DNA of 41,936 bases from a virus, in IMG/VR virus record IMGVR_UViG_3300040801_000626, positions 1-41,936 of that record. One strand, given 5' to 3'. Shown here in pieces: positions 1 through 41,936 of this stretch (the stretch's first letter is position 1; each line of letters starts with the position of its first letter). Below the pieces are notes generated by a model that saw only the letters and a list, made by a program, of their open reading frames with translations, did not search any database and was not told the DNA's origin. The translations under genes were made by a program, and so were the position numbers.

Positions 1-117
1 TGCGGTGGATAATGCGGCCACTAATTTTAACGTACCCGCTTCTTATCTAGGGGCTATGGTTAGCCGGGAATACGGTCAATACCTAAAGCCTACTAAGGTA
101 GCCAAAGATAAATTTAA
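1..117. repeat. Left copy of 117-bp terminal direct repeat (identical to 41820-41936)
   Basis: Read directly: bases 1-117 (TGCGGTGGATAATGCGGCC...CCAAAGATAAATTTAA) recur base for base at 41820-41936. This implies a circular-closure overlap or a short DTR. Unique length is 41,819 bp. Confidence 0.95.
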
Positions 118-2062
118 ACCCGTATCAATTAATATGGGTTATGATATTTCAACATTACCTAACGACGTAGTTGATGCCGTAACAGTTGCGGGTCAGTTGC
201 TAGATACCAACCTTACAGTTACTTCCCCTAAAGGGTCCTCCGAGGGGGTGAGTATAGTTACAGCCGGTATGGACGATAAGTCTCTTGCCGAGTTGACCGG
301 GGCCTTAGTGGACGGAGGCTTTACCGGGTTCGAGGAAACCGAAGGCGTATTACATGTCTCCATGCAAGCTCAGGTTCCCTCGACATTTGGGGACGAGGGG
401 GGAAAGCCTTGGGGTGGCTGGACTTACCTCTCCCCTTCTGTTTTAGAGACCTTAAAAGAAAAAGGTTTCGCTCCCGGCGTAGATGCGTCGGCGGTTAAAA
501 GGAATAAAATTCAACCATTAGAAAGTGATATTGACTACGGTAAGCCTACGGGTATTACCGACGAAGAGGGCAAGCCTACGTCCTCGGCCTTAGGTATAGC
601 GCAGTTTATAGATAGCACTTGGTTACGTACGATCAAACGTCCCGACGTTGCCGCCGTTATGGGGATAGACCTTTCACAATCGGACGGAGAGTTATTAGAG
701 CTGCGTAAGAACCCGGAGCTTGCCATCATGGCCTCTGCCGCTTTAGCACGGGATAACAATAGTATTATGAAGAAAGTTATAGGAAGAGACGCTAATGCCG
801 GGGAGCTATACATGGCGCATTTTCTTGGCGCTAACGGGGCTATTAAGTTAATACAAGCCTATAAGAATATGCCGGACCAAAGGGCTAAAGATATTTTCCC
901 GGAGCAGGCTAAGGCTAATAAACCCGTTTTCGAGTATAAGAAGACAGGCAAACATAAAACTATAGCCGAGGTATACGAGGACATTGAGAGCGAATTTACA
1001 CTTACACCTACACAAGTGGCTTACGAAGACGTACAGCTACAACAAAAGGTATTAGCCAAAACAGAAAAAGCGTTGGCCGAGGACCCTATATCCCATGCGT
1101 CTAAAGTTGGTTCCCACCAAGTCAACTCCTTAGAGGATGAAAACGGTTTCGCCGCTCGTTCTGCTACGGCTTTAAACGTTGCTAACTATTATAATATCCC
1201 GGAAGCGGACATTAAGCCCTTTACACAAGACGAGGCTATATACATTAAAGAAAAAATTGACAACGGCACTACGGACGAGGTTCTACAGATCATGGAAGAG
1301 ATTAACACCATGGGACCTAAAATGTCGGTAGCCGCCGCCAAGCAACTTGAAGCCTACGACCCGGTGTTCGCCCATGCCGCAGATTTAAAGACCGCAGGCC
1401 ATGCCAATGTCGCGTCTCAGGTGGTAAGGGGGCAAAAACGTTTACAAGAGAACCCAGAGGTTTTAAAGCAAATTGACGGGGCTACAGAGACCGAAATAGC
1501 CGCGACGTTTATACAGGCAACGGAGGGGGCCTTGTACGATGTTCCTTATAAACATAGGCAGGCTATACAACAGGCCGCGATAGCCCATTATGTTCAACAG
1601 GGATATACCAAGTCTTTTAAAGGCGCAGATTTTAAAAAGTCAGTCAACGCGGTTTTAGGAGGTTCCGATGGACGTAACGTTATTGCCAGTGTTAACGGCT
1701 ACCCAACGCTATTACCCTCCGATATGGACGAAAATACTTTCGAGGCGGCTTTGGATAATATTGGATTACAAGATTTAATGATGATGTCCCCAGACGAAAC
1801 CGTGCCTCGGTACGCGGACGGTACAGTGGTTGACCTTGACGATATTAGAGATGAAGTGAAGCTAGTAGCTCTTGGTAATGACGAATATAATTTAATGTTA
1901 GAGGACGGACAAAAGCTTGTTACAGACCAAGTAAACGCGCAAGGAATGATTAAGTTTTTTATCTTTAAACCGGACGCAGACCGGATGCGTAAAGTAGCCT
2001 CACGACCTTCCAATATAAACTTGGCCTCGGTGGATATGGTTAGTGTTAAGGAAGGGTTTTAA
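5..2062 (+). CDS. Internal virion (ejection) protein with lytic transglycosylase domain; C-terminal 685 codons of the gene that starts at 40762
   Basis: ORF track 5..2062. The GTG at 5 is not a real start: position 5 equals 41824 in the repeat, and both 40762 and 41824 are 1 mod 3, so the frame is continuous. SLT-like motif TDEEGKPTSSALGIAQFIDSTW ... ELYMAHFLGANGA (catalytic-type Glu followed by S-x-x-G-I-A-Q, as in family 1 lytic transglycosylases and the N-domain of T7 gp16). Confidence 0.8.
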   Translation: MDNAATNFNVPASYLGAMVSREYGQYLKPTKVAKDKFKPVSINMGYDISTLPNDVVDAVTVAGQLLDTNLTVTSPKGSSEGVSIVTAGMDDKSLAELTGALVDGGFTGFEETEGVLHVSMQAQVPSTFGDEGGKPWGGWTYLSPSVLETLKEKGFAPGVDASAVKRNKIQPLESDIDYGKPTGITDEEGKPTSSALGIAQFIDSTWLRTIKRPDVAAVMGIDLSQSDGELLELRKNPELAIMASAALARDNNSIMKKVIGRDANAGELYMAHFLGANGAIKLIQAYKNMPDQRAKDIFPEQAKANKPVFEYKKTGKHKTIAEVYEDIESEFTLTPTQVAYEDVQLQQKVLAKTEKALAEDPISHASKVGSHQVNSLEDENGFAARSATALNVANYYNIPEADIKPFTQDEAIYIKEKIDNGTTDEVLQIMEEINTMGPKMSVAAAKQLEAYDPVFAHAADLKTAGHANVASQVVRGQKRLQENPEVLKQIDGATETEIAATFIQATEGALYDVPYKHRQAIQQAAIAHYVQQGYTKSFKGADFKKSVNAVLGGSDGRNVIASVNGYPTLLPSDMDENTFEAALDNIGLQDLMMMSPDETVPRYADGTVVDLDDIRDEVKLVALGNDEYNLMLEDGQKLVTDQVNAQGMIKFFIFKPDADRMRKVASRPSNINLASVDMVSVKEGF

Positions 2063-4062
2063 TGACAATATTTTCAGAGGCCAATGAGGATAGTAAATAC
2101 GGTACTATAGAGGATGCGGCGCAGGGGCCGCGTCATGGTTTTCTCGACAGCTTCGAGGCGGCTTATAACTCCCACGTTAAAGGCGCTTCACAATTCGCTG
2201 TTGAAGAGGGTATGTTTAACCTAGAGCGAGACCAGTACCGGGCCATGAAGAACGCGGGTATTGAGGACGCTCCGGCTTTGTCCCCTTACAGTGTTGACGG
2301 TCTCTTGGATTTTATATCCCCTCCGGGGCCTAACACGGGAGTTGACGTTTATAAAGACGTTGCCAAATTTGTAAGCCAAGGAGGCACCCCAGAGCAAGCC
2401 GAGCGCATTAAAATGTTCGACGATAAGATCGAAGAGATAAGGGACAAATACCCCGACCTTGGCCTCCGTACTTCGGCAGAGATGTTTGCGCGTGTTAAGA
2501 GTGAAGCTCAACAGGCCGAACAGCACCACATGACGATGCGTCAAAATCTCACAGGTATGATAGGAGATTTTGCCGGGGGTACTGTAGCTTCTATGAACCC
2601 CTCTACGGACCCTTTTAACTTTTACACTCTTGGTGTGGGCGGTGTTGGGAAAACGGCTGTAAAGCGGATAGCGACGCAGGCCGGAGCGCAGGGGGTAATC
2701 GAGACTATTAATCAATTCACAGGCGTACAAGAAAGCCGCGAGATGCTCGGTCTTAATAGTGGTTTTGCCGATGCGGCGACCCGGGTGTTGTCTACCGCCG
2801 CAGGAGGGGCCGCGATACAAGGTCTTGGGGAGGCCGTGGCAAAGGGCGTGTCTGTGGGGGGTAGGTGGTTTCGTAACACGAAAGACGACCCGGCCCCGTT
2901 GGCGCTTCCGGCTCCGGGTCGGGAACAAAGGCTTTTAGAATATAATCCTAGCAACGTAGATGTAGTGAGGAACACTATATATGATACGCCGCACTTCGAC
3001 GCTATTCGTCAAGCGTCGCCTTTCCCGGACACGAGGGAGGGGCGTGTGCGTACAAAGCTGGACGTGGATTATGTAGACCGTGTACTCGACGCTTGGGACG
3101 GGCCGGACCCGGCAGACATAAAGCCTTACACCTCAACATCTATACCTAAGCCAATATCAGAATTTGTCGCCCCGGACATACGCGTAGAGGGACCCGGTAA
3201 AAAAGACCTTGACCAGTTGGCCAGAGAGATCGACCCTCAGTTATTTACTAAGTACGATCAGTTGGCGCAACGCAACCAAGAGTACCGTCGTTGGTTAGGG
3301 GAGATGCGTCCTAATGGCGATAAGGTTAATGATATGTTATCCGGGTTAATCGCCCAGGTGGACGAGTTGTCCGACATAGTAAATAACCCTAAAACAAAAT
3401 CAAGGGCGCGTAAGAAAGCTCAAAAAGAATTAGATGAATTGCTCCTTTCTAAAGAGGAACAAACCAATAAAATATTATCTACCGACACGCCGGAGATGGC
3501 TAAGGTCCGTAGGGAGATATTAAGTAACGATTTTAAAATGAGGGAGATGGCCCCCCTAGTAAGCCGGGCCTATGCAAGGGCGCAAGACAAATGGTCCTTG
3601 GGAGAAGGCGATAGAGAACTTATAAAACAGATGGTACGTACCAATAACACAAAGCTACCGCGTAACCCTTTAGAGGGGGCTGTATATGAAGACGTAGCCC
3701 CTACGTACCCGCGTACTCTTGAAGACCGCGTACCTATTTTAAGAAACGAGCCTGCAACCACTGAGGGGGTTAGACCCGGTGCGGATGCCGCCGATAGAGC
3801 TATGGCAATACTTAAAAAACATGAAGAGATTTATAACCAAAGGTTAGAAGGTTTTAGAGGTTCTATTAAGACGGCGTTGGACCCTAACGCAAAAGCGGTG
3901 ACAATACCCGGAGTGGAGACCAAGGTGCAATTAAGCGACGAGATCGTTGTGCCGGGAGAAAAAGGCAAAGACAGTAGAACGCTAACAGTACGTGAGTACC
4001 TGTTAGAGCAACAGGAAAACGAATTAGATTTAGAGGCGGTTAAAACATGTTCAATCCGGTAA
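2062..4062 (+). CDS. Large internal virion/ejection protein (666 aa)
   Basis: 666-aa ORF. Its start overlaps the upstream stop (TAATG at 2060-2064). It sits in the block of very large proteins between nozzle and tail fibre, as T7 gp14-16 core proteins do. Charged, coiled-coil-like centre; no specific catalytic motif recognised. Confidence 0.65.
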   Translation: MTIFSEANEDSKYGTIEDAAQGPRHGFLDSFEAAYNSHVKGASQFAVEEGMFNLERDQYRAMKNAGIEDAPALSPYSVDGLLDFISPPGPNTGVDVYKDVAKFVSQGGTPEQAERIKMFDDKIEEIRDKYPDLGLRTSAEMFARVKSEAQQAEQHHMTMRQNLTGMIGDFAGGTVASMNPSTDPFNFYTLGVGGVGKTAVKRIATQAGAQGVIETINQFTGVQESREMLGLNSGFADAATRVLSTAAGGAAIQGLGEAVAKGVSVGGRWFRNTKDDPAPLALPAPGREQRLLEYNPSNVDVVRNTIYDTPHFDAIRQASPFPDTREGRVRTKLDVDYVDRVLDAWDGPDPADIKPYTSTSIPKPISEFVAPDIRVEGPGKKDLDQLAREIDPQLFTKYDQLAQRNQEYRRWLGEMRPNGDKVNDMLSGLIAQVDELSDIVNNPKTKSRARKKAQKELDELLLSKEEQTNKILSTDTPEMAKVRREILSNDFKMREMAPLVSRAYARAQDKWSLGEGDRELIKQMVRTNNTKLPRNPLEGAVYEDVAPTYPRTLEDRVPILRNEPATTEGVRPGADAADRAMAILKKHEEIYNQRLEGFRGSIKTALDPNAKAVTIPGVETKVQLSDEIVVPGEKGKDSRTLTVREYLLEQQENELDLEAVKTCSIR

Positions 4063-6641
4063 GCTTCGAGACCTGTATACGGGACAATCTCAAACAACGT
4101 AACTTTGGTAAGAAGAGGGCAGACGAGATCATAGAGGATTTTCGTAGCCGCCAACAATTCTATCTCGATAGCGGTAAACAAACCGCCGACGCTTCATTGT
4201 TGGCCATGAATGATACCTTTGAAAACATGTCGCGCAACGCCGCCGAGAGAGCTAAAAGAACCTCGAAGCAGATCGCCGTGCAAGCCGAGATGAAAGATAG
4301 GATTGTAAAATCCCTAAAAGTAAATATGGCTGTATGGGCTAAGGATAATGAAGTAGGGGGCAATCGTGGGAAGGCTTTAGCCAAAGCGGCTATGTCTTTT
4401 ATCGAGAATGATGAACGTATAACCGGGTCTTCCTATGAGGGGCGTTATGAAGTCATAAGGGGTGCGCTATACGCCGTTGCACATGACGTGGTAGAGAAGG
4501 CGGGTAAGGGAACGTTCGGCCTCCAAAAAGGTAAAGCCCACTTAGATAACGTAGTGCGAGAAGTCCTTGGGGAAAATACCGGAGACAAAGCCGCGAGGGA
4601 TATAGCGCAAGGGTGGACTAAAGGGGAGAAGCTCGGCACCCAAATGTTTAATGATGCCGGAGGTTCTATGAACCGTATCGAGGGAGGGTATTTACCGGAC
4701 CCAATGAACTCGTCTGCAAAGCTTGCCGGGTCCGACATTAAAGGCAAAATTAAAAGTAAGATAGACCCAAAGAAAATAGGGGGTAAAGCTTATGACGATT
4801 TTGTTGATATAGCGAATAAGCATTGGGATTGGGATAAAATGAGATGGCCGGACGGCTCCAAGATTAAACCCGCCGACAGACCCGCCGTGATCGAGCGCGT
4901 ATATACCACTAAGGTGTACGACGGAGGTAACAAAGTGGACGATACAAAACTACGTGGTCAAGGCCAAGCTTTAGGTAACATGCTGGACCAACACCGCTTC
5001 GTTCATTATAAGAACGCCGACGGGTGGCTAGAAGCCCATAAACGTTTTGGGGACGGCAACGTCATGGACGTTATGTTCTCTCACTTTAATGACATGTCGC
5101 ACAAGATCGCTATGGTGGAAATATTTGGGCCTAACCCAGACCTAGCTTTTAAAAACCTAGAGGCTATTGTTACCAAAACAGCCTCAGACAATCTCACCCC
5201 GGACGAGCTGAAGAAAGCACAGGCTTTCATGTCAAATCGTGTAGAGAAAGCTTTTCAAGTTGTAAGCAGACAAAACCCTATGGACCCGGAGAGCCTGCCC
5301 GGACAAGCCGCCGTGTCTATCGGTAATATTCTAACCTCGGCGCAATTAGGCTCCGCGTCTTTATTGGCAATACCCGGAGACTTCATGCAAAGTATCGCTA
5401 CAAGGGCCTCTAACAATCTACCTCTATTCGACGGTATAGATATGTACTTTAAAAGCTTAGTCGGGGATAGAGCGTTCATGGACGATATAGCCGTGCAATC
5501 CGGTTACTTGGCCGACGAGCTTATCAGTTCGGTATATGCGACAACCCGCTTTACAGGTATTAACACCGTAGGTCCCGCATGGTCAAAGCGTGTAAGCGAT
5601 ACGGTTATGAGAGCGTCGTTAATGTCCGGCCATACCAAGTCCGCACGACGTACTATACAGTTTGAGTTTATGGGTATGATGCGACGCGACATGGGTAAAG
5701 AGTTTGATACGCTACCGTACAAACCTTTAATGGAGCGTTGGGGTATTACAGCCGAGGAGTGGAACGCTTTTAGAAAAGGGGTCCCGCCGCACTCCCCTCG
5801 TAAGGACATTAACTTCTTACGTCCTATAGATATTTTGAATACGGACATAAAAAACAAAGAGCTAATATATCGTAAGTTTCAAGAGATGATTATTGAAGCG
5901 GCGAGAACGGGGGTGCCGGAAGCGACTATTGGTGCCGCTATAACGCTAAAAGGCAATACGAGACCGGACACCTTTGTGGGTTTATTGCTTCATAGCTTTG
6001 CCATGTATAAGAATTTTGCCCTAACGTTTCCTTTAATATACGGGAGGTTAGGGATGGCTACTAACAATAAAAGGTTAGGGAGGCTTGGATTTTATGCAGG
6101 GTTAGGAGCGGGAATGACGTTAGTAGGTGCTATGGGCCTACAAATGAAAGAGGTCTCTAAAGGTAAAGACCCTATGGCTATGGATAACCCGAAGTTTTGG
6201 GGGGCCGCTTTCTTGGCCGGAGGCTCTACCTCCCTATGGGGGGATTTTATGTTTCGTAACGTGGACGTATACGGAGCAAGCCTAGCCGACGAGGTAGCCG
6301 GACCTTTAGTGGGGTTTGCTAATGATACAAAGACGTTAGCGTTCGGGGATGCCTTTGGTTTCGTAGATGCCTTGACAAACAATGAAGCTTACGAAGCAAA
6401 GTTTGCGGAGAGGCTTACCAACTATGTCAAAAAGTACACACCCGGCACGAATATATGGTGGTCAAGACTTGCATTAGAACGGCAAATATGGGATAGATTA
6501 GAGGAGCTTTCAAACCCGAGGGCTTACTCCAAGCGCCGCCGTAAAGAGAGACGACAAAAAGACGAAGGCGGTAATGAATATTTTTGGCCAATGGGAGAGC
6601 GTATGCCTGATCGTTTACCCCATTATAGGAATAAGGATTAG
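4047..6641 (+). CDS. Large internal virion/ejection protein (864 aa) with hydrophobic Gly-rich segments
   Basis: 864-aa ORF overlapping the upstream gene by 16 nt. C-terminal third has membrane-like segments LGFYAGLGAGMTLVGAMGLQM and FWGAAFLAGGSTSLWGDFMF, consistent with an envelope-spanning ejectosome protein. Function inferred from position. Confidence 0.65.
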   Translation: MFNPVSFETCIRDNLKQRNFGKKRADEIIEDFRSRQQFYLDSGKQTADASLLAMNDTFENMSRNAAERAKRTSKQIAVQAEMKDRIVKSLKVNMAVWAKDNEVGGNRGKALAKAAMSFIENDERITGSSYEGRYEVIRGALYAVAHDVVEKAGKGTFGLQKGKAHLDNVVREVLGENTGDKAARDIAQGWTKGEKLGTQMFNDAGGSMNRIEGGYLPDPMNSSAKLAGSDIKGKIKSKIDPKKIGGKAYDDFVDIANKHWDWDKMRWPDGSKIKPADRPAVIERVYTTKVYDGGNKVDDTKLRGQGQALGNMLDQHRFVHYKNADGWLEAHKRFGDGNVMDVMFSHFNDMSHKIAMVEIFGPNPDLAFKNLEAIVTKTASDNLTPDELKKAQAFMSNRVEKAFQVVSRQNPMDPESLPGQAAVSIGNILTSAQLGSASLLAIPGDFMQSIATRASNNLPLFDGIDMYFKSLVGDRAFMDDIAVQSGYLADELISSVYATTRFTGINTVGPAWSKRVSDTVMRASLMSGHTKSARRTIQFEFMGMMRRDMGKEFDTLPYKPLMERWGITAEEWNAFRKGVPPHSPRKDINFLRPIDILNTDIKNKELIYRKFQEMIIEAARTGVPEATIGAAITLKGNTRPDTFVGLLLHSFAMYKNFALTFPLIYGRLGMATNNKRLGRLGFYAGLGAGMTLVGAMGLQMKEVSKGKDPMAMDNPKFWGAAFLAGGSTSLWGDFMFRNVDVYGASLADEVAGPLVGFANDTKTLAFGDAFGFVDALTNNEAYEAKFAERLTNYVKKYTPGTNIWWSRLALERQIWDRLEELSNPRAYSKRRRKERRQKDEGGNEYFWPMGERMPDRLPHYRNKD

Positions 6642-6643
6642 GG

Positions 6644-8245
6644 ATGGCTATTTCAACAGAAGTAAATGCGCGGAAGCATTTAAACATACAAGCCGGAGTT
6701 GACCTTCAGAATGATTTTCCCCTTTACGCCAAAGACGAAGTTATTGTTTTCTACGGCAACGCGTCCTTAAAAGCCATAGAGATTATAGACTACTCTGTTA
6801 CATTGAACCCAGATAGTTACGATCAATTTACAATCACTCCTACGCAAAGTTTAATTGACAAGATAAACGCCCTCATAGCCTTAGACAACACAGAGACCAA
6901 TAGGGTTGTAGTACGTCGGGTTTTAGATTATAAGACCACCGTCACCAAAGAGACGGTTCGCTTAACGGCTTTTCTTTCCCGGGAGATTGAGCGCATAATG
7001 ATGCGCTTTCACCAAGTAAATGAAAAGCTTGCGAAGTCGTTAACGTTATCGGACATTGAAGTGGGGGATATTAATAACCCGATTACCATCGACCCCCCTC
7101 AGGCGGGTACGGTATTAGTGTATGATGCCGTCCGTAGGGCCTTTAAGCCCGGCCCCACCTCAGAACAAATATTATCGGCCAACGATGATGCCTTACAGGT
7201 GGCGGCAGATAAGCTCCTGATAGAGGGGTATAAAAATGAAGTGCAGGCGGCGGCAGCCCAACTCCCCCAAAACAATTATGGGGCGGCCCGCGCCCCTCTT
7301 GCCACAGACGATAATACACAAGGCTACTCCGTCGGGTCCTCTTGGGTAAATACCGCAGTATCTCCCGCAGACGCTTATCTCTGTACCAGCAGTGCCACGG
7401 GGGCGGCAACGTGGGAAGAAACCTTAATCCAACCCGCAGATTTTGGGAGTGCGGCTTTCTCAGAGGCCGTAGATTTTGCCCCGATAAAAGCCTCCTCTTA
7501 CGCCATTGACGGTTTGGAGTTTTCAAACAATGTCATGGATAGCGCACATGACATTGATATTCAACCCGGCTCTGCTTACGACCACTCAAAGGCTAAGGTT
7601 ATAACCCTAACCTCTAGCAGGACAAAACAACTCGACAGCACCTTTGTCGAAGGCACAAACGTCGGGGGTTTTGCCGCCGAGGAAACTCTCCCCGTCAATG
7701 GAACTATTCATATTTGGCTTATTGCCAAAGCAGACGGTACAACAGACATACTTGCAAACAATCACGCGGCAAGCGCCCTCTCTCCCGTCTTGCCTGTAGG
7801 CTTTACATTGAAGCGCCGCGTAGCCTCATTAACCACAGACGGTAGTGCAAATATTTTAGGCGTATCTCAATACGGTGACAGGTTTTATTACAACAACCAT
7901 ATTACTGAAGTCCACACTGCGCCGGGGGTAAGAGTCCCCGCTTCAGACGTTCCGCTTAAGCTCCCCCACGGCGTATCCCCTATAGCCCTACTCAACCTAA
8001 GACTAACATCTGCGGGTTCGGGGGTTGTTGACCGCTTTCTTCATGCATTTATACACCCCGCCGCAACCTCACCTACCCAATTAGCGTCCGTGTCAAATAA
8101 CTATGGGGCAGTGTATGTCACCCCCCAAGTCCCCATGGCCAGTGTCCCTGTTTTAAAAAATCTTGAGGTGGTACAAACCTCAGGGCCTCTTGATACAGGA
8201 TACTGGGTGCTAACACTTGGCTGGATCGACGAAAGGAAAATCTAA
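6644..8245 (+). CDS. Tail fibre / receptor-binding protein (533 aa)
   Basis: Last large gene of the virion module. The C-terminal two-thirds is rich in S/T/G/A/V. The motif GYSVGSSWVNTAVSPADAYLCTSSATGAATWE resembles the short conserved motif I recall from many phage fibres. Confidence 0.6.
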   Translation: MAISTEVNARKHLNIQAGVDLQNDFPLYAKDEVIVFYGNASLKAIEIIDYSVTLNPDSYDQFTITPTQSLIDKINALIALDNTETNRVVVRRVLDYKTTVTKETVRLTAFLSREIERIMMRFHQVNEKLAKSLTLSDIEVGDINNPITIDPPQAGTVLVYDAVRRAFKPGPTSEQILSANDDALQVAADKLLIEGYKNEVQAAAAQLPQNNYGAARAPLATDDNTQGYSVGSSWVNTAVSPADAYLCTSSATGAATWEETLIQPADFGSAAFSEAVDFAPIKASSYAIDGLEFSNNVMDSAHDIDIQPGSAYDHSKAKVITLTSSRTKQLDSTFVEGTNVGGFAAEETLPVNGTIHIWLIAKADGTTDILANNHAASALSPVLPVGFTLKRRVASLTTDGSANILGVSQYGDRFYYNNHITEVHTAPGVRVPASDVPLKLPHGVSPIALLNLRLTSAGSGVVDRFLHAFIHPAATSPTQLASVSNNYGAVYVTPQVPMASVPVLKNLEVVQTSGPLDTGYWVLTLGWIDERKI

Positions 8246-8367
8246 TGGCTTGGATTAAAAGAGACAATAGTGGTAAAATAATCGAATGGCACCGGACAGC
8301 GCCTACAGACACCTCAGGGTACGAGTATAACGAAAGCGCCCCTCTACCCTCAGAAAGCAGTATATAA
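8245..8367 (+). CDS. Small coupled ORF (40 aa), possible fibre accessory/assembly peptide
   Basis: Hand-translated: MAWIKRDNSGKIIEWHRTAPTDTSGYEYNESAPLPSESSI. TAATG overlaps at both ends (8243-8247 and 8365-8369), so it exactly fills the gap between fibre and membrane protein. Below the ORF-track size cut-off. Confidence 0.35.
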   Translation: MAWIKRDNSGKIIEWHRTAPTDTSGYEYNESAPLPSESSI

Positions 8368-8996
8368 TGACCCTACTTATCTGTATCTTTCTAATCGTAT
8401 ACATGGCTGTAACGTCTGCCGACGCAGGCGGTTCTATGCCATGGTCTCGCAAATGGAAGTGGGCCTTTATACCGGAACTACTTTTTGTACTACCTATAGC
8501 GGTAGTGAGTACATGGCAAACACAAATGCTCGTAGGTCTACCCCCTCTAGGTAGTGTCCTATGGTTTATCGTTTCCTACTTTATATCCTATATATTTATG
8601 CAATCGGCAACGTCCCCCGGTCTTAATTGGGATTGGGACTATCACGGCCCCCGAGGCAAAAAGCCTAGCTCCAAAACGTTAACTAAAGCACTCGACGTTA
8701 TCGTAAATGTCCTTAACTTTCCCCTGAAGCTTTTTAAGAAAGAGATCGTACTACCCGAGCAAGGCTCCGAGGCTTACGCGTGGTTATACATGTCGTTTAA
8801 AGGCTTCCTTATGACGCTACCTATAGGGGGTTTAGGCGCTATTGCATGGCCATTGGGGTACGAGATAGGGTCTCATGGTAAAGACCGTATCCGTCACCAC
8901 CACAGGTACACTGAGATGATAGCGGGAGCGATATGTGCTATTGCCGTAATTTCATATTGCGGTATAATGGGGCTGTTAAAAAGTTATTATATGTGA
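8367..8996 (+). CDS. Polytopic inner-membrane protein (209 aa), function unknown (holin-like or exclusion?)
   Basis: Several hydrophobic spans (LLICIFLIVYMAV, FIPELLFVLPIAVV, LWFIVSYFISYIF, FLMTLPIGGLGAIAW, IAGAICAIAVISYCGIMGLL). Lies immediately upstream of the lysis genes and is translationally coupled to them. Confidence 0.6.
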   Translation: MTLLICIFLIVYMAVTSADAGGSMPWSRKWKWAFIPELLFVLPIAVVSTWQTQMLVGLPPLGSVLWFIVSYFISYIFMQSATSPGLNWDWDYHGPRGKKPSSKTLTKALDVIVNVLNFPLKLFKKEIVLPEQGSEAYAWLYMSFKGFLMTLPIGGLGAIAWPLGYEIGSHGKDRIRHHHRYTEMIAGAICAIAVISYCGIMGLLKSYYM

Positions 8997-9328
8997 TGGA
9001 GTGGGGGACAATGATTGATTTTCTAATGTGGGCTGGTGGGCTAATTGGCAGTGGAATATTTGCACTAATTGGATGGATATTCGGAAAAGTTTTTAAGCAG
9101 ATCGAAGAATTACAACATAAAAACGATTTAATTGTTAAAGGATTGAGCGAATATAAATTGACCAGCGCAAAAGACGTACATGGATTACAAAAAAGTATTG
9201 ACGCTCACAAGCTTCATGCCTCTGAAAGATTTGCAACAAAGTTAGAGGTTCGGGATATGTCGGATAGGATAATGCTGAAGCTGGACAATATAGATAACAA
9301 GCTAGATGGGAAGGCTGATAAACAATGA
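8996..9328 (+). CDS. Single-pass membrane + coiled-coil protein, putative holin / lysis regulator
   Basis: Start re-set to ATG 8996 (TGATG overlap with the upstream stop); ATG 9011 is also preceded by GGAGTGGGGG. N-terminal TM FLMWAGGLIGSGIFALIGWIFGKVF, then a charged helical tail. Lies directly upstream of the endolysin. Confidence 0.5.
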   Translation: MEWGTMIDFLMWAGGLIGSGIFALIGWIFGKVFKQIEELQHKNDLIVKGLSEYKLTSAKDVHGLQKSIDAHKLHASERFATKLEVRDMSDRIMLKLDNIDNKLDGKADKQ

Positions 9329-9759
9329 GTTTCAGGACGAAAGCATTAGGCGCGGTTTGCGCGGCCTGTATCGCGGCCTCCGGGTTTGTATATAGTCAAA
9401 GATCAATCACAAACTTAAACGAAACCCGCGTCGAGATGCAGACGTTGGGGAATTGTGCAATTGAAAGAACGCCTGTTGACTATGTGATTGTTGACGGCGG
9501 ACGCACACAAGAGGAGCATTTAAAAAATGTTGCCAACGGCAAAAGCTGGACTAAACGCTCCCGCCACCAAGACGGAGCGGCGATAGATATTGCGGCCTAT
9601 GTGGAGGGAAAGATTACCTACGAAGCGAAATACTACGAGCCAATATTAGGAACCTTTTATTTTTGTAGCGAACTACACAATATCCCGATAATCACGGGGG
9701 GCGAATGGAAAGCGGGGGACTTCATGCACATTGAACTGGATAGGAAATACTACCCATGA
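9325..9759 (+). CDS. Endolysin, peptidase M15 (VanY / L-alanyl-D-glutamate peptidase type) with N-terminal signal-anchor
   Basis: Zn-ligand pattern SRHQDGAAIDI (H-x6-D) plus C-terminal DFMHIELD. The Gly/Ala/Cys-rich N-terminal hydrophobic stretch KALGAVCAACIAASGFVYS looks like a SAR or signal sequence. ATGA overlap with the upstream gene. Confidence 0.85.
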   Translation: MSFRTKALGAVCAACIAASGFVYSQRSITNLNETRVEMQTLGNCAIERTPVDYVIVDGGRTQEEHLKNVANGKSWTKRSRHQDGAAIDIAAYVEGKITYEAKYYEPILGTFYFCSELHNIPIITGGEWKAGDFMHIELDRKYYP

Positions 9760-10058
9760 GTTTTTTAAAACTGTTAGGGAGGAACCTAGATATGATCGCA
9801 ATGGGCGTAACATTAGCTGTGATTGGCCTGTTGTATCATAGTGTCAAGGTGTGTAGCCTAAAAAAAGAAAAGCTCACCATGGAGCTTTCTGAGGTCAAAG
9901 ACGATAAGGTTAAATTACAAAATACCTTGGACCTTCAGAAAACCGAGGCCATGATAACTGAGGAGGAGTCCAATGAATACCAAGCTAATATCCGTTCTTT
10001 GCGTCGTGATCTTAAGCGGGTGCAATCACGCCCATACAAGTGCCTTATCCTCCAATAA
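9756..10058 (+). CDS. i-spanin (Rz-like)
   Basis: 100 aa. N-terminal TM (MIAMGVTLAVIGLLYHSV), then a charged coiled-coil periplasmic domain. ATGA overlap with the endolysin stop. The o-spanin gene starts inside its 3' end. Confidence 0.7.
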   Translation: MSFLKLLGRNLDMIAMGVTLAVIGLLYHSVKVCSLKKEKLTMELSEVKDDKVKLQNTLDLQKTEAMITEEESNEYQANIRSLRRDLKRVQSRPYKCLILQ

Positions 10059-10290
10059 CAATCTGCCCCCTCGTCCTGCCGGACCCATGGAGCCTCCCCA
10101 GAAGGAAAGTTTCTTTGAGGAGATGGACCGGGTTATCGAGGACATAGACCCGGCTAAGGGAGAGGGTATACGAAGCGACTACCTTCACGACTTCTCGGCC
10201 CGGAGTGAAGAAACACGTCAAAAGCTCCTGAGCTTACAGTCGTGGGTGAACCAGATATGGGCCGGACGCGCCGCCCTCGACGAGCAATAA
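9973..10290 (+). CDS. o-spanin (Rz1-like outer-membrane lipoprotein), overlapped architecture
   Basis: Lipobox in MNTKLISVLCVVILSGC (L-S-G-C, Cys17). Pro-rich mature part (LPPRPAGPMEPPQ). Strong RBS GAGGAGGAG before ATG 9973. Starts in a different frame inside the i-spanin gene. Confidence 0.8.
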   Translation: MNTKLISVLCVVILSGCNHAHTSALSSNNNLPPRPAGPMEPPQKESFFEEMDRVIEDIDPAKGEGIRSDYLHDFSARSEETRQKLLSLQSWVNQIWAGRAALDEQ

Positions 10291-10484
10291 CACCCGTTTT
10301 CCAATTCTCCTGTAAATATTATCAAAACCCCTTGTGAATAGGCCGTCAGCTCGTCACCCGGTCGCACGCCGGCATTTGCTTTTTGTTTAAAATCAAAGAG
10401 TTATAAGTAGGATAATATTCTTAATAAAAAATAACTTTAAAAAAGCTCATTTTCCAATTTACCGGACAAGATTATCATAATTGA

Positions 10485-12455
10485 CTATATGATAGATATG
10501 TAAACTTCTTCCTTGCCTGTCTTCTCTATGTAGTCACGCACAAAAGTAACCGTCGTATCACCAATCCTATGCCCTTTTGTAAGCATCTTTTCTAACAGGG
10601 CTTTAATCTCAATCTGTCCTTTATTCGCCCAATAGTTTTCTTCGGACTTCATTAACGCTACAGCTTTATTGACGGCCATCTTGGCAGAGTTGTCGTCCCT
10701 CATGCCCGATATGATGGCCTTGGCTACACGGTCCTCTATGCGCTCGTGAGATAGGGACACGTCCTCTTGTTTCAACACCCCTACGGTGTCGCCGGATTGT
10801 ATTCGTACTGCTTCTTTTTTAAACCATATAGGGTGGGACCGCGCTAAGGTTAAGTTCATCTTTGCGTCGTCAAGCCGAACCCATTTGTTACGGTCCTCGT
10901 CCCGGAAGCCATAACGTTCTGCGTCGTCTTCTGTAGGACCTACCAAAGTGAAAGCCACACGCGCCGCGTTCGTTATAGCCGAAGCTCCCCTAGCCATATC
11001 TACATCTCCGGCCCTGTTATTCATTTTACTAACATGGTGTAATGCCAACACCGACACGTTAGCCTCCCTCGCTATATATTGAAGGGTCTCCATAACAAAG
11101 TCCATCTTAGGGTTATCACTCTCGTCAACTTTGTGTATTTTAACAAGAGGGTCAAGAACCAATAACCCTACGTCGTCTGATTTTGCATACTCTATAAGTT
11201 GCCTAACAACCTCCTCGTTACGGTAAGCCTTCCTAAACTCTTCGTTTACCAAGTCCAACTTAATCTCAGCTTGTGATAGTAACATTATACTTGACGACAC
11301 ACTCTTATAGTCTAACAGGTTCTTATTACACATAGCCAAAAGACGACGCGATTGCTCGTGTACGTCGTCCTCAGCATTGTATACAATCGTCTTATATCCC
11401 CTATCAGGTTTTGAGTTCATAAACTCTTTCCCTAACGCTAAGTGTCCTGCAAGGGCTAACGATATAGAGGACTTACCAGCCGACCCGGCGGCAAGCATAA
11501 GTGTTACATTTTGCTTCATTAACACCCCGGGCATTAACCAAGGGCGCGGCGGTATGGCCATGGGTTCTACCGCATTACCAAAAGCTAAACCGACTTGCTC
11601 GAATATGGAAGGGGGTGGGGTAAGATGGGGCGTTATGTGACCGAAGAGAAACTCAGAGGATATGCGGCCCTCTGCGGCGGTAGCGTACCGGGATGCGTTA
11701 TCAACTTTTGTGTACAGATCGTCCAGTTCCCAAGGGGGTTGGCACCTCGGGTTATAATAGTCCCGCATAAGGACGCAGGCCGTTTCATACCCTATGCCTA
11801 ATTCTTTTTGTAATCGAGCGGCAACTTTAAAGGTGGTCTCGTCCCCGGACCGCCCCTCAATGGCTGGGGGTGCTGTTATAAGGTAGTTGATCGCGGCCTG
11901 TATAGCCGCTTGGCTGTCTAGCTCAAAGTCGCCTGCCCGGCCTTCCCTTTTGTACGGGTCCTTGAGGTGGACTTCAATAGTAGACGGTATCCATTTAATC
12001 GGCGCTTCATTCGCAACGACATACCACTCCGTACCTGTCCCCGGAATATAAGAACCCGGCGCGACGACGAAACCATTATGTGATCGCACATCGACCGATC
12101 CAGATATTGAAGCATTACCACTGTCGGGTCCGTTGAAGTAACAATGGTAGCCTCCTGTTGGAGTTTGAACCACGAGGGTATCGAACGTCCCTCCAATGTT
12201 AGCGTATTCATTTAATCCGTCCTTACCTTTCTTAACGTCAATATCTATAACCACCATGTCATTACAAAGACAGCCTATATTATAAGCTTTCTCCGTATTT
12301 AACACCGGGTCTGTCCACATACGACGTATAGTATCAACGTCCGTAGTGGCTAATTTTGGAAAGTTATCAAGCGCAGGCTCTTTAGAGTATTCCTTTAACG
12401 GAAAGACACGGAAGCCCCTTTGCGCCCACGATAACGCGGCGGCTAGTTGCGACAT
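10485..12455 (-). CDS. Bifunctional primase-polymerase (PrimPol/AEP) fused to RecA/DnaB-like replicative helicase
   Basis: N-terminal PrimPol signatures FRVFPLKEYSKEP, DIDVKKGKDG, TPTGGYHCYF and VDVRSHNGFVVAPGS. C-terminal NTPase with Walker A AAGSAGKSS and Walker B LLVLDPLVK, then ALHHVSK. Confidence 0.85.
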   Translation of the reverse strand: MSQLAAALSWAQRGFRVFPLKEYSKEPALDNFPKLATTDVDTIRRMWTDPVLNTEKAYNIGCLCNDMVVIDIDVKKGKDGLNEYANIGGTFDTLVVQTPTGGYHCYFNGPDSGNASISGSVDVRSHNGFVVAPGSYIPGTGTEWYVVANEAPIKWIPSTIEVHLKDPYKREGRAGDFELDSQAAIQAAINYLITAPPAIEGRSGDETTFKVAARLQKELGIGYETACVLMRDYYNPRCQPPWELDDLYTKVDNASRYATAAEGRISSEFLFGHITPHLTPPPSIFEQVGLAFGNAVEPMAIPPRPWLMPGVLMKQNVTLMLAAGSAGKSSISLALAGHLALGKEFMNSKPDRGYKTIVYNAEDDVHEQSRRLLAMCNKNLLDYKSVSSSIMLLSQAEIKLDLVNEEFRKAYRNEEVVRQLIEYAKSDDVGLLVLDPLVKIHKVDESDNPKMDFVMETLQYIAREANVSVLALHHVSKMNNRAGDVDMARGASAITNAARVAFTLVGPTEDDAERYGFRDEDRNKWVRLDDAKMNLTLARSHPIWFKKEAVRIQSGDTVGVLKQEDVSLSHERIEDRVAKAIISGMRDDNSAKMAVNKAVALMKSEENYWANKGQIEIKALLEKMLTKGHRIGDTTVTFVRDYIEKTGKEEVYISII

Positions 12456-12458
12456 GTC

Positions 12459-12710
12459 TTACCCTTTTAATTTTGATAGCCTATAAGTCCTTTTAGTTAT
12501 TCCCGGTTCTATCTTTTTACCTACACCATCCTTGGCCATGGACTCGTTGGTACGACTAAACGGCCCTCCAAGTTTCATTTGCATATCTCGTGCGTTCATA
12601 TCCCCCGGGTCCCCATATATCCTACTGTAAATAACTGCAACGTCGTAGTCTGTATTGTCTTCCAAAAAAGCCTCTTGAACTTTTTTCTGAAACATAGTGC
12701 TTGTCTTCAT
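12459..12710 (-). CDS. Hypothetical protein (83 aa)
   Basis: ORF track 12459..12734. Start moved to ATG 12710, which forms an ATGA overlap with the polymerase stop and has GGGAGG 8 nt upstream. Confidence 0.6.
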   Translation of the reverse strand: MKTSTMFQKKVQEAFLEDNTDYDVAVIYSRIYGDPGDMNARDMQMKLGGPFSRTNESMAKDGVGKKIEPGITKRTYRLSKLKG

Positions 12711-14860
12711 TTTACGTACCTCCCATACTCCCATGCCTTAACGGAGAGAGGAAGACCCTCAGCCCAATGCGGCAAAATTGACATTATATTTTCAAACTGT
12801 TTTACGTTCAGATCAGAACGGGACGTTGGAGTAAGAGCTACCACCTCGTCGTGAACCGTGAGGATGATAGGGTACTCTTGCGCTTCGAGGTCAAACATGC
12901 GGTCTACCATTAAATCTAATGATGCCGCCTGTACAATGTTCTCACATTGTAAACCTCCATAAAGGCTTTGCCTCTTCCACTGCTTTGTCGTGCTGTCTTG
13001 GCCGTAGAAGACAACCTTGTTACGCATAGCGGACTTTAGCTCCCCCGTTTTCTTATCTGTGTATGTAAATTCTTCGTTTTGTATTTCAGGGGAAGAATAG
13101 CACAGCATACGCCCGGAGGGAAGAAGGCACCATAGGCACCGTTCGTCTGAATAATACCCGATACGTCCGTCCGCGACTTTAATCACGTTGTAGGGGTCTG
13201 ATACGGCCTCAATAGCGGCATCCTGATAGTCCCACCACGATTGTACGATCGCAGGATTAGTGGCCCTCCACTTATCCACAATAATTTTAATGGCCGTCCA
13301 CTCTTTCTCTTGGAGGTCACACTTCATATTGGATTTAGCATACTGCGCGGCGGTAAAATCCCACACCTCAGGGGCCGTAGTTTCGTACATAGGGCCTGAA
13401 AAATCAAAGGGGGTAATGCCGTAGTTATCAGCCATAGAGATATACGCGTTTATACTACCCTGATACCCGCAGGCCAACTCTTGCACCTTACCAACTTGTC
13501 GTCCCCAATCGTCAATGTCGTCTAACGGGGTGTTCATGGAGCGAGAGAACGCTAATTTATATAAGTCGGGTCCTACCCCGTTGTCGTATTCGTGAAAGGC
13601 TTTTAGTTTCCACGCCTCATTAGCCAACCAAGCATTGACCCGGCCTTCAATGTTACTAAAGTCGCCGCCTATTAACTGCGTCCCCTCCGGGGCTTTAATC
13701 ATGGAGCGTAAAGCGCGTGATAAAAGTTCTATCACCATATCGTCGCCATGAACACAAGCTATACGATCATATATATCTTTAATAGGCATGTCCGTTATGA
13801 ACATACTTTGCATCCACTCAAAGATAGTCGCTTCTTTCTCGTAGTCAACACGAGGCAAATTCTGAGGTTGCACTAAACGTCCGGCCCACCGTCCCGTTGA
13901 CGCGCCATGGTAATTTAATAAACCTTTAATGGTACCATCGACACACACCGAATTAAGCATGGCCTGATATTTAGCGGTACTTGTTTTCTTTGAAGCCTTT
14001 CTAAGCTTTATAGCCTCGATAGCCTCTTTGTCCCCGTTCATCTCTGCCATAAAAAGTATGTTAGGTATGACACCTTTTTTAACAGTGTCGAAATTAAGGC
14101 CGCGACTTTGTAACCATTCTAGCATCTTAGCGTCTGTCGAACATTTAGGGACGGCGCGATTTGTGATTTGTCGCATACGTTTATCCGCTTGTCGCTTTGC
14201 ATACTCTACCAACTCATTAGAGCGTTCAACGGCCTTAACATCTATAGGTATACCCCGTTCATTTATAACTTGGTCTAGCTCCCATGTACGCCGTTGTAGT
14301 TCCGACATTTGTGGCAACTTTTCGTCAACTTCACTCTCTGTTAGAACGTCTTGAACGCAATATGCCTCAAGCCTTTCTACATTATCAATCTGGTCCCACC
14401 ACTCAGGCTCTCCGTCTGCGTTTATCCGGCGCGGTTTTGCCATCTTTTTCATTAAGGCGCTACCAACTTCGTCTTTTTCTTGGCTACTACCAACTACCTT
14501 ACATAGCTTTTCAAGGACCTGAGGGTGGGCGACGGTAGACGCACGAGCTAACGTACAATCCTGATTAGCAATCTGTAACTTTGGCCAGTGGGGTTTATGT
14601 ATGGCGACTAAATGCTGGTTCCATATCGTACGTTCAAAAGCCGCGTTGTGCGCGGTGACGATACCTCCGCGTTCAATATGGCGTAGTAACTCTACCGGGT
14701 CTGGCATCCCATGCTTCCATAGGTGGACAGGCCCTTGACCTATACGCCACGCAAAACACCAAATCCCTGTATGAGGGTCCTCCACATAGCGGAAGACCCC
14801 CGAGGTTTTTAGGTTCGTCGTGCTTCGTGTCTCGAAGTCGATATGTGCGGCCAACCCCAT
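12707..14860 (-). CDS. Family A DNA polymerase with 3'-5' exonuclease domain
   Basis: Exo I HIDFETRS. Polymerase motif A GGDFSNIEGR, motif B GKVQELACGYQGS, motif C LTVHDEVV. 717 aa. Confidence 0.9.
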   Translation of the reverse strand: MGLAAHIDFETRSTTNLKTSGVFRYVEDPHTGIWCFAWRIGQGPVHLWKHGMPDPVELLRHIERGGIVTAHNAAFERTIWNQHLVAIHKPHWPKLQIANQDCTLARASTVAHPQVLEKLCKVVGSSQEKDEVGSALMKKMAKPRRINADGEPEWWDQIDNVERLEAYCVQDVLTESEVDEKLPQMSELQRRTWELDQVINERGIPIDVKAVERSNELVEYAKRQADKRMRQITNRAVPKCSTDAKMLEWLQSRGLNFDTVKKGVIPNILFMAEMNGDKEAIEAIKLRKASKKTSTAKYQAMLNSVCVDGTIKGLLNYHGASTGRWAGRLVQPQNLPRVDYEKEATIFEWMQSMFITDMPIKDIYDRIACVHGDDMVIELLSRALRSMIKAPEGTQLIGGDFSNIEGRVNAWLANEAWKLKAFHEYDNGVGPDLYKLAFSRSMNTPLDDIDDWGRQVGKVQELACGYQGSINAYISMADNYGITPFDFSGPMYETTAPEVWDFTAAQYAKSNMKCDLQEKEWTAIKIIVDKWRATNPAIVQSWWDYQDAAIEAVSDPYNVIKVADGRIGYYSDERCLWCLLPSGRMLCYSSPEIQNEEFTYTDKKTGELKSAMRNKVVFYGQDSTTKQWKRQSLYGGLQCENIVQAASLDLMVDRMFDLEAQEYPIILTVHDEVVALTPTSRSDLNVKQFENIMSILPHWAEGLPLSVKAWEYGRYVK

Positions 14861-14868
14861 AATGACTA

Positions 14869-15714
14869 TTAATTCATAAAGTCAAAATCCGAAGGGGATG
14901 TAGTCGCAGGAGCCGCAGAGTGTTGGCCGGGTTGCGTACTTGACGGCGGTGTAGCAGTCGGTGCAGTACCCGGAGGGGTAAACCCCGCTGGAGCTGGTGC
15001 GCCTGCCGGAGCCGAGTAGCCGGGAAGGCCCTGAGGCTGTTGTGGCACGTTGTTATTACCCATACCCGACATATCAGGACGAGAGATAGGGGCCGACACG
15101 TTCACGCCCGCAAACTGATCTTTATTGGCCTTAGCGCCGCCGCCAAACTTCTTATCGTCACCAATAATCATAACGTTCTGAAGACCGAAGCTTATGCCCT
15201 TATTCGTTTTGGTTTTATAGGCATAAGTGTTAACAGCGCAGATAGCCCATACGCCCGGGTACACTTTTGACTCGTCTACAATGGGGTTATAACGAATATC
15301 TGTAACAGGGGGTTGGTATCGTGACCCCGCGTTAATATAAACGCATCCCGGGGTGAAGCCGCCAAAACGGGTCTTCTCGGACTGATCTTTAAAGGGGGAT
15401 TTAACGCCTTGATACTGTTGTCCGTCCCACATGGCCGAAAATTCCTCGCCGCATGTTTGGTAAAATGCGTCATAAAATAATTGCAAATTTACGTTAGGGG
15501 GGAATAGCAACGCGGCACCATATTTGTCCTCGTCGTTGTCGTCCTTATTAGGTTTAAACAAAGCGTCAAAGGCAAGCCGTACAGGCCCGGTGATAATGTC
15601 CCCGGTAGGTTGTCCGGTATCTTGGTTAAAGACGAGTTGTGGAGGGCAGGAGGCCATGGTCTGTGTAATCCACTGGTCTCCCACAATGCTGTCGTTCATA
15701 ATAGTGGTAGTCAT
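14869..15714 (-). CDS. DUF2815-type phage ssDNA-binding protein
   Basis: Sits between the nuclease and the polymerase, as in the known DUF2800-DUF2815-PolA module. N-terminal OB-like region (TGPVRLAFDALFKP), a Pro/Gln/Ala-rich disordered tail and an acidic-aromatic tip SDFDFMN typical of SSB C-termini. Confidence 0.6.
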   Translation of the reverse strand: MTTTIMNDSIVGDQWITQTMASCPPQLVFNQDTGQPTGDIITGPVRLAFDALFKPNKDDNDEDKYGAALLFPPNVNLQLFYDAFYQTCGEEFSAMWDGQQYQGVKSPFKDQSEKTRFGGFTPGCVYINAGSRYQPPVTDIRYNPIVDESKVYPGVWAICAVNTYAYKTKTNKGISFGLQNVMIIGDDKKFGGGAKANKDQFAGVNVSAPISRPDMSGMGNNNVPQQPQGLPGYSAPAGAPAPAGFTPPGTAPTATPPSSTQPGQHSAAPATTSPSDFDFMN

Positions 15715-15717
15715 TTT

Positions 15718-17007
15718 TCAATTCTCCTTTGGTGGTTGAATATATCCGACACCCTCGAACACTTGACGGCTGGAATTAACCGCCTGCCGCCCATCCTCCT
15801 CCGGTACGAGGGTTAAATTACCTGAGGACTCTTTAGTAGTAAAATACGCAAACTGTTTTCCCGCGTCTTCAGCCGCAAGCTTCCGCTTCTTTTTGGCTAC
15901 ACGTTTTTTAAATGCGTCTTTCACTTTACGCTCCGCTTCCGTTATCGTTATAAACTTCTGCGAGAATAGCTTATCTGTGTCACACCCGATCAGCGCCGCT
16001 AACTTAGGGGCTATGTCGTCGGGGTCTCCATTCCAATGCCGCTTTGCCTTGGCCTCTACCAACTTAAATCCCGGTACGTCCTTGCCATTATTGAGCATCT
16101 CATAGGCGTAACTTTCCACGCCGTCTATCCAGTTTTTTAGTAAAGGTAGGGCTTGTAGGATATAACTGATACGCGCTGGAGGTAACGACTTTACGTCTGG
16201 TATCTTAGGACCTTGTATATCCTCCGGCGTATTAAACTCAGGGTTAATAACCTGTACCGCTTTAGCCTGTAGTGCGGGGCAAGCGTAGTTACCGTCGCAA
16301 TATTTGCAATACTCGCCGGGTATCAAGGGCGCATCCGGCTCTTTAGATTTTTTAATAATCTCGTCAAGCTCGAAAAGGTATTCCAGTACATCGACAGGAG
16401 ATAAATCTACCTCTCTAACAATACCGTCTTTGTGAAAGCTATTAGGCTGTACAATTACTAATGTTATTAAATCGAAGTCAGACGGCTTTAATTGGCCGTC
16501 ACCATATAATAACCCTGCGGCATACTGTCGGGGTTGTCTTGCGGTTGTAATATCTACATCTTTATAGCCATGTTTATAATCGGCAATAACGAGGGTCCGG
16601 GCTTTTAAGCTATATATCGCTATATCTAAATAACCTCCCGCATCTCCCGGCGCTTCTGAAACTTGGGGGTTAACATACTCCTCTACCATTAACACCGCGT
16701 CACCGTATACGTCGTTTAGGTCCGCGTAGGTTGCGGCTACCCAATCAAAAGCGGTATTAACAGCATGTATAAAAGAGGAGTCATAATTCTTATCTTTGTG
16801 TTTACTCAGGGCCTTGGCGGCGTGGAACCTATACACACCCTTTTCTAGCCCGGCGGCCAATATGTCGTGGGCCTCGGTGCCAACCCGGGCATAGCCGCCG
16901 TCCCGTCTCGGAGGAACGCGATCTAAAAATGATACGCTCCCCGGACAGTTCGCAATGCGATCTGCCTGAGAGGGAGAATAGCGGCTATGTGGGCGGTCTT
17001 CGTTCAT
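15718..17007 (-). CDS. DUF2800-type PD-(D/E)XK (Cas4-like) nuclease
   Basis: YSPSQADRIANCPGS and GTEAHD at the N-terminus. Core VIADYKHGYKDV (D/E-x-K) and QPRQYAAGLLYG. Cys cluster CKYCDGNYACP. Confidence 0.7.
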   Translation of the reverse strand: MNEDRPHSRYSPSQADRIANCPGSVSFLDRVPPRRDGGYARVGTEAHDILAAGLEKGVYRFHAAKALSKHKDKNYDSSFIHAVNTAFDWVAATYADLNDVYGDAVLMVEEYVNPQVSEAPGDAGGYLDIAIYSLKARTLVIADYKHGYKDVDITTARQPRQYAAGLLYGDGQLKPSDFDLITLVIVQPNSFHKDGIVREVDLSPVDVLEYLFELDEIIKKSKEPDAPLIPGEYCKYCDGNYACPALQAKAVQVINPEFNTPEDIQGPKIPDVKSLPPARISYILQALPLLKNWIDGVESYAYEMLNNGKDVPGFKLVEAKAKRHWNGDPDDIAPKLAALIGCDTDKLFSQKFITITEAERKVKDAFKKRVAKKKRKLAAEDAGKQFAYFTTKESSGNLTLVPEEDGRQAVNSSRQVFEGVGYIQPPKEN

Positions 17008-17357
17008 TACAGGGCAAAAACCTGTAAGGCTAACGGATAATTTGCCTCTGGAATGTCTGAGATTTTAGTAGCGCCACCGACTTCGGCAAACTTTGCCTTC
17101 GTTGCTACGGGGCCGTGAGCGTCCGCGTATGCCTGTACGGCCTGTTGCACTTGGGCCAAGGTTACATTACCGCCCTGCGCCGGAGCCTGTGGGGCCGGAG
17201 CCTGTGGGGCCGGAGCCTGTGGGGCCGGAGCCTGTGGGGCCGGAGCCTGTGGGGCCGGAGCCGGGGCGTGGTTGTTTGCGGGGGCCGGAGCGGCACCACG
17301 GATAGCTTGCATAGCCTCTTCAAGACTATTAAATTTTACGTATACTTCTGGCATCAT
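17007..17357 (-). CDS. Small two-domain protein with (APAPQ)5 linker
   Basis: 116-aa ORF with RBS AAGGAG. The centre is encoded by the 15-bp tandem repeat. No family recognised. Confidence 0.7.
   Translation of the reverse strand: MMPEVYVKFNSLEEAMQAIRGAAPAPANNHAPAPAPQAPAPQAPAPQAPAPQAPAPQAPAQGGNVTLAQVQQAVQAYADAHGPVATKAKFAEVGGATKISDIPEANYPLALQVFAL
17180..17262. repeat. 15-bp tandem repeat, 5 full copies plus an 8-nt partial copy
   Basis: CCGGAGCCTGTGGGG repeated head to tail at 17180, 17195, 17210, 17225 and 17240, then a partial copy at 17255-17262. Encodes APAPQ x5 on the minus strand. Confidence 0.95.
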
Positions 17358-17377
17358 TTTTCTCCTTTAGAGTTTAG
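17354..17377 (-). repeat. 24-bp direct repeat, copy 1 (translation-initiation region of 17007-17357)
   Basis: TCATTTTTCTCCTTTAGAGTTTAG is identical at 17644-17667. The minus strand reads CTAAACTCTAAAGGAGAAAAATGA (RBS + ATG). Confidence 0.9.
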
Positions 17378-17643
17378 ATTTAAGTTAAAAAGTGGTGGGT
17401 TTAGCTATGCTTCTTACTAAAGACATGAACCCTTTTTGTAAGTCCGTTTTAGCGATAGCGAGCCACCTTGGGTCGGCGGGTTCATGTATAGGTACATTAT
17501 TGTCGTGGTGTGTATGAGATAAACGTTCGACAAGGTCTCCTACTTACTCGGCTAAATTTTTAGCTTCGTTCATAAGTTCAATATCCTCTTCGGTTAAATC
17601 TCTATAACCTTTAATCTTTTCGTGTTGATCTTTTACCACGGCT

Positions 17644-17667
17644 TCATTTTTCTCCTTTAGAGTTTAG
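17644..17667 (-). repeat. 24-bp direct repeat, copy 2 (orphan RBS + ATG after the SNF2 gene)
   Basis: Identical to 17354-17377. Here the ATG opens only a 4-codon ORF (MKPW, 17633-17647). Confidence 0.9.
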
Positions 17668-17690
17668 TGTTAAACATGTTTACCGCACCG

Positions 17691-19055
17691 TCAATAACTT
17701 GTCAACGGGGCGGCGGCCATTTGTTCACCATCAATTTGTGCGATAGCGGCAGTTTTTTCCGCAACTATAGTGTTGACCGTTTCATCTATTGTGTTGGCCA
17801 ACGTTATAAACCGCGCGGACACGTCTTGTCTTTGTCCATAGCGGTGAACCCTTTTAATCGCCTGAGCGTTACCAGCCGGGGACCAGTCGCTTTCTAGCAT
17901 ATCTATCTCGGAACTTTCCGTGAGTGTTAACCCGGTGCCTGCAACTTTTATGTTACCAATAAACACCATGCACTCCGGGTCATTCATAAATCTCTCTACG
18001 GCCTCTATCCGGTCGTTTTCCGACGTAGCGCCATAGGCCATAACAGCGTCGTACCCGTTAGTCACTAAATAGTGGTGTAGGTATTGGATAGGCTCGGAGT
18101 GTATCGCAAACACAACACGCTTACCGGACCCGGCATCTAACTCCCACTTCAACGTCTGGGCGTAAGGTATAACCTTCGACTTACCAACTAAACGCCTTAG
18201 CGTTGCGATATACTCCGCATCTAAATTGGATAGACCACCACTTTCGATAGCGTCCAATACCGCTTCCTCAATAAACGGGAACTGCTTAATCATGTCGGCT
18301 ATCTCTTTGGTGTCGCCGTCCACCATGACCTCTTTCATAAAGATAGGGGGCAACTCCATACCTACATCATTATGAAAGCGCCTTATAGAGTTATTAAGTA
18401 TAAGCTCCCGTAGCATCCCCGTTAGCTCAGGTCTTACACTATGTTTCTCGGAGAATGAAGTCGATCTACTTTTAAAAAATGTCTTCTTAAATTCTGCCGG
18501 GGTTAAATCCATGGCCTTTGCAAAACGTAGAAAGGCGTATATGTCGTTAGGGTCATTAGCCATAGGCGTACCTGTCACATGCCAAGCATAACAAGCCCAC
18601 TGTACCCATGAGTGCTTACCACTGGCATGTAACCCTAATATCTGTTTTGTTCTATTAGCGTCAACGTTCTTTAAGTAGTGGGCCTCGTCCATTACAAGGA
18701 AGTCTATAAACTCGCCTTGCTTACCAAACTCTTTTCTCCACTTCGCCGCTTGCTCGTAGGACATAATGATAACGTCGAATTTGTTACGGGTCCACGCTAT
18801 AAAATCGTGTATCGTAGAGCCTTTACAAATACGCAAAGGGTACTTTGAAAACTTTCTAAATTCGTTAATCCAGTTTTGACGTAGCATTGCCGGGCATATA
18901 ATAACCCCACGTCGTCCGTTTATCCTATTGATAGCGCCTATGGTCGTTGCGGTTTTACCAATACCCATCTCGTCGTGCAAGCCGAAGCGGGACCGCGAGG
19001 CCATGATCTCGGCGGCGTATTCCTGATAGCCAAATAGGGGTAAGGGTTCCGTCAT
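17691..19055 (-). CDS. SNF2-family (DEAD/DEAH-like) helicase
   Basis: Motif I DEMGIGKTATT and motif II MDEAHYLKN. Also TGTPMANDP. Helicase-C region VFIGNIKVAGTGLTLT and QAIKRVHRYGQ. Confidence 0.9.
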   Translation of the reverse strand: MTEPLPLFGYQEYAAEIMASRSRFGLHDEMGIGKTATTIGAINRINGRRGVIICPAMLRQNWINEFRKFSKYPLRICKGSTIHDFIAWTRNKFDVIIMSYEQAAKWRKEFGKQGEFIDFLVMDEAHYLKNVDANRTKQILGLHASGKHSWVQWACYAWHVTGTPMANDPNDIYAFLRFAKAMDLTPAEFKKTFFKSRSTSFSEKHSVRPELTGMLRELILNNSIRRFHNDVGMELPPIFMKEVMVDGDTKEIADMIKQFPFIEEAVLDAIESGGLSNLDAEYIATLRRLVGKSKVIPYAQTLKWELDAGSGKRVVFAIHSEPIQYLHHYLVTNGYDAVMAYGATSENDRIEAVERFMNDPECMVFIGNIKVAGTGLTLTESSEIDMLESDWSPAGNAQAIKRVHRYGQRQDVSARFITLANTIDETVNTIVAEKTAAIAQIDGEQMAAAPLTSY

Positions 19056-19291
19056 AGGGTAGGAGCGCCGCCGGGGTTAAAGTCGAAGTTGGTTTGTTTG
19101 GAGCAAGGCTCTACGTCCTCTTGTGGGTTGGATACATAGTCCATGCCGCCATGAAAGCGTTCTGCGTCCTTAGTAAATATAACGCCTGTATTCATACTCA
19201 TATACACGATACTTGTTCTTTGGGTTTCAACGCAAAATACCGGAAAGAGCATACGGTATAACACACCGGATTTTCTATGTCTAAATATCAT
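19052..19291 (-). CDS. DUF1653-like small protein
   Basis: FRHRKSGVLYRMLFPVFCVETQRTSIVYMSM...FTKDAERF resembles the DUF1653 pattern (YRHYKG-x-Y ... hsET ... VvY ... RP...F). Identified from memory only. Confidence 0.5.
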   Translation of the reverse strand: MIFRHRKSGVLYRMLFPVFCVETQRTSIVYMSMNTGVIFTKDAERFHGGMDYVSNPQEDVEPCSKQTNFDFNPGGAPTL

Positions 19292-19320
19292 TTTTATCTC
19301 CCTGAAAAATAAAACTTATT

Positions 19321-19902
19321 TTAAATATTTACATTTTGGTAAAGGGTGTAGTGTTCATCGGAGGTGAAGCTGTCGCCTAGTGAAGGTAAGACGTGATCGC
19401 CGCCGTACATTGCTATCATAGCCGCCTCGGCCCGGTCAACACATAAGCCCCCTCTAGCGCCTATAAATTTTTCTGCGTCGGCGGGCATATATTGTTGGGC
19501 TATGCCAACTATCTCTTGGTTATAATCTTTAACATTTTTCCCCGGCACTTTCATTATGCGCTTCCAGTGTAGAGGCGGTACGGTCTCTAATATTATAGAG
19601 GCATCGACAAGCGCCTGTACAAGTTGGCCGACACCGACACCAAAGGCAAAGGCCGCAGAGGCCGATTGCCCGGGGAGGCCGTTAACGCGCTCCATAACAC
19701 AAAGCTCTACTCCCATTAATACGGCCAAATCAAACTCGCTGGCAATGGCTATAGCGTCTAAACGCTTACGCTTCTTTTTTGACTTTCCAACAGTAACATA
19801 CCAATGCGGCATGTCGATTACACGCACACAACGTCTTTGCATGGTGTCGTACATTGCAATCGCACCTCCCGCACCCGGGTCTATCCCCATTACAAGCGCC
19901 AT
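19321..19902 (-). CDS. RuvC-like Holliday-junction resolvase
   Basis: N-terminal VMGIDPGAGGAIA (first catalytic Asp of the RNase H fold), VMERVNG (Glu) and C-terminal VDRAEAAMIAMYG. 193 aa. TAATG coupling to the upstream gene. Confidence 0.65.
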   Translation of the reverse strand: MALVMGIDPGAGGAIAMYDTMQRRCVRVIDMPHWYVTVGKSKKKRKRLDAIAIASEFDLAVLMGVELCVMERVNGLPGQSASAAFAFGVGVGQLVQALVDASIILETVPPLHWKRIMKVPGKNVKDYNQEIVGIAQQYMPADAEKFIGARGGLCVDRAEAAMIAMYGGDHVLPSLGDSFTSDEHYTLYQNVNI

Positions 19903-20264
19903 TAGTTAAGTTTACTCTTAAGGATTTTGGCAATTTCGAGGGCTTCTTTTTTACTATCTCTAACATAACGTGGGTCTCCTACCACAATCTCCGAGGCAAT
20001 TACATGAATATATGGCTGGCTTAGTTCGTTCGCTCCATAATCGTCTACGCCGCACCCACTATCTATTATAGTTAACGGTAACTCTTTTCTTTTTGAAAGC
20101 CTCTCAAGGGCTTCGTATATGCCATCTTGTATATTACTAGGCCAATCCTCTAGCTTGCCCTCCATATAGTGCGTGACGTTAACGATAAGGTCAAATACAC
20201 GTATGCCTGTCGCTTGGCCTACTATGTCGCCGTCTTCATTCTTCTTTATCTCTATGTTACTCAT
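19902..20264 (-). CDS. Hypothetical protein (120 aa)
   Basis: ORF with RBS GAGGAA 5 nt before the ATG, overlapping the upstream stop. No motif recognised. Confidence 0.6.
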   Translation of the reverse strand: MSNIEIKKNEDGDIVGQATGIRVFDLIVNVTHYMEGKLEDWPSNIQDGIYEALERLSKRKELPLTIIDSGCGVDDYGANELSQPYIHVIASEIVVGDPRYVRDSKKEALEIAKILKSKLN

Positions 20265-20598
20265 TGTTTTTCCTCTTCCTGAAATAGTCGCGTTGCCGCG
20301 CTAAGTTAATAAGTTTCTTTTTCTTTTGTCTTTGCATGTGTTTATTTAGATCAGTCTTTGCGGCTATCATATCCCCTATACGAGAGGATAAATAGTTTTC
20401 GATTAAAGACCAAGTGGTATCATATTCCATCTCTGTAAGCCTGTGTACATTTGTCTCCAACGGCTCCAATTCTAAATAGGGTATGCCGATATTTTGCGCT
20501 AAAATGCGGGGGGGTTCATCCAGCACTTTACAGATACGGATAAGGAGGGGGTCGTCGTTACATACAGGGCTTTTATACCTTTTCATCCGGGCTTCCAT
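20257..20598 (-). CDS. Hypothetical protein (113 aa), possible HTH, basic C-terminus
   Basis: ORF track; the start is uncertain (ATG 20598 or 20586). PRILAQNIGIPYLEL is HTH-like. Lys/Arg-rich tail QRQKKKKLINLARQRDYFRKRK. Confidence 0.5.
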   Translation of the reverse strand: MEARMKRYKSPVCNDDPLLIRICKVLDEPPRILAQNIGIPYLELEPLETNVHRLTEMEYDTTWSLIENYLSSRIGDMIAAKTDLNKHMQRQKKKKLINLARQRDYFRKRKNNE

Positions 20599-20809
20599 TC
20601 ATCACATAATCTACGTTTAAATTCGGGTTATCGAGCATCTCGTGTAGCCGCCTCCAGTGGGTGTTGGTAATGGGGTTGGGAGGGGTGAGACAAGGCGATA
20701 CATAATCCTCGTTGTCTACACCCCACTGTACCCCACAAGCGCCGCAATACCAAGTATCAACTACGCGATACTTTTTGCACTTATTGTATTGTAATGGCTT
20801 CTGTCCCAT
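20573..20809 (-). CDS. Small Cys-rich (zinc-ribbon-like) protein (78 aa)
   Basis: CKKYRVVDTWYCGACGVQW ... SPC gives a C-x(n)-C-x2-C pattern. ATG start. Confidence 0.5.
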   Translation of the reverse strand: MGQKPLQYNKCKKYRVVDTWYCGACGVQWGVDNEDYVSPCLTPPNPITNTHWRRLHEMLDNPNLNVDYVMNGSPDEKV

Positions 20810-21890
20810 CTAAAATCGCTAGTCCCCTGTGCAATTCGTTTAAGTGTTCAATGTAACGCGCGCGTATCATAGCCGTGTCCTTATCGTCTATGGATATGTC
20901 GGTGTTACCTTTTTGCCATTTGGTATAAGTTTGACGTGACACACCGATCTCTTCGGCCATGTCTTTGTCTTTCTCACCCGCGTGGTCCTTAAGGATAACA
21001 AGCACGTCATGGTCAAATAAGATTTCACTTTCAACTTCCCCTACCGCCTCGTCTTTGGCCGTAGTTTTCTTAGCGGTCTTTTTGGCCGCAGGCTTAACAG
21101 AACCTTTTGGCTTGTATTCCTGTACGAGATTGTAGATGTACTCTACGGCATCGTTTGCCATGTAGCTACGTACGCCGCGCAGAATTTCAACGTCACTTTC
21201 GTCGAGGCCGAGACGGGGCGCGGCACCATAGGCTAAAATATCGTCGTCGTCCGAGACAATATCGAGGTCGTCATAGACTTGCATGGTGTCATGCTTTTCT
21301 CCGATCTGGTCTTTGATTTTTACGATAACTTCTTTTAGCTCGTCGTCACTTCCATTATCGTCGGCTGTACTGTCGTCGCCCTTAACGTCTTCGATACGCT
21401 GGTCAAGCTCGGCCTGTAATTCGGCCTCTACAATGTTGGCGTTGGATAAAATCTGATTAGGCTTTTTATTGTGTGTCACGGTCTTCCATAGCTCCTTAGC
21501 CATCGACTTCGCGAACTTGGCAACGCCGCCCTCTTTCCAGACGTTACTTTCCGTCGTGTTCTTACCTACCCAATCGTTAGAGAGCCACGGCATATACGGT
21601 TCAACGGCCTCTTCTACCTTATCGTCAACAGCACATTCCCATTCGTTTTTATCTGCCGCCTCTTCATACTCACCGTCCATTAACTCTTGGTTGGTAACAA
21701 CCTTTTGTATCTCCGGTTCAATCATAGAAAAGAGCGTGTTAATAAAAACAAGCTCTGTAGATTTTAGGGCCGCATCTTTTACGTCGTCAATCGTCGGCAT
21801 TTTCTTTTTACGTTTTGTAATCTTTACCTTGGGGTGTTTAAACGTCTCCTCAAAGATCGCTTCCTTCGGTGCATATTCATATATATTCAT
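20781..21890 (-). CDS. Highly acidic 369-aa protein with C-terminal helix-turn-helix
   Basis: RBS AAGGAG before the ATG. D/E runs (DDSTADDNGSDDELKE, DDLDIVSDDDDILAYG). XRE-type HTH near the C-terminus: MAEEIGVSRQTYTKWQKGNTDIS. Confidence 0.7.
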   Translation of the reverse strand: MNIYEYAPKEAIFEETFKHPKVKITKRKKKMPTIDDVKDAALKSTELVFINTLFSMIEPEIQKVVTNQELMDGEYEEAADKNEWECAVDDKVEEAVEPYMPWLSNDWVGKNTTESNVWKEGGVAKFAKSMAKELWKTVTHNKKPNQILSNANIVEAELQAELDQRIEDVKGDDSTADDNGSDDELKEVIVKIKDQIGEKHDTMQVYDDLDIVSDDDDILAYGAAPRLGLDESDVEILRGVRSYMANDAVEYIYNLVQEYKPKGSVKPAAKKTAKKTTAKDEAVGEVESEILFDHDVLVILKDHAGEKDKDMAEEIGVSRQTYTKWQKGNTDISIDDKDTAMIRARYIEHLNELHRGLAILDGTEAITIQ

Positions 21891-21915
21891 TTGTTTTCTC
21901 CTTAGTTATGGTTGG

Positions 21916-22053
21916 TTAGTTAAAGCAGGCTTCGGCTCCGTGGAATCCGACGCAAGCTAGGCCGAGAGTAGAGACTAACAGTCCGGCCATAATAATTAAA
22001 GCGATAAAATCAAGCCAATCCTCTGCGGGTAGTTTTAATAGTTTTTTAATCAT
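21916..22053 (-). CDS. Small membrane protein (45 aa)
   Basis: Hand-translated MIKKLLKLPAEDWLDFIALIIMAGLLVSTLGLACVGFHGAEACFN. GGAG lies 6 nt upstream of the ATG. It fills the otherwise empty gap 21891-22045. One TM span. Confidence 0.5.
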   Translation of the reverse strand: MIKKLLKLPAEDWLDFIALIIMAGLLVSTLGLACVGFHGAEACFN

Positions 22054-22267
22054 TACTGTCTCCGTCTTGTGGGAAGTGGTAAGCGTCACTCATGTCGGGG
22101 TGCTTAACACGATAGTACCCGGGTTGCATTATAGCCTCTAGGGTTTGTATAGGCCGGGACGCGCCAATAAACACTTGGCCGATTTGCACCCCGGTAAACA
22201 GGACGCATAGCCGTGTCGGCTCTCCCTTCGGATAGATCGTTATGTTTTTATTTAAGTAAAATTTCAT
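22046..22267 (-). CDS. Hypothetical protein (73 aa)
   Basis: ATG start with an ATGA overlap to the upstream stop. No motif recognised. Confidence 0.55.
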   Translation of the reverse strand: MKFYLNKNITIYPKGEPTRLCVLFTGVQIGQVFIGASRPIQTLEAIMQPGYYRVKHPDMSDAYHFPQDGDSND

Positions 22268-22470
22268 TTTAGTTCCCCTTCTTTTGTGGCGGATTTAATT
22301 AGGGATTTATGAAGTCTCTGCAATTTATCAATTTTAAAAATATCATAATACTCGCCGTATATAATATTGTGTAAGGCAACCCTTAAGTCCTCTGTTATTA
22401 TATAGGCGTCACCTACCTCCGGCACCTCGTTATCGTTGGCCGTTGATTTCCTCCGGTATTCTTCTTTCAA
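22264..22470 (-). CDS. Hypothetical protein (68 aa)
   Basis: ORF track. TTG start with GGAG 9 nt upstream; the start is uncertain. Confidence 0.45.
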   Translation of the reverse strand: MKEEYRRKSTANDNEVPEVGDAYIITEDLRVALHNIIYGEYYDIFKIDKLQRLHKSLIKSATKEGELK

Positions 22471-22612
22471 TACAGTAAGCTCCGTTGTCGGCGTATTTTA
22501 CGCAACTGTATTTATCGTAGAAATTATTAAAGCCTATCCATGATACAAGCACTATAACCACCAATGCTATTAGCGCGAGTATTAAAACGGCACTTTTATC
22601 TTGACTATCCAC
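22430..22612 (-). CDS. Small single-pass membrane protein (60 aa)
   Basis: ORF track 22430..22651. I prefer GTG 22612 because AGAGGAG lies 7 nt upstream. TM span AVLILALIALVVIVLVSWIGF. Confidence 0.5.
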   Translation of the reverse strand: MDSQDKSAVLILALIALVVIVLVSWIGFNNFYDKYSCVKYADNGAYCIERRIPEEINGQR

Positions 22613-22883
22613 TATATAACTCCTCTTTCCTAATTTTAAATTGAATACCACACACCATAATAGGGTTTCCTTGCTTTAGGTGGTCAATCATTGCCTCTAC
22701 TGAGTAGAGGTTACACGTTCCCCCTCTAGCGATTTGTATGATCTCGTCATACTCATTGTTATAGAATGTCTCAAATTGCTCGGCATTTAGGTACACGCAC
22801 CTAACACGGCAATTAGCCGTAAACATGTTACGCCTAATGTTCATAGCGTTTTCAAATGTATATAGCTCGGGGTTCTGTAGCAA
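22605..22883 (-). CDS. Hypothetical protein (92 aa)
   Basis: TTG start with AGGAGA 8 nt upstream. No motif recognised. Confidence 0.5.
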   Translation of the reverse strand: MLQNPELYTFENAMNIRRNMFTANCRVRCVYLNAEQFETFYNNEYDEIIQIARGGTCNLYSVEAMIDHLKQGNPIMVCGIQFKIRKEELYSG

Positions 22884-22895
22884 CGGTTTGTCTCC

Positions 22896-22950
22896 TAAGG
22901 TCTTATTCGGTTAGCTTATCGGGGTAATAGGCTAACCTGATAAAACCTTA
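22896..22950 (-). promoter_or_regulatory. Compound intergenic stem-loop (two helices separated by a 7x7 internal loop)
   Basis: Plus strand TAAGGT(22896-22901)...GGTTAGC(22909-22915)...GCTAACC(22931-22937)...ACCTTA(22945-22950). The outer arm overlaps the stop codon of 22948-23388. Confidence 0.45.
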
Positions 22951-23388
22951 TTTTTTCGTTGGTTCTATCCTCCAAACACGTACCCCACCTTCGACCGGGT
23001 ACACGCGGAATACATAGTCGTCGCCAAGCTTTTTCTGGGCGTTACGACGCGCGCTATTAAGGGCCATGCGTTTACGCTTAACGGCCTCTGTGTATGCTCT
23101 CTTCTTTTCTTGCTCGTTTTTGTAGTTGCCTTCAACGGTAACAGGGAAAAACGCACTCTCCCCTACTTCCATAACGTCAAAGTCATATTTAGACTGTCCG
23201 AACGTTGCCACTTCCGGCATTGGTACGCCTTTTTCAATGGTATGGCCTGCGAGAGTTTTCCCGGTGTCTTTAGCCGTTCCTTTCTCTTCTACTACATCCG
23301 GCTTAGCGGCCTGTGTAGCCTTCTTAGGGGCTACCTTTTTTGGGGCCGGGGTTTTCTTAGCGGCTGGGTTTTTCTTAGCTTTAGTCAT
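22948..23388 (-). CDS. Lys/Ala/Pro-rich (histone H1-like) putative DNA-binding protein, first gene of the second leftward operon
   Basis: Start moved from TTG 23412 to ATG 23388 (AAGGAG 8 nt upstream), because the TTG lies only 10 nt from the -10 of the predicted promoter. N-terminus MTKAKKNPAAKKTPAPKKVAPKKATQAAKP. Confidence 0.65.
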   Translation of the reverse strand: MTKAKKNPAAKKTPAPKKVAPKKATQAAKPDVVEEKGTAKDTGKTLAGHTIEKGVPMPEVATFGQSKYDFDVMEVGESAFFPVTVEGNYKNEQEKKRAYTEAVKRKRMALNSARRNAQKKLGDDYVFRVYPVEGGVRVWRIEPTKK

Positions 23389-23421
23389 TGTTTTTGCTCC
23401 TTTGTTAAACAAGTTTATCCA

Positions 23422-23451
23422 ACCTTAACGCCTTTATATATCGGGTGTCAA
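23422..23451 (-). promoter_or_regulatory. sigma70-like promoter (TTGACA-N18-TAAGGT) for the middle/replication operon
   Basis: Minus strand: TTGACA (23451-23446), 18-nt spacer, TAAGGT (23427-22). The same hexamer pair occurs in the promoter at 27258-27286. Lies just downstream of the terminator. Confidence 0.5.
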
Positions 23452-23492
23452 TAACTTTATTTACACTATCCTTTCTCTCCCGCCGGACATGC

Positions 23493-23517
23493 AAAAACAG
23501 GCGCTACATGCGCCTGT
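23493..23517 (-). terminator. Rho-independent terminator closing the early ORFan operon
   Basis: Minus strand ACAGGCGC-ATGTA-GCGCCTGT followed by TTTT: a perfect 8-bp GC-rich stem plus a U-tract, about 20 nt after the stop of 23539-23709. Confidence 0.8.
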
Positions 23518-23538
23518 CTGTACTGGTATAATGTTAAA

Positions 23539-23709
23539 TTATAATGCGTCGTCGTAAGGTCGGCTGGCCCTCCTGATCTGCGCTTGCCTTTCCCTCTCTA
23601 AACGACGTTTTAAAGCTTGCCTGTACTCCGTCTCTCTTTCAATTTTGGTATGTAGCGCGTTTATATCGCGGTTAATACCTAACCATTCTCGCAACCAATG
23701 TTTTATCAT
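23539..23709 (-). CDS. Small basic coiled-coil ORF (56 aa)
   Basis: Hand-translated MIKHWLREWLGINRDINALHTKIERETEYRQALKRRLERERQAQIRRASRPYDDAL. Purine-rich AAAGGA sits 7 nt upstream. Last ORF before the terminator; below the track cut-off. Confidence 0.5.
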   Translation of the reverse strand: MIKHWLREWLGINRDINALHTKIERETEYRQALKRRLERERQAQIRRASRPYDDAL

Positions 23710-23713
23710 AACG

Positions 23714-23866
23714 TTATCCTTTCCCTCCTATATAATTATCGCCATTGGCCAAGTGTTTTGATAAAGCGTCAATGTTATACGCGGGGTTAGCGGCTTCACC
23801 CTCCCCGTAGTTGTCGGCAATCCAATTTATCACGGCCTGCTTAATATGTTTTTCAGTTAAAGTCAT
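23714..23866 (-). CDS. Small ORF (50 aa)
   Basis: Hand-translated MTLTEKHIKQAVINWIADNYGEGEAANPAYNIDALSKHLANGDNYIGGKG. Preceded by repeat copy A and AAAGGA. Confidence 0.5.
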   Translation of the reverse strand: MTLTEKHIKQAVINWIADNYGEGEAANPAYNIDALSKHLANGDNYIGGKG

Positions 23867-23888
23867 TTTGCAATCCTTTCTTTTCTAA

Positions 23889-23932
23889 TTAACAGGCTAG
23901 TAACGCCCCTAAGGGCGCTACAGGTCTGTTAA
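23889..23932 (-). repeat. Structured intergenic repeat, copy A (core)
   Basis: Plus strand TTAACAGGCTAGTAACGCCC-CTAA-GGGCGCTACAGGTCTGTTAA. The stop codon of 23929-24291 lies in the right TTAA arm. Confidence 0.9.
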
Positions 23933-24291
23933 TTAGTAGCTACACCCCGCGCTTTTTCGATTGTCCCGCGAATTTCCTTAATACGAAACCACAAGAGATT
24001 AGCTTTTTCTTCCGCGTGACTTCCTACGACGGAACCGCCTGTTAATTCAAGTCGTGCGTTTTTATTAAGAACTTCCCAGTACTCCACAAGCTGTTTTTCC
24101 GCTATTTCCAATGCCCCTAACAATTCAGGTGCGGAGGATATTAAGTCAATGTTAGCTTCTGTTTCGTTCCCGTCTTTCTGTTGAATAGCTTGTGCAATAT
24201 GTTGATTACGGCCCGCAAACACAACAGGATATTTCCCGTTAGCTTTAATATTTCTATGCCAAGGCCCCGGCGTGTGTTTTGACTGTGTCAT
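23929..24291 (-). CDS. ORFan early protein (120 aa)
   Basis: ORF flanked by repeat copies A and B. The TPGPW ... ISSAPELLGALE motif pair resembles widespread uncharacterised phage proteins (from memory). Confidence 0.7.
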   Translation of the reverse strand: MTQSKHTPGPWHRNIKANGKYPVVFAGRNQHIAQAIQQKDGNETEANIDLISSAPELLGALEIAEKQLVEYWEVLNKNARLELTGGSVVGSHAEEKANLLWFRIKEIRGTIEKARGVATN

Positions 24292-24367
24292 TTTATTTTC
24301 CTTTGTTTTATCCCGTTACCATTAACAGGCTAGTAAGGCGCATATAAACGCCTTACAGGTCTATTAA
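24292..24367 (-). repeat. Structured intergenic repeat, copy B (leader + core 24322-24367)
   Basis: The core stem is GTAAGGCG-CATATAAA-CGCCTTAC. The minus-strand leader GGTAACGGGATAAAACAAAGGAAAATAAAATG is identical to copy D. Confidence 0.9.
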
Positions 24368-24925
24368 CTAATAGCTATGGCCTGCTTTATCCAGCCTATC
24401 AATATATCGGCTCAATAAAGCCCCTAGCTTTAAAAGGGCGCTGGATTGCGCGTTTTCGAATAGGTCATAATATCCGTCGTCCGGCTCCCTAACGTCCCCC
24501 GCGCAAGTTGGTGCGGAATATTGCCATTCGGCCAAGGCTTCTATACTTCGACTATCCCCGCGTTCATATAACTCAGCGCAAAGGGAAAACATAGCCCCCA
24601 TGGCGCTCCCCCATTTATCTCCGCTATCCTCACCCAATTTATATTCGGCTTTCAAATCTTGATAAGAATAAAAGTCATTCCTCACCTCTAAATTATAGCC
24701 CCTGTTTTCAAGCTCTTTATATAGCGGGTCAAATTCGGTTGCCTTGGCCTTGGTTCGCTTCATAAAGCTTTTATGTGCCGTGCCATGTTGTCCGGTACGG
24801 GCATAACACCCGATGGTGCCATCACGCTCTTTATGTGTCGGGAATAGGGCTAGTATCTCCCTTTGTCCGTCGGGGTATTTAGGCTTTACAAACAATATGG
24901 GGGTTTTATGCGTGTCTTTTTTCAT
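24368..24925 (-). CDS. ORFan early protein (185 aa)
   Basis: ORF flanked by copies B and C with RBS AAGGAG. No family recognised. Confidence 0.7.
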   Translation of the reverse strand: MKKDTHKTPILFVKPKYPDGQREILALFPTHKERDGTIGCYARTGQHGTAHKSFMKRTKAKATEFDPLYKELENRGYNLEVRNDFYSYQDLKAEYKLGEDSGDKWGSAMGAMFSLCAELYERGDSRSIEALAEWQYSAPTCAGDVREPDDGYYDLFENAQSSALLKLGALLSRYIDRLDKAGHSY

Positions 24926-25011
24926 GTTCTTATTCTCCTTTGTTTTGGCGTCCTATACAATTATAGGCTAGTAAGGCCGCGCCACTATAGCATGGCCTTA
25001 CAGGTCTTTAA
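24926..25011 (-). repeat. Structured intergenic repeat, copy C (diverged leader + core 24961-25011)
   Basis: The core stem is GTAAGGCC-(15-nt loop)-GGCCTTAC, flanked by AGGCTA and AGGTCTTTAA. The stop codon of 25008-25784 lies inside the arm. Confidence 0.85.
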
Positions 25012-25784
25012 TCGTAAGAGGGTGTTTCTGGTATGTTACTTTCTAAAAAGTCCCGCACGTATTTTATAGTGTCATTATCCGCGCTGTCCTCTCCATATAT
25101 CAAGAAAGAATAAGCCTTAACCGTTTTATCTATCCAGTCGCCACGTTCAAAGGCGTATCTATCCAAATCATAAAAATATTCTGTATCGTTAATTTTAATA
25201 CAACCACATAAAGGGCTATCATAAAAGTAATGGGTAAAATCCCATTTTATGCTATCAAGGTCTATGCCCTCCGTGCCCCAAGCGGCTTTTAAGGCTGTTA
25301 CATTAACGATAATTTCAGCATAATCGCCTTGGGAGTAACCCCGAATAGACACGCGCTCTATTTCATCTTTAGGATATAATTCAAGGTTATAGGCATCTAA
25401 ATACTCGTGGTTAAGGTCTTCATAGTTTCCAAGGCTTGGCATAGCGTCAAGAAAACCTAACTCATTTTTAACTTCACGCACTAACGTATCACGTCCCCAT
25501 GTATCAAAGCCGGGAACCTCTTCATTATTAAAGTCTCTTATCTCTTTAAGCCATGAACGCATGGCTTGCGTATCGCCTTTTAACTCTACGTTGTCCCTTA
25601 CATCGTCAAGGGCTATATTACCGTTATCAATGTAATAGTAAACGTCCTTACTACCATATCGTGTCGTGGCATTGGCCATGTGTGTAAAGTTTTCATTAAA
25701 CTCGAATTGCGCTAAGGAACTATCATAGCTTACATGTAATTCAATGTTTATGCCTGTACTGCTTTTATCATAGTTATTTATCAT
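25008..25784 (-). CDS. Acidic ORFan early protein (258 aa)
   Basis: Flanked by copies C and D. My hand count gives 51 D+E against 23 K+R. No family recognised. Confidence 0.7.
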   Translation of the reverse strand: MINNYDKSSTGINIELHVSYDSSLAQFEFNENFTHMANATTRYGSKDVYYYIDNGNIALDDVRDNVELKGDTQAMRSWLKEIRDFNNEEVPGFDTWGRDTLVREVKNELGFLDAMPSLGNYEDLNHEYLDAYNLELYPKDEIERVSIRGYSQGDYAEIIVNVTALKAAWGTEGIDLDSIKWDFTHYFYDSPLCGCIKINDTEYFYDLDRYAFERGDWIDKTVKAYSFLIYGEDSADNDTIKYVRDFLESNIPETPSYD

Positions 25785-25858
25785 TTTATTTTCCTTTGTT
25801 TTATCCCGTTACCATTAACAGGCTAGTAACGCCCTTAGGGGCGCTACAGGTCTATTAA
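25785..25858 (-). repeat. Structured intergenic repeat, copy D (leader + core 25815-25858)
   Basis: The core stem is GTAACGCCC-TTAG-GGGCGCTAC. The leader is identical to copy B. Confidence 0.9.
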
Positions 25859-26689
25859 CTAAACGCTTTCTATCTTGGCTTTAATCTCTTCCCTTGATAA
25901 CGTTGCACTATCTGTAAAAGTGTAACACTTCTTATCTTTCTTAAAGTACCAGTTAACAATATCACCCGTTACACGTTCGGACACATGAAACACGGAACCT
26001 TCCCAACGGCAAGGCGGTAACACCTCTAAAGCATATTCATACTCGCTAGGCTTAATCTGAGAAGGTTCAGTTTTATGGCTGTTTTCATAGTCTGCCAATA
26101 GCTTATCAACCTCTTTTTGGGATACAACTTTACGTCCTTTGTTTTCTGGTTCCTTTAGGTAATCCTCTAAAGTTTTAAACCCGTTATAAGCTACACGTTC
26201 AACACCATCAAAGGTCGTAAAAGTGTGAGTTTGGATACCCGCGTTATATGTGCCTTTACTAGGGTCAATAATCCATCTTGTGGGCTTAGTGGGGTCAATG
26301 GCCATGTTATCCCCTACTAACTCCCATACTGCTACATAGATATTGTCAAAGTCCACGCCACGCCCGGGGCCGCTTATGCCTCTATCAAATATCCACCCTC
26401 GGGCCGCTCTTCTCTCTGTAGTGCCTTTTAGGTGCGTTAGGGGTAGTGCGTCCTCTAAGCTTCCCGAGTAGCTAAAGCGCCCGCTTCGGCTTAGGTGAAA
26501 ACTTCCGCCCTCCCCCGTATCACTAAACATATTAGTCTGGGCGCGGTCTTCATAGACGTGCGTCACCCGCGCATATTGGCCGTCTTTATCCTTGATAAAA
26601 TCCCCAAGCTGTACTCCGCCCGATAAGTTGTAACGCGCTCTTTGTCTCTCGCTTAATATACCTTGGTTAAATTCGCTTACATTATTCAT
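25859..26689 (-). CDS. ORFan early protein (276 aa)
   Basis: Flanked by copies D and E. No family recognised. Confidence 0.7.
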   Translation of the reverse strand: MNNVSEFNQGILSERQRARYNLSGGVQLGDFIKDKDGQYARVTHVYEDRAQTNMFSDTGEGGSFHLSRSGRFSYSGSLEDALPLTHLKGTTERRAARGWIFDRGISGPGRGVDFDNIYVAVWELVGDNMAIDPTKPTRWIIDPSKGTYNAGIQTHTFTTFDGVERVAYNGFKTLEDYLKEPENKGRKVVSQKEVDKLLADYENSHKTEPSQIKPSEYEYALEVLPPCRWEGSVFHVSERVTGDIVNWYFKKDKKCYTFTDSATLSREEIKAKIESV

Positions 26690-26766
26690 TTTATATTCTC
26701 CTTTGTTTTATCCCGTTACCATTAACAGGCTAGTAACGCCCCTAAGGGGCGTTACAGGTCTATTAA
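26690..26766 (-). repeat. Structured intergenic repeat, copy E (leader + core 26722-26766)
   Basis: The core stem is a perfect 10 bp, GTAACGCCCC-TAA-GGGGCGTTAC. The leader is GGTAACGGGATAAAACAAAGGAGAATATAAAATG. Confidence 0.9.
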
Positions 26767-26768
26767 CT

Positions 26769-27209
26769 CTATTCGTTACACTCTGATGTATAGCTAAGCA
26801 TATCTTTTTGGATTAACTGAGTGAATTTGTTAACCGCTTGGGCATGCTCAAGGTCATAATGTCCCTCACCATACCCGCCTCCATTATCGTAGTATTTTGT
26901 ATGTACACTAAACCGCGCTTTGTTTCCTATATCGCTAGTGTTTTCATTTACTATGTAACCATAATGACGCGTAGCTCTTTGTTTAGGGCGCTTATACTCT
27001 GCAACGGTTATAGTGCCTCGTGTCTTTACAAGTTTTTCAAGGTATCTCTTACATTTTGCCTTCTCTGCGCTTGTAAGCTCAAAGCACACAACACTAAAGG
27101 CCATACCATTTTGGTTTACCTCTGTTTCTGTCCCAATCTCTTTATCAAACCATTCTATAAAGGTATCGGCTTGGTGTCCTGTTAGTTCTTGCGTCTCTAA
27201 ATTTGTCAT
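26769..27209 (-). CDS. ORFan early protein (146 aa), first gene of the early operon
   Basis: RBS AAGGAG (AAAACCAAGGAGACTAAGAACATG). Lies about 45 nt downstream of the predicted promoter. Confidence 0.7.
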   Translation of the reverse strand: MTNLETQELTGHQADTFIEWFDKEIGTETEVNQNGMAFSVVCFELTSAEKAKCKRYLEKLVKTRGTITVAEYKRPKQRATRHYGYIVNENTSDIGNKARFSVHTKYYDNGGGYGEGHYDLEHAQAVNKFTQLIQKDMLSYTSECNE

Positions 27210-27257
27210 GTTCTTAGTCTCCTTGGTTTTAACGTTTCATATAACTTACTAACTAGC

Positions 27258-27286
27258 ACCTTATAGCTTTGTTCCGTAGCTGTCAA
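27258..27286 (-). promoter_or_regulatory. sigma70-like early promoter (TTGACA-N17-TAAGGT), leftward
   Basis: Minus strand: TTGACA (27286-27281), 17-nt spacer, TAAGGT (27263-27258). Consensus -35; the -10 keeps T1, A2 and T6. Confidence 0.55.
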
Positions 27287-27778
27287 AACTTTTTTACACG
27301 TATTTAGTATTTAACGCTTTACACCTCTTTACCCCCTAAGATGGGTTTACAAAGTGTAAGGGCTAAAAGTTTAATTAATTCAATGGGTTGCTTGTGGGGC
27401 TTTGAGTTTATTAGACGGGGTTAAACGGCTTATCCAATCTTTAGAGATTGGTACAGCCTTACCCCTCTAAACTCTTAAATGTTTGAGCGATTAGTCCGCT
27501 GTTTACAATTTGTCTAAAGTTTAAACCATGGCCTGTTTGGTAATTAAGGATAGTAAGGACAAGGAATAGAGAGAGGGGACTATTGGGAAACCCTTCCCTC
27601 CTTTTGTGTCCGTTATCGCACACGCCTGTAAGGTGCTGTTATCCTTGCAGTTCTTGGCGCTTGTTTACGTAATATACGTTATCACACTAGCACTATTCAA
27701 TGATTTCAATAGTTTAGCCCTCCCCTAGCATGATATAGGGGTTTAAAAGAGTGACTTTCACGATATGGAAACGACCCC

Positions 27779-27803
27779 GGGGGGTGGGGGGCGGGGAGGG
27801 GGG
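27779..27803 (+). other. G-quadruplex-forming tract (G6-T-G6-C-G4-A-G6)
   Basis: Read directly: GGGGGGTGGGGGGCGGGGAGGGGGG, preceded by CCCC (27775-27778). Four G-runs of at least 4 with 1-nt loops. Confidence 0.7.
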
Positions 27804-27899
27804 CTGATGCGCCGCGAGTAAAAGACCCGCCAATACCCCATCTCTACACATGCTATAAAAAATAATAGAAAGGGGTTTACACTTTGGCAACTTTACACT

Positions 27900-27929
27900 T
27901 TGTTAACTCTAAGGCCCTAAAAATATAAT
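27900..27929 (+). promoter_or_regulatory. sigma70-like promoter (TTGTTA-N18-TATAAT), rightward
   Basis: Perfect -10 TATAAT at 27924-27929 and TTGTTA at 27900-27905. The -35 overlaps the second TTTACACTTTG repeat. Confidence 0.5.
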
Positions 27930-28009
27930 AGGTCTCGCGCACATATACGTTTTTTACATAACAGGCATATAAAACCATGGGGTAGACGAGGGGTGAAAAT
28001 GGAGGTACT

Positions 28010-28636
28010 ATGACGGCGCTGAAAACACTCAATAAGGAGACCACTATGAATGCTAAAAGTAAAAATGCCGCAAAGACAAAAGAGAACCCTAAAATGGCCA
28101 AAGGTAATCAAGACCCGGTTGGCTCAAAGGACAACGGACCCGAGGGTGTCACCGCCAATGAGAAGGTGCAGGACAGACCGACTTTTACCAAGGAAGAATT
28201 GGAAGCCACAACGGAGAAAGACCTCCGGGCCTTTTGTAATGACAATGAGATCAACCTCCACGGACGTGACCGCCACGAAGACATTGTAGCGACTATCCTT
28301 GCGTGGCAAGAGGGTAAAGCTGAAGACGGAGAAGTAACGGTTAGTGATATGGCCGAAGCGTTAAACGAGGCTGATGCTGATAGTGTTATTGATGTTGTTA
28401 AACATCTAGTGGCGCGTGTTGGTAAGCTAGAAGATGATGTTAGAAACGCCCATGCTGTTATTGAGGCTCAGGAGATTGCCCTTAAGAACGCTCACGAAAC
28501 GTTAAACGACTATACGAGGGAAGTTAACCGTATAAAAGGGCGTATGAGTAGTAAGGTTGCCGGAGGCTCAAATAATAACTTGAAAAAAGTACCAGACAGT
28601 GATAGCCTACACGGAAAGATTGATAATCTCTCTTAG
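28010..28636 (+). CDS. Monocistronic early(?) protein with HeH/SAP-like motif and coiled coil (208 aa)
   Basis: ATG 28010 has GGAGG 4 nt upstream; the alternative ATG 28046 has AAGGAG 6 nt upstream. FTKEELEATTEKDLRAFCNDNEINLHGRDRHEDIVATILAWQEG looks like a Rho-N/SAP/HeH DNA-binding helix pair. The C-terminus is helical. Confidence 0.7.
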   Translation: MTALKTLNKETTMNAKSKNAAKTKENPKMAKGNQDPVGSKDNGPEGVTANEKVQDRPTFTKEELEATTEKDLRAFCNDNEINLHGRDRHEDIVATILAWQEGKAEDGEVTVSDMAEALNEADADSVIDVVKHLVARVGKLEDDVRNAHAVIEAQEIALKNAHETLNDYTREVNRIKGRMSSKVAGGSNNNLKKVPDSDSLHGKIDNLS

Positions 28637-28685
28637 GCCATATTGCTACGTAGCGGGTATTTACCCTTTCTCTCTTTAAAGGCCG

Positions 28686-28733
28686 ACAACCCCTCAAGCT
28701 TTTTCCTTGTTTTTCGCTTGAGGGGTTGTTTTA
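28686..28733 (+). terminator. Strong Rho-independent terminator
   Basis: A perfect 14-bp stem, ACAACCCCTCAAGC (28686-28699) with GCTTGAGGGGTTGT (28716-28729), followed by TTTATGTTT. Confidence 0.8.
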
Positions 28734-28736
28734 TGT

Positions 28737-28764
28737 TTGACACGTAGTATGAGGTCATTATACG
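28737..28764 (+). promoter_or_regulatory. Possible sigma70-like promoter (TTGACA-N16-TATACG)
   Basis: TTGACA at 28737-28742 and TATACG at 28759-28764. Lies directly after the terminator and faces the antisense side of terS. Confidence 0.35.
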
Positions 28765-28790
28765 CTTTGTAGGACCAATAGGGGGTATAC

Positions 28791-28907
28791 ATGACGATCA
28801 AAGACGGCGAAGGCAACGACATACCATTATCCAGCGTACAACCCGCTAGTGGCTATCCTGTGCGCGACGCTAACGATAACATCATCCAGGCACATATAGC
28901 CCCCTAA
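28791..28907 (+). CDS. Possible 38-aa ORF
   Basis: Hand-translated MTIKDGEGNDIPLSSVQPASGYPVRDANDNIIQAHIAP. Its initiation context AGGGGGTATACATG resembles that of the capsid gene (AAGGGGTATATTATG). Very short and unsupported otherwise. Confidence 0.3.
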   Translation: MTIKDGEGNDIPLSSVQPASGYPVRDANDNIIQAHIAP

Positions 28908-28919
28908 GCTTGCTATTAT

Positions 28920-29408
28920 CTAGTTCATAAATTCCCAATCCTCGTCGTCTTCCTCGATCACCTCGGCCTCTATGATAGGCTTATGGTGGTCGAGGTAGTA
29001 GGAGCGAGAAGCTAAGGCGGCACGTTCCCTACCAGCGTTAAGGGCTGTTGTAATAGCTTTGTCGGCGGTAATGGTGTGGCTCACCTCTATTTTATCCCCA
29101 TAGTCCTTAGAGCGGCGTTTAGAGAGTAACCATTTAATATTATCAGATATAACCTTGGCCATTTTAGGGTCCGTATGGCCGTATATAGAGTGGTTATCTA
29201 TCTCTACCAGCGCGTCGGCCATGCTATCCGTACCGCGCTCATAAGCGTCTTCGTACATAGCGTTAAGGGACTCGTCGTTTTTTATGTATTCGTTAAAGAC
29301 CGCCGTAGTTATGTTAGCCTCGTCGCAGGCGGCGGTCACTGTTTTACCGAGGGATATTTTATCTATTGCGAACATAACGCATTTTGTGTAATCGTAAAGT
29401 TGTGTCAT
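28920..29408 (-). CDS. terS: Terminase small subunit, encoded on the opposite strand from terL
   Basis: N-terminal HTH ISLGKTVTAACDEANITTAVFNEYIKNDE. Also YEDAYERGTDSMADALVEI and DNIKWLLSKRRSKDYGDK, matching the widespread terS family whose signature is ...D-x-RKWLLSK-x-PK-x-YGDK (from memory). Confidence 0.7.
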   Translation of the reverse strand: MTQLYDYTKCVMFAIDKISLGKTVTAACDEANITTAVFNEYIKNDESLNAMYEDAYERGTDSMADALVEIDNHSIYGHTDPKMAKVISDNIKWLLSKRRSKDYGDKIEVSHTITADKAITTALNAGRERAALASRSYYLDHHKPIIEAEVIEEDDEDWEFMN

Positions 29409-29443
29409 AATTAAAAACTTTCAAATGGAAACGCTATGAAAAA

Positions 29444-29472
29444 ATTCTATAACAGCACAAGCATTTTATCAA
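29444..29472 (-). promoter_or_regulatory. sigma70-like promoter for terS (TTGATA-N17-TAGAAT)
   Basis: Minus strand: TTGATA (29472-29467), 17-nt spacer, TAGAAT (29449-29444). Lies about 35 nt upstream of the terS ATG. Confidence 0.6.
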
Positions 29473-29542
29473 TCATTTGCTTTTTTAACGGCCAAGTACC
29501 CGCAGGACCCGACTACCCCCGGGGCTTAAAAATAGCGGAGTA

Positions 29543-31075
29543 ATGAGTTACCTCAATATAAAAACAGAGGAGCAACTCGCCACTTTTATAGCCGGGTTTT
29601 ATGCGGACCCCTACGGCTTTGTAATGGGTATATTTCCTTGGGGGGAGCCAACTTTGCCCGACGGCTCTCCCAACCCCCTTAAAGATAAAAAAGGCCCTGA
29701 GCCATGGCAGAAGGAACTCCTCGTTGATCTCGGAGTGCATATACGAAACAATTTAGAATTGACGGCCATGGAGCTTGATATGTTCGTATGGAAGTCTGCC
29801 GTCGCCTCCGGCCACGGCGTAGGTAAGTCCGCTATTGTAGCGTGGCTTATTTTATTTTTTATGAGTACCCGGGTAGACACGAGGGGGGCCGTGACGGCCA
29901 ACACCCAATATCAGTTAGAGGATAAGACATGGCCGGAGCTTGCCAAATGGTATAACTTGGCTTTAAATAAACATTGGTTTGAGTGGACGGCCACGGGAAT
30001 ATCTTTTGGAGCATACCCAGATGAAAAGAAGAAAAACTATAAAATTAGCGCGGCTACCGTTTCCAAGGACAACACCGAAGCTTTCGCAGGACTTCACAAC
30101 GAAGGCAAAAGTGTCATTGTCATTTTCGACGAGGCCAGCGGTATTCACCCCAAAATATGGGAGGTCTCCGAGGGGGCTTTAACAGACGGTGAGGCTTTCT
30201 TTTTTGCCTTTGGAAACCCGACACAACCGGAAGGGGAGTTTGCCGACTGTTTCGATAAACACGCAGACCTATACTATAATAGGAGCGTAGATAGTAGGGA
30301 CGTTTCCCATACCAACAAACAAGCTCTACAGAGCATGATTAAAAAATACGGAGAAGACAGTGACGAGATTAAGGTGCGTATCAAAGGGGAGTTTCCAAGT
30401 CAGTCTTTTAACGGCTTTATTGGCACCGACGGGGTACACGCCGCGACACAACGAGAGCTTATCGACGACCCCGGTGCCGCACTTATCATGGGTGTTGACG
30501 TTGCAAGGTTTGGAGACGATAGATCAATTATTGGCTACCGCCAAGGCCGGGACTTCAGGTCAAGACCGTGGAAGGCATTTAGGGGCTTGTCAACGGTACA
30601 ACTCGCCAACATTGCAATGGCCGAAGCCGACATACATAAACCAGACGCTATAGTTATTGAGTCCACCGGACCCGGGGCCGGGGTTATCGACATTATGCGC
30701 GATAGGGGGTATAAAATCATTGAGTGCCACCCAGGGGCGCGGCCCTCTCAGGACTTTGATTTATTTGTAAATGTAAGAGCGTGGAATTGGTCCCGTATGC
30801 GGGATTGGCTATATGAGGTAGGGTGTATACCAGACCACCCAGAATTGTTTAAAGAGTTAACAACTATTTTGTACGGCCTAGATCGCCACGAGCAACGGAT
30901 TAAGATGGAAGCAAAAGAGGATATGAAGAAAAGAGGCTTGCCTTCCCCAGACATTGCCGATATGCTGTCCTTGACATTTTTCGCTCAGATTGCGCGTAGG
31001 GATAGAACCAAAACGTTGCGCCCCAACATGAACCAAAATAAAGCTATAACGGAATATAATGAGTTATCGTATTAA
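29543..31075 (+). CDS. terL: Terminase large subunit
   Basis: Walker A-like ASGHGVGKS and Walker B VIVIFDEASGI. C-terminal RNase H-like nuclease region (IMGVDVARFGDDRS). 510 aa. Confidence 0.9.
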   Translation: MSYLNIKTEEQLATFIAGFYADPYGFVMGIFPWGEPTLPDGSPNPLKDKKGPEPWQKELLVDLGVHIRNNLELTAMELDMFVWKSAVASGHGVGKSAIVAWLILFFMSTRVDTRGAVTANTQYQLEDKTWPELAKWYNLALNKHWFEWTATGISFGAYPDEKKKNYKISAATVSKDNTEAFAGLHNEGKSVIVIFDEASGIHPKIWEVSEGALTDGEAFFFAFGNPTQPEGEFADCFDKHADLYYNRSVDSRDVSHTNKQALQSMIKKYGEDSDEIKVRIKGEFPSQSFNGFIGTDGVHAATQRELIDDPGAALIMGVDVARFGDDRSIIGYRQGRDFRSRPWKAFRGLSTVQLANIAMAEADIHKPDAIVIESTGPGAGVIDIMRDRGYKIIECHPGARPSQDFDLFVNVRAWNWSRMRDWLYEVGCIPDHPELFKELTTILYGLDRHEQRIKMEAKEDMKKRGLPSPDIADMLSLTFFAQIARRDRTKTLRPNMNQNKAITEYNELSY

Positions 31076-31574
31076 ACCTATAGGCATAAACGAGATAGAC
31101 CTGTTAACACAACTGGTATACATGACCGACGAGTTTGCGGATAGAAGCTCTATATATCGTAAGATGGGTTTTAATTGTCAAAAGTTTTTAGACTACCTCC
31201 GTATGATGTTAGCTAACGAGTATAAAATCATAGCGGCCATGGAAGGGGGTACGTGTCTTGGATATGCGCTATATGAAGTTGAAGACACGTTCATTGATAA
31301 GTTTAATTTTGAGATATTGACGATATACACAGACCCTAAGTGGGTAGGGTATGGAGTAGATAGAGACTTAATATGCGAGATGATGCACGAAGCGTTAACA
31401 GGTAAGTGTTCATACGCACAAGTGTCAATATGCGCTTACTTTGACGAGGATAGAGACCGTATCAATAAAGTAACAGCCAACGCTTTTAAGAAGTTTGGAT
31501 GGGAAGAGATTGGTATTGTCATGGGGTGTGATTTAGATAAACTACGGGGGATTAGATATGGGGTCAAAACCTAA
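31059..31574 (+). CDS. GNAT-family N-acetyltransferase-like protein
   Basis: 171 aa. The acetyl-CoA motif-A-like stretch is LTIYTDPKWVGYGVDRDLICEM (x-x-x-G-x-G). The C-terminus NAFKKFGWEEIG is typical of GNAT beta6-beta7. Overlaps the terL end by 17 nt. Confidence 0.6.
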   Translation: MSYRIKPIGINEIDLLTQLVYMTDEFADRSSIYRKMGFNCQKFLDYLRMMLANEYKIIAAMEGGTCLGYALYEVEDTFIDKFNFEILTIYTDPKWVGYGVDRDLICEMMHEALTGKCSYAQVSICAYFDEDRDRINKVTANAFKKFGWEEIGIVMGCDLDKLRGIRYGVKT

Positions 31575-31773
31575 AGCACCAAAGATTGTTATACCGGAAC
31601 CACAACCCCTACCAGCGCCTCCAAAACGCTCGGATGTGGAAACCGAAGCCTTGGCCGAGGAGCAAACGCGTAAAGCTTTGTCTAATCGTCGAGGGAGAGC
31701 GAGGACCTTCCTAACTGCCGGGGGAACTTCAGAGGTTCAATCGGCCTCTCGATTTTTAGCAGGAGGCTCGTAG
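31558..31773 (+). CDS. Small conserved virion-module protein (71 aa)
   Basis: Pro-rich N-terminus and the motif SNRRGRARTFLTAGG, which I recall from small proteins upstream of podovirus portals. Coupled at both ends. Confidence 0.55.
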   Translation: MGSKPKAPKIVIPEPQPLPAPPKRSDVETEALAEEQTRKALSNRRGRARTFLTAGGTSEVQSASRFLAGGS

Positions 31774-33455
31774 TGGGTAGACAAAAAGCAGACGAGTTAA
31801 TAGCACGTTATAACGACGCTAAAAGATCACGCGTAAGACACGAGCCTGATTGGAGGCTTGCGTCGGCGTATTGCTTACCAAGGCACTATCAGTCGTGGCG
31901 GTCAGACGGCCCTACGTTTTTTGGGGGTGCGGGTAGCGAGGCGTTAAAGCATATCAGTTATGACAGTACAGGCGTTAGGTCCCTACCTAAATATGCGGCG
32001 GTGCTACAACAGATCGCCACACCTCACCACATGAAGTACACACAATTAACAGCGTCAAACCCGGACCTTATGCGTATTAACCGGGTTCGAGATTATTTTG
32101 ATAAAACAGGCGATATTATTGCCAAGCTACGGTATGCCGACACCGCCCACTTTATCCAAGCGTCAAGCGAAGTATACGCCTCTATGGGGGCCTATGGCAC
32201 AGGCCCCTGCTATTTAGGTAAAAGGGAGCCTAACGCTCTGTCCCGTAAAACCGGGTACTTCTACCGATCATGCCCTCTACGGGACACTTTCATTTTGGTT
32301 AATGACCAAGGGGAAGTTGATACCGTTATTCGTCGTCTCTTCCTAAACACCCGTCAATTCTACCAGAAGTTTCCGGGCGAAGAGTTACCCAAATGTATGA
32401 AAATGGCCACCAAGTCCGGGGGGTCTCAATTACCCTCAGATAATGATTACTATGAATTTATACATGTGGTACACCCTCGGGACGACTTTGACCCTAAAAT
32501 GTTAACGGTAGAAAAATACCCTATAGCGGGCAACTATCTATGCGTAAAAGATGTCTGTTATGTAGGGGAAGAGGAAGGGTATAGGTCTTTACCTTATCTT
32601 ACGCCTCGTACGTTTACAGAACCGGGGGACCCTTATGGCTTTAGCCCGGCCAACCAAGCCCTAGCCGCTATGGGTACGGCTTCGGCCATTAAGAAGGTAA
32701 CGTTGAAACAAGGGCAAAAAGCCGTAGACCCGGTGTTACTAGCCCATGACGACGGGGTGTTAAATGGTCCTGTCGATTTAAGACCGGGACACGTTAACTA
32801 TGGCGCTGTTGATAGGCAAGGACGAAAGTTAATACATGCGTTAGATACAGGTAACTTTAACGTAAGTGAAAAGTTGATACAGGACGAGAGAGCCGATATT
32901 GAGGATAGCTTTTTTGTCTACGTGTTTAAGCTGTTAGAGCAAAACAAGGAAATGACAGCTACGGAGATTGTAGAGAGGGCGCGTAAAGAGACGGCTTTAA
33001 TGTCCCCTACTATGGGTAGGTTACAAACTGAGTTTGTAGCTAAGTTCCATGATAGGGAATTAGACCTAGCGGACGAGATGGGTGTACTCCCGGAGATACC
33101 CCCGGAGCTTCAAGAGGCTAACGGCGAGTACGAGATTATATACACGTCCCCCATGGCTAAGAACATGTACGCAGACGAAGTGTCCGGCTTTATGCGTTCG
33201 ACTGAAATGACCTTAAATATCGTTAACGCTACCGGGGACCCGTCACACTTAGACCACTTTAACTTTGACGTTGCGTTGCCTGAGATAAGCGACCACATGG
33301 CCGTTCCCGCCCGATGGATGAACGACGATGATAAAAAGAAACAGCTTGCAGAAGCCCGGAAAGCCCAACAGGAGCAAGAGTCCCTTATGAAAAACGCAGG
33401 GGCTTTAGCTGGAGCGGCTAAGACAGCGCAACAAATGGAGGGTTCCGATGCCTAA
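31773..33455 (+). CDS. Portal protein (T7-type head-to-tail connector)
   Basis: GTG start overlapping the upstream TAG. The N-terminus ARYNDAKRSRVRHEPDWRLASAYCLPRHY and the later TATEIVERARKETALMSPTMGRLQTEF...LPEIPPEL parallel T7 gp8 (ERLKNDRAPYETRAQNCAQYTIP...; TAEEIRYVASELEDTLGGVYS...IPELPKE). Confidence 0.8.
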   Translation: MGRQKADELIARYNDAKRSRVRHEPDWRLASAYCLPRHYQSWRSDGPTFFGGAGSEALKHISYDSTGVRSLPKYAAVLQQIATPHHMKYTQLTASNPDLMRINRVRDYFDKTGDIIAKLRYADTAHFIQASSEVYASMGAYGTGPCYLGKREPNALSRKTGYFYRSCPLRDTFILVNDQGEVDTVIRRLFLNTRQFYQKFPGEELPKCMKMATKSGGSQLPSDNDYYEFIHVVHPRDDFDPKMLTVEKYPIAGNYLCVKDVCYVGEEEGYRSLPYLTPRTFTEPGDPYGFSPANQALAAMGTASAIKKVTLKQGQKAVDPVLLAHDDGVLNGPVDLRPGHVNYGAVDRQGRKLIHALDTGNFNVSEKLIQDERADIEDSFFVYVFKLLEQNKEMTATEIVERARKETALMSPTMGRLQTEFVAKFHDRELDLADEMGVLPEIPPELQEANGEYEIIYTSPMAKNMYADEVSGFMRSTEMTLNIVNATGDPSHLDHFNFDVALPEISDHMAVPARWMNDDDKKKQLAEARKAQQEQESLMKNAGALAGAAKTAQQMEGSDA

Positions 33456-33807
33456 TGAGATATTAGAAAACGAATTTGACCCGGAGTTTTTGGCTAACAA
33501 AGAAGCTGAAGGTAATGCCGTAGAAGAAAAGGTACAAGGGGACGCGATAGAGACTTTGCGTCGCCGCCGTTGGGCCTACCAAGAGGTATTTTCTACGAAG
33601 TCAACAGACCAAGAGGCTTTAGATATTGTGTTATTAGATTTAGCGCAATTTTGCAGAGGTTTTTCCCCTACCTTAGATATAACAGACGGTGTTAACGCGC
33701 AATTACTTATGAACGTTAAGGAGGGGAGACGCGAGGTGTTTCGTCGAGTTTTAGATTTTACACAACTTGATGAAGGCCAACTATATTATAAATATCATGC
33801 TAACTAA
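33448..33807 (+). CDS. Bbp19-like small head-module protein
   Basis: RRRRWAYQEVF...LDIVLLDLAQFCRG...EGRREVFRRVLDFTQL matches my recollection of the Bbp19-like family found after the portal in BPP-1-type phages. Confidence 0.55.
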   Translation: MPNEILENEFDPEFLANKEAEGNAVEEKVQGDAIETLRRRRWAYQEVFSTKSTDQEALDIVLLDLAQFCRGFSPTLDITDGVNAQLLMNVKEGRREVFRRVLDFTQLDEGQLYYKYHAN

Positions 33808-33821
33808 TAGGAGACGACCCC

Positions 33822-34820
33822 ATGAATAAATTTTTAACTTTAATGTCCATCACCCCTCTAGCCCTTATGGTCCTTGACGCTGAAGGGGGCGAAGGCGCTC
33901 CCGGCGCAGGCGCTTCAGGAGTTTTGACCCCAGAAGGCACCCCCGGGGCCGGAGGTGGTGAACCTGTAAAAGCCCCTTGGTCCGGCGCTGAAGGGGTTTA
34001 TAAAATTGGGGAAGGGGAGCAAGCTAAACCTTGGTGGGACGGCATTGAAGAGGCCCCTATCCGGGATTATATGGAAGAAAAACAGTACGCGACACCGGAC
34101 GATGCCGCCCGGGCGGCATGGCACGCTAACAAATTAGCAAAAGACCCCAACGCTATTGTTATGCCTGCTAAAGACGCGCCAAAGGAGCAATGGGATAGTT
34201 TCTACAATAAAATGGGGAGACCCGCAGAGGCTAATGCCTACGAGCTTAAGCTACCAGAGGGCGCAGATTTTGATAAGAGCGTACTAGAGTTTACGACACC
34301 TAAGGTTAAAGAGTTGTTACATAAGCTAGGGGCTACACCGGATAAGGCGCAAGAAGTGTACAGCGAGTGGGTAGCCATGGAACAAGAACTCATGGCCTTG
34401 GAGAAAACTCAATACCAAGAGGAAAACACGAAAGCTCTCGAAGCTTTGGAGCAAAAATGGAAAGCTCAGGGCAATTTACAAGGGATGCAAAAAGCCGGGC
34501 AGACGGCGGCGCAGGCTTTAGGCTATACCGCCGAAGAGATCGACCAGTTGTCCGATGTTTTAGGGGATGCTCGTGTAGTAGACCTTTTTGCCCGTATAGG
34601 TAGTGCCGTCCCTGAAGGTAAGTTTAAAGATGGGGGTACTAATAACGCAGACCCTAGTAACCCAGAGACTATGACACCCGATCAGGCCAAAGAAGCGATT
34701 GCTACTTTGAGAAGTGACGCCGAGTTTAATAAGAAGCTAAACGATAAAAACGAGCCGGGTCACGAGGATGCGCTTAAGCGTTTAGAAAAATTATACGCAA
34801 AAGCTTCACCAAAGAGTTGA
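33822..34820 (+). CDS. Scaffolding protein
   Basis: 332 aa, Ala/Glu/Lys-rich and helical, lying between portal and capsid. RBS AGGAGA. Followed by a terminator-like hairpin. Confidence 0.65.
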   Translation: MNKFLTLMSITPLALMVLDAEGGEGAPGAGASGVLTPEGTPGAGGGEPVKAPWSGAEGVYKIGEGEQAKPWWDGIEEAPIRDYMEEKQYATPDDAARAAWHANKLAKDPNAIVMPAKDAPKEQWDSFYNKMGRPAEANAYELKLPEGADFDKSVLEFTTPKVKELLHKLGATPDKAQEVYSEWVAMEQELMALEKTQYQEENTKALEALEQKWKAQGNLQGMQKAGQTAAQALGYTAEEIDQLSDVLGDARVVDLFARIGSAVPEGKFKDGGTNNADPSNPETMTPDQAKEAIATLRSDAEFNKKLNDKNEPGHEDALKRLEKLYAKASPKS

Positions 34821-34851
34821 CAAGCGTTATAGCATACGTGTAAAAATGAAG

Positions 34852-34877
34852 GGAGCTGGTTGTCCGGCTCCTTTCTT
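34852..34877 (+). terminator. Intrinsic terminator/attenuator after the scaffold gene
   Basis: GGAGCTGG-TTGT-CCGGCTCC (8 bp including one G.T pair), followed by TTTCTT. Confidence 0.6.
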
Positions 34878-35004
34878 GCATAGGGCCACGCAAAGTGAAT
34901 ACCCCTTATTTGCTCTCTAACGGGCCGTAGCCATACGAATACCCCACACGAGGCGTTAACCGGACAGACGGAATATTAATTTAACATTTATAAAGGGGTA
35001 TATT

Positions 35005-35931
35005 ATGCCAGAAACTTTAGCAAGCTATACGGTGCCACAGCACCACGTAGAGATGTATACGGCCAATGTCGTTGCCGCTCTCACAAAGATGCCGGGGGTC
35101 TTAATGACCTTGGTTAATACAGGTTCTTACCAAGGTGAACGCGCTCAGGTGATCAACTTTATTGGCCCGGTGGAATTTAAGGAGCGTGATACTCCTTATT
35201 CTGATACCAAAGTCACGCAACTGGAACACACCCAACGGTGGATTACAGGCGCGGAATACGATTGTGCTGTTTTAGTAGATCGTCTTGACACATTAAAGAT
35301 GATTTATGACCCAACAAGCCCATACGTCGAGCGTTTTCGTGAAGCCGCTGCCCGTCGTCAAGAGGAGCTTATTATGTCCTCTTTCTTTGCCGACGCTAAA
35401 TCCGGTAAGCGTGGATTGGAGACCGTATCGTTTCCTAACACGGATGTTGTAGCCCATGGTGGTACTCGTATGAGTGTCGCTAAGTTACGCGCCACACGGA
35501 AGCTGATGAAAAAGCGTCATGTTAACCTACGTATGCAACGGCCATATATCGCCGTTACAGCCGACGAGGTTGATGATCTCTTGGGCGAGGTTGCCGTTGG
35601 TTCTAACGACTATAACTCCGTTAAGCCTTTGGTGGATGGTGAAGTGTCCAGCTTTATGGGCTTCACCTTTGTGCCTTACGAGGACAGCGGGGACGGTGCC
35701 GATGGTAAATCCATTCCAACGTACCTTGACGGGGGTAACACTATCCGGGAACTTCCTGTTTGGGTAATGGATGGTATGCACTACGGTTCATGGGACGCGC
35801 TTGAAATTGTTATCAACAACCGAGCTGATAAGAATAATATCAAGCAAATCCACGGCACGTTTACAGGCGGCTCTACTCGTCAAGAGGAAGGCAAAGTCTT
35901 TAAGTTGGAAGTGGATACCGACGCGGCTTAA
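35005..35931 (+). CDS. Major capsid protein (HK97 fold, epsilon15/BPP-1-like type)
   Basis: 308 aa, directly after the scaffold and bracketed by hairpins. The N-terminal pattern ...VEMYTANVVAALTKMPGVLMTLVNTGSYQGERAQVINFIG... resembles capsid proteins of that group (from memory). Confidence 0.7.
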   Translation: MPETLASYTVPQHHVEMYTANVVAALTKMPGVLMTLVNTGSYQGERAQVINFIGPVEFKERDTPYSDTKVTQLEHTQRWITGAEYDCAVLVDRLDTLKMIYDPTSPYVERFREAAARRQEELIMSSFFADAKSGKRGLETVSFPNTDVVAHGGTRMSVAKLRATRKLMKKRHVNLRMQRPYIAVTADEVDDLLGEVAVGSNDYNSVKPLVDGEVSSFMGFTFVPYEDSGDGADGKSIPTYLDGGNTIRELPVWVMDGMHYGSWDALEIVINNRADKNNIKQIHGTFTGGSTRQEEGKVFKLEVDTDAA

Positions 35932-35938
35932 TAACACA

Positions 35939-35970
35939 GAGATAAAGCTGGCCTCGGTTAGCTTTATCTC
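35939..35970 (+). terminator. Stem-loop after the capsid gene (attenuator / mRNA stabiliser)
   Basis: A perfect 11-bp stem, GAGATAAAGCT with AGCTTTATCTC, and a 10-nt loop. The T-tract that follows is weak. Confidence 0.5.
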
Positions 35971-36005
35971 CTATCATTGACACACATTTAATAAAGGAGG
36001 CCATA

Positions 36006-36473
36006 ATGGCTGTAGAAGCATTTAAATCAGTAGAGCGCACCCCGGGATACCGGGGTAAGCCCGTAAACGATCACGGCAAGTTCCGTGTTCAACATTTTAC
36101 ATTCACCGCCGATAAAGTTGGGGATGCAAATTCCACGATTGAACTTTGTAAGCTCCCTGAAGGGGAAGTCCGGGTTTACCCCTCCAAATCGCGTTTTGAA
36201 GGCGCGGCCTTTGGGGCGGCGCGGACCTTGGATATTGGACACCGTAAATATCAGAACCGGGCTAACCCCTCGGAGCCTTTGATCGCCGAAGACCCCGACG
36301 CTTTTGTGGACGGTCTTGACGTATCTGCGGCGGTAGCGGACACCAAGTTTTCCAACGAACTGTCTTTTGACTTGTTTAGCCAATCAGGTGTTGGTATCTT
36401 TGCGACCGTACTAGGAGGTACAATTCCTAATGGTACGACTATTTCCGGGTATATTGTGTACACTCACGAGTAA
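36006..36473 (+). CDS. Capsid decoration/cement protein (155 aa)
   Basis: RBS AAGGAGG. Its position immediately after the capsid gene and its size and beta-rich sequence match the jelly-roll cement proteins of BPP-1/epsilon15-type capsids. Inferred from position. Confidence 0.5.
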   Translation: MAVEAFKSVERTPGYRGKPVNDHGKFRVQHFTFTADKVGDANSTIELCKLPEGEVRVYPSKSRFEGAAFGAARTLDIGHRKYQNRANPSEPLIAEDPDAFVDGLDVSAAVADTKFSNELSFDLFSQSGVGIFATVLGGTIPNGTTISGYIVYTHE

Positions 36474-36506
36474 ACTGATACTACTAACCCTTAAAAAGGC
36501 CGACAC

Positions 36507-37079
36507 ATGCTAACTGATGTTGATATTATCAATAATGGGCTAGGCAAAGTGTCGGCCTCTAAGGTTATAAAGATAGACCCCCCCTCTACGGAGTTGGAGG
36601 CTTTTTGCGCCGCAAGATACCCACAGTGGAAGAGGTCCGAGTTAGCTAAACGTCGGTGGGTTTTTGCGTTAGAAGACGACTATGAGTTAACGTTAAGCGA
36701 AGTTAAAGACAACGTTAGCCAACCCTACAAGTACCCCCTACCTATAGACTGTTTAAGACCCGTTAGAGGGAAGTACGATAGGTGGAAGCAAAGAGGTAAG
36801 TTTCTGTACAGCGAAAGTAGCAGGCTTATAATAGACTACATAAAAGATGTAGACGAAAGTGAGTTTGACGTTTTATTTAACGACGTGCTTTCAGGTAGAA
36901 TAGCTTATGAGGTGGTAGAGTACCAAACCCAATCTAACAAAAAGAAAGAAGACGCAAAGTTACTCCACTACGATAGTGCGTTAAAAGAAGCCGCTTTGGC
37001 CAACGCTTTTATTATAGGGCCGGAAGATATAGCCTCGGACGACGGAGATTTTAGCTTTGTAAATAGCAGATATGCCTAA
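36507..37079 (+). CDS. Head-tail adaptor / tail tubular protein A-like
   Basis: 190 aa. The N-terminus DIINNGLGKVSASKVIKIDPPSTELEAFCAARYPQWKRSELAKRRWVFA matches the common podovirus adaptor pattern (IcN-AL-lG...i-s-dd-s-eA--c---Y---r---L----W-FA). Confidence 0.6.
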   Translation: MLTDVDIINNGLGKVSASKVIKIDPPSTELEAFCAARYPQWKRSELAKRRWVFALEDDYELTLSEVKDNVSQPYKYPLPIDCLRPVRGKYDRWKQRGKFLYSESSRLIIDYIKDVDESEFDVLFNDVLSGRIAYEVVEYQTQSNKKKEDAKLLHYDSALKEAALANAFIIGPEDIASDDGDFSFVNSRYA

Positions 37080-39816
37080 AGCAAGCCCCTTAAAAAATTC
37101 ATTTAGCGCCGGAGAATTTAGCCCTTTTGTTGAAGGGCGTACGGAGATTGATAGATACCCCAACTCATGCCGTAAGCTTAGGGACAGCATAGCCGCCCCA
37201 CAAGGCCCGGCTATTTCACGCTCCGGCTCCGCGTTCCTCGCCGAGTCATACGACCATGACACCCCTAGCGAATTTGTGCCTTTTGTGTTTAGCGAGGAAG
37301 AGGCTTTTGTATTAGACTTTACGGACAACCGTATGAGGATATGCTCCGAGGACGGCTTGCTCGTAGAAAGCGCCGTCAATATAACCGTGGTAACAACGGA
37401 CCCTTTTGTTATAGACGCGCCGGGGGTAGGGGCTGTATTGGGCGATCAGATTATATTTTTAGGGTTTCCTTCAGAATATAATATGGAGGGTAGGCAAGCG
37501 ACGATTACCGCCATCTCAGGCGACGAGTACACCCTCGCTTTCACATGGCCTTCAGGTTTAGCCGTACCGGGAGGTATTCAAGTTTCCCGGGTGTATGCTA
37601 TTGATAGCCCCTACGGGGCGGCGCAATTAAATAGTCTTCGTTCTGTACAGTCTTTAGATGTAGTATATTTAACCAATTTGCAAAATCGACCTTATAAGTT
37701 AAATCGTAGGGACACATACAAATGGGATTTTGAGCCTATTGAGTTTAATGATGGTCCGTACCAACCAACTCTTATAGAGGACACTCGGGTAACGTGGAGC
37801 GCAACGGGCAGAGCCACACCTAAAATGACAGACAATACCACCCCCTCAGGTTCCGTTACGGCCAGCACGGCAGGGGGTGGAGGTAGCGGGGCCGAGGCGT
37901 TTAGAGCCTTTGACCAAACAGAAGAGTTTGGGTGGATTGCAACGACGACACAAAAGGCGTGGGTTCAATATACGTTTGATGTAGACACCGCCGTAGATGG
38001 TTTTTCGATAACGTTGCAGGAACGTAACGGGGACATAAGCTATACGACTAAAGATTTTGCCCCCTTAGCGTTTACGTTTTATGGCATAGATGTAGGAGGA
38101 GACTTAACGGTTCTTCATAAGGAAAAAGAGTATGTAGCCTACGAGGGTAAAAAGTCTTTATTTTTTGAACTTAAAAATAAAACGGCCTATAGGAGTTATA
38201 GGCTAGATATTACCGAGCTAGATAGGAACGGAGATTTAAAACCTAGTGTAGGAGAGTTAATACTTAGAGGCGTAGAAAACCGTAACGTTACGTTAACGTT
38301 TGATAAGACGGACGGTATAAATGCTGGAGACGGTTTAAAGAGTACGGACGTAGGTAGGCTTATTAGGATTAAGGACCCTGACGGGTCTTGGCGTTCTTTA
38401 AAAATTACTTCTGTCACAAACACAACGGAGTGCGTCGCGTATATAGAGGGAGAGCCTTTTTCCGCTATAGGGGATAGTACCGATAACTTTAAGCTAGGAT
38501 ATTGGAGCGATACAACAGGATGGCCTAATGCGGTTGCGTTTTATCAAGATCGAGCGTGGTGGGGGGGGTCTACGAAAGCGCCGGACCTTGTAGTGGGTTC
38601 TGTTGTAGGAGACTACGAAAATATGCAAACCAGCACCCCTAAAGGTGAGGTTTTAGATACGTCGGCCATATCTATACGTTTAAATAGCCGTAAGCTTTCT
38701 CGGGTAAAATGGATTGAAGAGAGTGACAAGGGGTTACTTGTAGGCACCGGGTCCGAGGAATACGTCATTAAAGCGGCCAACGGGTCTACTAAGAACATCT
38801 CTGCCGAGAACGTAAGTGCAGTACGAGCGACCCGTAGAGGCTCGGCAGGGATTAACCCGGCTGTTGTGGACGACACGGTTTTATATGTACAAAGGTCTGC
38901 ACGGACCTTGCGAGAATATGCGTTTAATTTTGAGGCCGACAACTTCAGATCGCCCTCCATGAACCTATTGGCTAACCATATCGGTGCGGTGCCTTTTAAA
39001 AAATTAGAGTATGCCGCCGAGCCTCACAGTATTATATGGTGCTTACGGGAAGACGGAAGCCTAGTAGGGTTAACGTATAATAGGGAAGAAAACGTAGTGG
39101 GTTGGCACCAACACGATATATCCGGCGCTGTTATAGAGAGCATAGCCGTTATCCCCGCTAGAGACCAGTTGCAAGATATATTGTTTATGAGTGTAAAGCG
39201 TGTCGTTAATGGAGAAGACCGCCGATATATAGAAAAGCTAACAAGGTTTTGGGACTTTGGTATGGATTTAGACGTAGCCCATTTTGTTGATAGCGGCCTT
39301 AGGTACACAGGTGAGGCTACTACAGAGTTTTATGGGCTAACGCACTTAGAAGGGGAAGAGGTATACGGATTGGCCGACGGTATACCTGTAGGTCCCCTAA
39401 CTGTAACAGGAGGTATGATTACCTTAGAACATGAAGCCGAAAACATAGTATTAGGGTTAGGCTTTGAGAGCTATGGGGAAACACAGAGGTTAGACGTAGG
39501 CTCCTCTAAGGGTACGGCGTTAGGTAAAGAGAAGCGTATACACTCTTGGGACTTGATAGTATGGAGGTCCTACGGGGGGGATTTAGGAACTTGGAACGAA
39601 GACACAAAAGAGGTGAGTTGGTCCCCTATCGAGTATGTAGAGCGTTTTGATGAATTAACCAAAATAACTCTTTTTGACGACGAGAAAAGAGGAGAAAGTC
39701 CGGCAAACCAGCATAATAAAAGAGGTACGATTTTTTGGAGGCGACGTAAAGACCAACCTTTGCCCCTTAACATAGTTGCCCTAATGCCCAATATGGACAC
39801 ACAGGACGACCGATGA
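37072..39816 (+). CDS. Tail nozzle / tail tubular protein B-like protein (914 aa) with an inserted discoidin-like domain
   Basis: Follows the adaptor with an overlap. The motif GWPNAVAFYQDRAWWGG is typical of this family. The central insert (about 37800-38275) has an F5/8-type-C-like pattern. Confidence 0.65.
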   Translation: MPKASPLKNSFSAGEFSPFVEGRTEIDRYPNSCRKLRDSIAAPQGPAISRSGSAFLAESYDHDTPSEFVPFVFSEEEAFVLDFTDNRMRICSEDGLLVESAVNITVVTTDPFVIDAPGVGAVLGDQIIFLGFPSEYNMEGRQATITAISGDEYTLAFTWPSGLAVPGGIQVSRVYAIDSPYGAAQLNSLRSVQSLDVVYLTNLQNRPYKLNRRDTYKWDFEPIEFNDGPYQPTLIEDTRVTWSATGRATPKMTDNTTPSGSVTASTAGGGGSGAEAFRAFDQTEEFGWIATTTQKAWVQYTFDVDTAVDGFSITLQERNGDISYTTKDFAPLAFTFYGIDVGGDLTVLHKEKEYVAYEGKKSLFFELKNKTAYRSYRLDITELDRNGDLKPSVGELILRGVENRNVTLTFDKTDGINAGDGLKSTDVGRLIRIKDPDGSWRSLKITSVTNTTECVAYIEGEPFSAIGDSTDNFKLGYWSDTTGWPNAVAFYQDRAWWGGSTKAPDLVVGSVVGDYENMQTSTPKGEVLDTSAISIRLNSRKLSRVKWIEESDKGLLVGTGSEEYVIKAANGSTKNISAENVSAVRATRRGSAGINPAVVDDTVLYVQRSARTLREYAFNFEADNFRSPSMNLLANHIGAVPFKKLEYAAEPHSIIWCLREDGSLVGLTYNREENVVGWHQHDISGAVIESIAVIPARDQLQDILFMSVKRVVNGEDRRYIEKLTRFWDFGMDLDVAHFVDSGLRYTGEATTEFYGLTHLEGEEVYGLADGIPVGPLTVTGGMITLEHEAENIVLGLGFESYGETQRLDVGSSKGTALGKEKRIHSWDLIVWRSYGGDLGTWNEDTKEVSWSPIEYVERFDELTKITLFDDEKRGESPANQHNKRGTIFWRRRKDQPLPLNIVALMPNMDTQDDR

Positions 39817-40250
39817 TAGATTTTAAGCCCTGTAAAAAAGAATATATCTCTCAGATCATACCGCCCGAGACCCTTAAAGAGGACGCACAGGTAGCGTATA
39901 ATAATCCGGCCATCTTACAAATGATTGATAAAGGGGTGTCCTCTTCAATGTGGGTAAGAGACACCCCCATGGCCGCCGTTGGGGTCATTCCTATTTTCCC
40001 GGGAAAAAGGGCTGTCGTGTGGGCTTTAGTATCTAGGCATAGTGGGCCTTATATGTTACCGTTGCTTCGGTTTATGAAAGCTTTTTTAGCTGAGGACACC
40101 ACAGATCGTTTAGAATTTTTAGTTTTAGAGGATTTTAAAGCCGGGCATAAGTTGGCAAGGATGCTCGGATTTAAGTGTGAGACCCCTGAGGGCATGAAAA
40201 AGCATAGTGCGGTTGGTTCCACCGAATATCTATATGCGAGGGTTAAATGA
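39813..40250 (+). CDS. GNAT-fold-like small protein in the virion module (145 aa)
   Basis: The C-terminus AGHKLARMLGFKCETPEG, preceded by RLEFLVLEDF, resembles the GNAT C-terminal half. There is no clear Q/R-x-x-G-x-G motif. Confidence 0.45.
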   Translation: MIDFKPCKKEYISQIIPPETLKEDAQVAYNNPAILQMIDKGVSSSMWVRDTPMAAVGVIPIFPGKRAVVWALVSRHSGPYMLPLLRFMKAFLAEDTTDRLEFLVLEDFKAGHKLARMLGFKCETPEGMKKHSAVGSTEYLYARVK

Positions 40251-40759
40251 GTTTTGCGATAGCAGGGATTGCGCTTACAGCCGTACAAGGCTTTATGAGC
40301 TACCAAGCGGAGATGCAGGCCGCAGAGGCCGCACAACAGGCCGCAGAGGCGCAGGCGCAAGTCATGGAATACAACATGACAATAGCCCAACAGGACCGTA
40401 TTCAAAATATAAGGTTATCAGAGCAAGAAAGTGACGACGAGGCGAGAAGGGGACGAAGAGAGTTAGCTCGTATAAGAGCCGCATATGGGGCCAGTGGAGT
40501 AGAGCTTTCCGGCTCCCCCTTGGAGGTATTAGAGTCGTCGGCTATAGACCAAGCGTTAGATGTACGTAGGGTAGATTATGAAGGCAAAACAAGAGCGCGT
40601 AGAGACGCTCAGTCCGTACTTGGATATAAGAATGAGTCTATAATGAAAAGGGCAGAGGGGCGTAACGCTATGAAGGCCGGACGCATGAAGGCTTACGGAC
40701 AACTACTCAAAGCTGGCACGTCCGTGGCCGGAGACTTAAACGCAATGAGTGGGGGTTAA
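40247..40759 (+). CDS. Internal virion protein (170 aa)
   Basis: An N-terminal hydrophobic helix MSFAIAGIALTAVQGFMSY followed by AEAAQQAAEAQAQ, which resembles small core/ejection proteins (T7 gp14-like position). Confidence 0.55.
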   Translation: MSFAIAGIALTAVQGFMSYQAEMQAAEAAQQAAEAQAQVMEYNMTIAQQDRIQNIRLSEQESDDEARRGRRELARIRAAYGASGVELSGSPLEVLESSAIDQALDVRRVDYEGKTRARRDAQSVLGYKNESIMKRAEGRNAMKAGRMKAYGQLLKAGTSVAGDLNAMSGG

Positions 40760-40761
40760 CA

Positions 40762-41936
40762 ATGCCGCAGTTATATAGTAGTAAAATATCGGCAGGGGCT
40801 TTACGCTCCAATACTCCCCCAATGAACTTTTCTATCACCCCGGACGCTTACGGTGCCGGGGTAGGGAGGGCTTTAGGCGCGGCGGCTGAAGGGGTAGGGC
40901 AAGCGGCAGATCAGTTCCGTATATTAGCGGAAAAAGAAAAAGCCCAAGAGGTTGCTACTAGCGTTGCCACTTTCGATGCAACCCAAGAGTTATTAGAGGC
41001 GCGGAACGAAGTAGGACCCGGCGCGGAGGGGTATGCTGAGAAGGCTCCTACTATATATCGGGATGCGGTAGAAAATCATGTAAGGGGTATAAAGGACGAT
41101 AAAGCGCGTAGTGAAACGCGGGACAGTTTATTACAACGTTTGCCAAGCGTTATGTCCCAAGCGGCGACGTATGAGTTTACTACAAGAGCCGAATACTCAA
41201 AATCGCAATCCGACGACGCTATAAAGGCTATCGAAAACCGCGTTATGCTAGACCCTGTTAATTACAGCACCCACCTAGAGGACGGCTTGCGGGTTATTGA
41301 TACGTCGCAAGGGGTTGTAGAAACAGCCAAAAGTAGCATGAAAGCTACCTTTAAAGAAAATATGGCAAGTACCTACTTTGGTAGTAGGTTACAAAAAGCC
41401 ACAACTTTACAAGAGTTTGACGGGTTGGCCTTAGAGTTAGCGGAGGGTAAAACACGGGATTGGACAAAAGAGTTTAGTCCTGAAGGGTTACAACGTACTT
41501 TAAACGCTATAGGGGTTGCTAAGAAAACATACCAAAACGAGGTACGATCTGCGGCGAGTTCTGCCGTACAAATGTTAGAAGGCCGCGTCGAGGATTTAAT
41601 ACCTACAAATGAATTGGCCAACGCGCAGGCGACGGTTAAACAACTTGGTAACGACCCAGAGAGTATAAATGTAAAGCGCCGTATGGCTCGGGTTATGCGT
41701 AACCAAGAGATCATTAAAGGGGTACAAAGATTGGCCCCCTCCGAGCAACGCACCCTGCTTAACCAGCGTAACGGAGGCCCTAACTTATCCTACCCGGGAT
41801 TGCCTCAAAGGGTATCGTCTGCGGTGGATAATGCGGCCACTAATTTTAACGTACCCGCTTCTTATCTAGGGGCTATGGTTAGCCGGGAATACGGTCAATA
41901 CCTAAAGCCTACTAAGGTAGCCAAAGATAAATTTAA
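40762..41936 (+). CDS. N-terminal part of the wrap-around internal virion protein (continues at 118..2062 of the circular map)
   Basis: ATG 40762 lies 3 nt after the upstream stop. I translated it by hand to the window end without meeting a stop (MPQLYSSKISAGALRSNTPP ... GLPQRVSSAVDNAATNF...). It is not in the ORF track because it has no stop inside the window. Confidence 0.8.
   Translation, partial: MPQLYSSKISAGALRSNTPPMNFSITPDAYGAGVGRALGAAAEGVGQAADQFRILAEKEKAQEVATSVATFDATQELLEARNEVGPGAEGYAEKAPTIYRDAVENHVRGIKDDKARSETRDSLLQRLPSVMSQAATYEFTTRAEYSKSQSDDAIKAIENRVMLDPVNYSTHLEDGLRVIDTSQGVVETAKSSMKATFKENMASTYFGSRLQKATTLQEFDGLALELAEGKTRDWTKEFSPEGLQRTLNAIGVAKKTYQNEVRSAASSAVQMLEGRVEDLIPTNELANAQATVKQLGNDPESINVKRRMARVMRNQEIIKGVQRLAPSEQRTLLNQRNGGPNLSYPGLPQRVSSAVDNAATNFNVPASYLGAMVSREYGQYLKPTKVAKDKF
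41820..41936. repeat. Right copy of the 117-bp terminal direct repeat
   Basis: Identical to 1-117. Confidence 0.95.

Follow-up and report, generated by a model that had tools for sequence, protein, structure and literature searches.

REP-type intercistronic hairpins are repeated intergenic palindromes that stabilise the upstream mRNA, and the SAS/ESAS elements of mycobacteriophages are conserved motifs located directly upstream of the start codons of a subset of phage genes. In T4-type phages, the PeSL cassettes are built from stem-loop motifs repeated between uncharacterised ORFs in hyperplastic regions; PeSLs are short conserved intergenic motifs and have been proposed as recombination points at which unrelated genes are swapped (PMC2839356, PMC4122927). 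The early (class I) region of T7 comprises the host RNA polymerase promoters A1-A3, genes 0.3-1.3, five RNase III sites, at which the early polycistronic mRNA is cut, and the terminator TE (PMC3867540), and the T7 early genes include anti-defence functions. The leading regions of conjugative plasmids hold arrays of small unidirectional genes on the part of the DNA that enters first, and they have been documented as islands of anti-defence genes (PMC11541004).

The block studied here (positions 23539-27209 of the window, i.e., of the whole stretch of 41,936 nt that was analysed) lies in the genome of a previously unknown tailed phage, a podophage of about 41.8-42 kb. With the early region of T7 it shares tandem host-type promoters, a run of small genes that are probably early, a structured RNA per gap and one closing terminator, and one of its products, p258, has a structural homologue in the class I region of a T7-like phage. 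However, no phage RNA polymerase was found in PHROG and Pfam scans of most large ORFs of the window, no gene of the block is homologous to T7 genes, and the intercistronic elements additionally carry a conserved Shine-Dalgarno leader. As with the PeSLs, the element is repeated between the ORFs of a hypervariable slot and one gene, p185, appears to travel with it, whereas PeSLs are composite terminator/promoter motifs and the elements described here have a ribosome-binding leader and no sigma-70-like promoter; moreover, the block belongs to a 42-kb podophage and not to a T4-like myovirus, and there is no sequence similarity. The features of REP hairpins and of SAS/ESAS motifs are here joined in one unit of about 75-80 nt, which is limited to a single operon. 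Plasmid leading-region-type arrays contain homologues of both p276 domains; unlike these islands, the phage operon would be read from double-stranded DNA promoters, without ssDNA promoters, and the block itself contains no methyltransferase, SSB, Psi or Ard gene.

Layout of the operon and its place in the lineage

The block is laid out as a predicted leftward transcript of seven cistrons, which runs from one or two sigma-70-type promoters to a hairpin-U5 terminator. The genes and signals are listed below.

27900-27929, rightward: site TTGTTA-N18-TATAAT, back to back with the distal leftward promoter-like site
27862-27898, minus strand: distal promoter-like site, GTGTAAAG-TTGCCA-N17-TATTAT, matching 10/12 consensus positions
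27258-27299, minus strand: proximal operon promoter, GTGTAAAAAAGTT-TTGACA-N17-TAAGGT (hexamers and spacer at 27286-27258)
26769-27209, minus strand: p146, ORF of 146 aa, with the Shine-Dalgarno sequence AAGGAG upstream
25859-26689, minus strand: p276, ORF of 276 aa
25008-25784, minus strand: p258, ORF of 258 aa
24368-24925, minus strand: p185, ORF of 185 aa
23929-24291, minus strand: p120, ORF of 120 aa
23714-23866, minus strand: p50, ORF of 50 aa
23539-23709, minus strand: p56, ORF of 56 aa, 4 nt after p50
23493-23521, minus strand: intrinsic terminator, (AG)ACAGGCGC-AUGUA-GCGCCUGU(UU)-UUU
23422-23466, minus strand: third promoter of the same type, GTGTAAATAAAGTTA-TTGACA-N18-TAAGGT (23451-23422)

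The sequence-only reading had described seven ORFs of these sizes, bounded by TTGACA-N17-TAAGGT at 27286-27258 and a canonical terminator at 23517-23493; all seven are found on the minus strand, and both signals are present. The pattern TTGACA-N15-19-TAAGGT occurs twice in the window, both times on the minus strand, with a chance expectation of 0.03, and the upstream motif GTGTAAA-N1-8-TTG(A/C)CA occurs at three leftward sites, all on the minus strand, as opposed to 0.01 expected. The proximal promoter was not listed by a generic promoter scan because its -10 hexamer, TAAGGT, matches TATAAT at 3/6 positions only. The terminator, with a G+C-rich stem of 10 bp followed by U5 (23517-23493), folds with -19.7 kcal/mol and z = -2.8 in a 56-nt context and was also missed by a generic scan, probably because the stem is able to extend into the U run. 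Just beyond it, the putative third promoter opens a conserved unit that begins with p154, a gene kept in relatives, and forms the outer limit of the variable block.

In the comparison with 70 related loci, p154, p369, SNF2 and TerS are conserved, and none of the seven ORFs was found by tblastn. The slot proteins form 129 clusters, of which five are common to different lineages and three of these five are flank genes. Judged by these sequences, the block is the hypervariable slot of the lineage, the only one with complete turnover between relatives, and its flanks are conserved; no recognised anti-defence domain was found in the equivalent slot of the relatives. The block is best explained as a promoter-proximal operon and accessory-gene slot of this phage lineage that would be transcribed by the host polymerase. 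It had been proposed to be the first region transcribed by host RNA polymerase, of which the discrete unit with host-type promoters stands, while the early timing is something we infer from promoter type and position. Near-full-length relative contigs stop 0-7 kb upstream of TerL, adjoining the slot, which is compatible with an end-proximal, first-entering region.

The lower G+C content that had been put forward as a mark of the block (37-40% against 53%) shrinks to a modest and patchy dip. With 42.6%, as opposed to 46.9% for the rest of the window, the block falls into the lowest 5% or so of equal-sized windows, at about 2 SD; low GC3 is limited to three genes (p146, p258 and p120), and the codon adaptation suggested as a further check is normal, the CAI of the block genes, with the core genes as reference, showing no change.

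Products of the block and their relatives

In searches with the block products, no Pfam match exceeded the threshold and NCBIfam, PADLOC and PDB gave none, apart from one insignificant Cas2-like match in PADLOC (E = 0.04) with no domain passing. In sequence and fold searches, no product was similar to any characterised anti-defence, host-takeover or defence protein, and the outcome named beforehand as refuting the anti-defence reading, a confident match to ordinary metabolic enzymes or to structural proteins, did not appear in the PDB fold searches of p258 and p276. The view that none of the products can be assigned to a family was thus mostly right with respect to these databases, but the description of the block as seven ORFans was overstated: four of the seven (p276, p258, p146 and p120) have clear homologue families, which are seen in the early regions of other, unrelated phages, and p185 has a single homologue.

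p276 consists of two domains, a beta-rich N-terminal and a DUF1419-like C-terminal domain, each with stand-alone small-protein homologues in plasmids and phages. The C-terminal domain matches Pfam DUF1419 with 21.1 bits (E = 3.7e-4), below the gathering threshold of 23 bits, and 5/12 members of the p276 family match it with E between 3.7e-4 and 0.01. By sequence it is therefore related to DUF1419, p276 itself being no curated member of that family, on which a literature search found no papers. The AF2 model of p276 is confident (pLDDT 87.5) and has no fold match in the PDB. Full-length homologues with 42-51% identity are located near the early-operon start in three contigs of unrelated phages, where they adjoin the TerS-divergent start of the operon. 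Homologues of both halves occur in plasmid leading-region-type arrays of small unidirectional genes, of which five contexts were inspected. Orphan MTases are present in 4/5 of these arrays, and PsiA, ParB, an antirestriction gene and ArdC-like/SprT-like proteins are also among the neighbours. In a Providencia F-type plasmid, the order is ParB, PsiA, the p276-domain homologue, an N6-methylase and an antirestriction protein, followed by SLT, TraM and TraY, and in plasmids of Pseudomonas, Photobacterium and Phaeobacter the homologues are found near orphan MTases and ArdC-like or SprT-like genes.

p258 is strongly acidic, with 51 D+E and 23 K+R, exactly as counted by hand before, a net charge of -28 and a pI of 4.29. 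All 18 members of its family are acidic (pI 4.05-4.6), and neither p258 nor these members match a Pfam family at E <= 1. Its homologues stand in extended arrays of short early ORFs, and the structural homologue, which is ORF45 of the T7-like phage PHB02, is encoded within the class I region, upstream of gene 1. p146 unites two small domains (residues 1-64 and 68-146) that elsewhere occur as separate proteins of 60-105 aa, and it has no Pfam, PDB or PADLOC match. p120, which carries the HTPGPW motif, had been suspected of belonging to a widespread uncharacterised phage family on account of its TPGPW, and this is borne out by phrog_1273 (E = 4.7e-15, residues 1-116 against profile positions 3-99 of 103); homologues are found in Aeromonas phages and Acidithiobacillus megaplasmids. 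p185 is a near-ORFan with one homologue of 55% identity among 5.8 billion clusters, located in an otherwise unrelated marine phage contig. No homologue was detected for p50 in Pfam, PHROG and homologue searches, or for p56, a small, basic (pI 10.5) protein rich in charged residues, in Pfam and PHROG.

A doubtful but possible interpretation is that these are dispensable accessory genes of the moron type, with no link to host defences, which would serve superinfection exclusion or the tuning of host physiology, or would be selfish ORFs tolerated at the least constrained place, the repeats between them being local expression signals. The normal codon adaptation agrees with this, as do the lack of a match to any anti-defence family and the complete turnover among relatives, according to which no single gene is essential. 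However, the p276 domains recur in plasmids beside orphan methylases, antirestriction genes and PsiA, full-length p276 homologues stand near the early-operon start in the three contigs of unrelated phages, and the p258 family is acidic throughout, with an early position in a T7-like phage; functions in the entry phase therefore fit better. The block probably carries host-takeover or anti-defence genes, the case for an anti-defence role being circumstantial.

The repeated intercistronic element

The main new result concerns the spacers, as every long intergenic gap of the block contains one copy of an element of about 75-80 nt. Its parts are a G+C-rich stem-loop of 9-10 bp (hairpin 1), located 10-13 nt past the stop codon, a second short hairpin (hairpin 2) and an A-rich leader with an AAGGAG Shine-Dalgarno sequence. 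It occupies the first five junctions of the block.

26690-26768, minus strand: copy 1, 103 bits, -25.8 kcal/mol, z = -4.4; stop codon, AGACCUGUA, 10-bp hairpin, UACUAGCC, 7-bp hairpin, AAAACAAAGGAG, ATG
25785-25858, minus strand: copy 2, 102.8 bits
24926-25007, minus strand: copy 3, 66.8 bits, the most divergent; hairpin 1 longer, hairpin 2 different in sequence (CCUAUA/UAUAGG), pairing retained in both
24292-24367, minus strand: copy 4, 100.1 bits
23867-23928, minus strand: copy 5, 68.6 bits; hairpin 1 intact, hairpin 2 lost

Within the window, the five copies are all confined to the block, with 0 expected; three of them have an identical 37-mer in common, and the z values of their folds range from -2.9 to -4.4. 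The stem of hairpin 1 measures 9-10 bp in four copies; in the remaining one it is 13 bp long but broken by single unpaired bases in both strands. The loops of hairpin 1 have 3-6 nt, and no U tract follows. Hairpin 1 is 94% paired and contains compensatory pairs, with double changes in 5/10 pairs (8 distinct element copies from 3 genomes). No Rfam family matched the element, and a promoter scan found no promoter-like site inside the five copies, the best manual match reaching about 7/12 consensus positions. The cassette punctuation claimed for the block is thus real and, with five structured copies and compensatory changes, far stronger than had been proposed.

The element directly follows the p185 homologue in L082 and L083, where the other neighbours are unrelated, and also occurs in the relative L025; other relatives have analogous hairpin-CTAGC-SD junctions. 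Beyond the window it was found in only two other genomes, scans of the IMG/VR, metagenome and GTDB collections yielding chance matches only, and p185 in L082 is therefore the single clear case of horizontal spread. It is also the one case that bears on the end points of a cassette, no relative near enough for breakpoint mapping having been found.

The elements lie in the intercistronic gaps of a predicted host-transcribed early polycistronic mRNA, and the T7-like layout, in which a terminator closes a series of small early genes behind host-polymerase promoters and every gap has a structured element, would accord with RNase III sites as in T7, at which cleavage would give monocistronic mRNAs. 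This is nevertheless unlikely, as the stems of 9-10 bp with loops of 3-6 nt are at or below the minimum of about 11 bp stated for efficient cleavage, the ideal substrate having 22 bp (PMC3867540). The short perfect hairpins also differ from the irregular T7 substrates of about 20 bp, and the lack of an Rfam match points in the same direction.

It is quite unlikely that the elements control transcription, be it as partial terminators, as attenuators or as polymerase-modifying antitermination RNAs like put of HK022 and nut of lambda, and in this way set an expression gradient or a temporal order along the operon. With two adjacent stem-loops of about 60 nt, the elements recall the put RNAs, a CAGAC lead-in is common to the elements and the true terminator, and hairpin 1 resembles a terminator stem minus the U tract. 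However, it is this U tract that is missing downstream of hairpin 1, known put and nut sites are single in their operons and lie close downstream of the promoter, not at each junction, and conservation within the element is highest in the Shine-Dalgarno leader with the 37-mer, which points to translation.

In the explanation we prefer, the stem-loops would work at the RNA level, by stabilising 3' ends and/or by serving as processing points, and would turn a polycistronic early mRNA into stable units, and the common leader would supply every cassette with an equally strong translation start. The identical 37-nt repeats may in addition offer homology for recombination, through which cassettes of a gene plus its junction could be gained, lost and exchanged; such exchange would account for a slot that is wholly different between relatives and for p185 with the same element in an unrelated phage.

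p258 and the role of the block

The acidity of p258 had suggested a DNA mimic like Ocr and ArdA that blocks type I restriction enzymes, and this likeness is limited to the charge (net -28, 18/18 family members acidic); the position of its gene in the putative early region and that of its structural homologue among the class I genes of a T7-like phage would accord with it. Such a function is very unlikely in view of the unmatched Pfam models of Ocr and ArdA, a confident AlphaFold model (pLDDT 88.7) whose best PDB match in Foldseek has E = 0.53 and TM-scores <= 0.16 and which thus appears to resemble neither protein, a charge density of -0.11 per residue, lower than that of Ocr and ArdA, and the motif GYSQGDY, invariant across the family, which hints at an active site or a site of specific binding and not at an array of charges. 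The predicted fold was found only among uncharacterised phage proteins.

As an anti-defence island, the form in which the block was first described, it retains the discrete transcription unit with host-type promoters, the slot with turnover, the recurrence of its gene families in early regions of unrelated phages, the plasmid contexts of p276 and the punctuation; the description is weakened by the missing match to known anti-defence proteins, the small G+C dip and the fact that most products are not ORFans. The candidates most likely to have such a role, according to sequences and models, are p258, conserved in its acidity and with a putative new fold, and p276, apparently a fusion of two domains of plasmid arrays. 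The products are small and not enzyme-like, and their families occur only in the early regions of phages and in plasmid arrays of the leading-region type; from this we infer that host proteins or host defences are their most likely targets, within the first few minutes of an infection. Overall, it is moderately probable that the block is an accessory slot read by the host polymerase, in which swappable cassettes of a gene plus its junction would provide the phage lineage with products aimed at host proteins or defences.

Genome organisation and the variable block

The first 117 nt of the window recur exactly at its end (1-117 = 41820-41936), which makes the contig a circular assembly with a true length of some 41,819 bp; an ORF starting at position 5 runs on from the window's end. 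The plus strand carries a podophage-type structural module with TerL, portal, protease/scaffold, major head protein, a 914-aa tail protein and internal virion proteins, and the minus strand a replication module with a PrimPol-helicase, a family A polymerase, an Enc34-type SSB, a DUF2800 PD-(D/E)XK nuclease and an SNF2 helicase. Most of the large ORFs were scanned against PHROG and Pfam, and no RNA polymerase was found among them; no tRNAs were found either. Judged by its sequence, the phage is new: a nucleotide search of 50,697 phage records gave no match for the block or the structural module, PolA shares at most 35% identity with isolates (e.g. Rhizobium, Ralstonia and Brevundimonas phages), and uncultured relatives in IMG/VR reach 53-57% for PolA and 54-72% for TerL. 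The features referred to below are as follows:

20781-21890, minus strand: p369, conserved in relatives with 29-34% identity
22948-23412, minus strand: p154, first conserved gene past the variable block, with a DUF7303 domain (E = 4e-7)
23493-23517: terminator, a 10-bp G+C-rich stem followed by U5
23539-27209, minus strand: the block, seven ORFs named by their length in aa (p146, p276, p258, p185, p120, p50, p56), with p276 at 25859-26689 and p146 at 26769-27209
27210-28009: about 800 nt with no convincing ORF, between the putative early operon and the rightward p208 gene
27258-27286, leftward: TTGACA-N17-TAAGGT promoter preceding p146
27898-27862, leftward: third promoter-like site, TTGCCA-N17-TATTAT, matching 10/12 consensus positions
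28920-29408, minus strand: TerS
29543-31075, plus strand: TerL, divergent from TerS

The same divergent layout of TerS and TerL is seen in the closer relatives, and in the distant ones (L031-L040) TerS lies downstream of TerL on the same strand.

The sequence-only reading had described an early operon of seven unassignable ORFs between a promoter and a terminator and had proposed it as an anti-defence island. All seven minus-strand ORFs, the promoter and the terminator were found where it placed them, and its hand count of charged residues in p258 proved exact. The pattern TTGACA-N15-19-TAAGGT occurs exactly twice in the window, both times leftward, as opposed to 0.03 expected occurrences, one copy preceding p146 and the other lying directly after the terminator, ahead of p154, so that the unit from p154 onward has the same promoter type as the operon. 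GTGTAAA precedes these two sites and the third one (three sites, all leftward, 0.01 expected), which makes it probable that the operon is served by a tandem pair of promoters some 600 nt apart. The TTGACA-N17-TAAGGT pattern is not conserved in the loci of the relatives. For p154, which is conserved in L002, L012 and L025, the upstream promoter reads GTGTAAA-TTGACA-N18-TAAGGT and the N-terminal tail is Lys/Ala/Pro-rich and histone-H1-like (AKKNPAAKKTPAPKKVAPKK). Residues 297-335 of p369 gave weak, sub-threshold matches of the helix-turn-helix type (RstR-like and AimR-like, E = 0.002-0.2), and p369 is a possible candidate for the regulator of the GTGTAAA-type promoters.

The stretch at 27210-28009 contains back-to-back promoter-like sites (27862-27929), 4 of the window's 12 copies of TTTACAC/GTGTAAA and a G-rich tandem, GGGGTGGGGGGC GGGGAGGGGGGC, at 27781-27804. 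Contigs of relatives often end near the equivalent place, and the stretch could contain a packaging site, an origin or a genome terminus.

A lower G+C content had been put forward as a mark of the block. The difference is real, with 42.6% as opposed to 46.9%, which places the block in the lowest 5% or so of equal-sized windows, but the compositional argument is weak, since only p146, p258 and p120 are low in GC3 (0.35-0.37 versus 0.45-0.52) and the codon adaptation index is indistinguishable from that of 15 core genes (0.75-0.82 versus 0.76-0.81). A foreign origin was accordingly not adopted on grounds of composition.

The position of the block is hypervariable. A tblastn search with the window's proteins recovered p154, p369, p113, p120b, p193, SNF2 and TerS in 70 related loci, and none of the seven block ORFs in any of them. 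When 122 ORFs from the slot of about nine relatives were clustered together with the window's proteins, 129 clusters resulted, of which five were common to different lineages, three of these being conserved flank genes. A Pfam scan of the 122 ORFs found no known anti-defence gene; the few matches were to DUF932, HTH_3 and DUF7303, with sporadic single ones to unrelated families (Laminin_G, Ig and others). Many near-full-length contigs of relatives end 0-7 kb upstream of TerL, adjoining the slot, which is compatible with, but not proof of, a genome end there and hence first entry of the slot region. Short-period tandem repeats are present in early regions of three relatives (L014 2-215, 9 nt; L012 5238-5408, 9/15 nt; L029 2679-2950, about 44-62 nt), either as coding low-complexity repeats or as iteron-like arrays.

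A structured element in the gaps between the block genes

The gaps before p276, p258, p185, p120 and p50, which are 62-82 nt long, each contain one copy of an element consisting of a hairpin, in most cases a second hairpin, and a Shine-Dalgarno leader. All five occurrences of the anchored pattern AGACCTGTA-N10-35-TTACTAGCCT in the window fall in these gaps, against an expectation of 0, and an identical 37-mer that covers hairpin 2 and the leader is common to three of the copies. Hairpin 1, which is G+C-rich and 9-10 bp long, begins 10-13 nt after the stop codon in each copy, hairpin 2 (6-7 bp) is present in four of the five, and the folding z-scores range from -2.9 to -4.4. Despite sequence differences between the five copies, 94% of the cells of hairpin 1 are paired, as opposed to 36-52% in slid controls, with double changes at two pairs.

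Further copies were found with a covariance model. The marine phage contig L082, which shares nothing else with the window, has two of them (E about 6e-7 and 1e-3), the first immediately behind its p185 homologue and the second behind the gene that follows. The p185-homologue/element junction is also present in a TARA contig (L083), and the relative L025 has two identical copies. Across eight distinct copies from three genomes, compensatory double changes affect 5 of the 10 pairs of hairpin 1, no position is paired in fewer than six of the eight copies, and pairing holds in 76 of the 79 scorable cells. The early operon of L082 opens with a perfect TTGACA-N17-TATAAT promoter (2400-2535) and includes a DUF4121 protein.

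Other relatives have hairpin-CTAGC-SD junctions of their own. A near-identical leader, AGGAGAGAAGCC-ATG, is shared among relatives, each of which has it ahead of four to six small early genes (L025 1987-3212; L013 3891-4676; L014 285-2304). In L025, a perfect 90-nt intergenic repeat with an ACCTGT-hairpin-ACTAGC core is found at 3688-3777 and 4063-4152. Seven pattern scans, of IMG/VR (three), metagenome contigs (two) and GTDB genomes (two), gave 46 matches, all judged to be chance: they were single copies with neither a visible hairpin nor a homologous flank in the 17 that were read, or failed the covariance model. Rfam gave no match at E <= 1 in 22000-29000.

The arrangement resembles the early region of T7 in its host-polymerase promoters, its small early genes, the structured RNA found in every gap and the single terminator; the T7 early precursor carries five RNase III signals (PMC3867540). 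The minimum quoted for RNase III is about 11 bp (PMC3867540), whereas the stems of the element are shorter. Given this length, and the conserved translation-initiation region at the end of each element, we favour roles in which the element would act as a 3'-stabiliser or processing hairpin and as a standardised strong ribosome-binding site. A role as recombination joints is also plausible, since the elements supply repeated homology in a genome that encodes a nuclease and an SSB of its own; the PeSLs of T4-like phages (PMC2839356, PMC4122927) are an analogous case. Unlike PeSLs, of which a promoter half is the defining part, the elements contain no sigma-70-like promoter. The only direct hint that cassettes are mobile comes from the p185-plus-element unit in L082. 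An integron attC array was set aside as unlikely, as no integrase was present among the ORFs scanned (most of the large ones), and attC sites are cassette-specific imperfect palindromes, whereas the elements are direct repeats, nearly identical to one another, with a Shine-Dalgarno leader at their end.

Families of the block proteins

Searches of Pfam, PHROGs, NCBIfam and PADLOC with all seven products returned only the functionally uncharacterised families phrog_1273, of which p120 is a member, and phrog_25822, together with a sub-threshold DUF1419 match. Searches of PDB sequences with single sequences and the A1 profile gave no match. A single homologue of p185 was found among 5.8 billion clusters, and p50 and p56 have no detectable relatives. 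Like p276, p146 is a fusion of two small domains, each of which is also known as a small protein of its own from other phages and plasmids; in a 399-aa protein (P0056), a homologue of the N-terminal domain of p146 is fused to a 330-aa extension.

The 17 homologues of p258 (28-39% identity), none of them annotated, form with it a family of about 18 sequences with an invariant GYSQGDY motif and an acidic character throughout (pI 4.05-4.6). They occupy early regions of Vibrio-type phages, on long contigs within arrays of dozens of small unidirectional ORFs. The distribution of homologues points to marine gammaproteobacteria as candidate hosts. Structure prediction and comparison had been suggested for the products, and AF2 models were confident for p258 (pLDDT 88.7, pTM 0.77) and p276 (pLDDT 87.5), both without a PDB match in Foldseek (best E for p258, 0.53). 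In BFVD, the p258 model matched two uncharacterised phage proteins: A0A345MCU4 (E = 1e-16), which is probably the homologue from Vibrio phage R01, and a protein of 224 aa from the T7-like Pasteurella phage PHB02 (E = 8e-10). The latter is almost certainly ORF45, because no other ORF of that region has this length; ORF45 belongs to the class I early region and is located upstream of the gene for RNA polymerase.

Full-length homologues of p276 (n = 11, 42-51% identity) share many invariant residues and, on the three longer contigs of other phages that were inspected, lie among the first genes of a terminase-divergent operon. The N-terminal domain occurs in Ruegeria phages and in plasmids of Phaeobacter, Azonexus and Mycobacterium, the DUF1419-like C-terminal domain in Vibrio phages and in plasmids of Photobacterium, Providencia, Pseudomonas and Polaromonas. 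On a Providencia F-type plasmid, the homologue is flanked by ParB/PsiA on one side and by an N6-methylase and an antirestriction gene on the other, with SLT, TraM and TraY right after. Plasmids of Pseudomonas, Photobacterium and Phaeobacter have orphan methyltransferases for cytosine or adenine within 2 kb of the homologue, and in two of these plasmids the array also includes, at a greater distance, ArdC-like or SprT-like genes. Exactly such gene content characterises the leading regions documented as anti-defence islands (PMC11541004), and p276 ties phage early regions to plasmid establishment regions.

Possible functions of the operon

Phage counter-defence genes are kept in early hypervariable regions, and most have no detectable homology to anything known. 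A host-takeover or anti-defence role of the block is a reasonable prior, short of demonstration, because of the promoter type and position, the complete turnover of the slot between relatives, the confinement of the gene families to early regions of phages and to plasmid arrays of the leading-region type, the conserved acidity of the p258 family and the lack of enzyme-like or structural homology; no product was linked to a known mechanism. Overall, we regard it as probable that the block is an early operon of cassettes, hypervariable and with functions in the entry phase, and the chance that at least one block gene is a true anti-defence factor as slightly below even. A more far-reaching proposal, in which early genes of phages are exchanged as cassettes with the stem-loop/RBS junctions as joints and p258 and p276 represent new anti-defence families with new folds, appears unlikely. 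Under this proposal, an ORF plus its 3' junction would be a portable unit, moved by short-homology recombination between otherwise unrelated marine phages and arriving ready for stable, strong early expression, similar in function to an integron array for counter-defence genes but without an integrase.

The locus yields three well-defined testable items, p258, p276 and the junction element. The confidently predicted fold of p258 is absent from the PDB and is also predicted for the early-region protein of the T7-like phage PHB02. The junction element, which is compact and backed by covariation, may explain the expression and shuffling of such genes in small podophages, where the shuffling would parallel that by PeSLs in T4-like phages.

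Follow-up and report, generated by a model that had tools for sequence, protein, structure and literature searches.

The early operon of phage T7 is the textbook case of gene-by-gene punctuation: RNase III acts at the sites R0.3, R0.5, R0.7, R1, R1.1 and R1.3, and the operon is cut into single-gene mRNAs. The T7 early intergenic regions used here for comparison were those that we take to be the RNase III sites of the Dunn and Studier map. When folded, these regions formed two stems, the lower one separated by an internal loop from the upper one of 9-10 bp, in gaps of 48-80 nt; they have ACUCAAGGUC...GGCCUUUAUGAU in common, and in R0.5 the stop codon is found in the lower stem.

The substrates of E. 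coli RNase III measure about two helical turns, internal loops limit the cleavage to one strand, and the resulting 3' hairpin shields the RNA from exonucleases (PMC1540722, PMC3867540). In T4-type phages, the promoter-early stem-loops (PeSLs) combine a terminator-like stem-loop with a sigma-70 promoter (PMC2839356, PMC4122927).

The window analysed here is the whole stretch of 41,936 nt of a viral genome (IMGVR_UViG_3300040801_000626:1-41936). An earlier note had described five palindromic elements in its early gene array, and had named the T7 RNase III sites and the PeSLs as the closest analogies. Both analogies held: the T7 early regions fold into the same two tiers in gaps of matching size, and relatives of the phage replace genes at element borders. 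The suggestion that such punctuation was undescribed in a small podovirus was not supported, since the T7 early operon is that very case and the phage itself carries a T7-type gp14.

The early operon and its repeated elements

The operon is predicted to be transcribed leftward, from a sigma-70-like promoter to an intrinsic terminator, both read from the sequence (Table 1). The promoter was read by eye and is absent from the promoter scan listing; at homologous positions, the relatives L021 and L176 carry TTGACA-N17-TACATG and TTGACA-N17-TATGTA, respectively. The genes had all been called small, which does not apply to g1-g6 as a group (50 to 276 aa, Table 1). Homologs of g2 (42-51% identity) were found in the early gene arrays of unrelated phages. 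In the arrays of the relatives, g1-g7 have no homologs, while g8, g14 and the gene for the small terminase subunit are kept by these relatives; g8 (lysine-rich, DUF7303) and g14 (a 369-aa helix-turn-helix protein) are conserved early genes without known function. Other products of the phage are gp14, an internal virion protein of the T7 type, an annealing protein that is Gp2.5-like, and an exonuclease. Among the scanned ORFs (every ORF of at least 100 aa taken as a gene, plus g6 and g7 as the principal small ORFs of this array), there was no family match to an RNA polymerase or sigma gene, and no tyrosine recombinase/integrase. Several large virion proteins are without annotation.

Table 1. 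Features of the early operon, in the order of its predicted transcription (positions are those of the window)
Feature	Position	Strand	Description
Sigma-70-like promoter	27258..27286	-	TTGACA; spacer of 15 nt (TATAAG) or 17 nt (TAAGGT)
g1	26769..27209	-	146 aa; ORFan, no family match
Element E	26722..26766	-	g1/g2 gap; lower stem UUAAUAG/CUGUUAA, internal loop ACCU/UAGC, upper stem 10 bp, 3-nt loop; -25.1 kcal/mol, z -5.3; 68 bits
g2 leader and Shine-Dalgarno region	26690..26721	-	UGGUAACGGGAUAAAACAAAGGAGAAUAUAAA; type common to B, D and E
g2	25859..26689	-	276 aa
Element D	25815..25858	-	g2/g3 gap; one G.U wobble in upper stem on mRNA strand; -22.6 kcal/mol, z -4.3
g3 leader and Shine-Dalgarno region	25785..25814	-	type of B and E
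g3	25008..25784	-	258 aa; weak match to phrog_25822
Element C	24960..25012	-	g3/g4 gap; longer apical part; lower stem AUUAAAG/CUAUAAU with one A.A mismatch; g3 stop codon inside arm; -26.4 kcal/mol, z -5.0
g4 leader and Shine-Dalgarno region	24926..24959	-	79% similar to g1 leader
g4	24368..24925	-	185 aa; ORFan
Element B	24322..24367	-	g4/g5 gap; upper stem GUAAGGCG/CGCCUUAC, a compensatory variant; -21.8 kcal/mol, z -4.4
g5 leader and Shine-Dalgarno region	24292..24321	-	type of D and E
g5	23929..24291	-	120 aa; phrog_1273 (function unknown)
Element A	23889..23932	-	g5/g6 gap; palindrome reaches 23885-23936; g5 stop codon within lower stem; -30.7 kcal/mol, z -7.9
g6 leader and Shine-Dalgarno region	23867..23888	-	short, unlike the other leaders
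g6 and g7	23539..23866	-	50 aa and 56 aa; last operon genes, 4 nt between them, no element
Intrinsic terminator	23493..23517	-	operon end; ACAGGCGC-AUGUA-GCGCCUGU, then UUUUU

The pattern AGGCTAGTAA-N8-30-TACAGGTCT was matched exactly five times across the whole window and in 0 of 100 shuffles. All five matches fall where the earlier note had put them, in the gaps (62-82 nt) that separate g1-g6. Its coordinates for A, B, D and E and its apical stems were correct; the paired core of C is better placed at 24960-25012, and the 3' flank consensus, given as TTACAGG, should read YTACAGG.

On the mRNA strand, each copy is built of three tiers: an AU-rich lower stem of 7-11 bp, which contains or adjoins the upstream stop codon; an internal loop with its closing pairs, ACCU(GU)/(AC)UAGC, constant in the window copies; and a GC-rich upper stem of 9-11 bp and variable sequence. 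The internal loop is symmetric (4x4, ACCU/UAGC, with a central C-G), and the spacing of the two conserved halves is not fixed (19 to 28 nt). As originally described, A and C contain the stop codon within the arm; its distance is 0 nt in both B and D, and 2 nt in E. The hairpins are located 22-35 nt 5' of the start codons and leave the ribosome-binding sites uncovered. No element is found ahead of g1, which has the promoter, or past g7, which has the U-tract terminator. An unrelated two-tier hairpin (22895-22950, minus strand, -25.0 kcal/mol) occupies the g8/g9 gap on the g8 stop codon; its architecture is that of the five elements and its sequence is different.

An A-rich single-stranded leader follows every hairpin on the 3' side. 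The leader reported as shared by B, D and E is common to them over 30 nt, and between B and D the identity is 100% across 49 nt (leader and adjoining hairpin half); the leader of C is of the g1-leader type, and that of A has its own sequence. The window copies are mosaic, B combining the leader type of D and E with the stem type of C. These repeated hairpin-plus-leader modules represent 45-75 bp of near-identity between genes.

Folding, covariation and relatives

The fold energies were compared with shuffled controls, as had been advised: on the mRNA (minus) strand, all five elements folded at -21.8 to -30.7 kcal/mol, with z-scores of -4.3 to -7.9. The plus strand folded nearly as well (0.4-3.6 kcal/mol worse), and the strand argument therefore rests on the variable positions and not on energy. 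Covariation was measured on eight distinct sequences, taken from the window and from the relatives L021, L175 and L176. Pairing was found in 99.2% of the cells, compared with 29-45% in slid controls, and 9 of 16 pairs showed compensatory changes; the covariation score was 0.585 versus 0.206 in shuffles, and 0 of 500 shuffles reached 0.585. The lower stem changes in a compensatory manner between the window (UUAAUAG/CUGUUAA) and the L021 group (AUUGUUU/AAGCAAU). The 12 nt of the internal loop and closing pairs (ACCUGU/ACUAGC) are identical in all eight sequences, in phages whose terminases are 57-67% identical to that of the window. The structure is under selection, as had been claimed, with covariation inside the window and across four relatives.

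All 8 wobble cells pair on the mRNA strand only: U.G in the lower stem of six of the eight sequences, and G.U in the upper stem of A and D, at the imperfect position that is A.C on the plus strand, as pointed out earlier. A counterpoint is that the antisense version of the invariant internal loop could itself form G.U, C-G and U.G pairs, with one A.A mismatch. An RNA structure in the direction of transcription, as first proposed, is consistent with all the wobbles; the nearly equal energies of the two strands do not add to that argument.

A covariance model was built from the five window copies and used for searches, as the earlier note had recommended. Trained on these copies alone, it led to the element in four uncultured relatives, beside entirely different genes; L021 scored 32.8 bits (E about 1e-6), with the match in sense orientation within its early array, the sole match of this model in the 0.9 Mb searched. 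L008, L009, L010, L021 and L025 have their own sequence families with the stop-codon-anchored two-tier shape, in gaps of 62-100 nt. An ACCTGT...ACTAGC match in L010 has another geometry and is no more stable than its shuffles (z -1.1), and was not counted as a member. A comparison of gene content at the repeat borders had also been suggested, and both replacements and a chimeric element were found among L175, L176, L177 and L178, to which this observation applies, rather than to the window's own five copies. In these four relatives, shared genes alternate with ORFans. Element E1 stands after the shared gene F1 in L177, L178 and L175, and the next gene is different each time (113, 60 and 87 aa, respectively). 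The chimera, in L175, joins the 5' half of element family E2 to the 3' half of E1 and has lost its folding.

No match was obtained in cultured phages by near and distant DNA searches, in Rfam families, in JGI metagenomes with the strict element pattern (0 matches), or with the covariance model on the T7 early region (L072). The terminase-based metagenome loci contained no further copies. The only IMG/VR pattern match was in a coding region, had no hairpin and was attributed to chance; IMG/VR searches by protein (g2, g5, g14 and helicase) gave no relatives, and no close relative of the window was found in the DNA, protein and metagenome searches. In the Ralstonia phage RpY1, among the nearest cultured phages (identity to the window: terminase 40%, DNA polymerase 33.5%), the gaps are short and lack hairpins of this kind. 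An unselective scan for local hairpins in all the relatives was too noisy for use.

Candidate functions of the elements

The reading that we favour, with a probability of about 0.5, is that the elements are signals for host RNase III processing and 3'-hairpin stabilisation. They resemble the T7 early RNase III sites, and would therefore be a new example of a known device and not a new kind. In both phages, the sites are set in intercistronic gaps of similar size, in an early operon that the host polymerase reads (a prediction in this phage) and that an intrinsic terminator closes, and they belong to a repeated family whose loop region is conserved and whose tips vary. Also shared are the division by an internal loop into a lower stem and an upper stem of some 10 bp, the stop codon within or beside the lower stem and the G.U pairs on the mRNA strand; in addition, this phage has a T7-type gp14 and a Gp2.5-like protein. 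However, the elements have no sequence homology to the T7 sites, the T7 loop is asymmetric, and the elements have far fewer wobble pairs, so that their DNA is almost a true palindrome. The strands of the T7 sites differ by 7-15 kcal/mol, and the strand signal of the elements is much weaker because their difference is small. In addition, a shared leader is present 3' of the element hairpins only, this phage has no recognisable RNA polymerase, and cleavage of its elements is predicted.

In length (about two helical turns, with an internal loop between lower and upper stem), the hairpins agree with the description of RNase III substrates (PMC1540722). The box rules of the E. coli enzyme were used as reference. 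By this standard, the box adjoining the scissile bond is non-canonical: the pair that closes the upper stem is G-C, as is the fourth pair in L021. If the cut were made in the loop as in R1.1, position 2 of the proximal box would be U-A (allowed) and position 3 G-C (non-canonical by E. coli rules, which are species-dependent).

Under RNase III processing, the host RNA polymerase would make a polycistronic early mRNA leftward from about 27260 to near 23500, with a hairpin of about two helical turns in each gap. The double-strand-specific host RNase III would bind the quasi-continuous helix and cut a single strand on the 3' side, the restriction to one strand being proposed to result from the internal loop. 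The operon would thereby be divided into single-gene mRNAs: the hairpin would stay at the 3' end of the upstream mRNA as a barrier to 3'-exonucleases, and the downstream mRNA would begin with its A-rich leader, free of structure, and with a strong Shine-Dalgarno site. As a side effect, the hairpin-plus-leader modules probably serve as recombination joints for the loss, gain and swap of early accessory genes. Gene replacement at element borders and the chimeric element in relatives make such a PeSL-like shuffling side-role plausible.

The mRNA could also be stabilised by a simple GC-rich hairpin that is not cleaved. In this form, the elements would be passive, RNA-acting intercistronic stabilisers or insulators that halt 3'-exonucleases after cuts made elsewhere (e.g. 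by RNase E in the A-rich leader) and give each cistron its own stability, as REP or puf-type hairpins do. We regard this as possible but doubtful. The GC-rich upper stems directly 3' of stop codons, the A-rich single-stranded leaders, the G-C pair where E. coli RNase III favours A-U and the equal placement in relatives of quite different sequence all agree with it; the REP element of malEFG and the puf hairpins are likewise GC-rich, just past a stop codon inside an operon and without a U-tract. However, the upper stem alone would suffice as an exonuclease block, and a simple barrier needs neither the lower stem nor the loop, which are both selected. The AU-rich lower stem is maintained by compensatory changes and the 12-nt loop region is invariant across phages, which suggests a reader of the long helix and of the specific loop. 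Unlike REP, the elements have no copies in bacterial genomes: a host REP or MITE origin was rejected on 24 single scattered pattern matches in 185,579 species genomes, at 12-22 bits versus 55-68 for true copies.

Somewhat speculatively, the hairpin-plus-leader units (E1; E2 in relatives) might be portable expression cassettes of one clade of uncultured T7-like podoviruses without their own RNA polymerase, with a constant element and exchangeable genes. The reader of the invariant ACCU/UAGC loop would then be a dedicated factor or, in a manner specific to the clade, the host RNase III, and recombination within the hairpins would actively drive the turnover of anti-host ORFans; if true, these cassettes would be a promoter-less podovirus counterpart of the PeSLs.

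It is unlikely that the elements are primarily DNA-level recombination modules, a podovirus equivalent of the T4-type PeSL that persists through the gain, loss and exchange of early accessory genes, with a secondary RNA role. Like PeSLs, they are short repeated regulatory modules with a stem-loop, in a hypervariable region among ORFan neighbours, and the gene content of relatives differs at their borders, with one recombinant element. Several observations suit such modules: g1-g7 lack homologs in the relatives' arrays while the flanking g8 and g14 are conserved, g2 has its homologs in early arrays of unrelated phages, and the phage encodes an annealing protein and an exonuclease; shared genes and ORFans are interleaved in four relatives, E1 is followed by a different gene each time, the chimera of L175 no longer folds, and the window copies are mosaic. 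However, recombination needs identity and not a hairpin, and would leave the compensatory changes, the mRNA-strand wobbles, the invariant loop and the stop-codon anchoring unexplained; the promoter half that defines a PeSL is missing (none in the scan, and no -10 box paired with a proper -35 by our own reading), the hairpin has two tiers and a conserved internal loop and leads into a ribosome-binding leader, and no close relative of the window was found that displays an indel at the five copies.

Another candidate is a dedicated protein, of phage or host and distinct from RNase III, that binds the ACCU/UAGC loop: an endoribonuclease with sequence specificity, a regulator of translation or a dimer that binds the palindrome as DNA. 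This appears decidedly improbable. The invariance of 12 nt at 57-67% terminase identity exceeds what pairing alone requires, the DNA is a near-palindrome of similar stability on both strands, and conserved early proteins without known function, such as g8 (DUF7303) and g14, could be binders. However, homologs of g8 and g14 also occur in relatives without this element family, a dsDNA operator would keep its sequence and not covary, a hairpin 22-35 nt upstream of the start codon leaves the ribosome-binding site uncovered, and a conserved loop sequence is also a property of the T7 RNase III sites.

Integron attC sites are, similarly, imperfect palindromes; their outer stem is conserved, their centre unpaired and their top variable, and they separate promoterless cassettes with unknown function. 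The elements end in CATTAAC and CTATTAA (plus) or GTTAATA and GTTAATG (minus) and lack the core sites RYYYAAC/GTTRRRY, no integrase was found among the scanned ORFs of the phage, and the wobbles point to RNA; this identity was rejected.

Finally, transcription signals (leaky terminators or attenuators without a U-tract, or promoters of a phage polymerase or sigma factor that escaped recognition) are highly improbable: conserved sequences do stand before genes, and an unannotated virion protein could be such a factor, but 0 of 5 elements appeared in the terminator scan and their tails (UGGUAACG, UUAGAAAA, UUGUAUAG) have no U-tract, unlike the textbook terminator with UUUUU of the same operon, no -35/-10 match was found at or just after any element by scan or by our own reading, the first gene has a sigma-70-like promoter and no element, the conserved halves vary in spacing, and no polymerase or sigma family was matched, in agreement with the earlier exclusion of intrinsic terminators and T7-type promoters.

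Meaning for T7-like phages

Current understanding is not overturned by these elements. They are practical landmarks that mark the borders of fast-evolving early genes, likely anti-host or anti-defence, and could therefore help to locate such genes and their limits in metagenomes; the chimera of L175 is a concrete trace of early-gene shuffling. If RNase III processing is confirmed, an uncultured T7-like clade without its own polymerase would share the T7 strategy, in which the host enzyme cuts the early operon into stable mRNAs of one gene each.

Fold and covariation of the intergenic elements

The pattern of two conserved flanks around a variable centre was matched exactly five times in the window (elements A-E, in the gaps between g1 to g6 of the leftward early operon g1-g7) and not once in shuffled sequence. 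On the minus strand, each copy consists of the stop codon, the lower stem UUAAYAG, ACCU and an upper stem starting with GUA, then the loop, the upper stem ending with UAC, UAGC and the lower stem CUGUUAA, and is followed 3' by a leader, a Shine-Dalgarno site and an AUG. The upstream gene has its stop codon within the lower stem in A and C, and 0-2 nt ahead of this stem in B, D and E. One leader is common to B, D and E; that of C resembles the leader of the first gene, and that of A is different. Fold energies were compared with shuffled controls, as the earlier note had proposed, and all five copies were more stable (z -4.3 to -7.9).

Relatives were fetched by their terminases (65 from IMG/VR and 77 from metagenomes), and a covariance model, also proposed in that note, was trained on the five window copies only. 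In 0.9 Mb of relatives, the model matched two places, each within the leftward early array of contig L021 and in sense orientation (32.8 bits, E about 1e-6). With an L021-derived pattern, the element was found in three further contigs (one being the contig of L016), for a family total of eight distinct sequences in four genomes. Across these eight, pairing was present in 99.2% of cells (29-45% in slid controls), 9 of the 16 pairs carried changes on both sides, and the covariation score was 0.585, versus 0.206 in shuffles (reached by 0/500). Between the two groups, the lower stems differ completely yet remain complementary (UUAAUAG/CUGUUAA vs AUUGUUU/AAGCAAU), and the twelve bases ACCUGU/ACUAGC are invariant. 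Every wobble pair (U.G in the lower stem of 6/8 sequences, an upper-stem G.U in A and D) is G.U on the mRNA strand and A.C on the other. A caveat is that the invariant loop, when read on the antisense strand, would itself form G.U pairs, and that the two strands are close in stability (see below). The five-copy feature, first described as covarying palindromes with compensatory stem changes, is real, selected and conserved.

Coordinates of the elements and other features (window positions unless a relative's contig is named)
Feature	Position	Strand	Remarks
Element A	23889-23932	minus
Element B	24322-24367	minus
Element C	24960-25012	minus
Element D	25815-25858	minus
Element E	26722-26766	minus
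Two-tier hairpin	22895-22950	leftward unit	g8/g9 gap; starts on stop codon; sequence unrelated to A-E
Strong hairpin	20669-20736	leftward unit	gap after 369-aa gene
Intrinsic terminator	downstream of g7	minus	ACAGGCGC-AUGUA-GCGCCUGU-UUUUU
g8 (DUF7303)	22948-23412
Region 5' of g1	27210-27930		~650 nt
C-rich tract	~27812-27775		CAGCCCCCCCTCCCCGCCCCCCACCCCCC
Strong local fold	27474-27403		-31.1 kcal/mol
Divergent promoter-like sites	near 27862-27929
Leader + ribosome-binding module	17350-17383; 17640-17673		34 nt; 91% identity
15-nt tandem repeat x6	17164-17277		within 17007-17357 (116-aa protein, minus strand)
Small terminase subunit (Sf6-type)	28920-29408
Large terminase subunit	29543-31075
E2 hairpins	L021 2935-2985; L009 about 4865-4930; L176 1318-1372
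Hybrid element	L175 628-705	minus	5' half UAACGGCUUAUAGG

Phage genome and transcription signals

The window represents a phage genome of ~41.8 kb, assembled as a circle. Bases 1-117 are an exact 117-nt duplicate of 41820-41936, probably a circular-contig assembly overlap and not a physical terminal repeat, because an open frame appears to cross the end junction into 5-2062. From ~27.2 kb, the early genes and then the replication genes run leftward; from 29.5 kb, genes for packaging, structure and lysis run rightward. The recognisable products are the terminase, portal, capsid and tail proteins, an internal virion protein of the T7 gp14 family, another virion protein bearing transglycosylase and, besides an exonuclease, a family A DNA polymerase, a primase-helicase and a Gp2.5-like single-strand-binding protein. 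The scanned ORFs (all those of at least 100 aa that were judged to be genes, and the main small early-array ORFs g6 and g7) included no recognisable RNA polymerase, sigma factor or integrase. The closest cultured phages are distant (identity ≤43% for terminase and ≤35% for polymerase), and none matched at the DNA level. The two terminase subunit genes are divergent, on opposite strands, as in the relatives. The central part of a 116-aa protein is an (APAPQ)x6 stretch encoded by a tandem repeat.

A sigma-70-like promoter was located upstream of g1, which has no preceding element. The textbook terminator after g7 indicates that the host of the phage uses U-tract terminators, and the five elements are something else; the site scan detected neither promoter-like nor terminator-like sites at any of them, and intrinsic termination, already rejected in the earlier note, was rejected here too.

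The region 5' of g1 is devoid of any convincing gene and could be a control region, origin or packaging site. It contains several GTGTAAA/TTGTAAAC repeats, a strong local fold, divergent promoter-like sites and a C-rich tract (a similar tract is found in L010 at ~3600). A 34-nt leader and ribosome-binding module occurs twice (91% identity), ahead of two other leftward genes; repeated leaders therefore extend beyond the early array.

Gene turnover at the elements

No homologs of g1-g7 were found in relatives that retain the flanking genes. The few early proteins kept in relatives include the 369-aa helix-turn-helix protein and g8, which has a lysine/alanine/proline-rich, histone-H1-like N-terminus and may bind nucleic acid. 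Homologs of g2 are present in early arrays of unrelated phages (in L067-L071, 42-51% identity, among the first early-array genes); because the terminases of these phages are unrelated, g2 appears to be a widely exchanged early gene.

In L175, L176, L177 and L178, ORFans are interspersed with shared genes, and the element after the shared gene F1 is followed by a different gene in each of L177, L178 and L175, the kind of swap that the earlier note proposed to look for at repeat boundaries. L175 also carries a hybrid element, with a 5' half from E2 (a second hairpin family of the relatives) and a 3' half identical to L175's own copy of the window's family; it looks like a recombination scar, since its fold is no better than shuffles. 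Recombination at elements has thus occurred in the clade. The proposed analogy with PeSL, the promoter-early stem-loop cassettes of T4-type phages, is fair for evolutionary behaviour (gene replacement, the L175 hybrid); the defining promoter is missing from the window elements. Shuffling of early genes is a probable by-product of the elements.

Hairpins of the same shape and T7 RNase III sites

Stop-codon-anchored hairpins of their own sequence families were found in L008, L009, L010, L021 and L025, in 62-100 nt gaps and followed by repeated leaders; their lower part is AU-rich and is separated by an internal loop from a GC-rich upper stem of 8-11 bp. This two-tier shape is general in the clade. 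The window has one more hairpin of this shape, in the g8/g9 gap, and another strong hairpin after the 369-aa gene, both in leftward units (see table). Family E2, common to several relatives and absent from the window, has conserved lower and middle parts (AACGGCUUAUAG...AUAAACCGUU) and a variable GC-rich upper stem.

The early RNase III sites of T7 were placed by the Dunn and Studier map, the RefSeq record being without their annotation. R0.3, R0.5, R1 and R1.3 gave a two-tier fold, with an internal loop between the lower stem and an upper stem of 9-10 bp; only the upper stem was predicted for R1.1, and the one exception was R0.7, where the folded stretch gave no stable structure. Most folded regions share ACUCAAGGUC...GGCCUUUAUGAU. 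The T7 early gaps measure 48-80 nt, with the stop codon inside the lower stem at R0.5. The T7 analogy drawn in the earlier note is close, in position and size as well as in architecture and the logic of the operon, but the sequences are unrelated and the energy difference between strands is 7-15 kcal/mol for the T7 sites, versus 0.4-3.6 kcal/mol for the elements.

E. coli RNase III substrates are about two helical turns long, internal loops confine cleavage to one strand, and the 3' hairpin left by cleavage shields the RNA (PMC1540722, PMC3867540). On anatomy and analogy, the best reading of the elements is as RNase III-type processing and stabilising signals (probability about 0.5); some role in mRNA processing or stability, of whatever kind, is likely. 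The close match to T7 goes against the earlier view of an undescribed punctuation system: the elements are a new sequence family within an already known kind of device.
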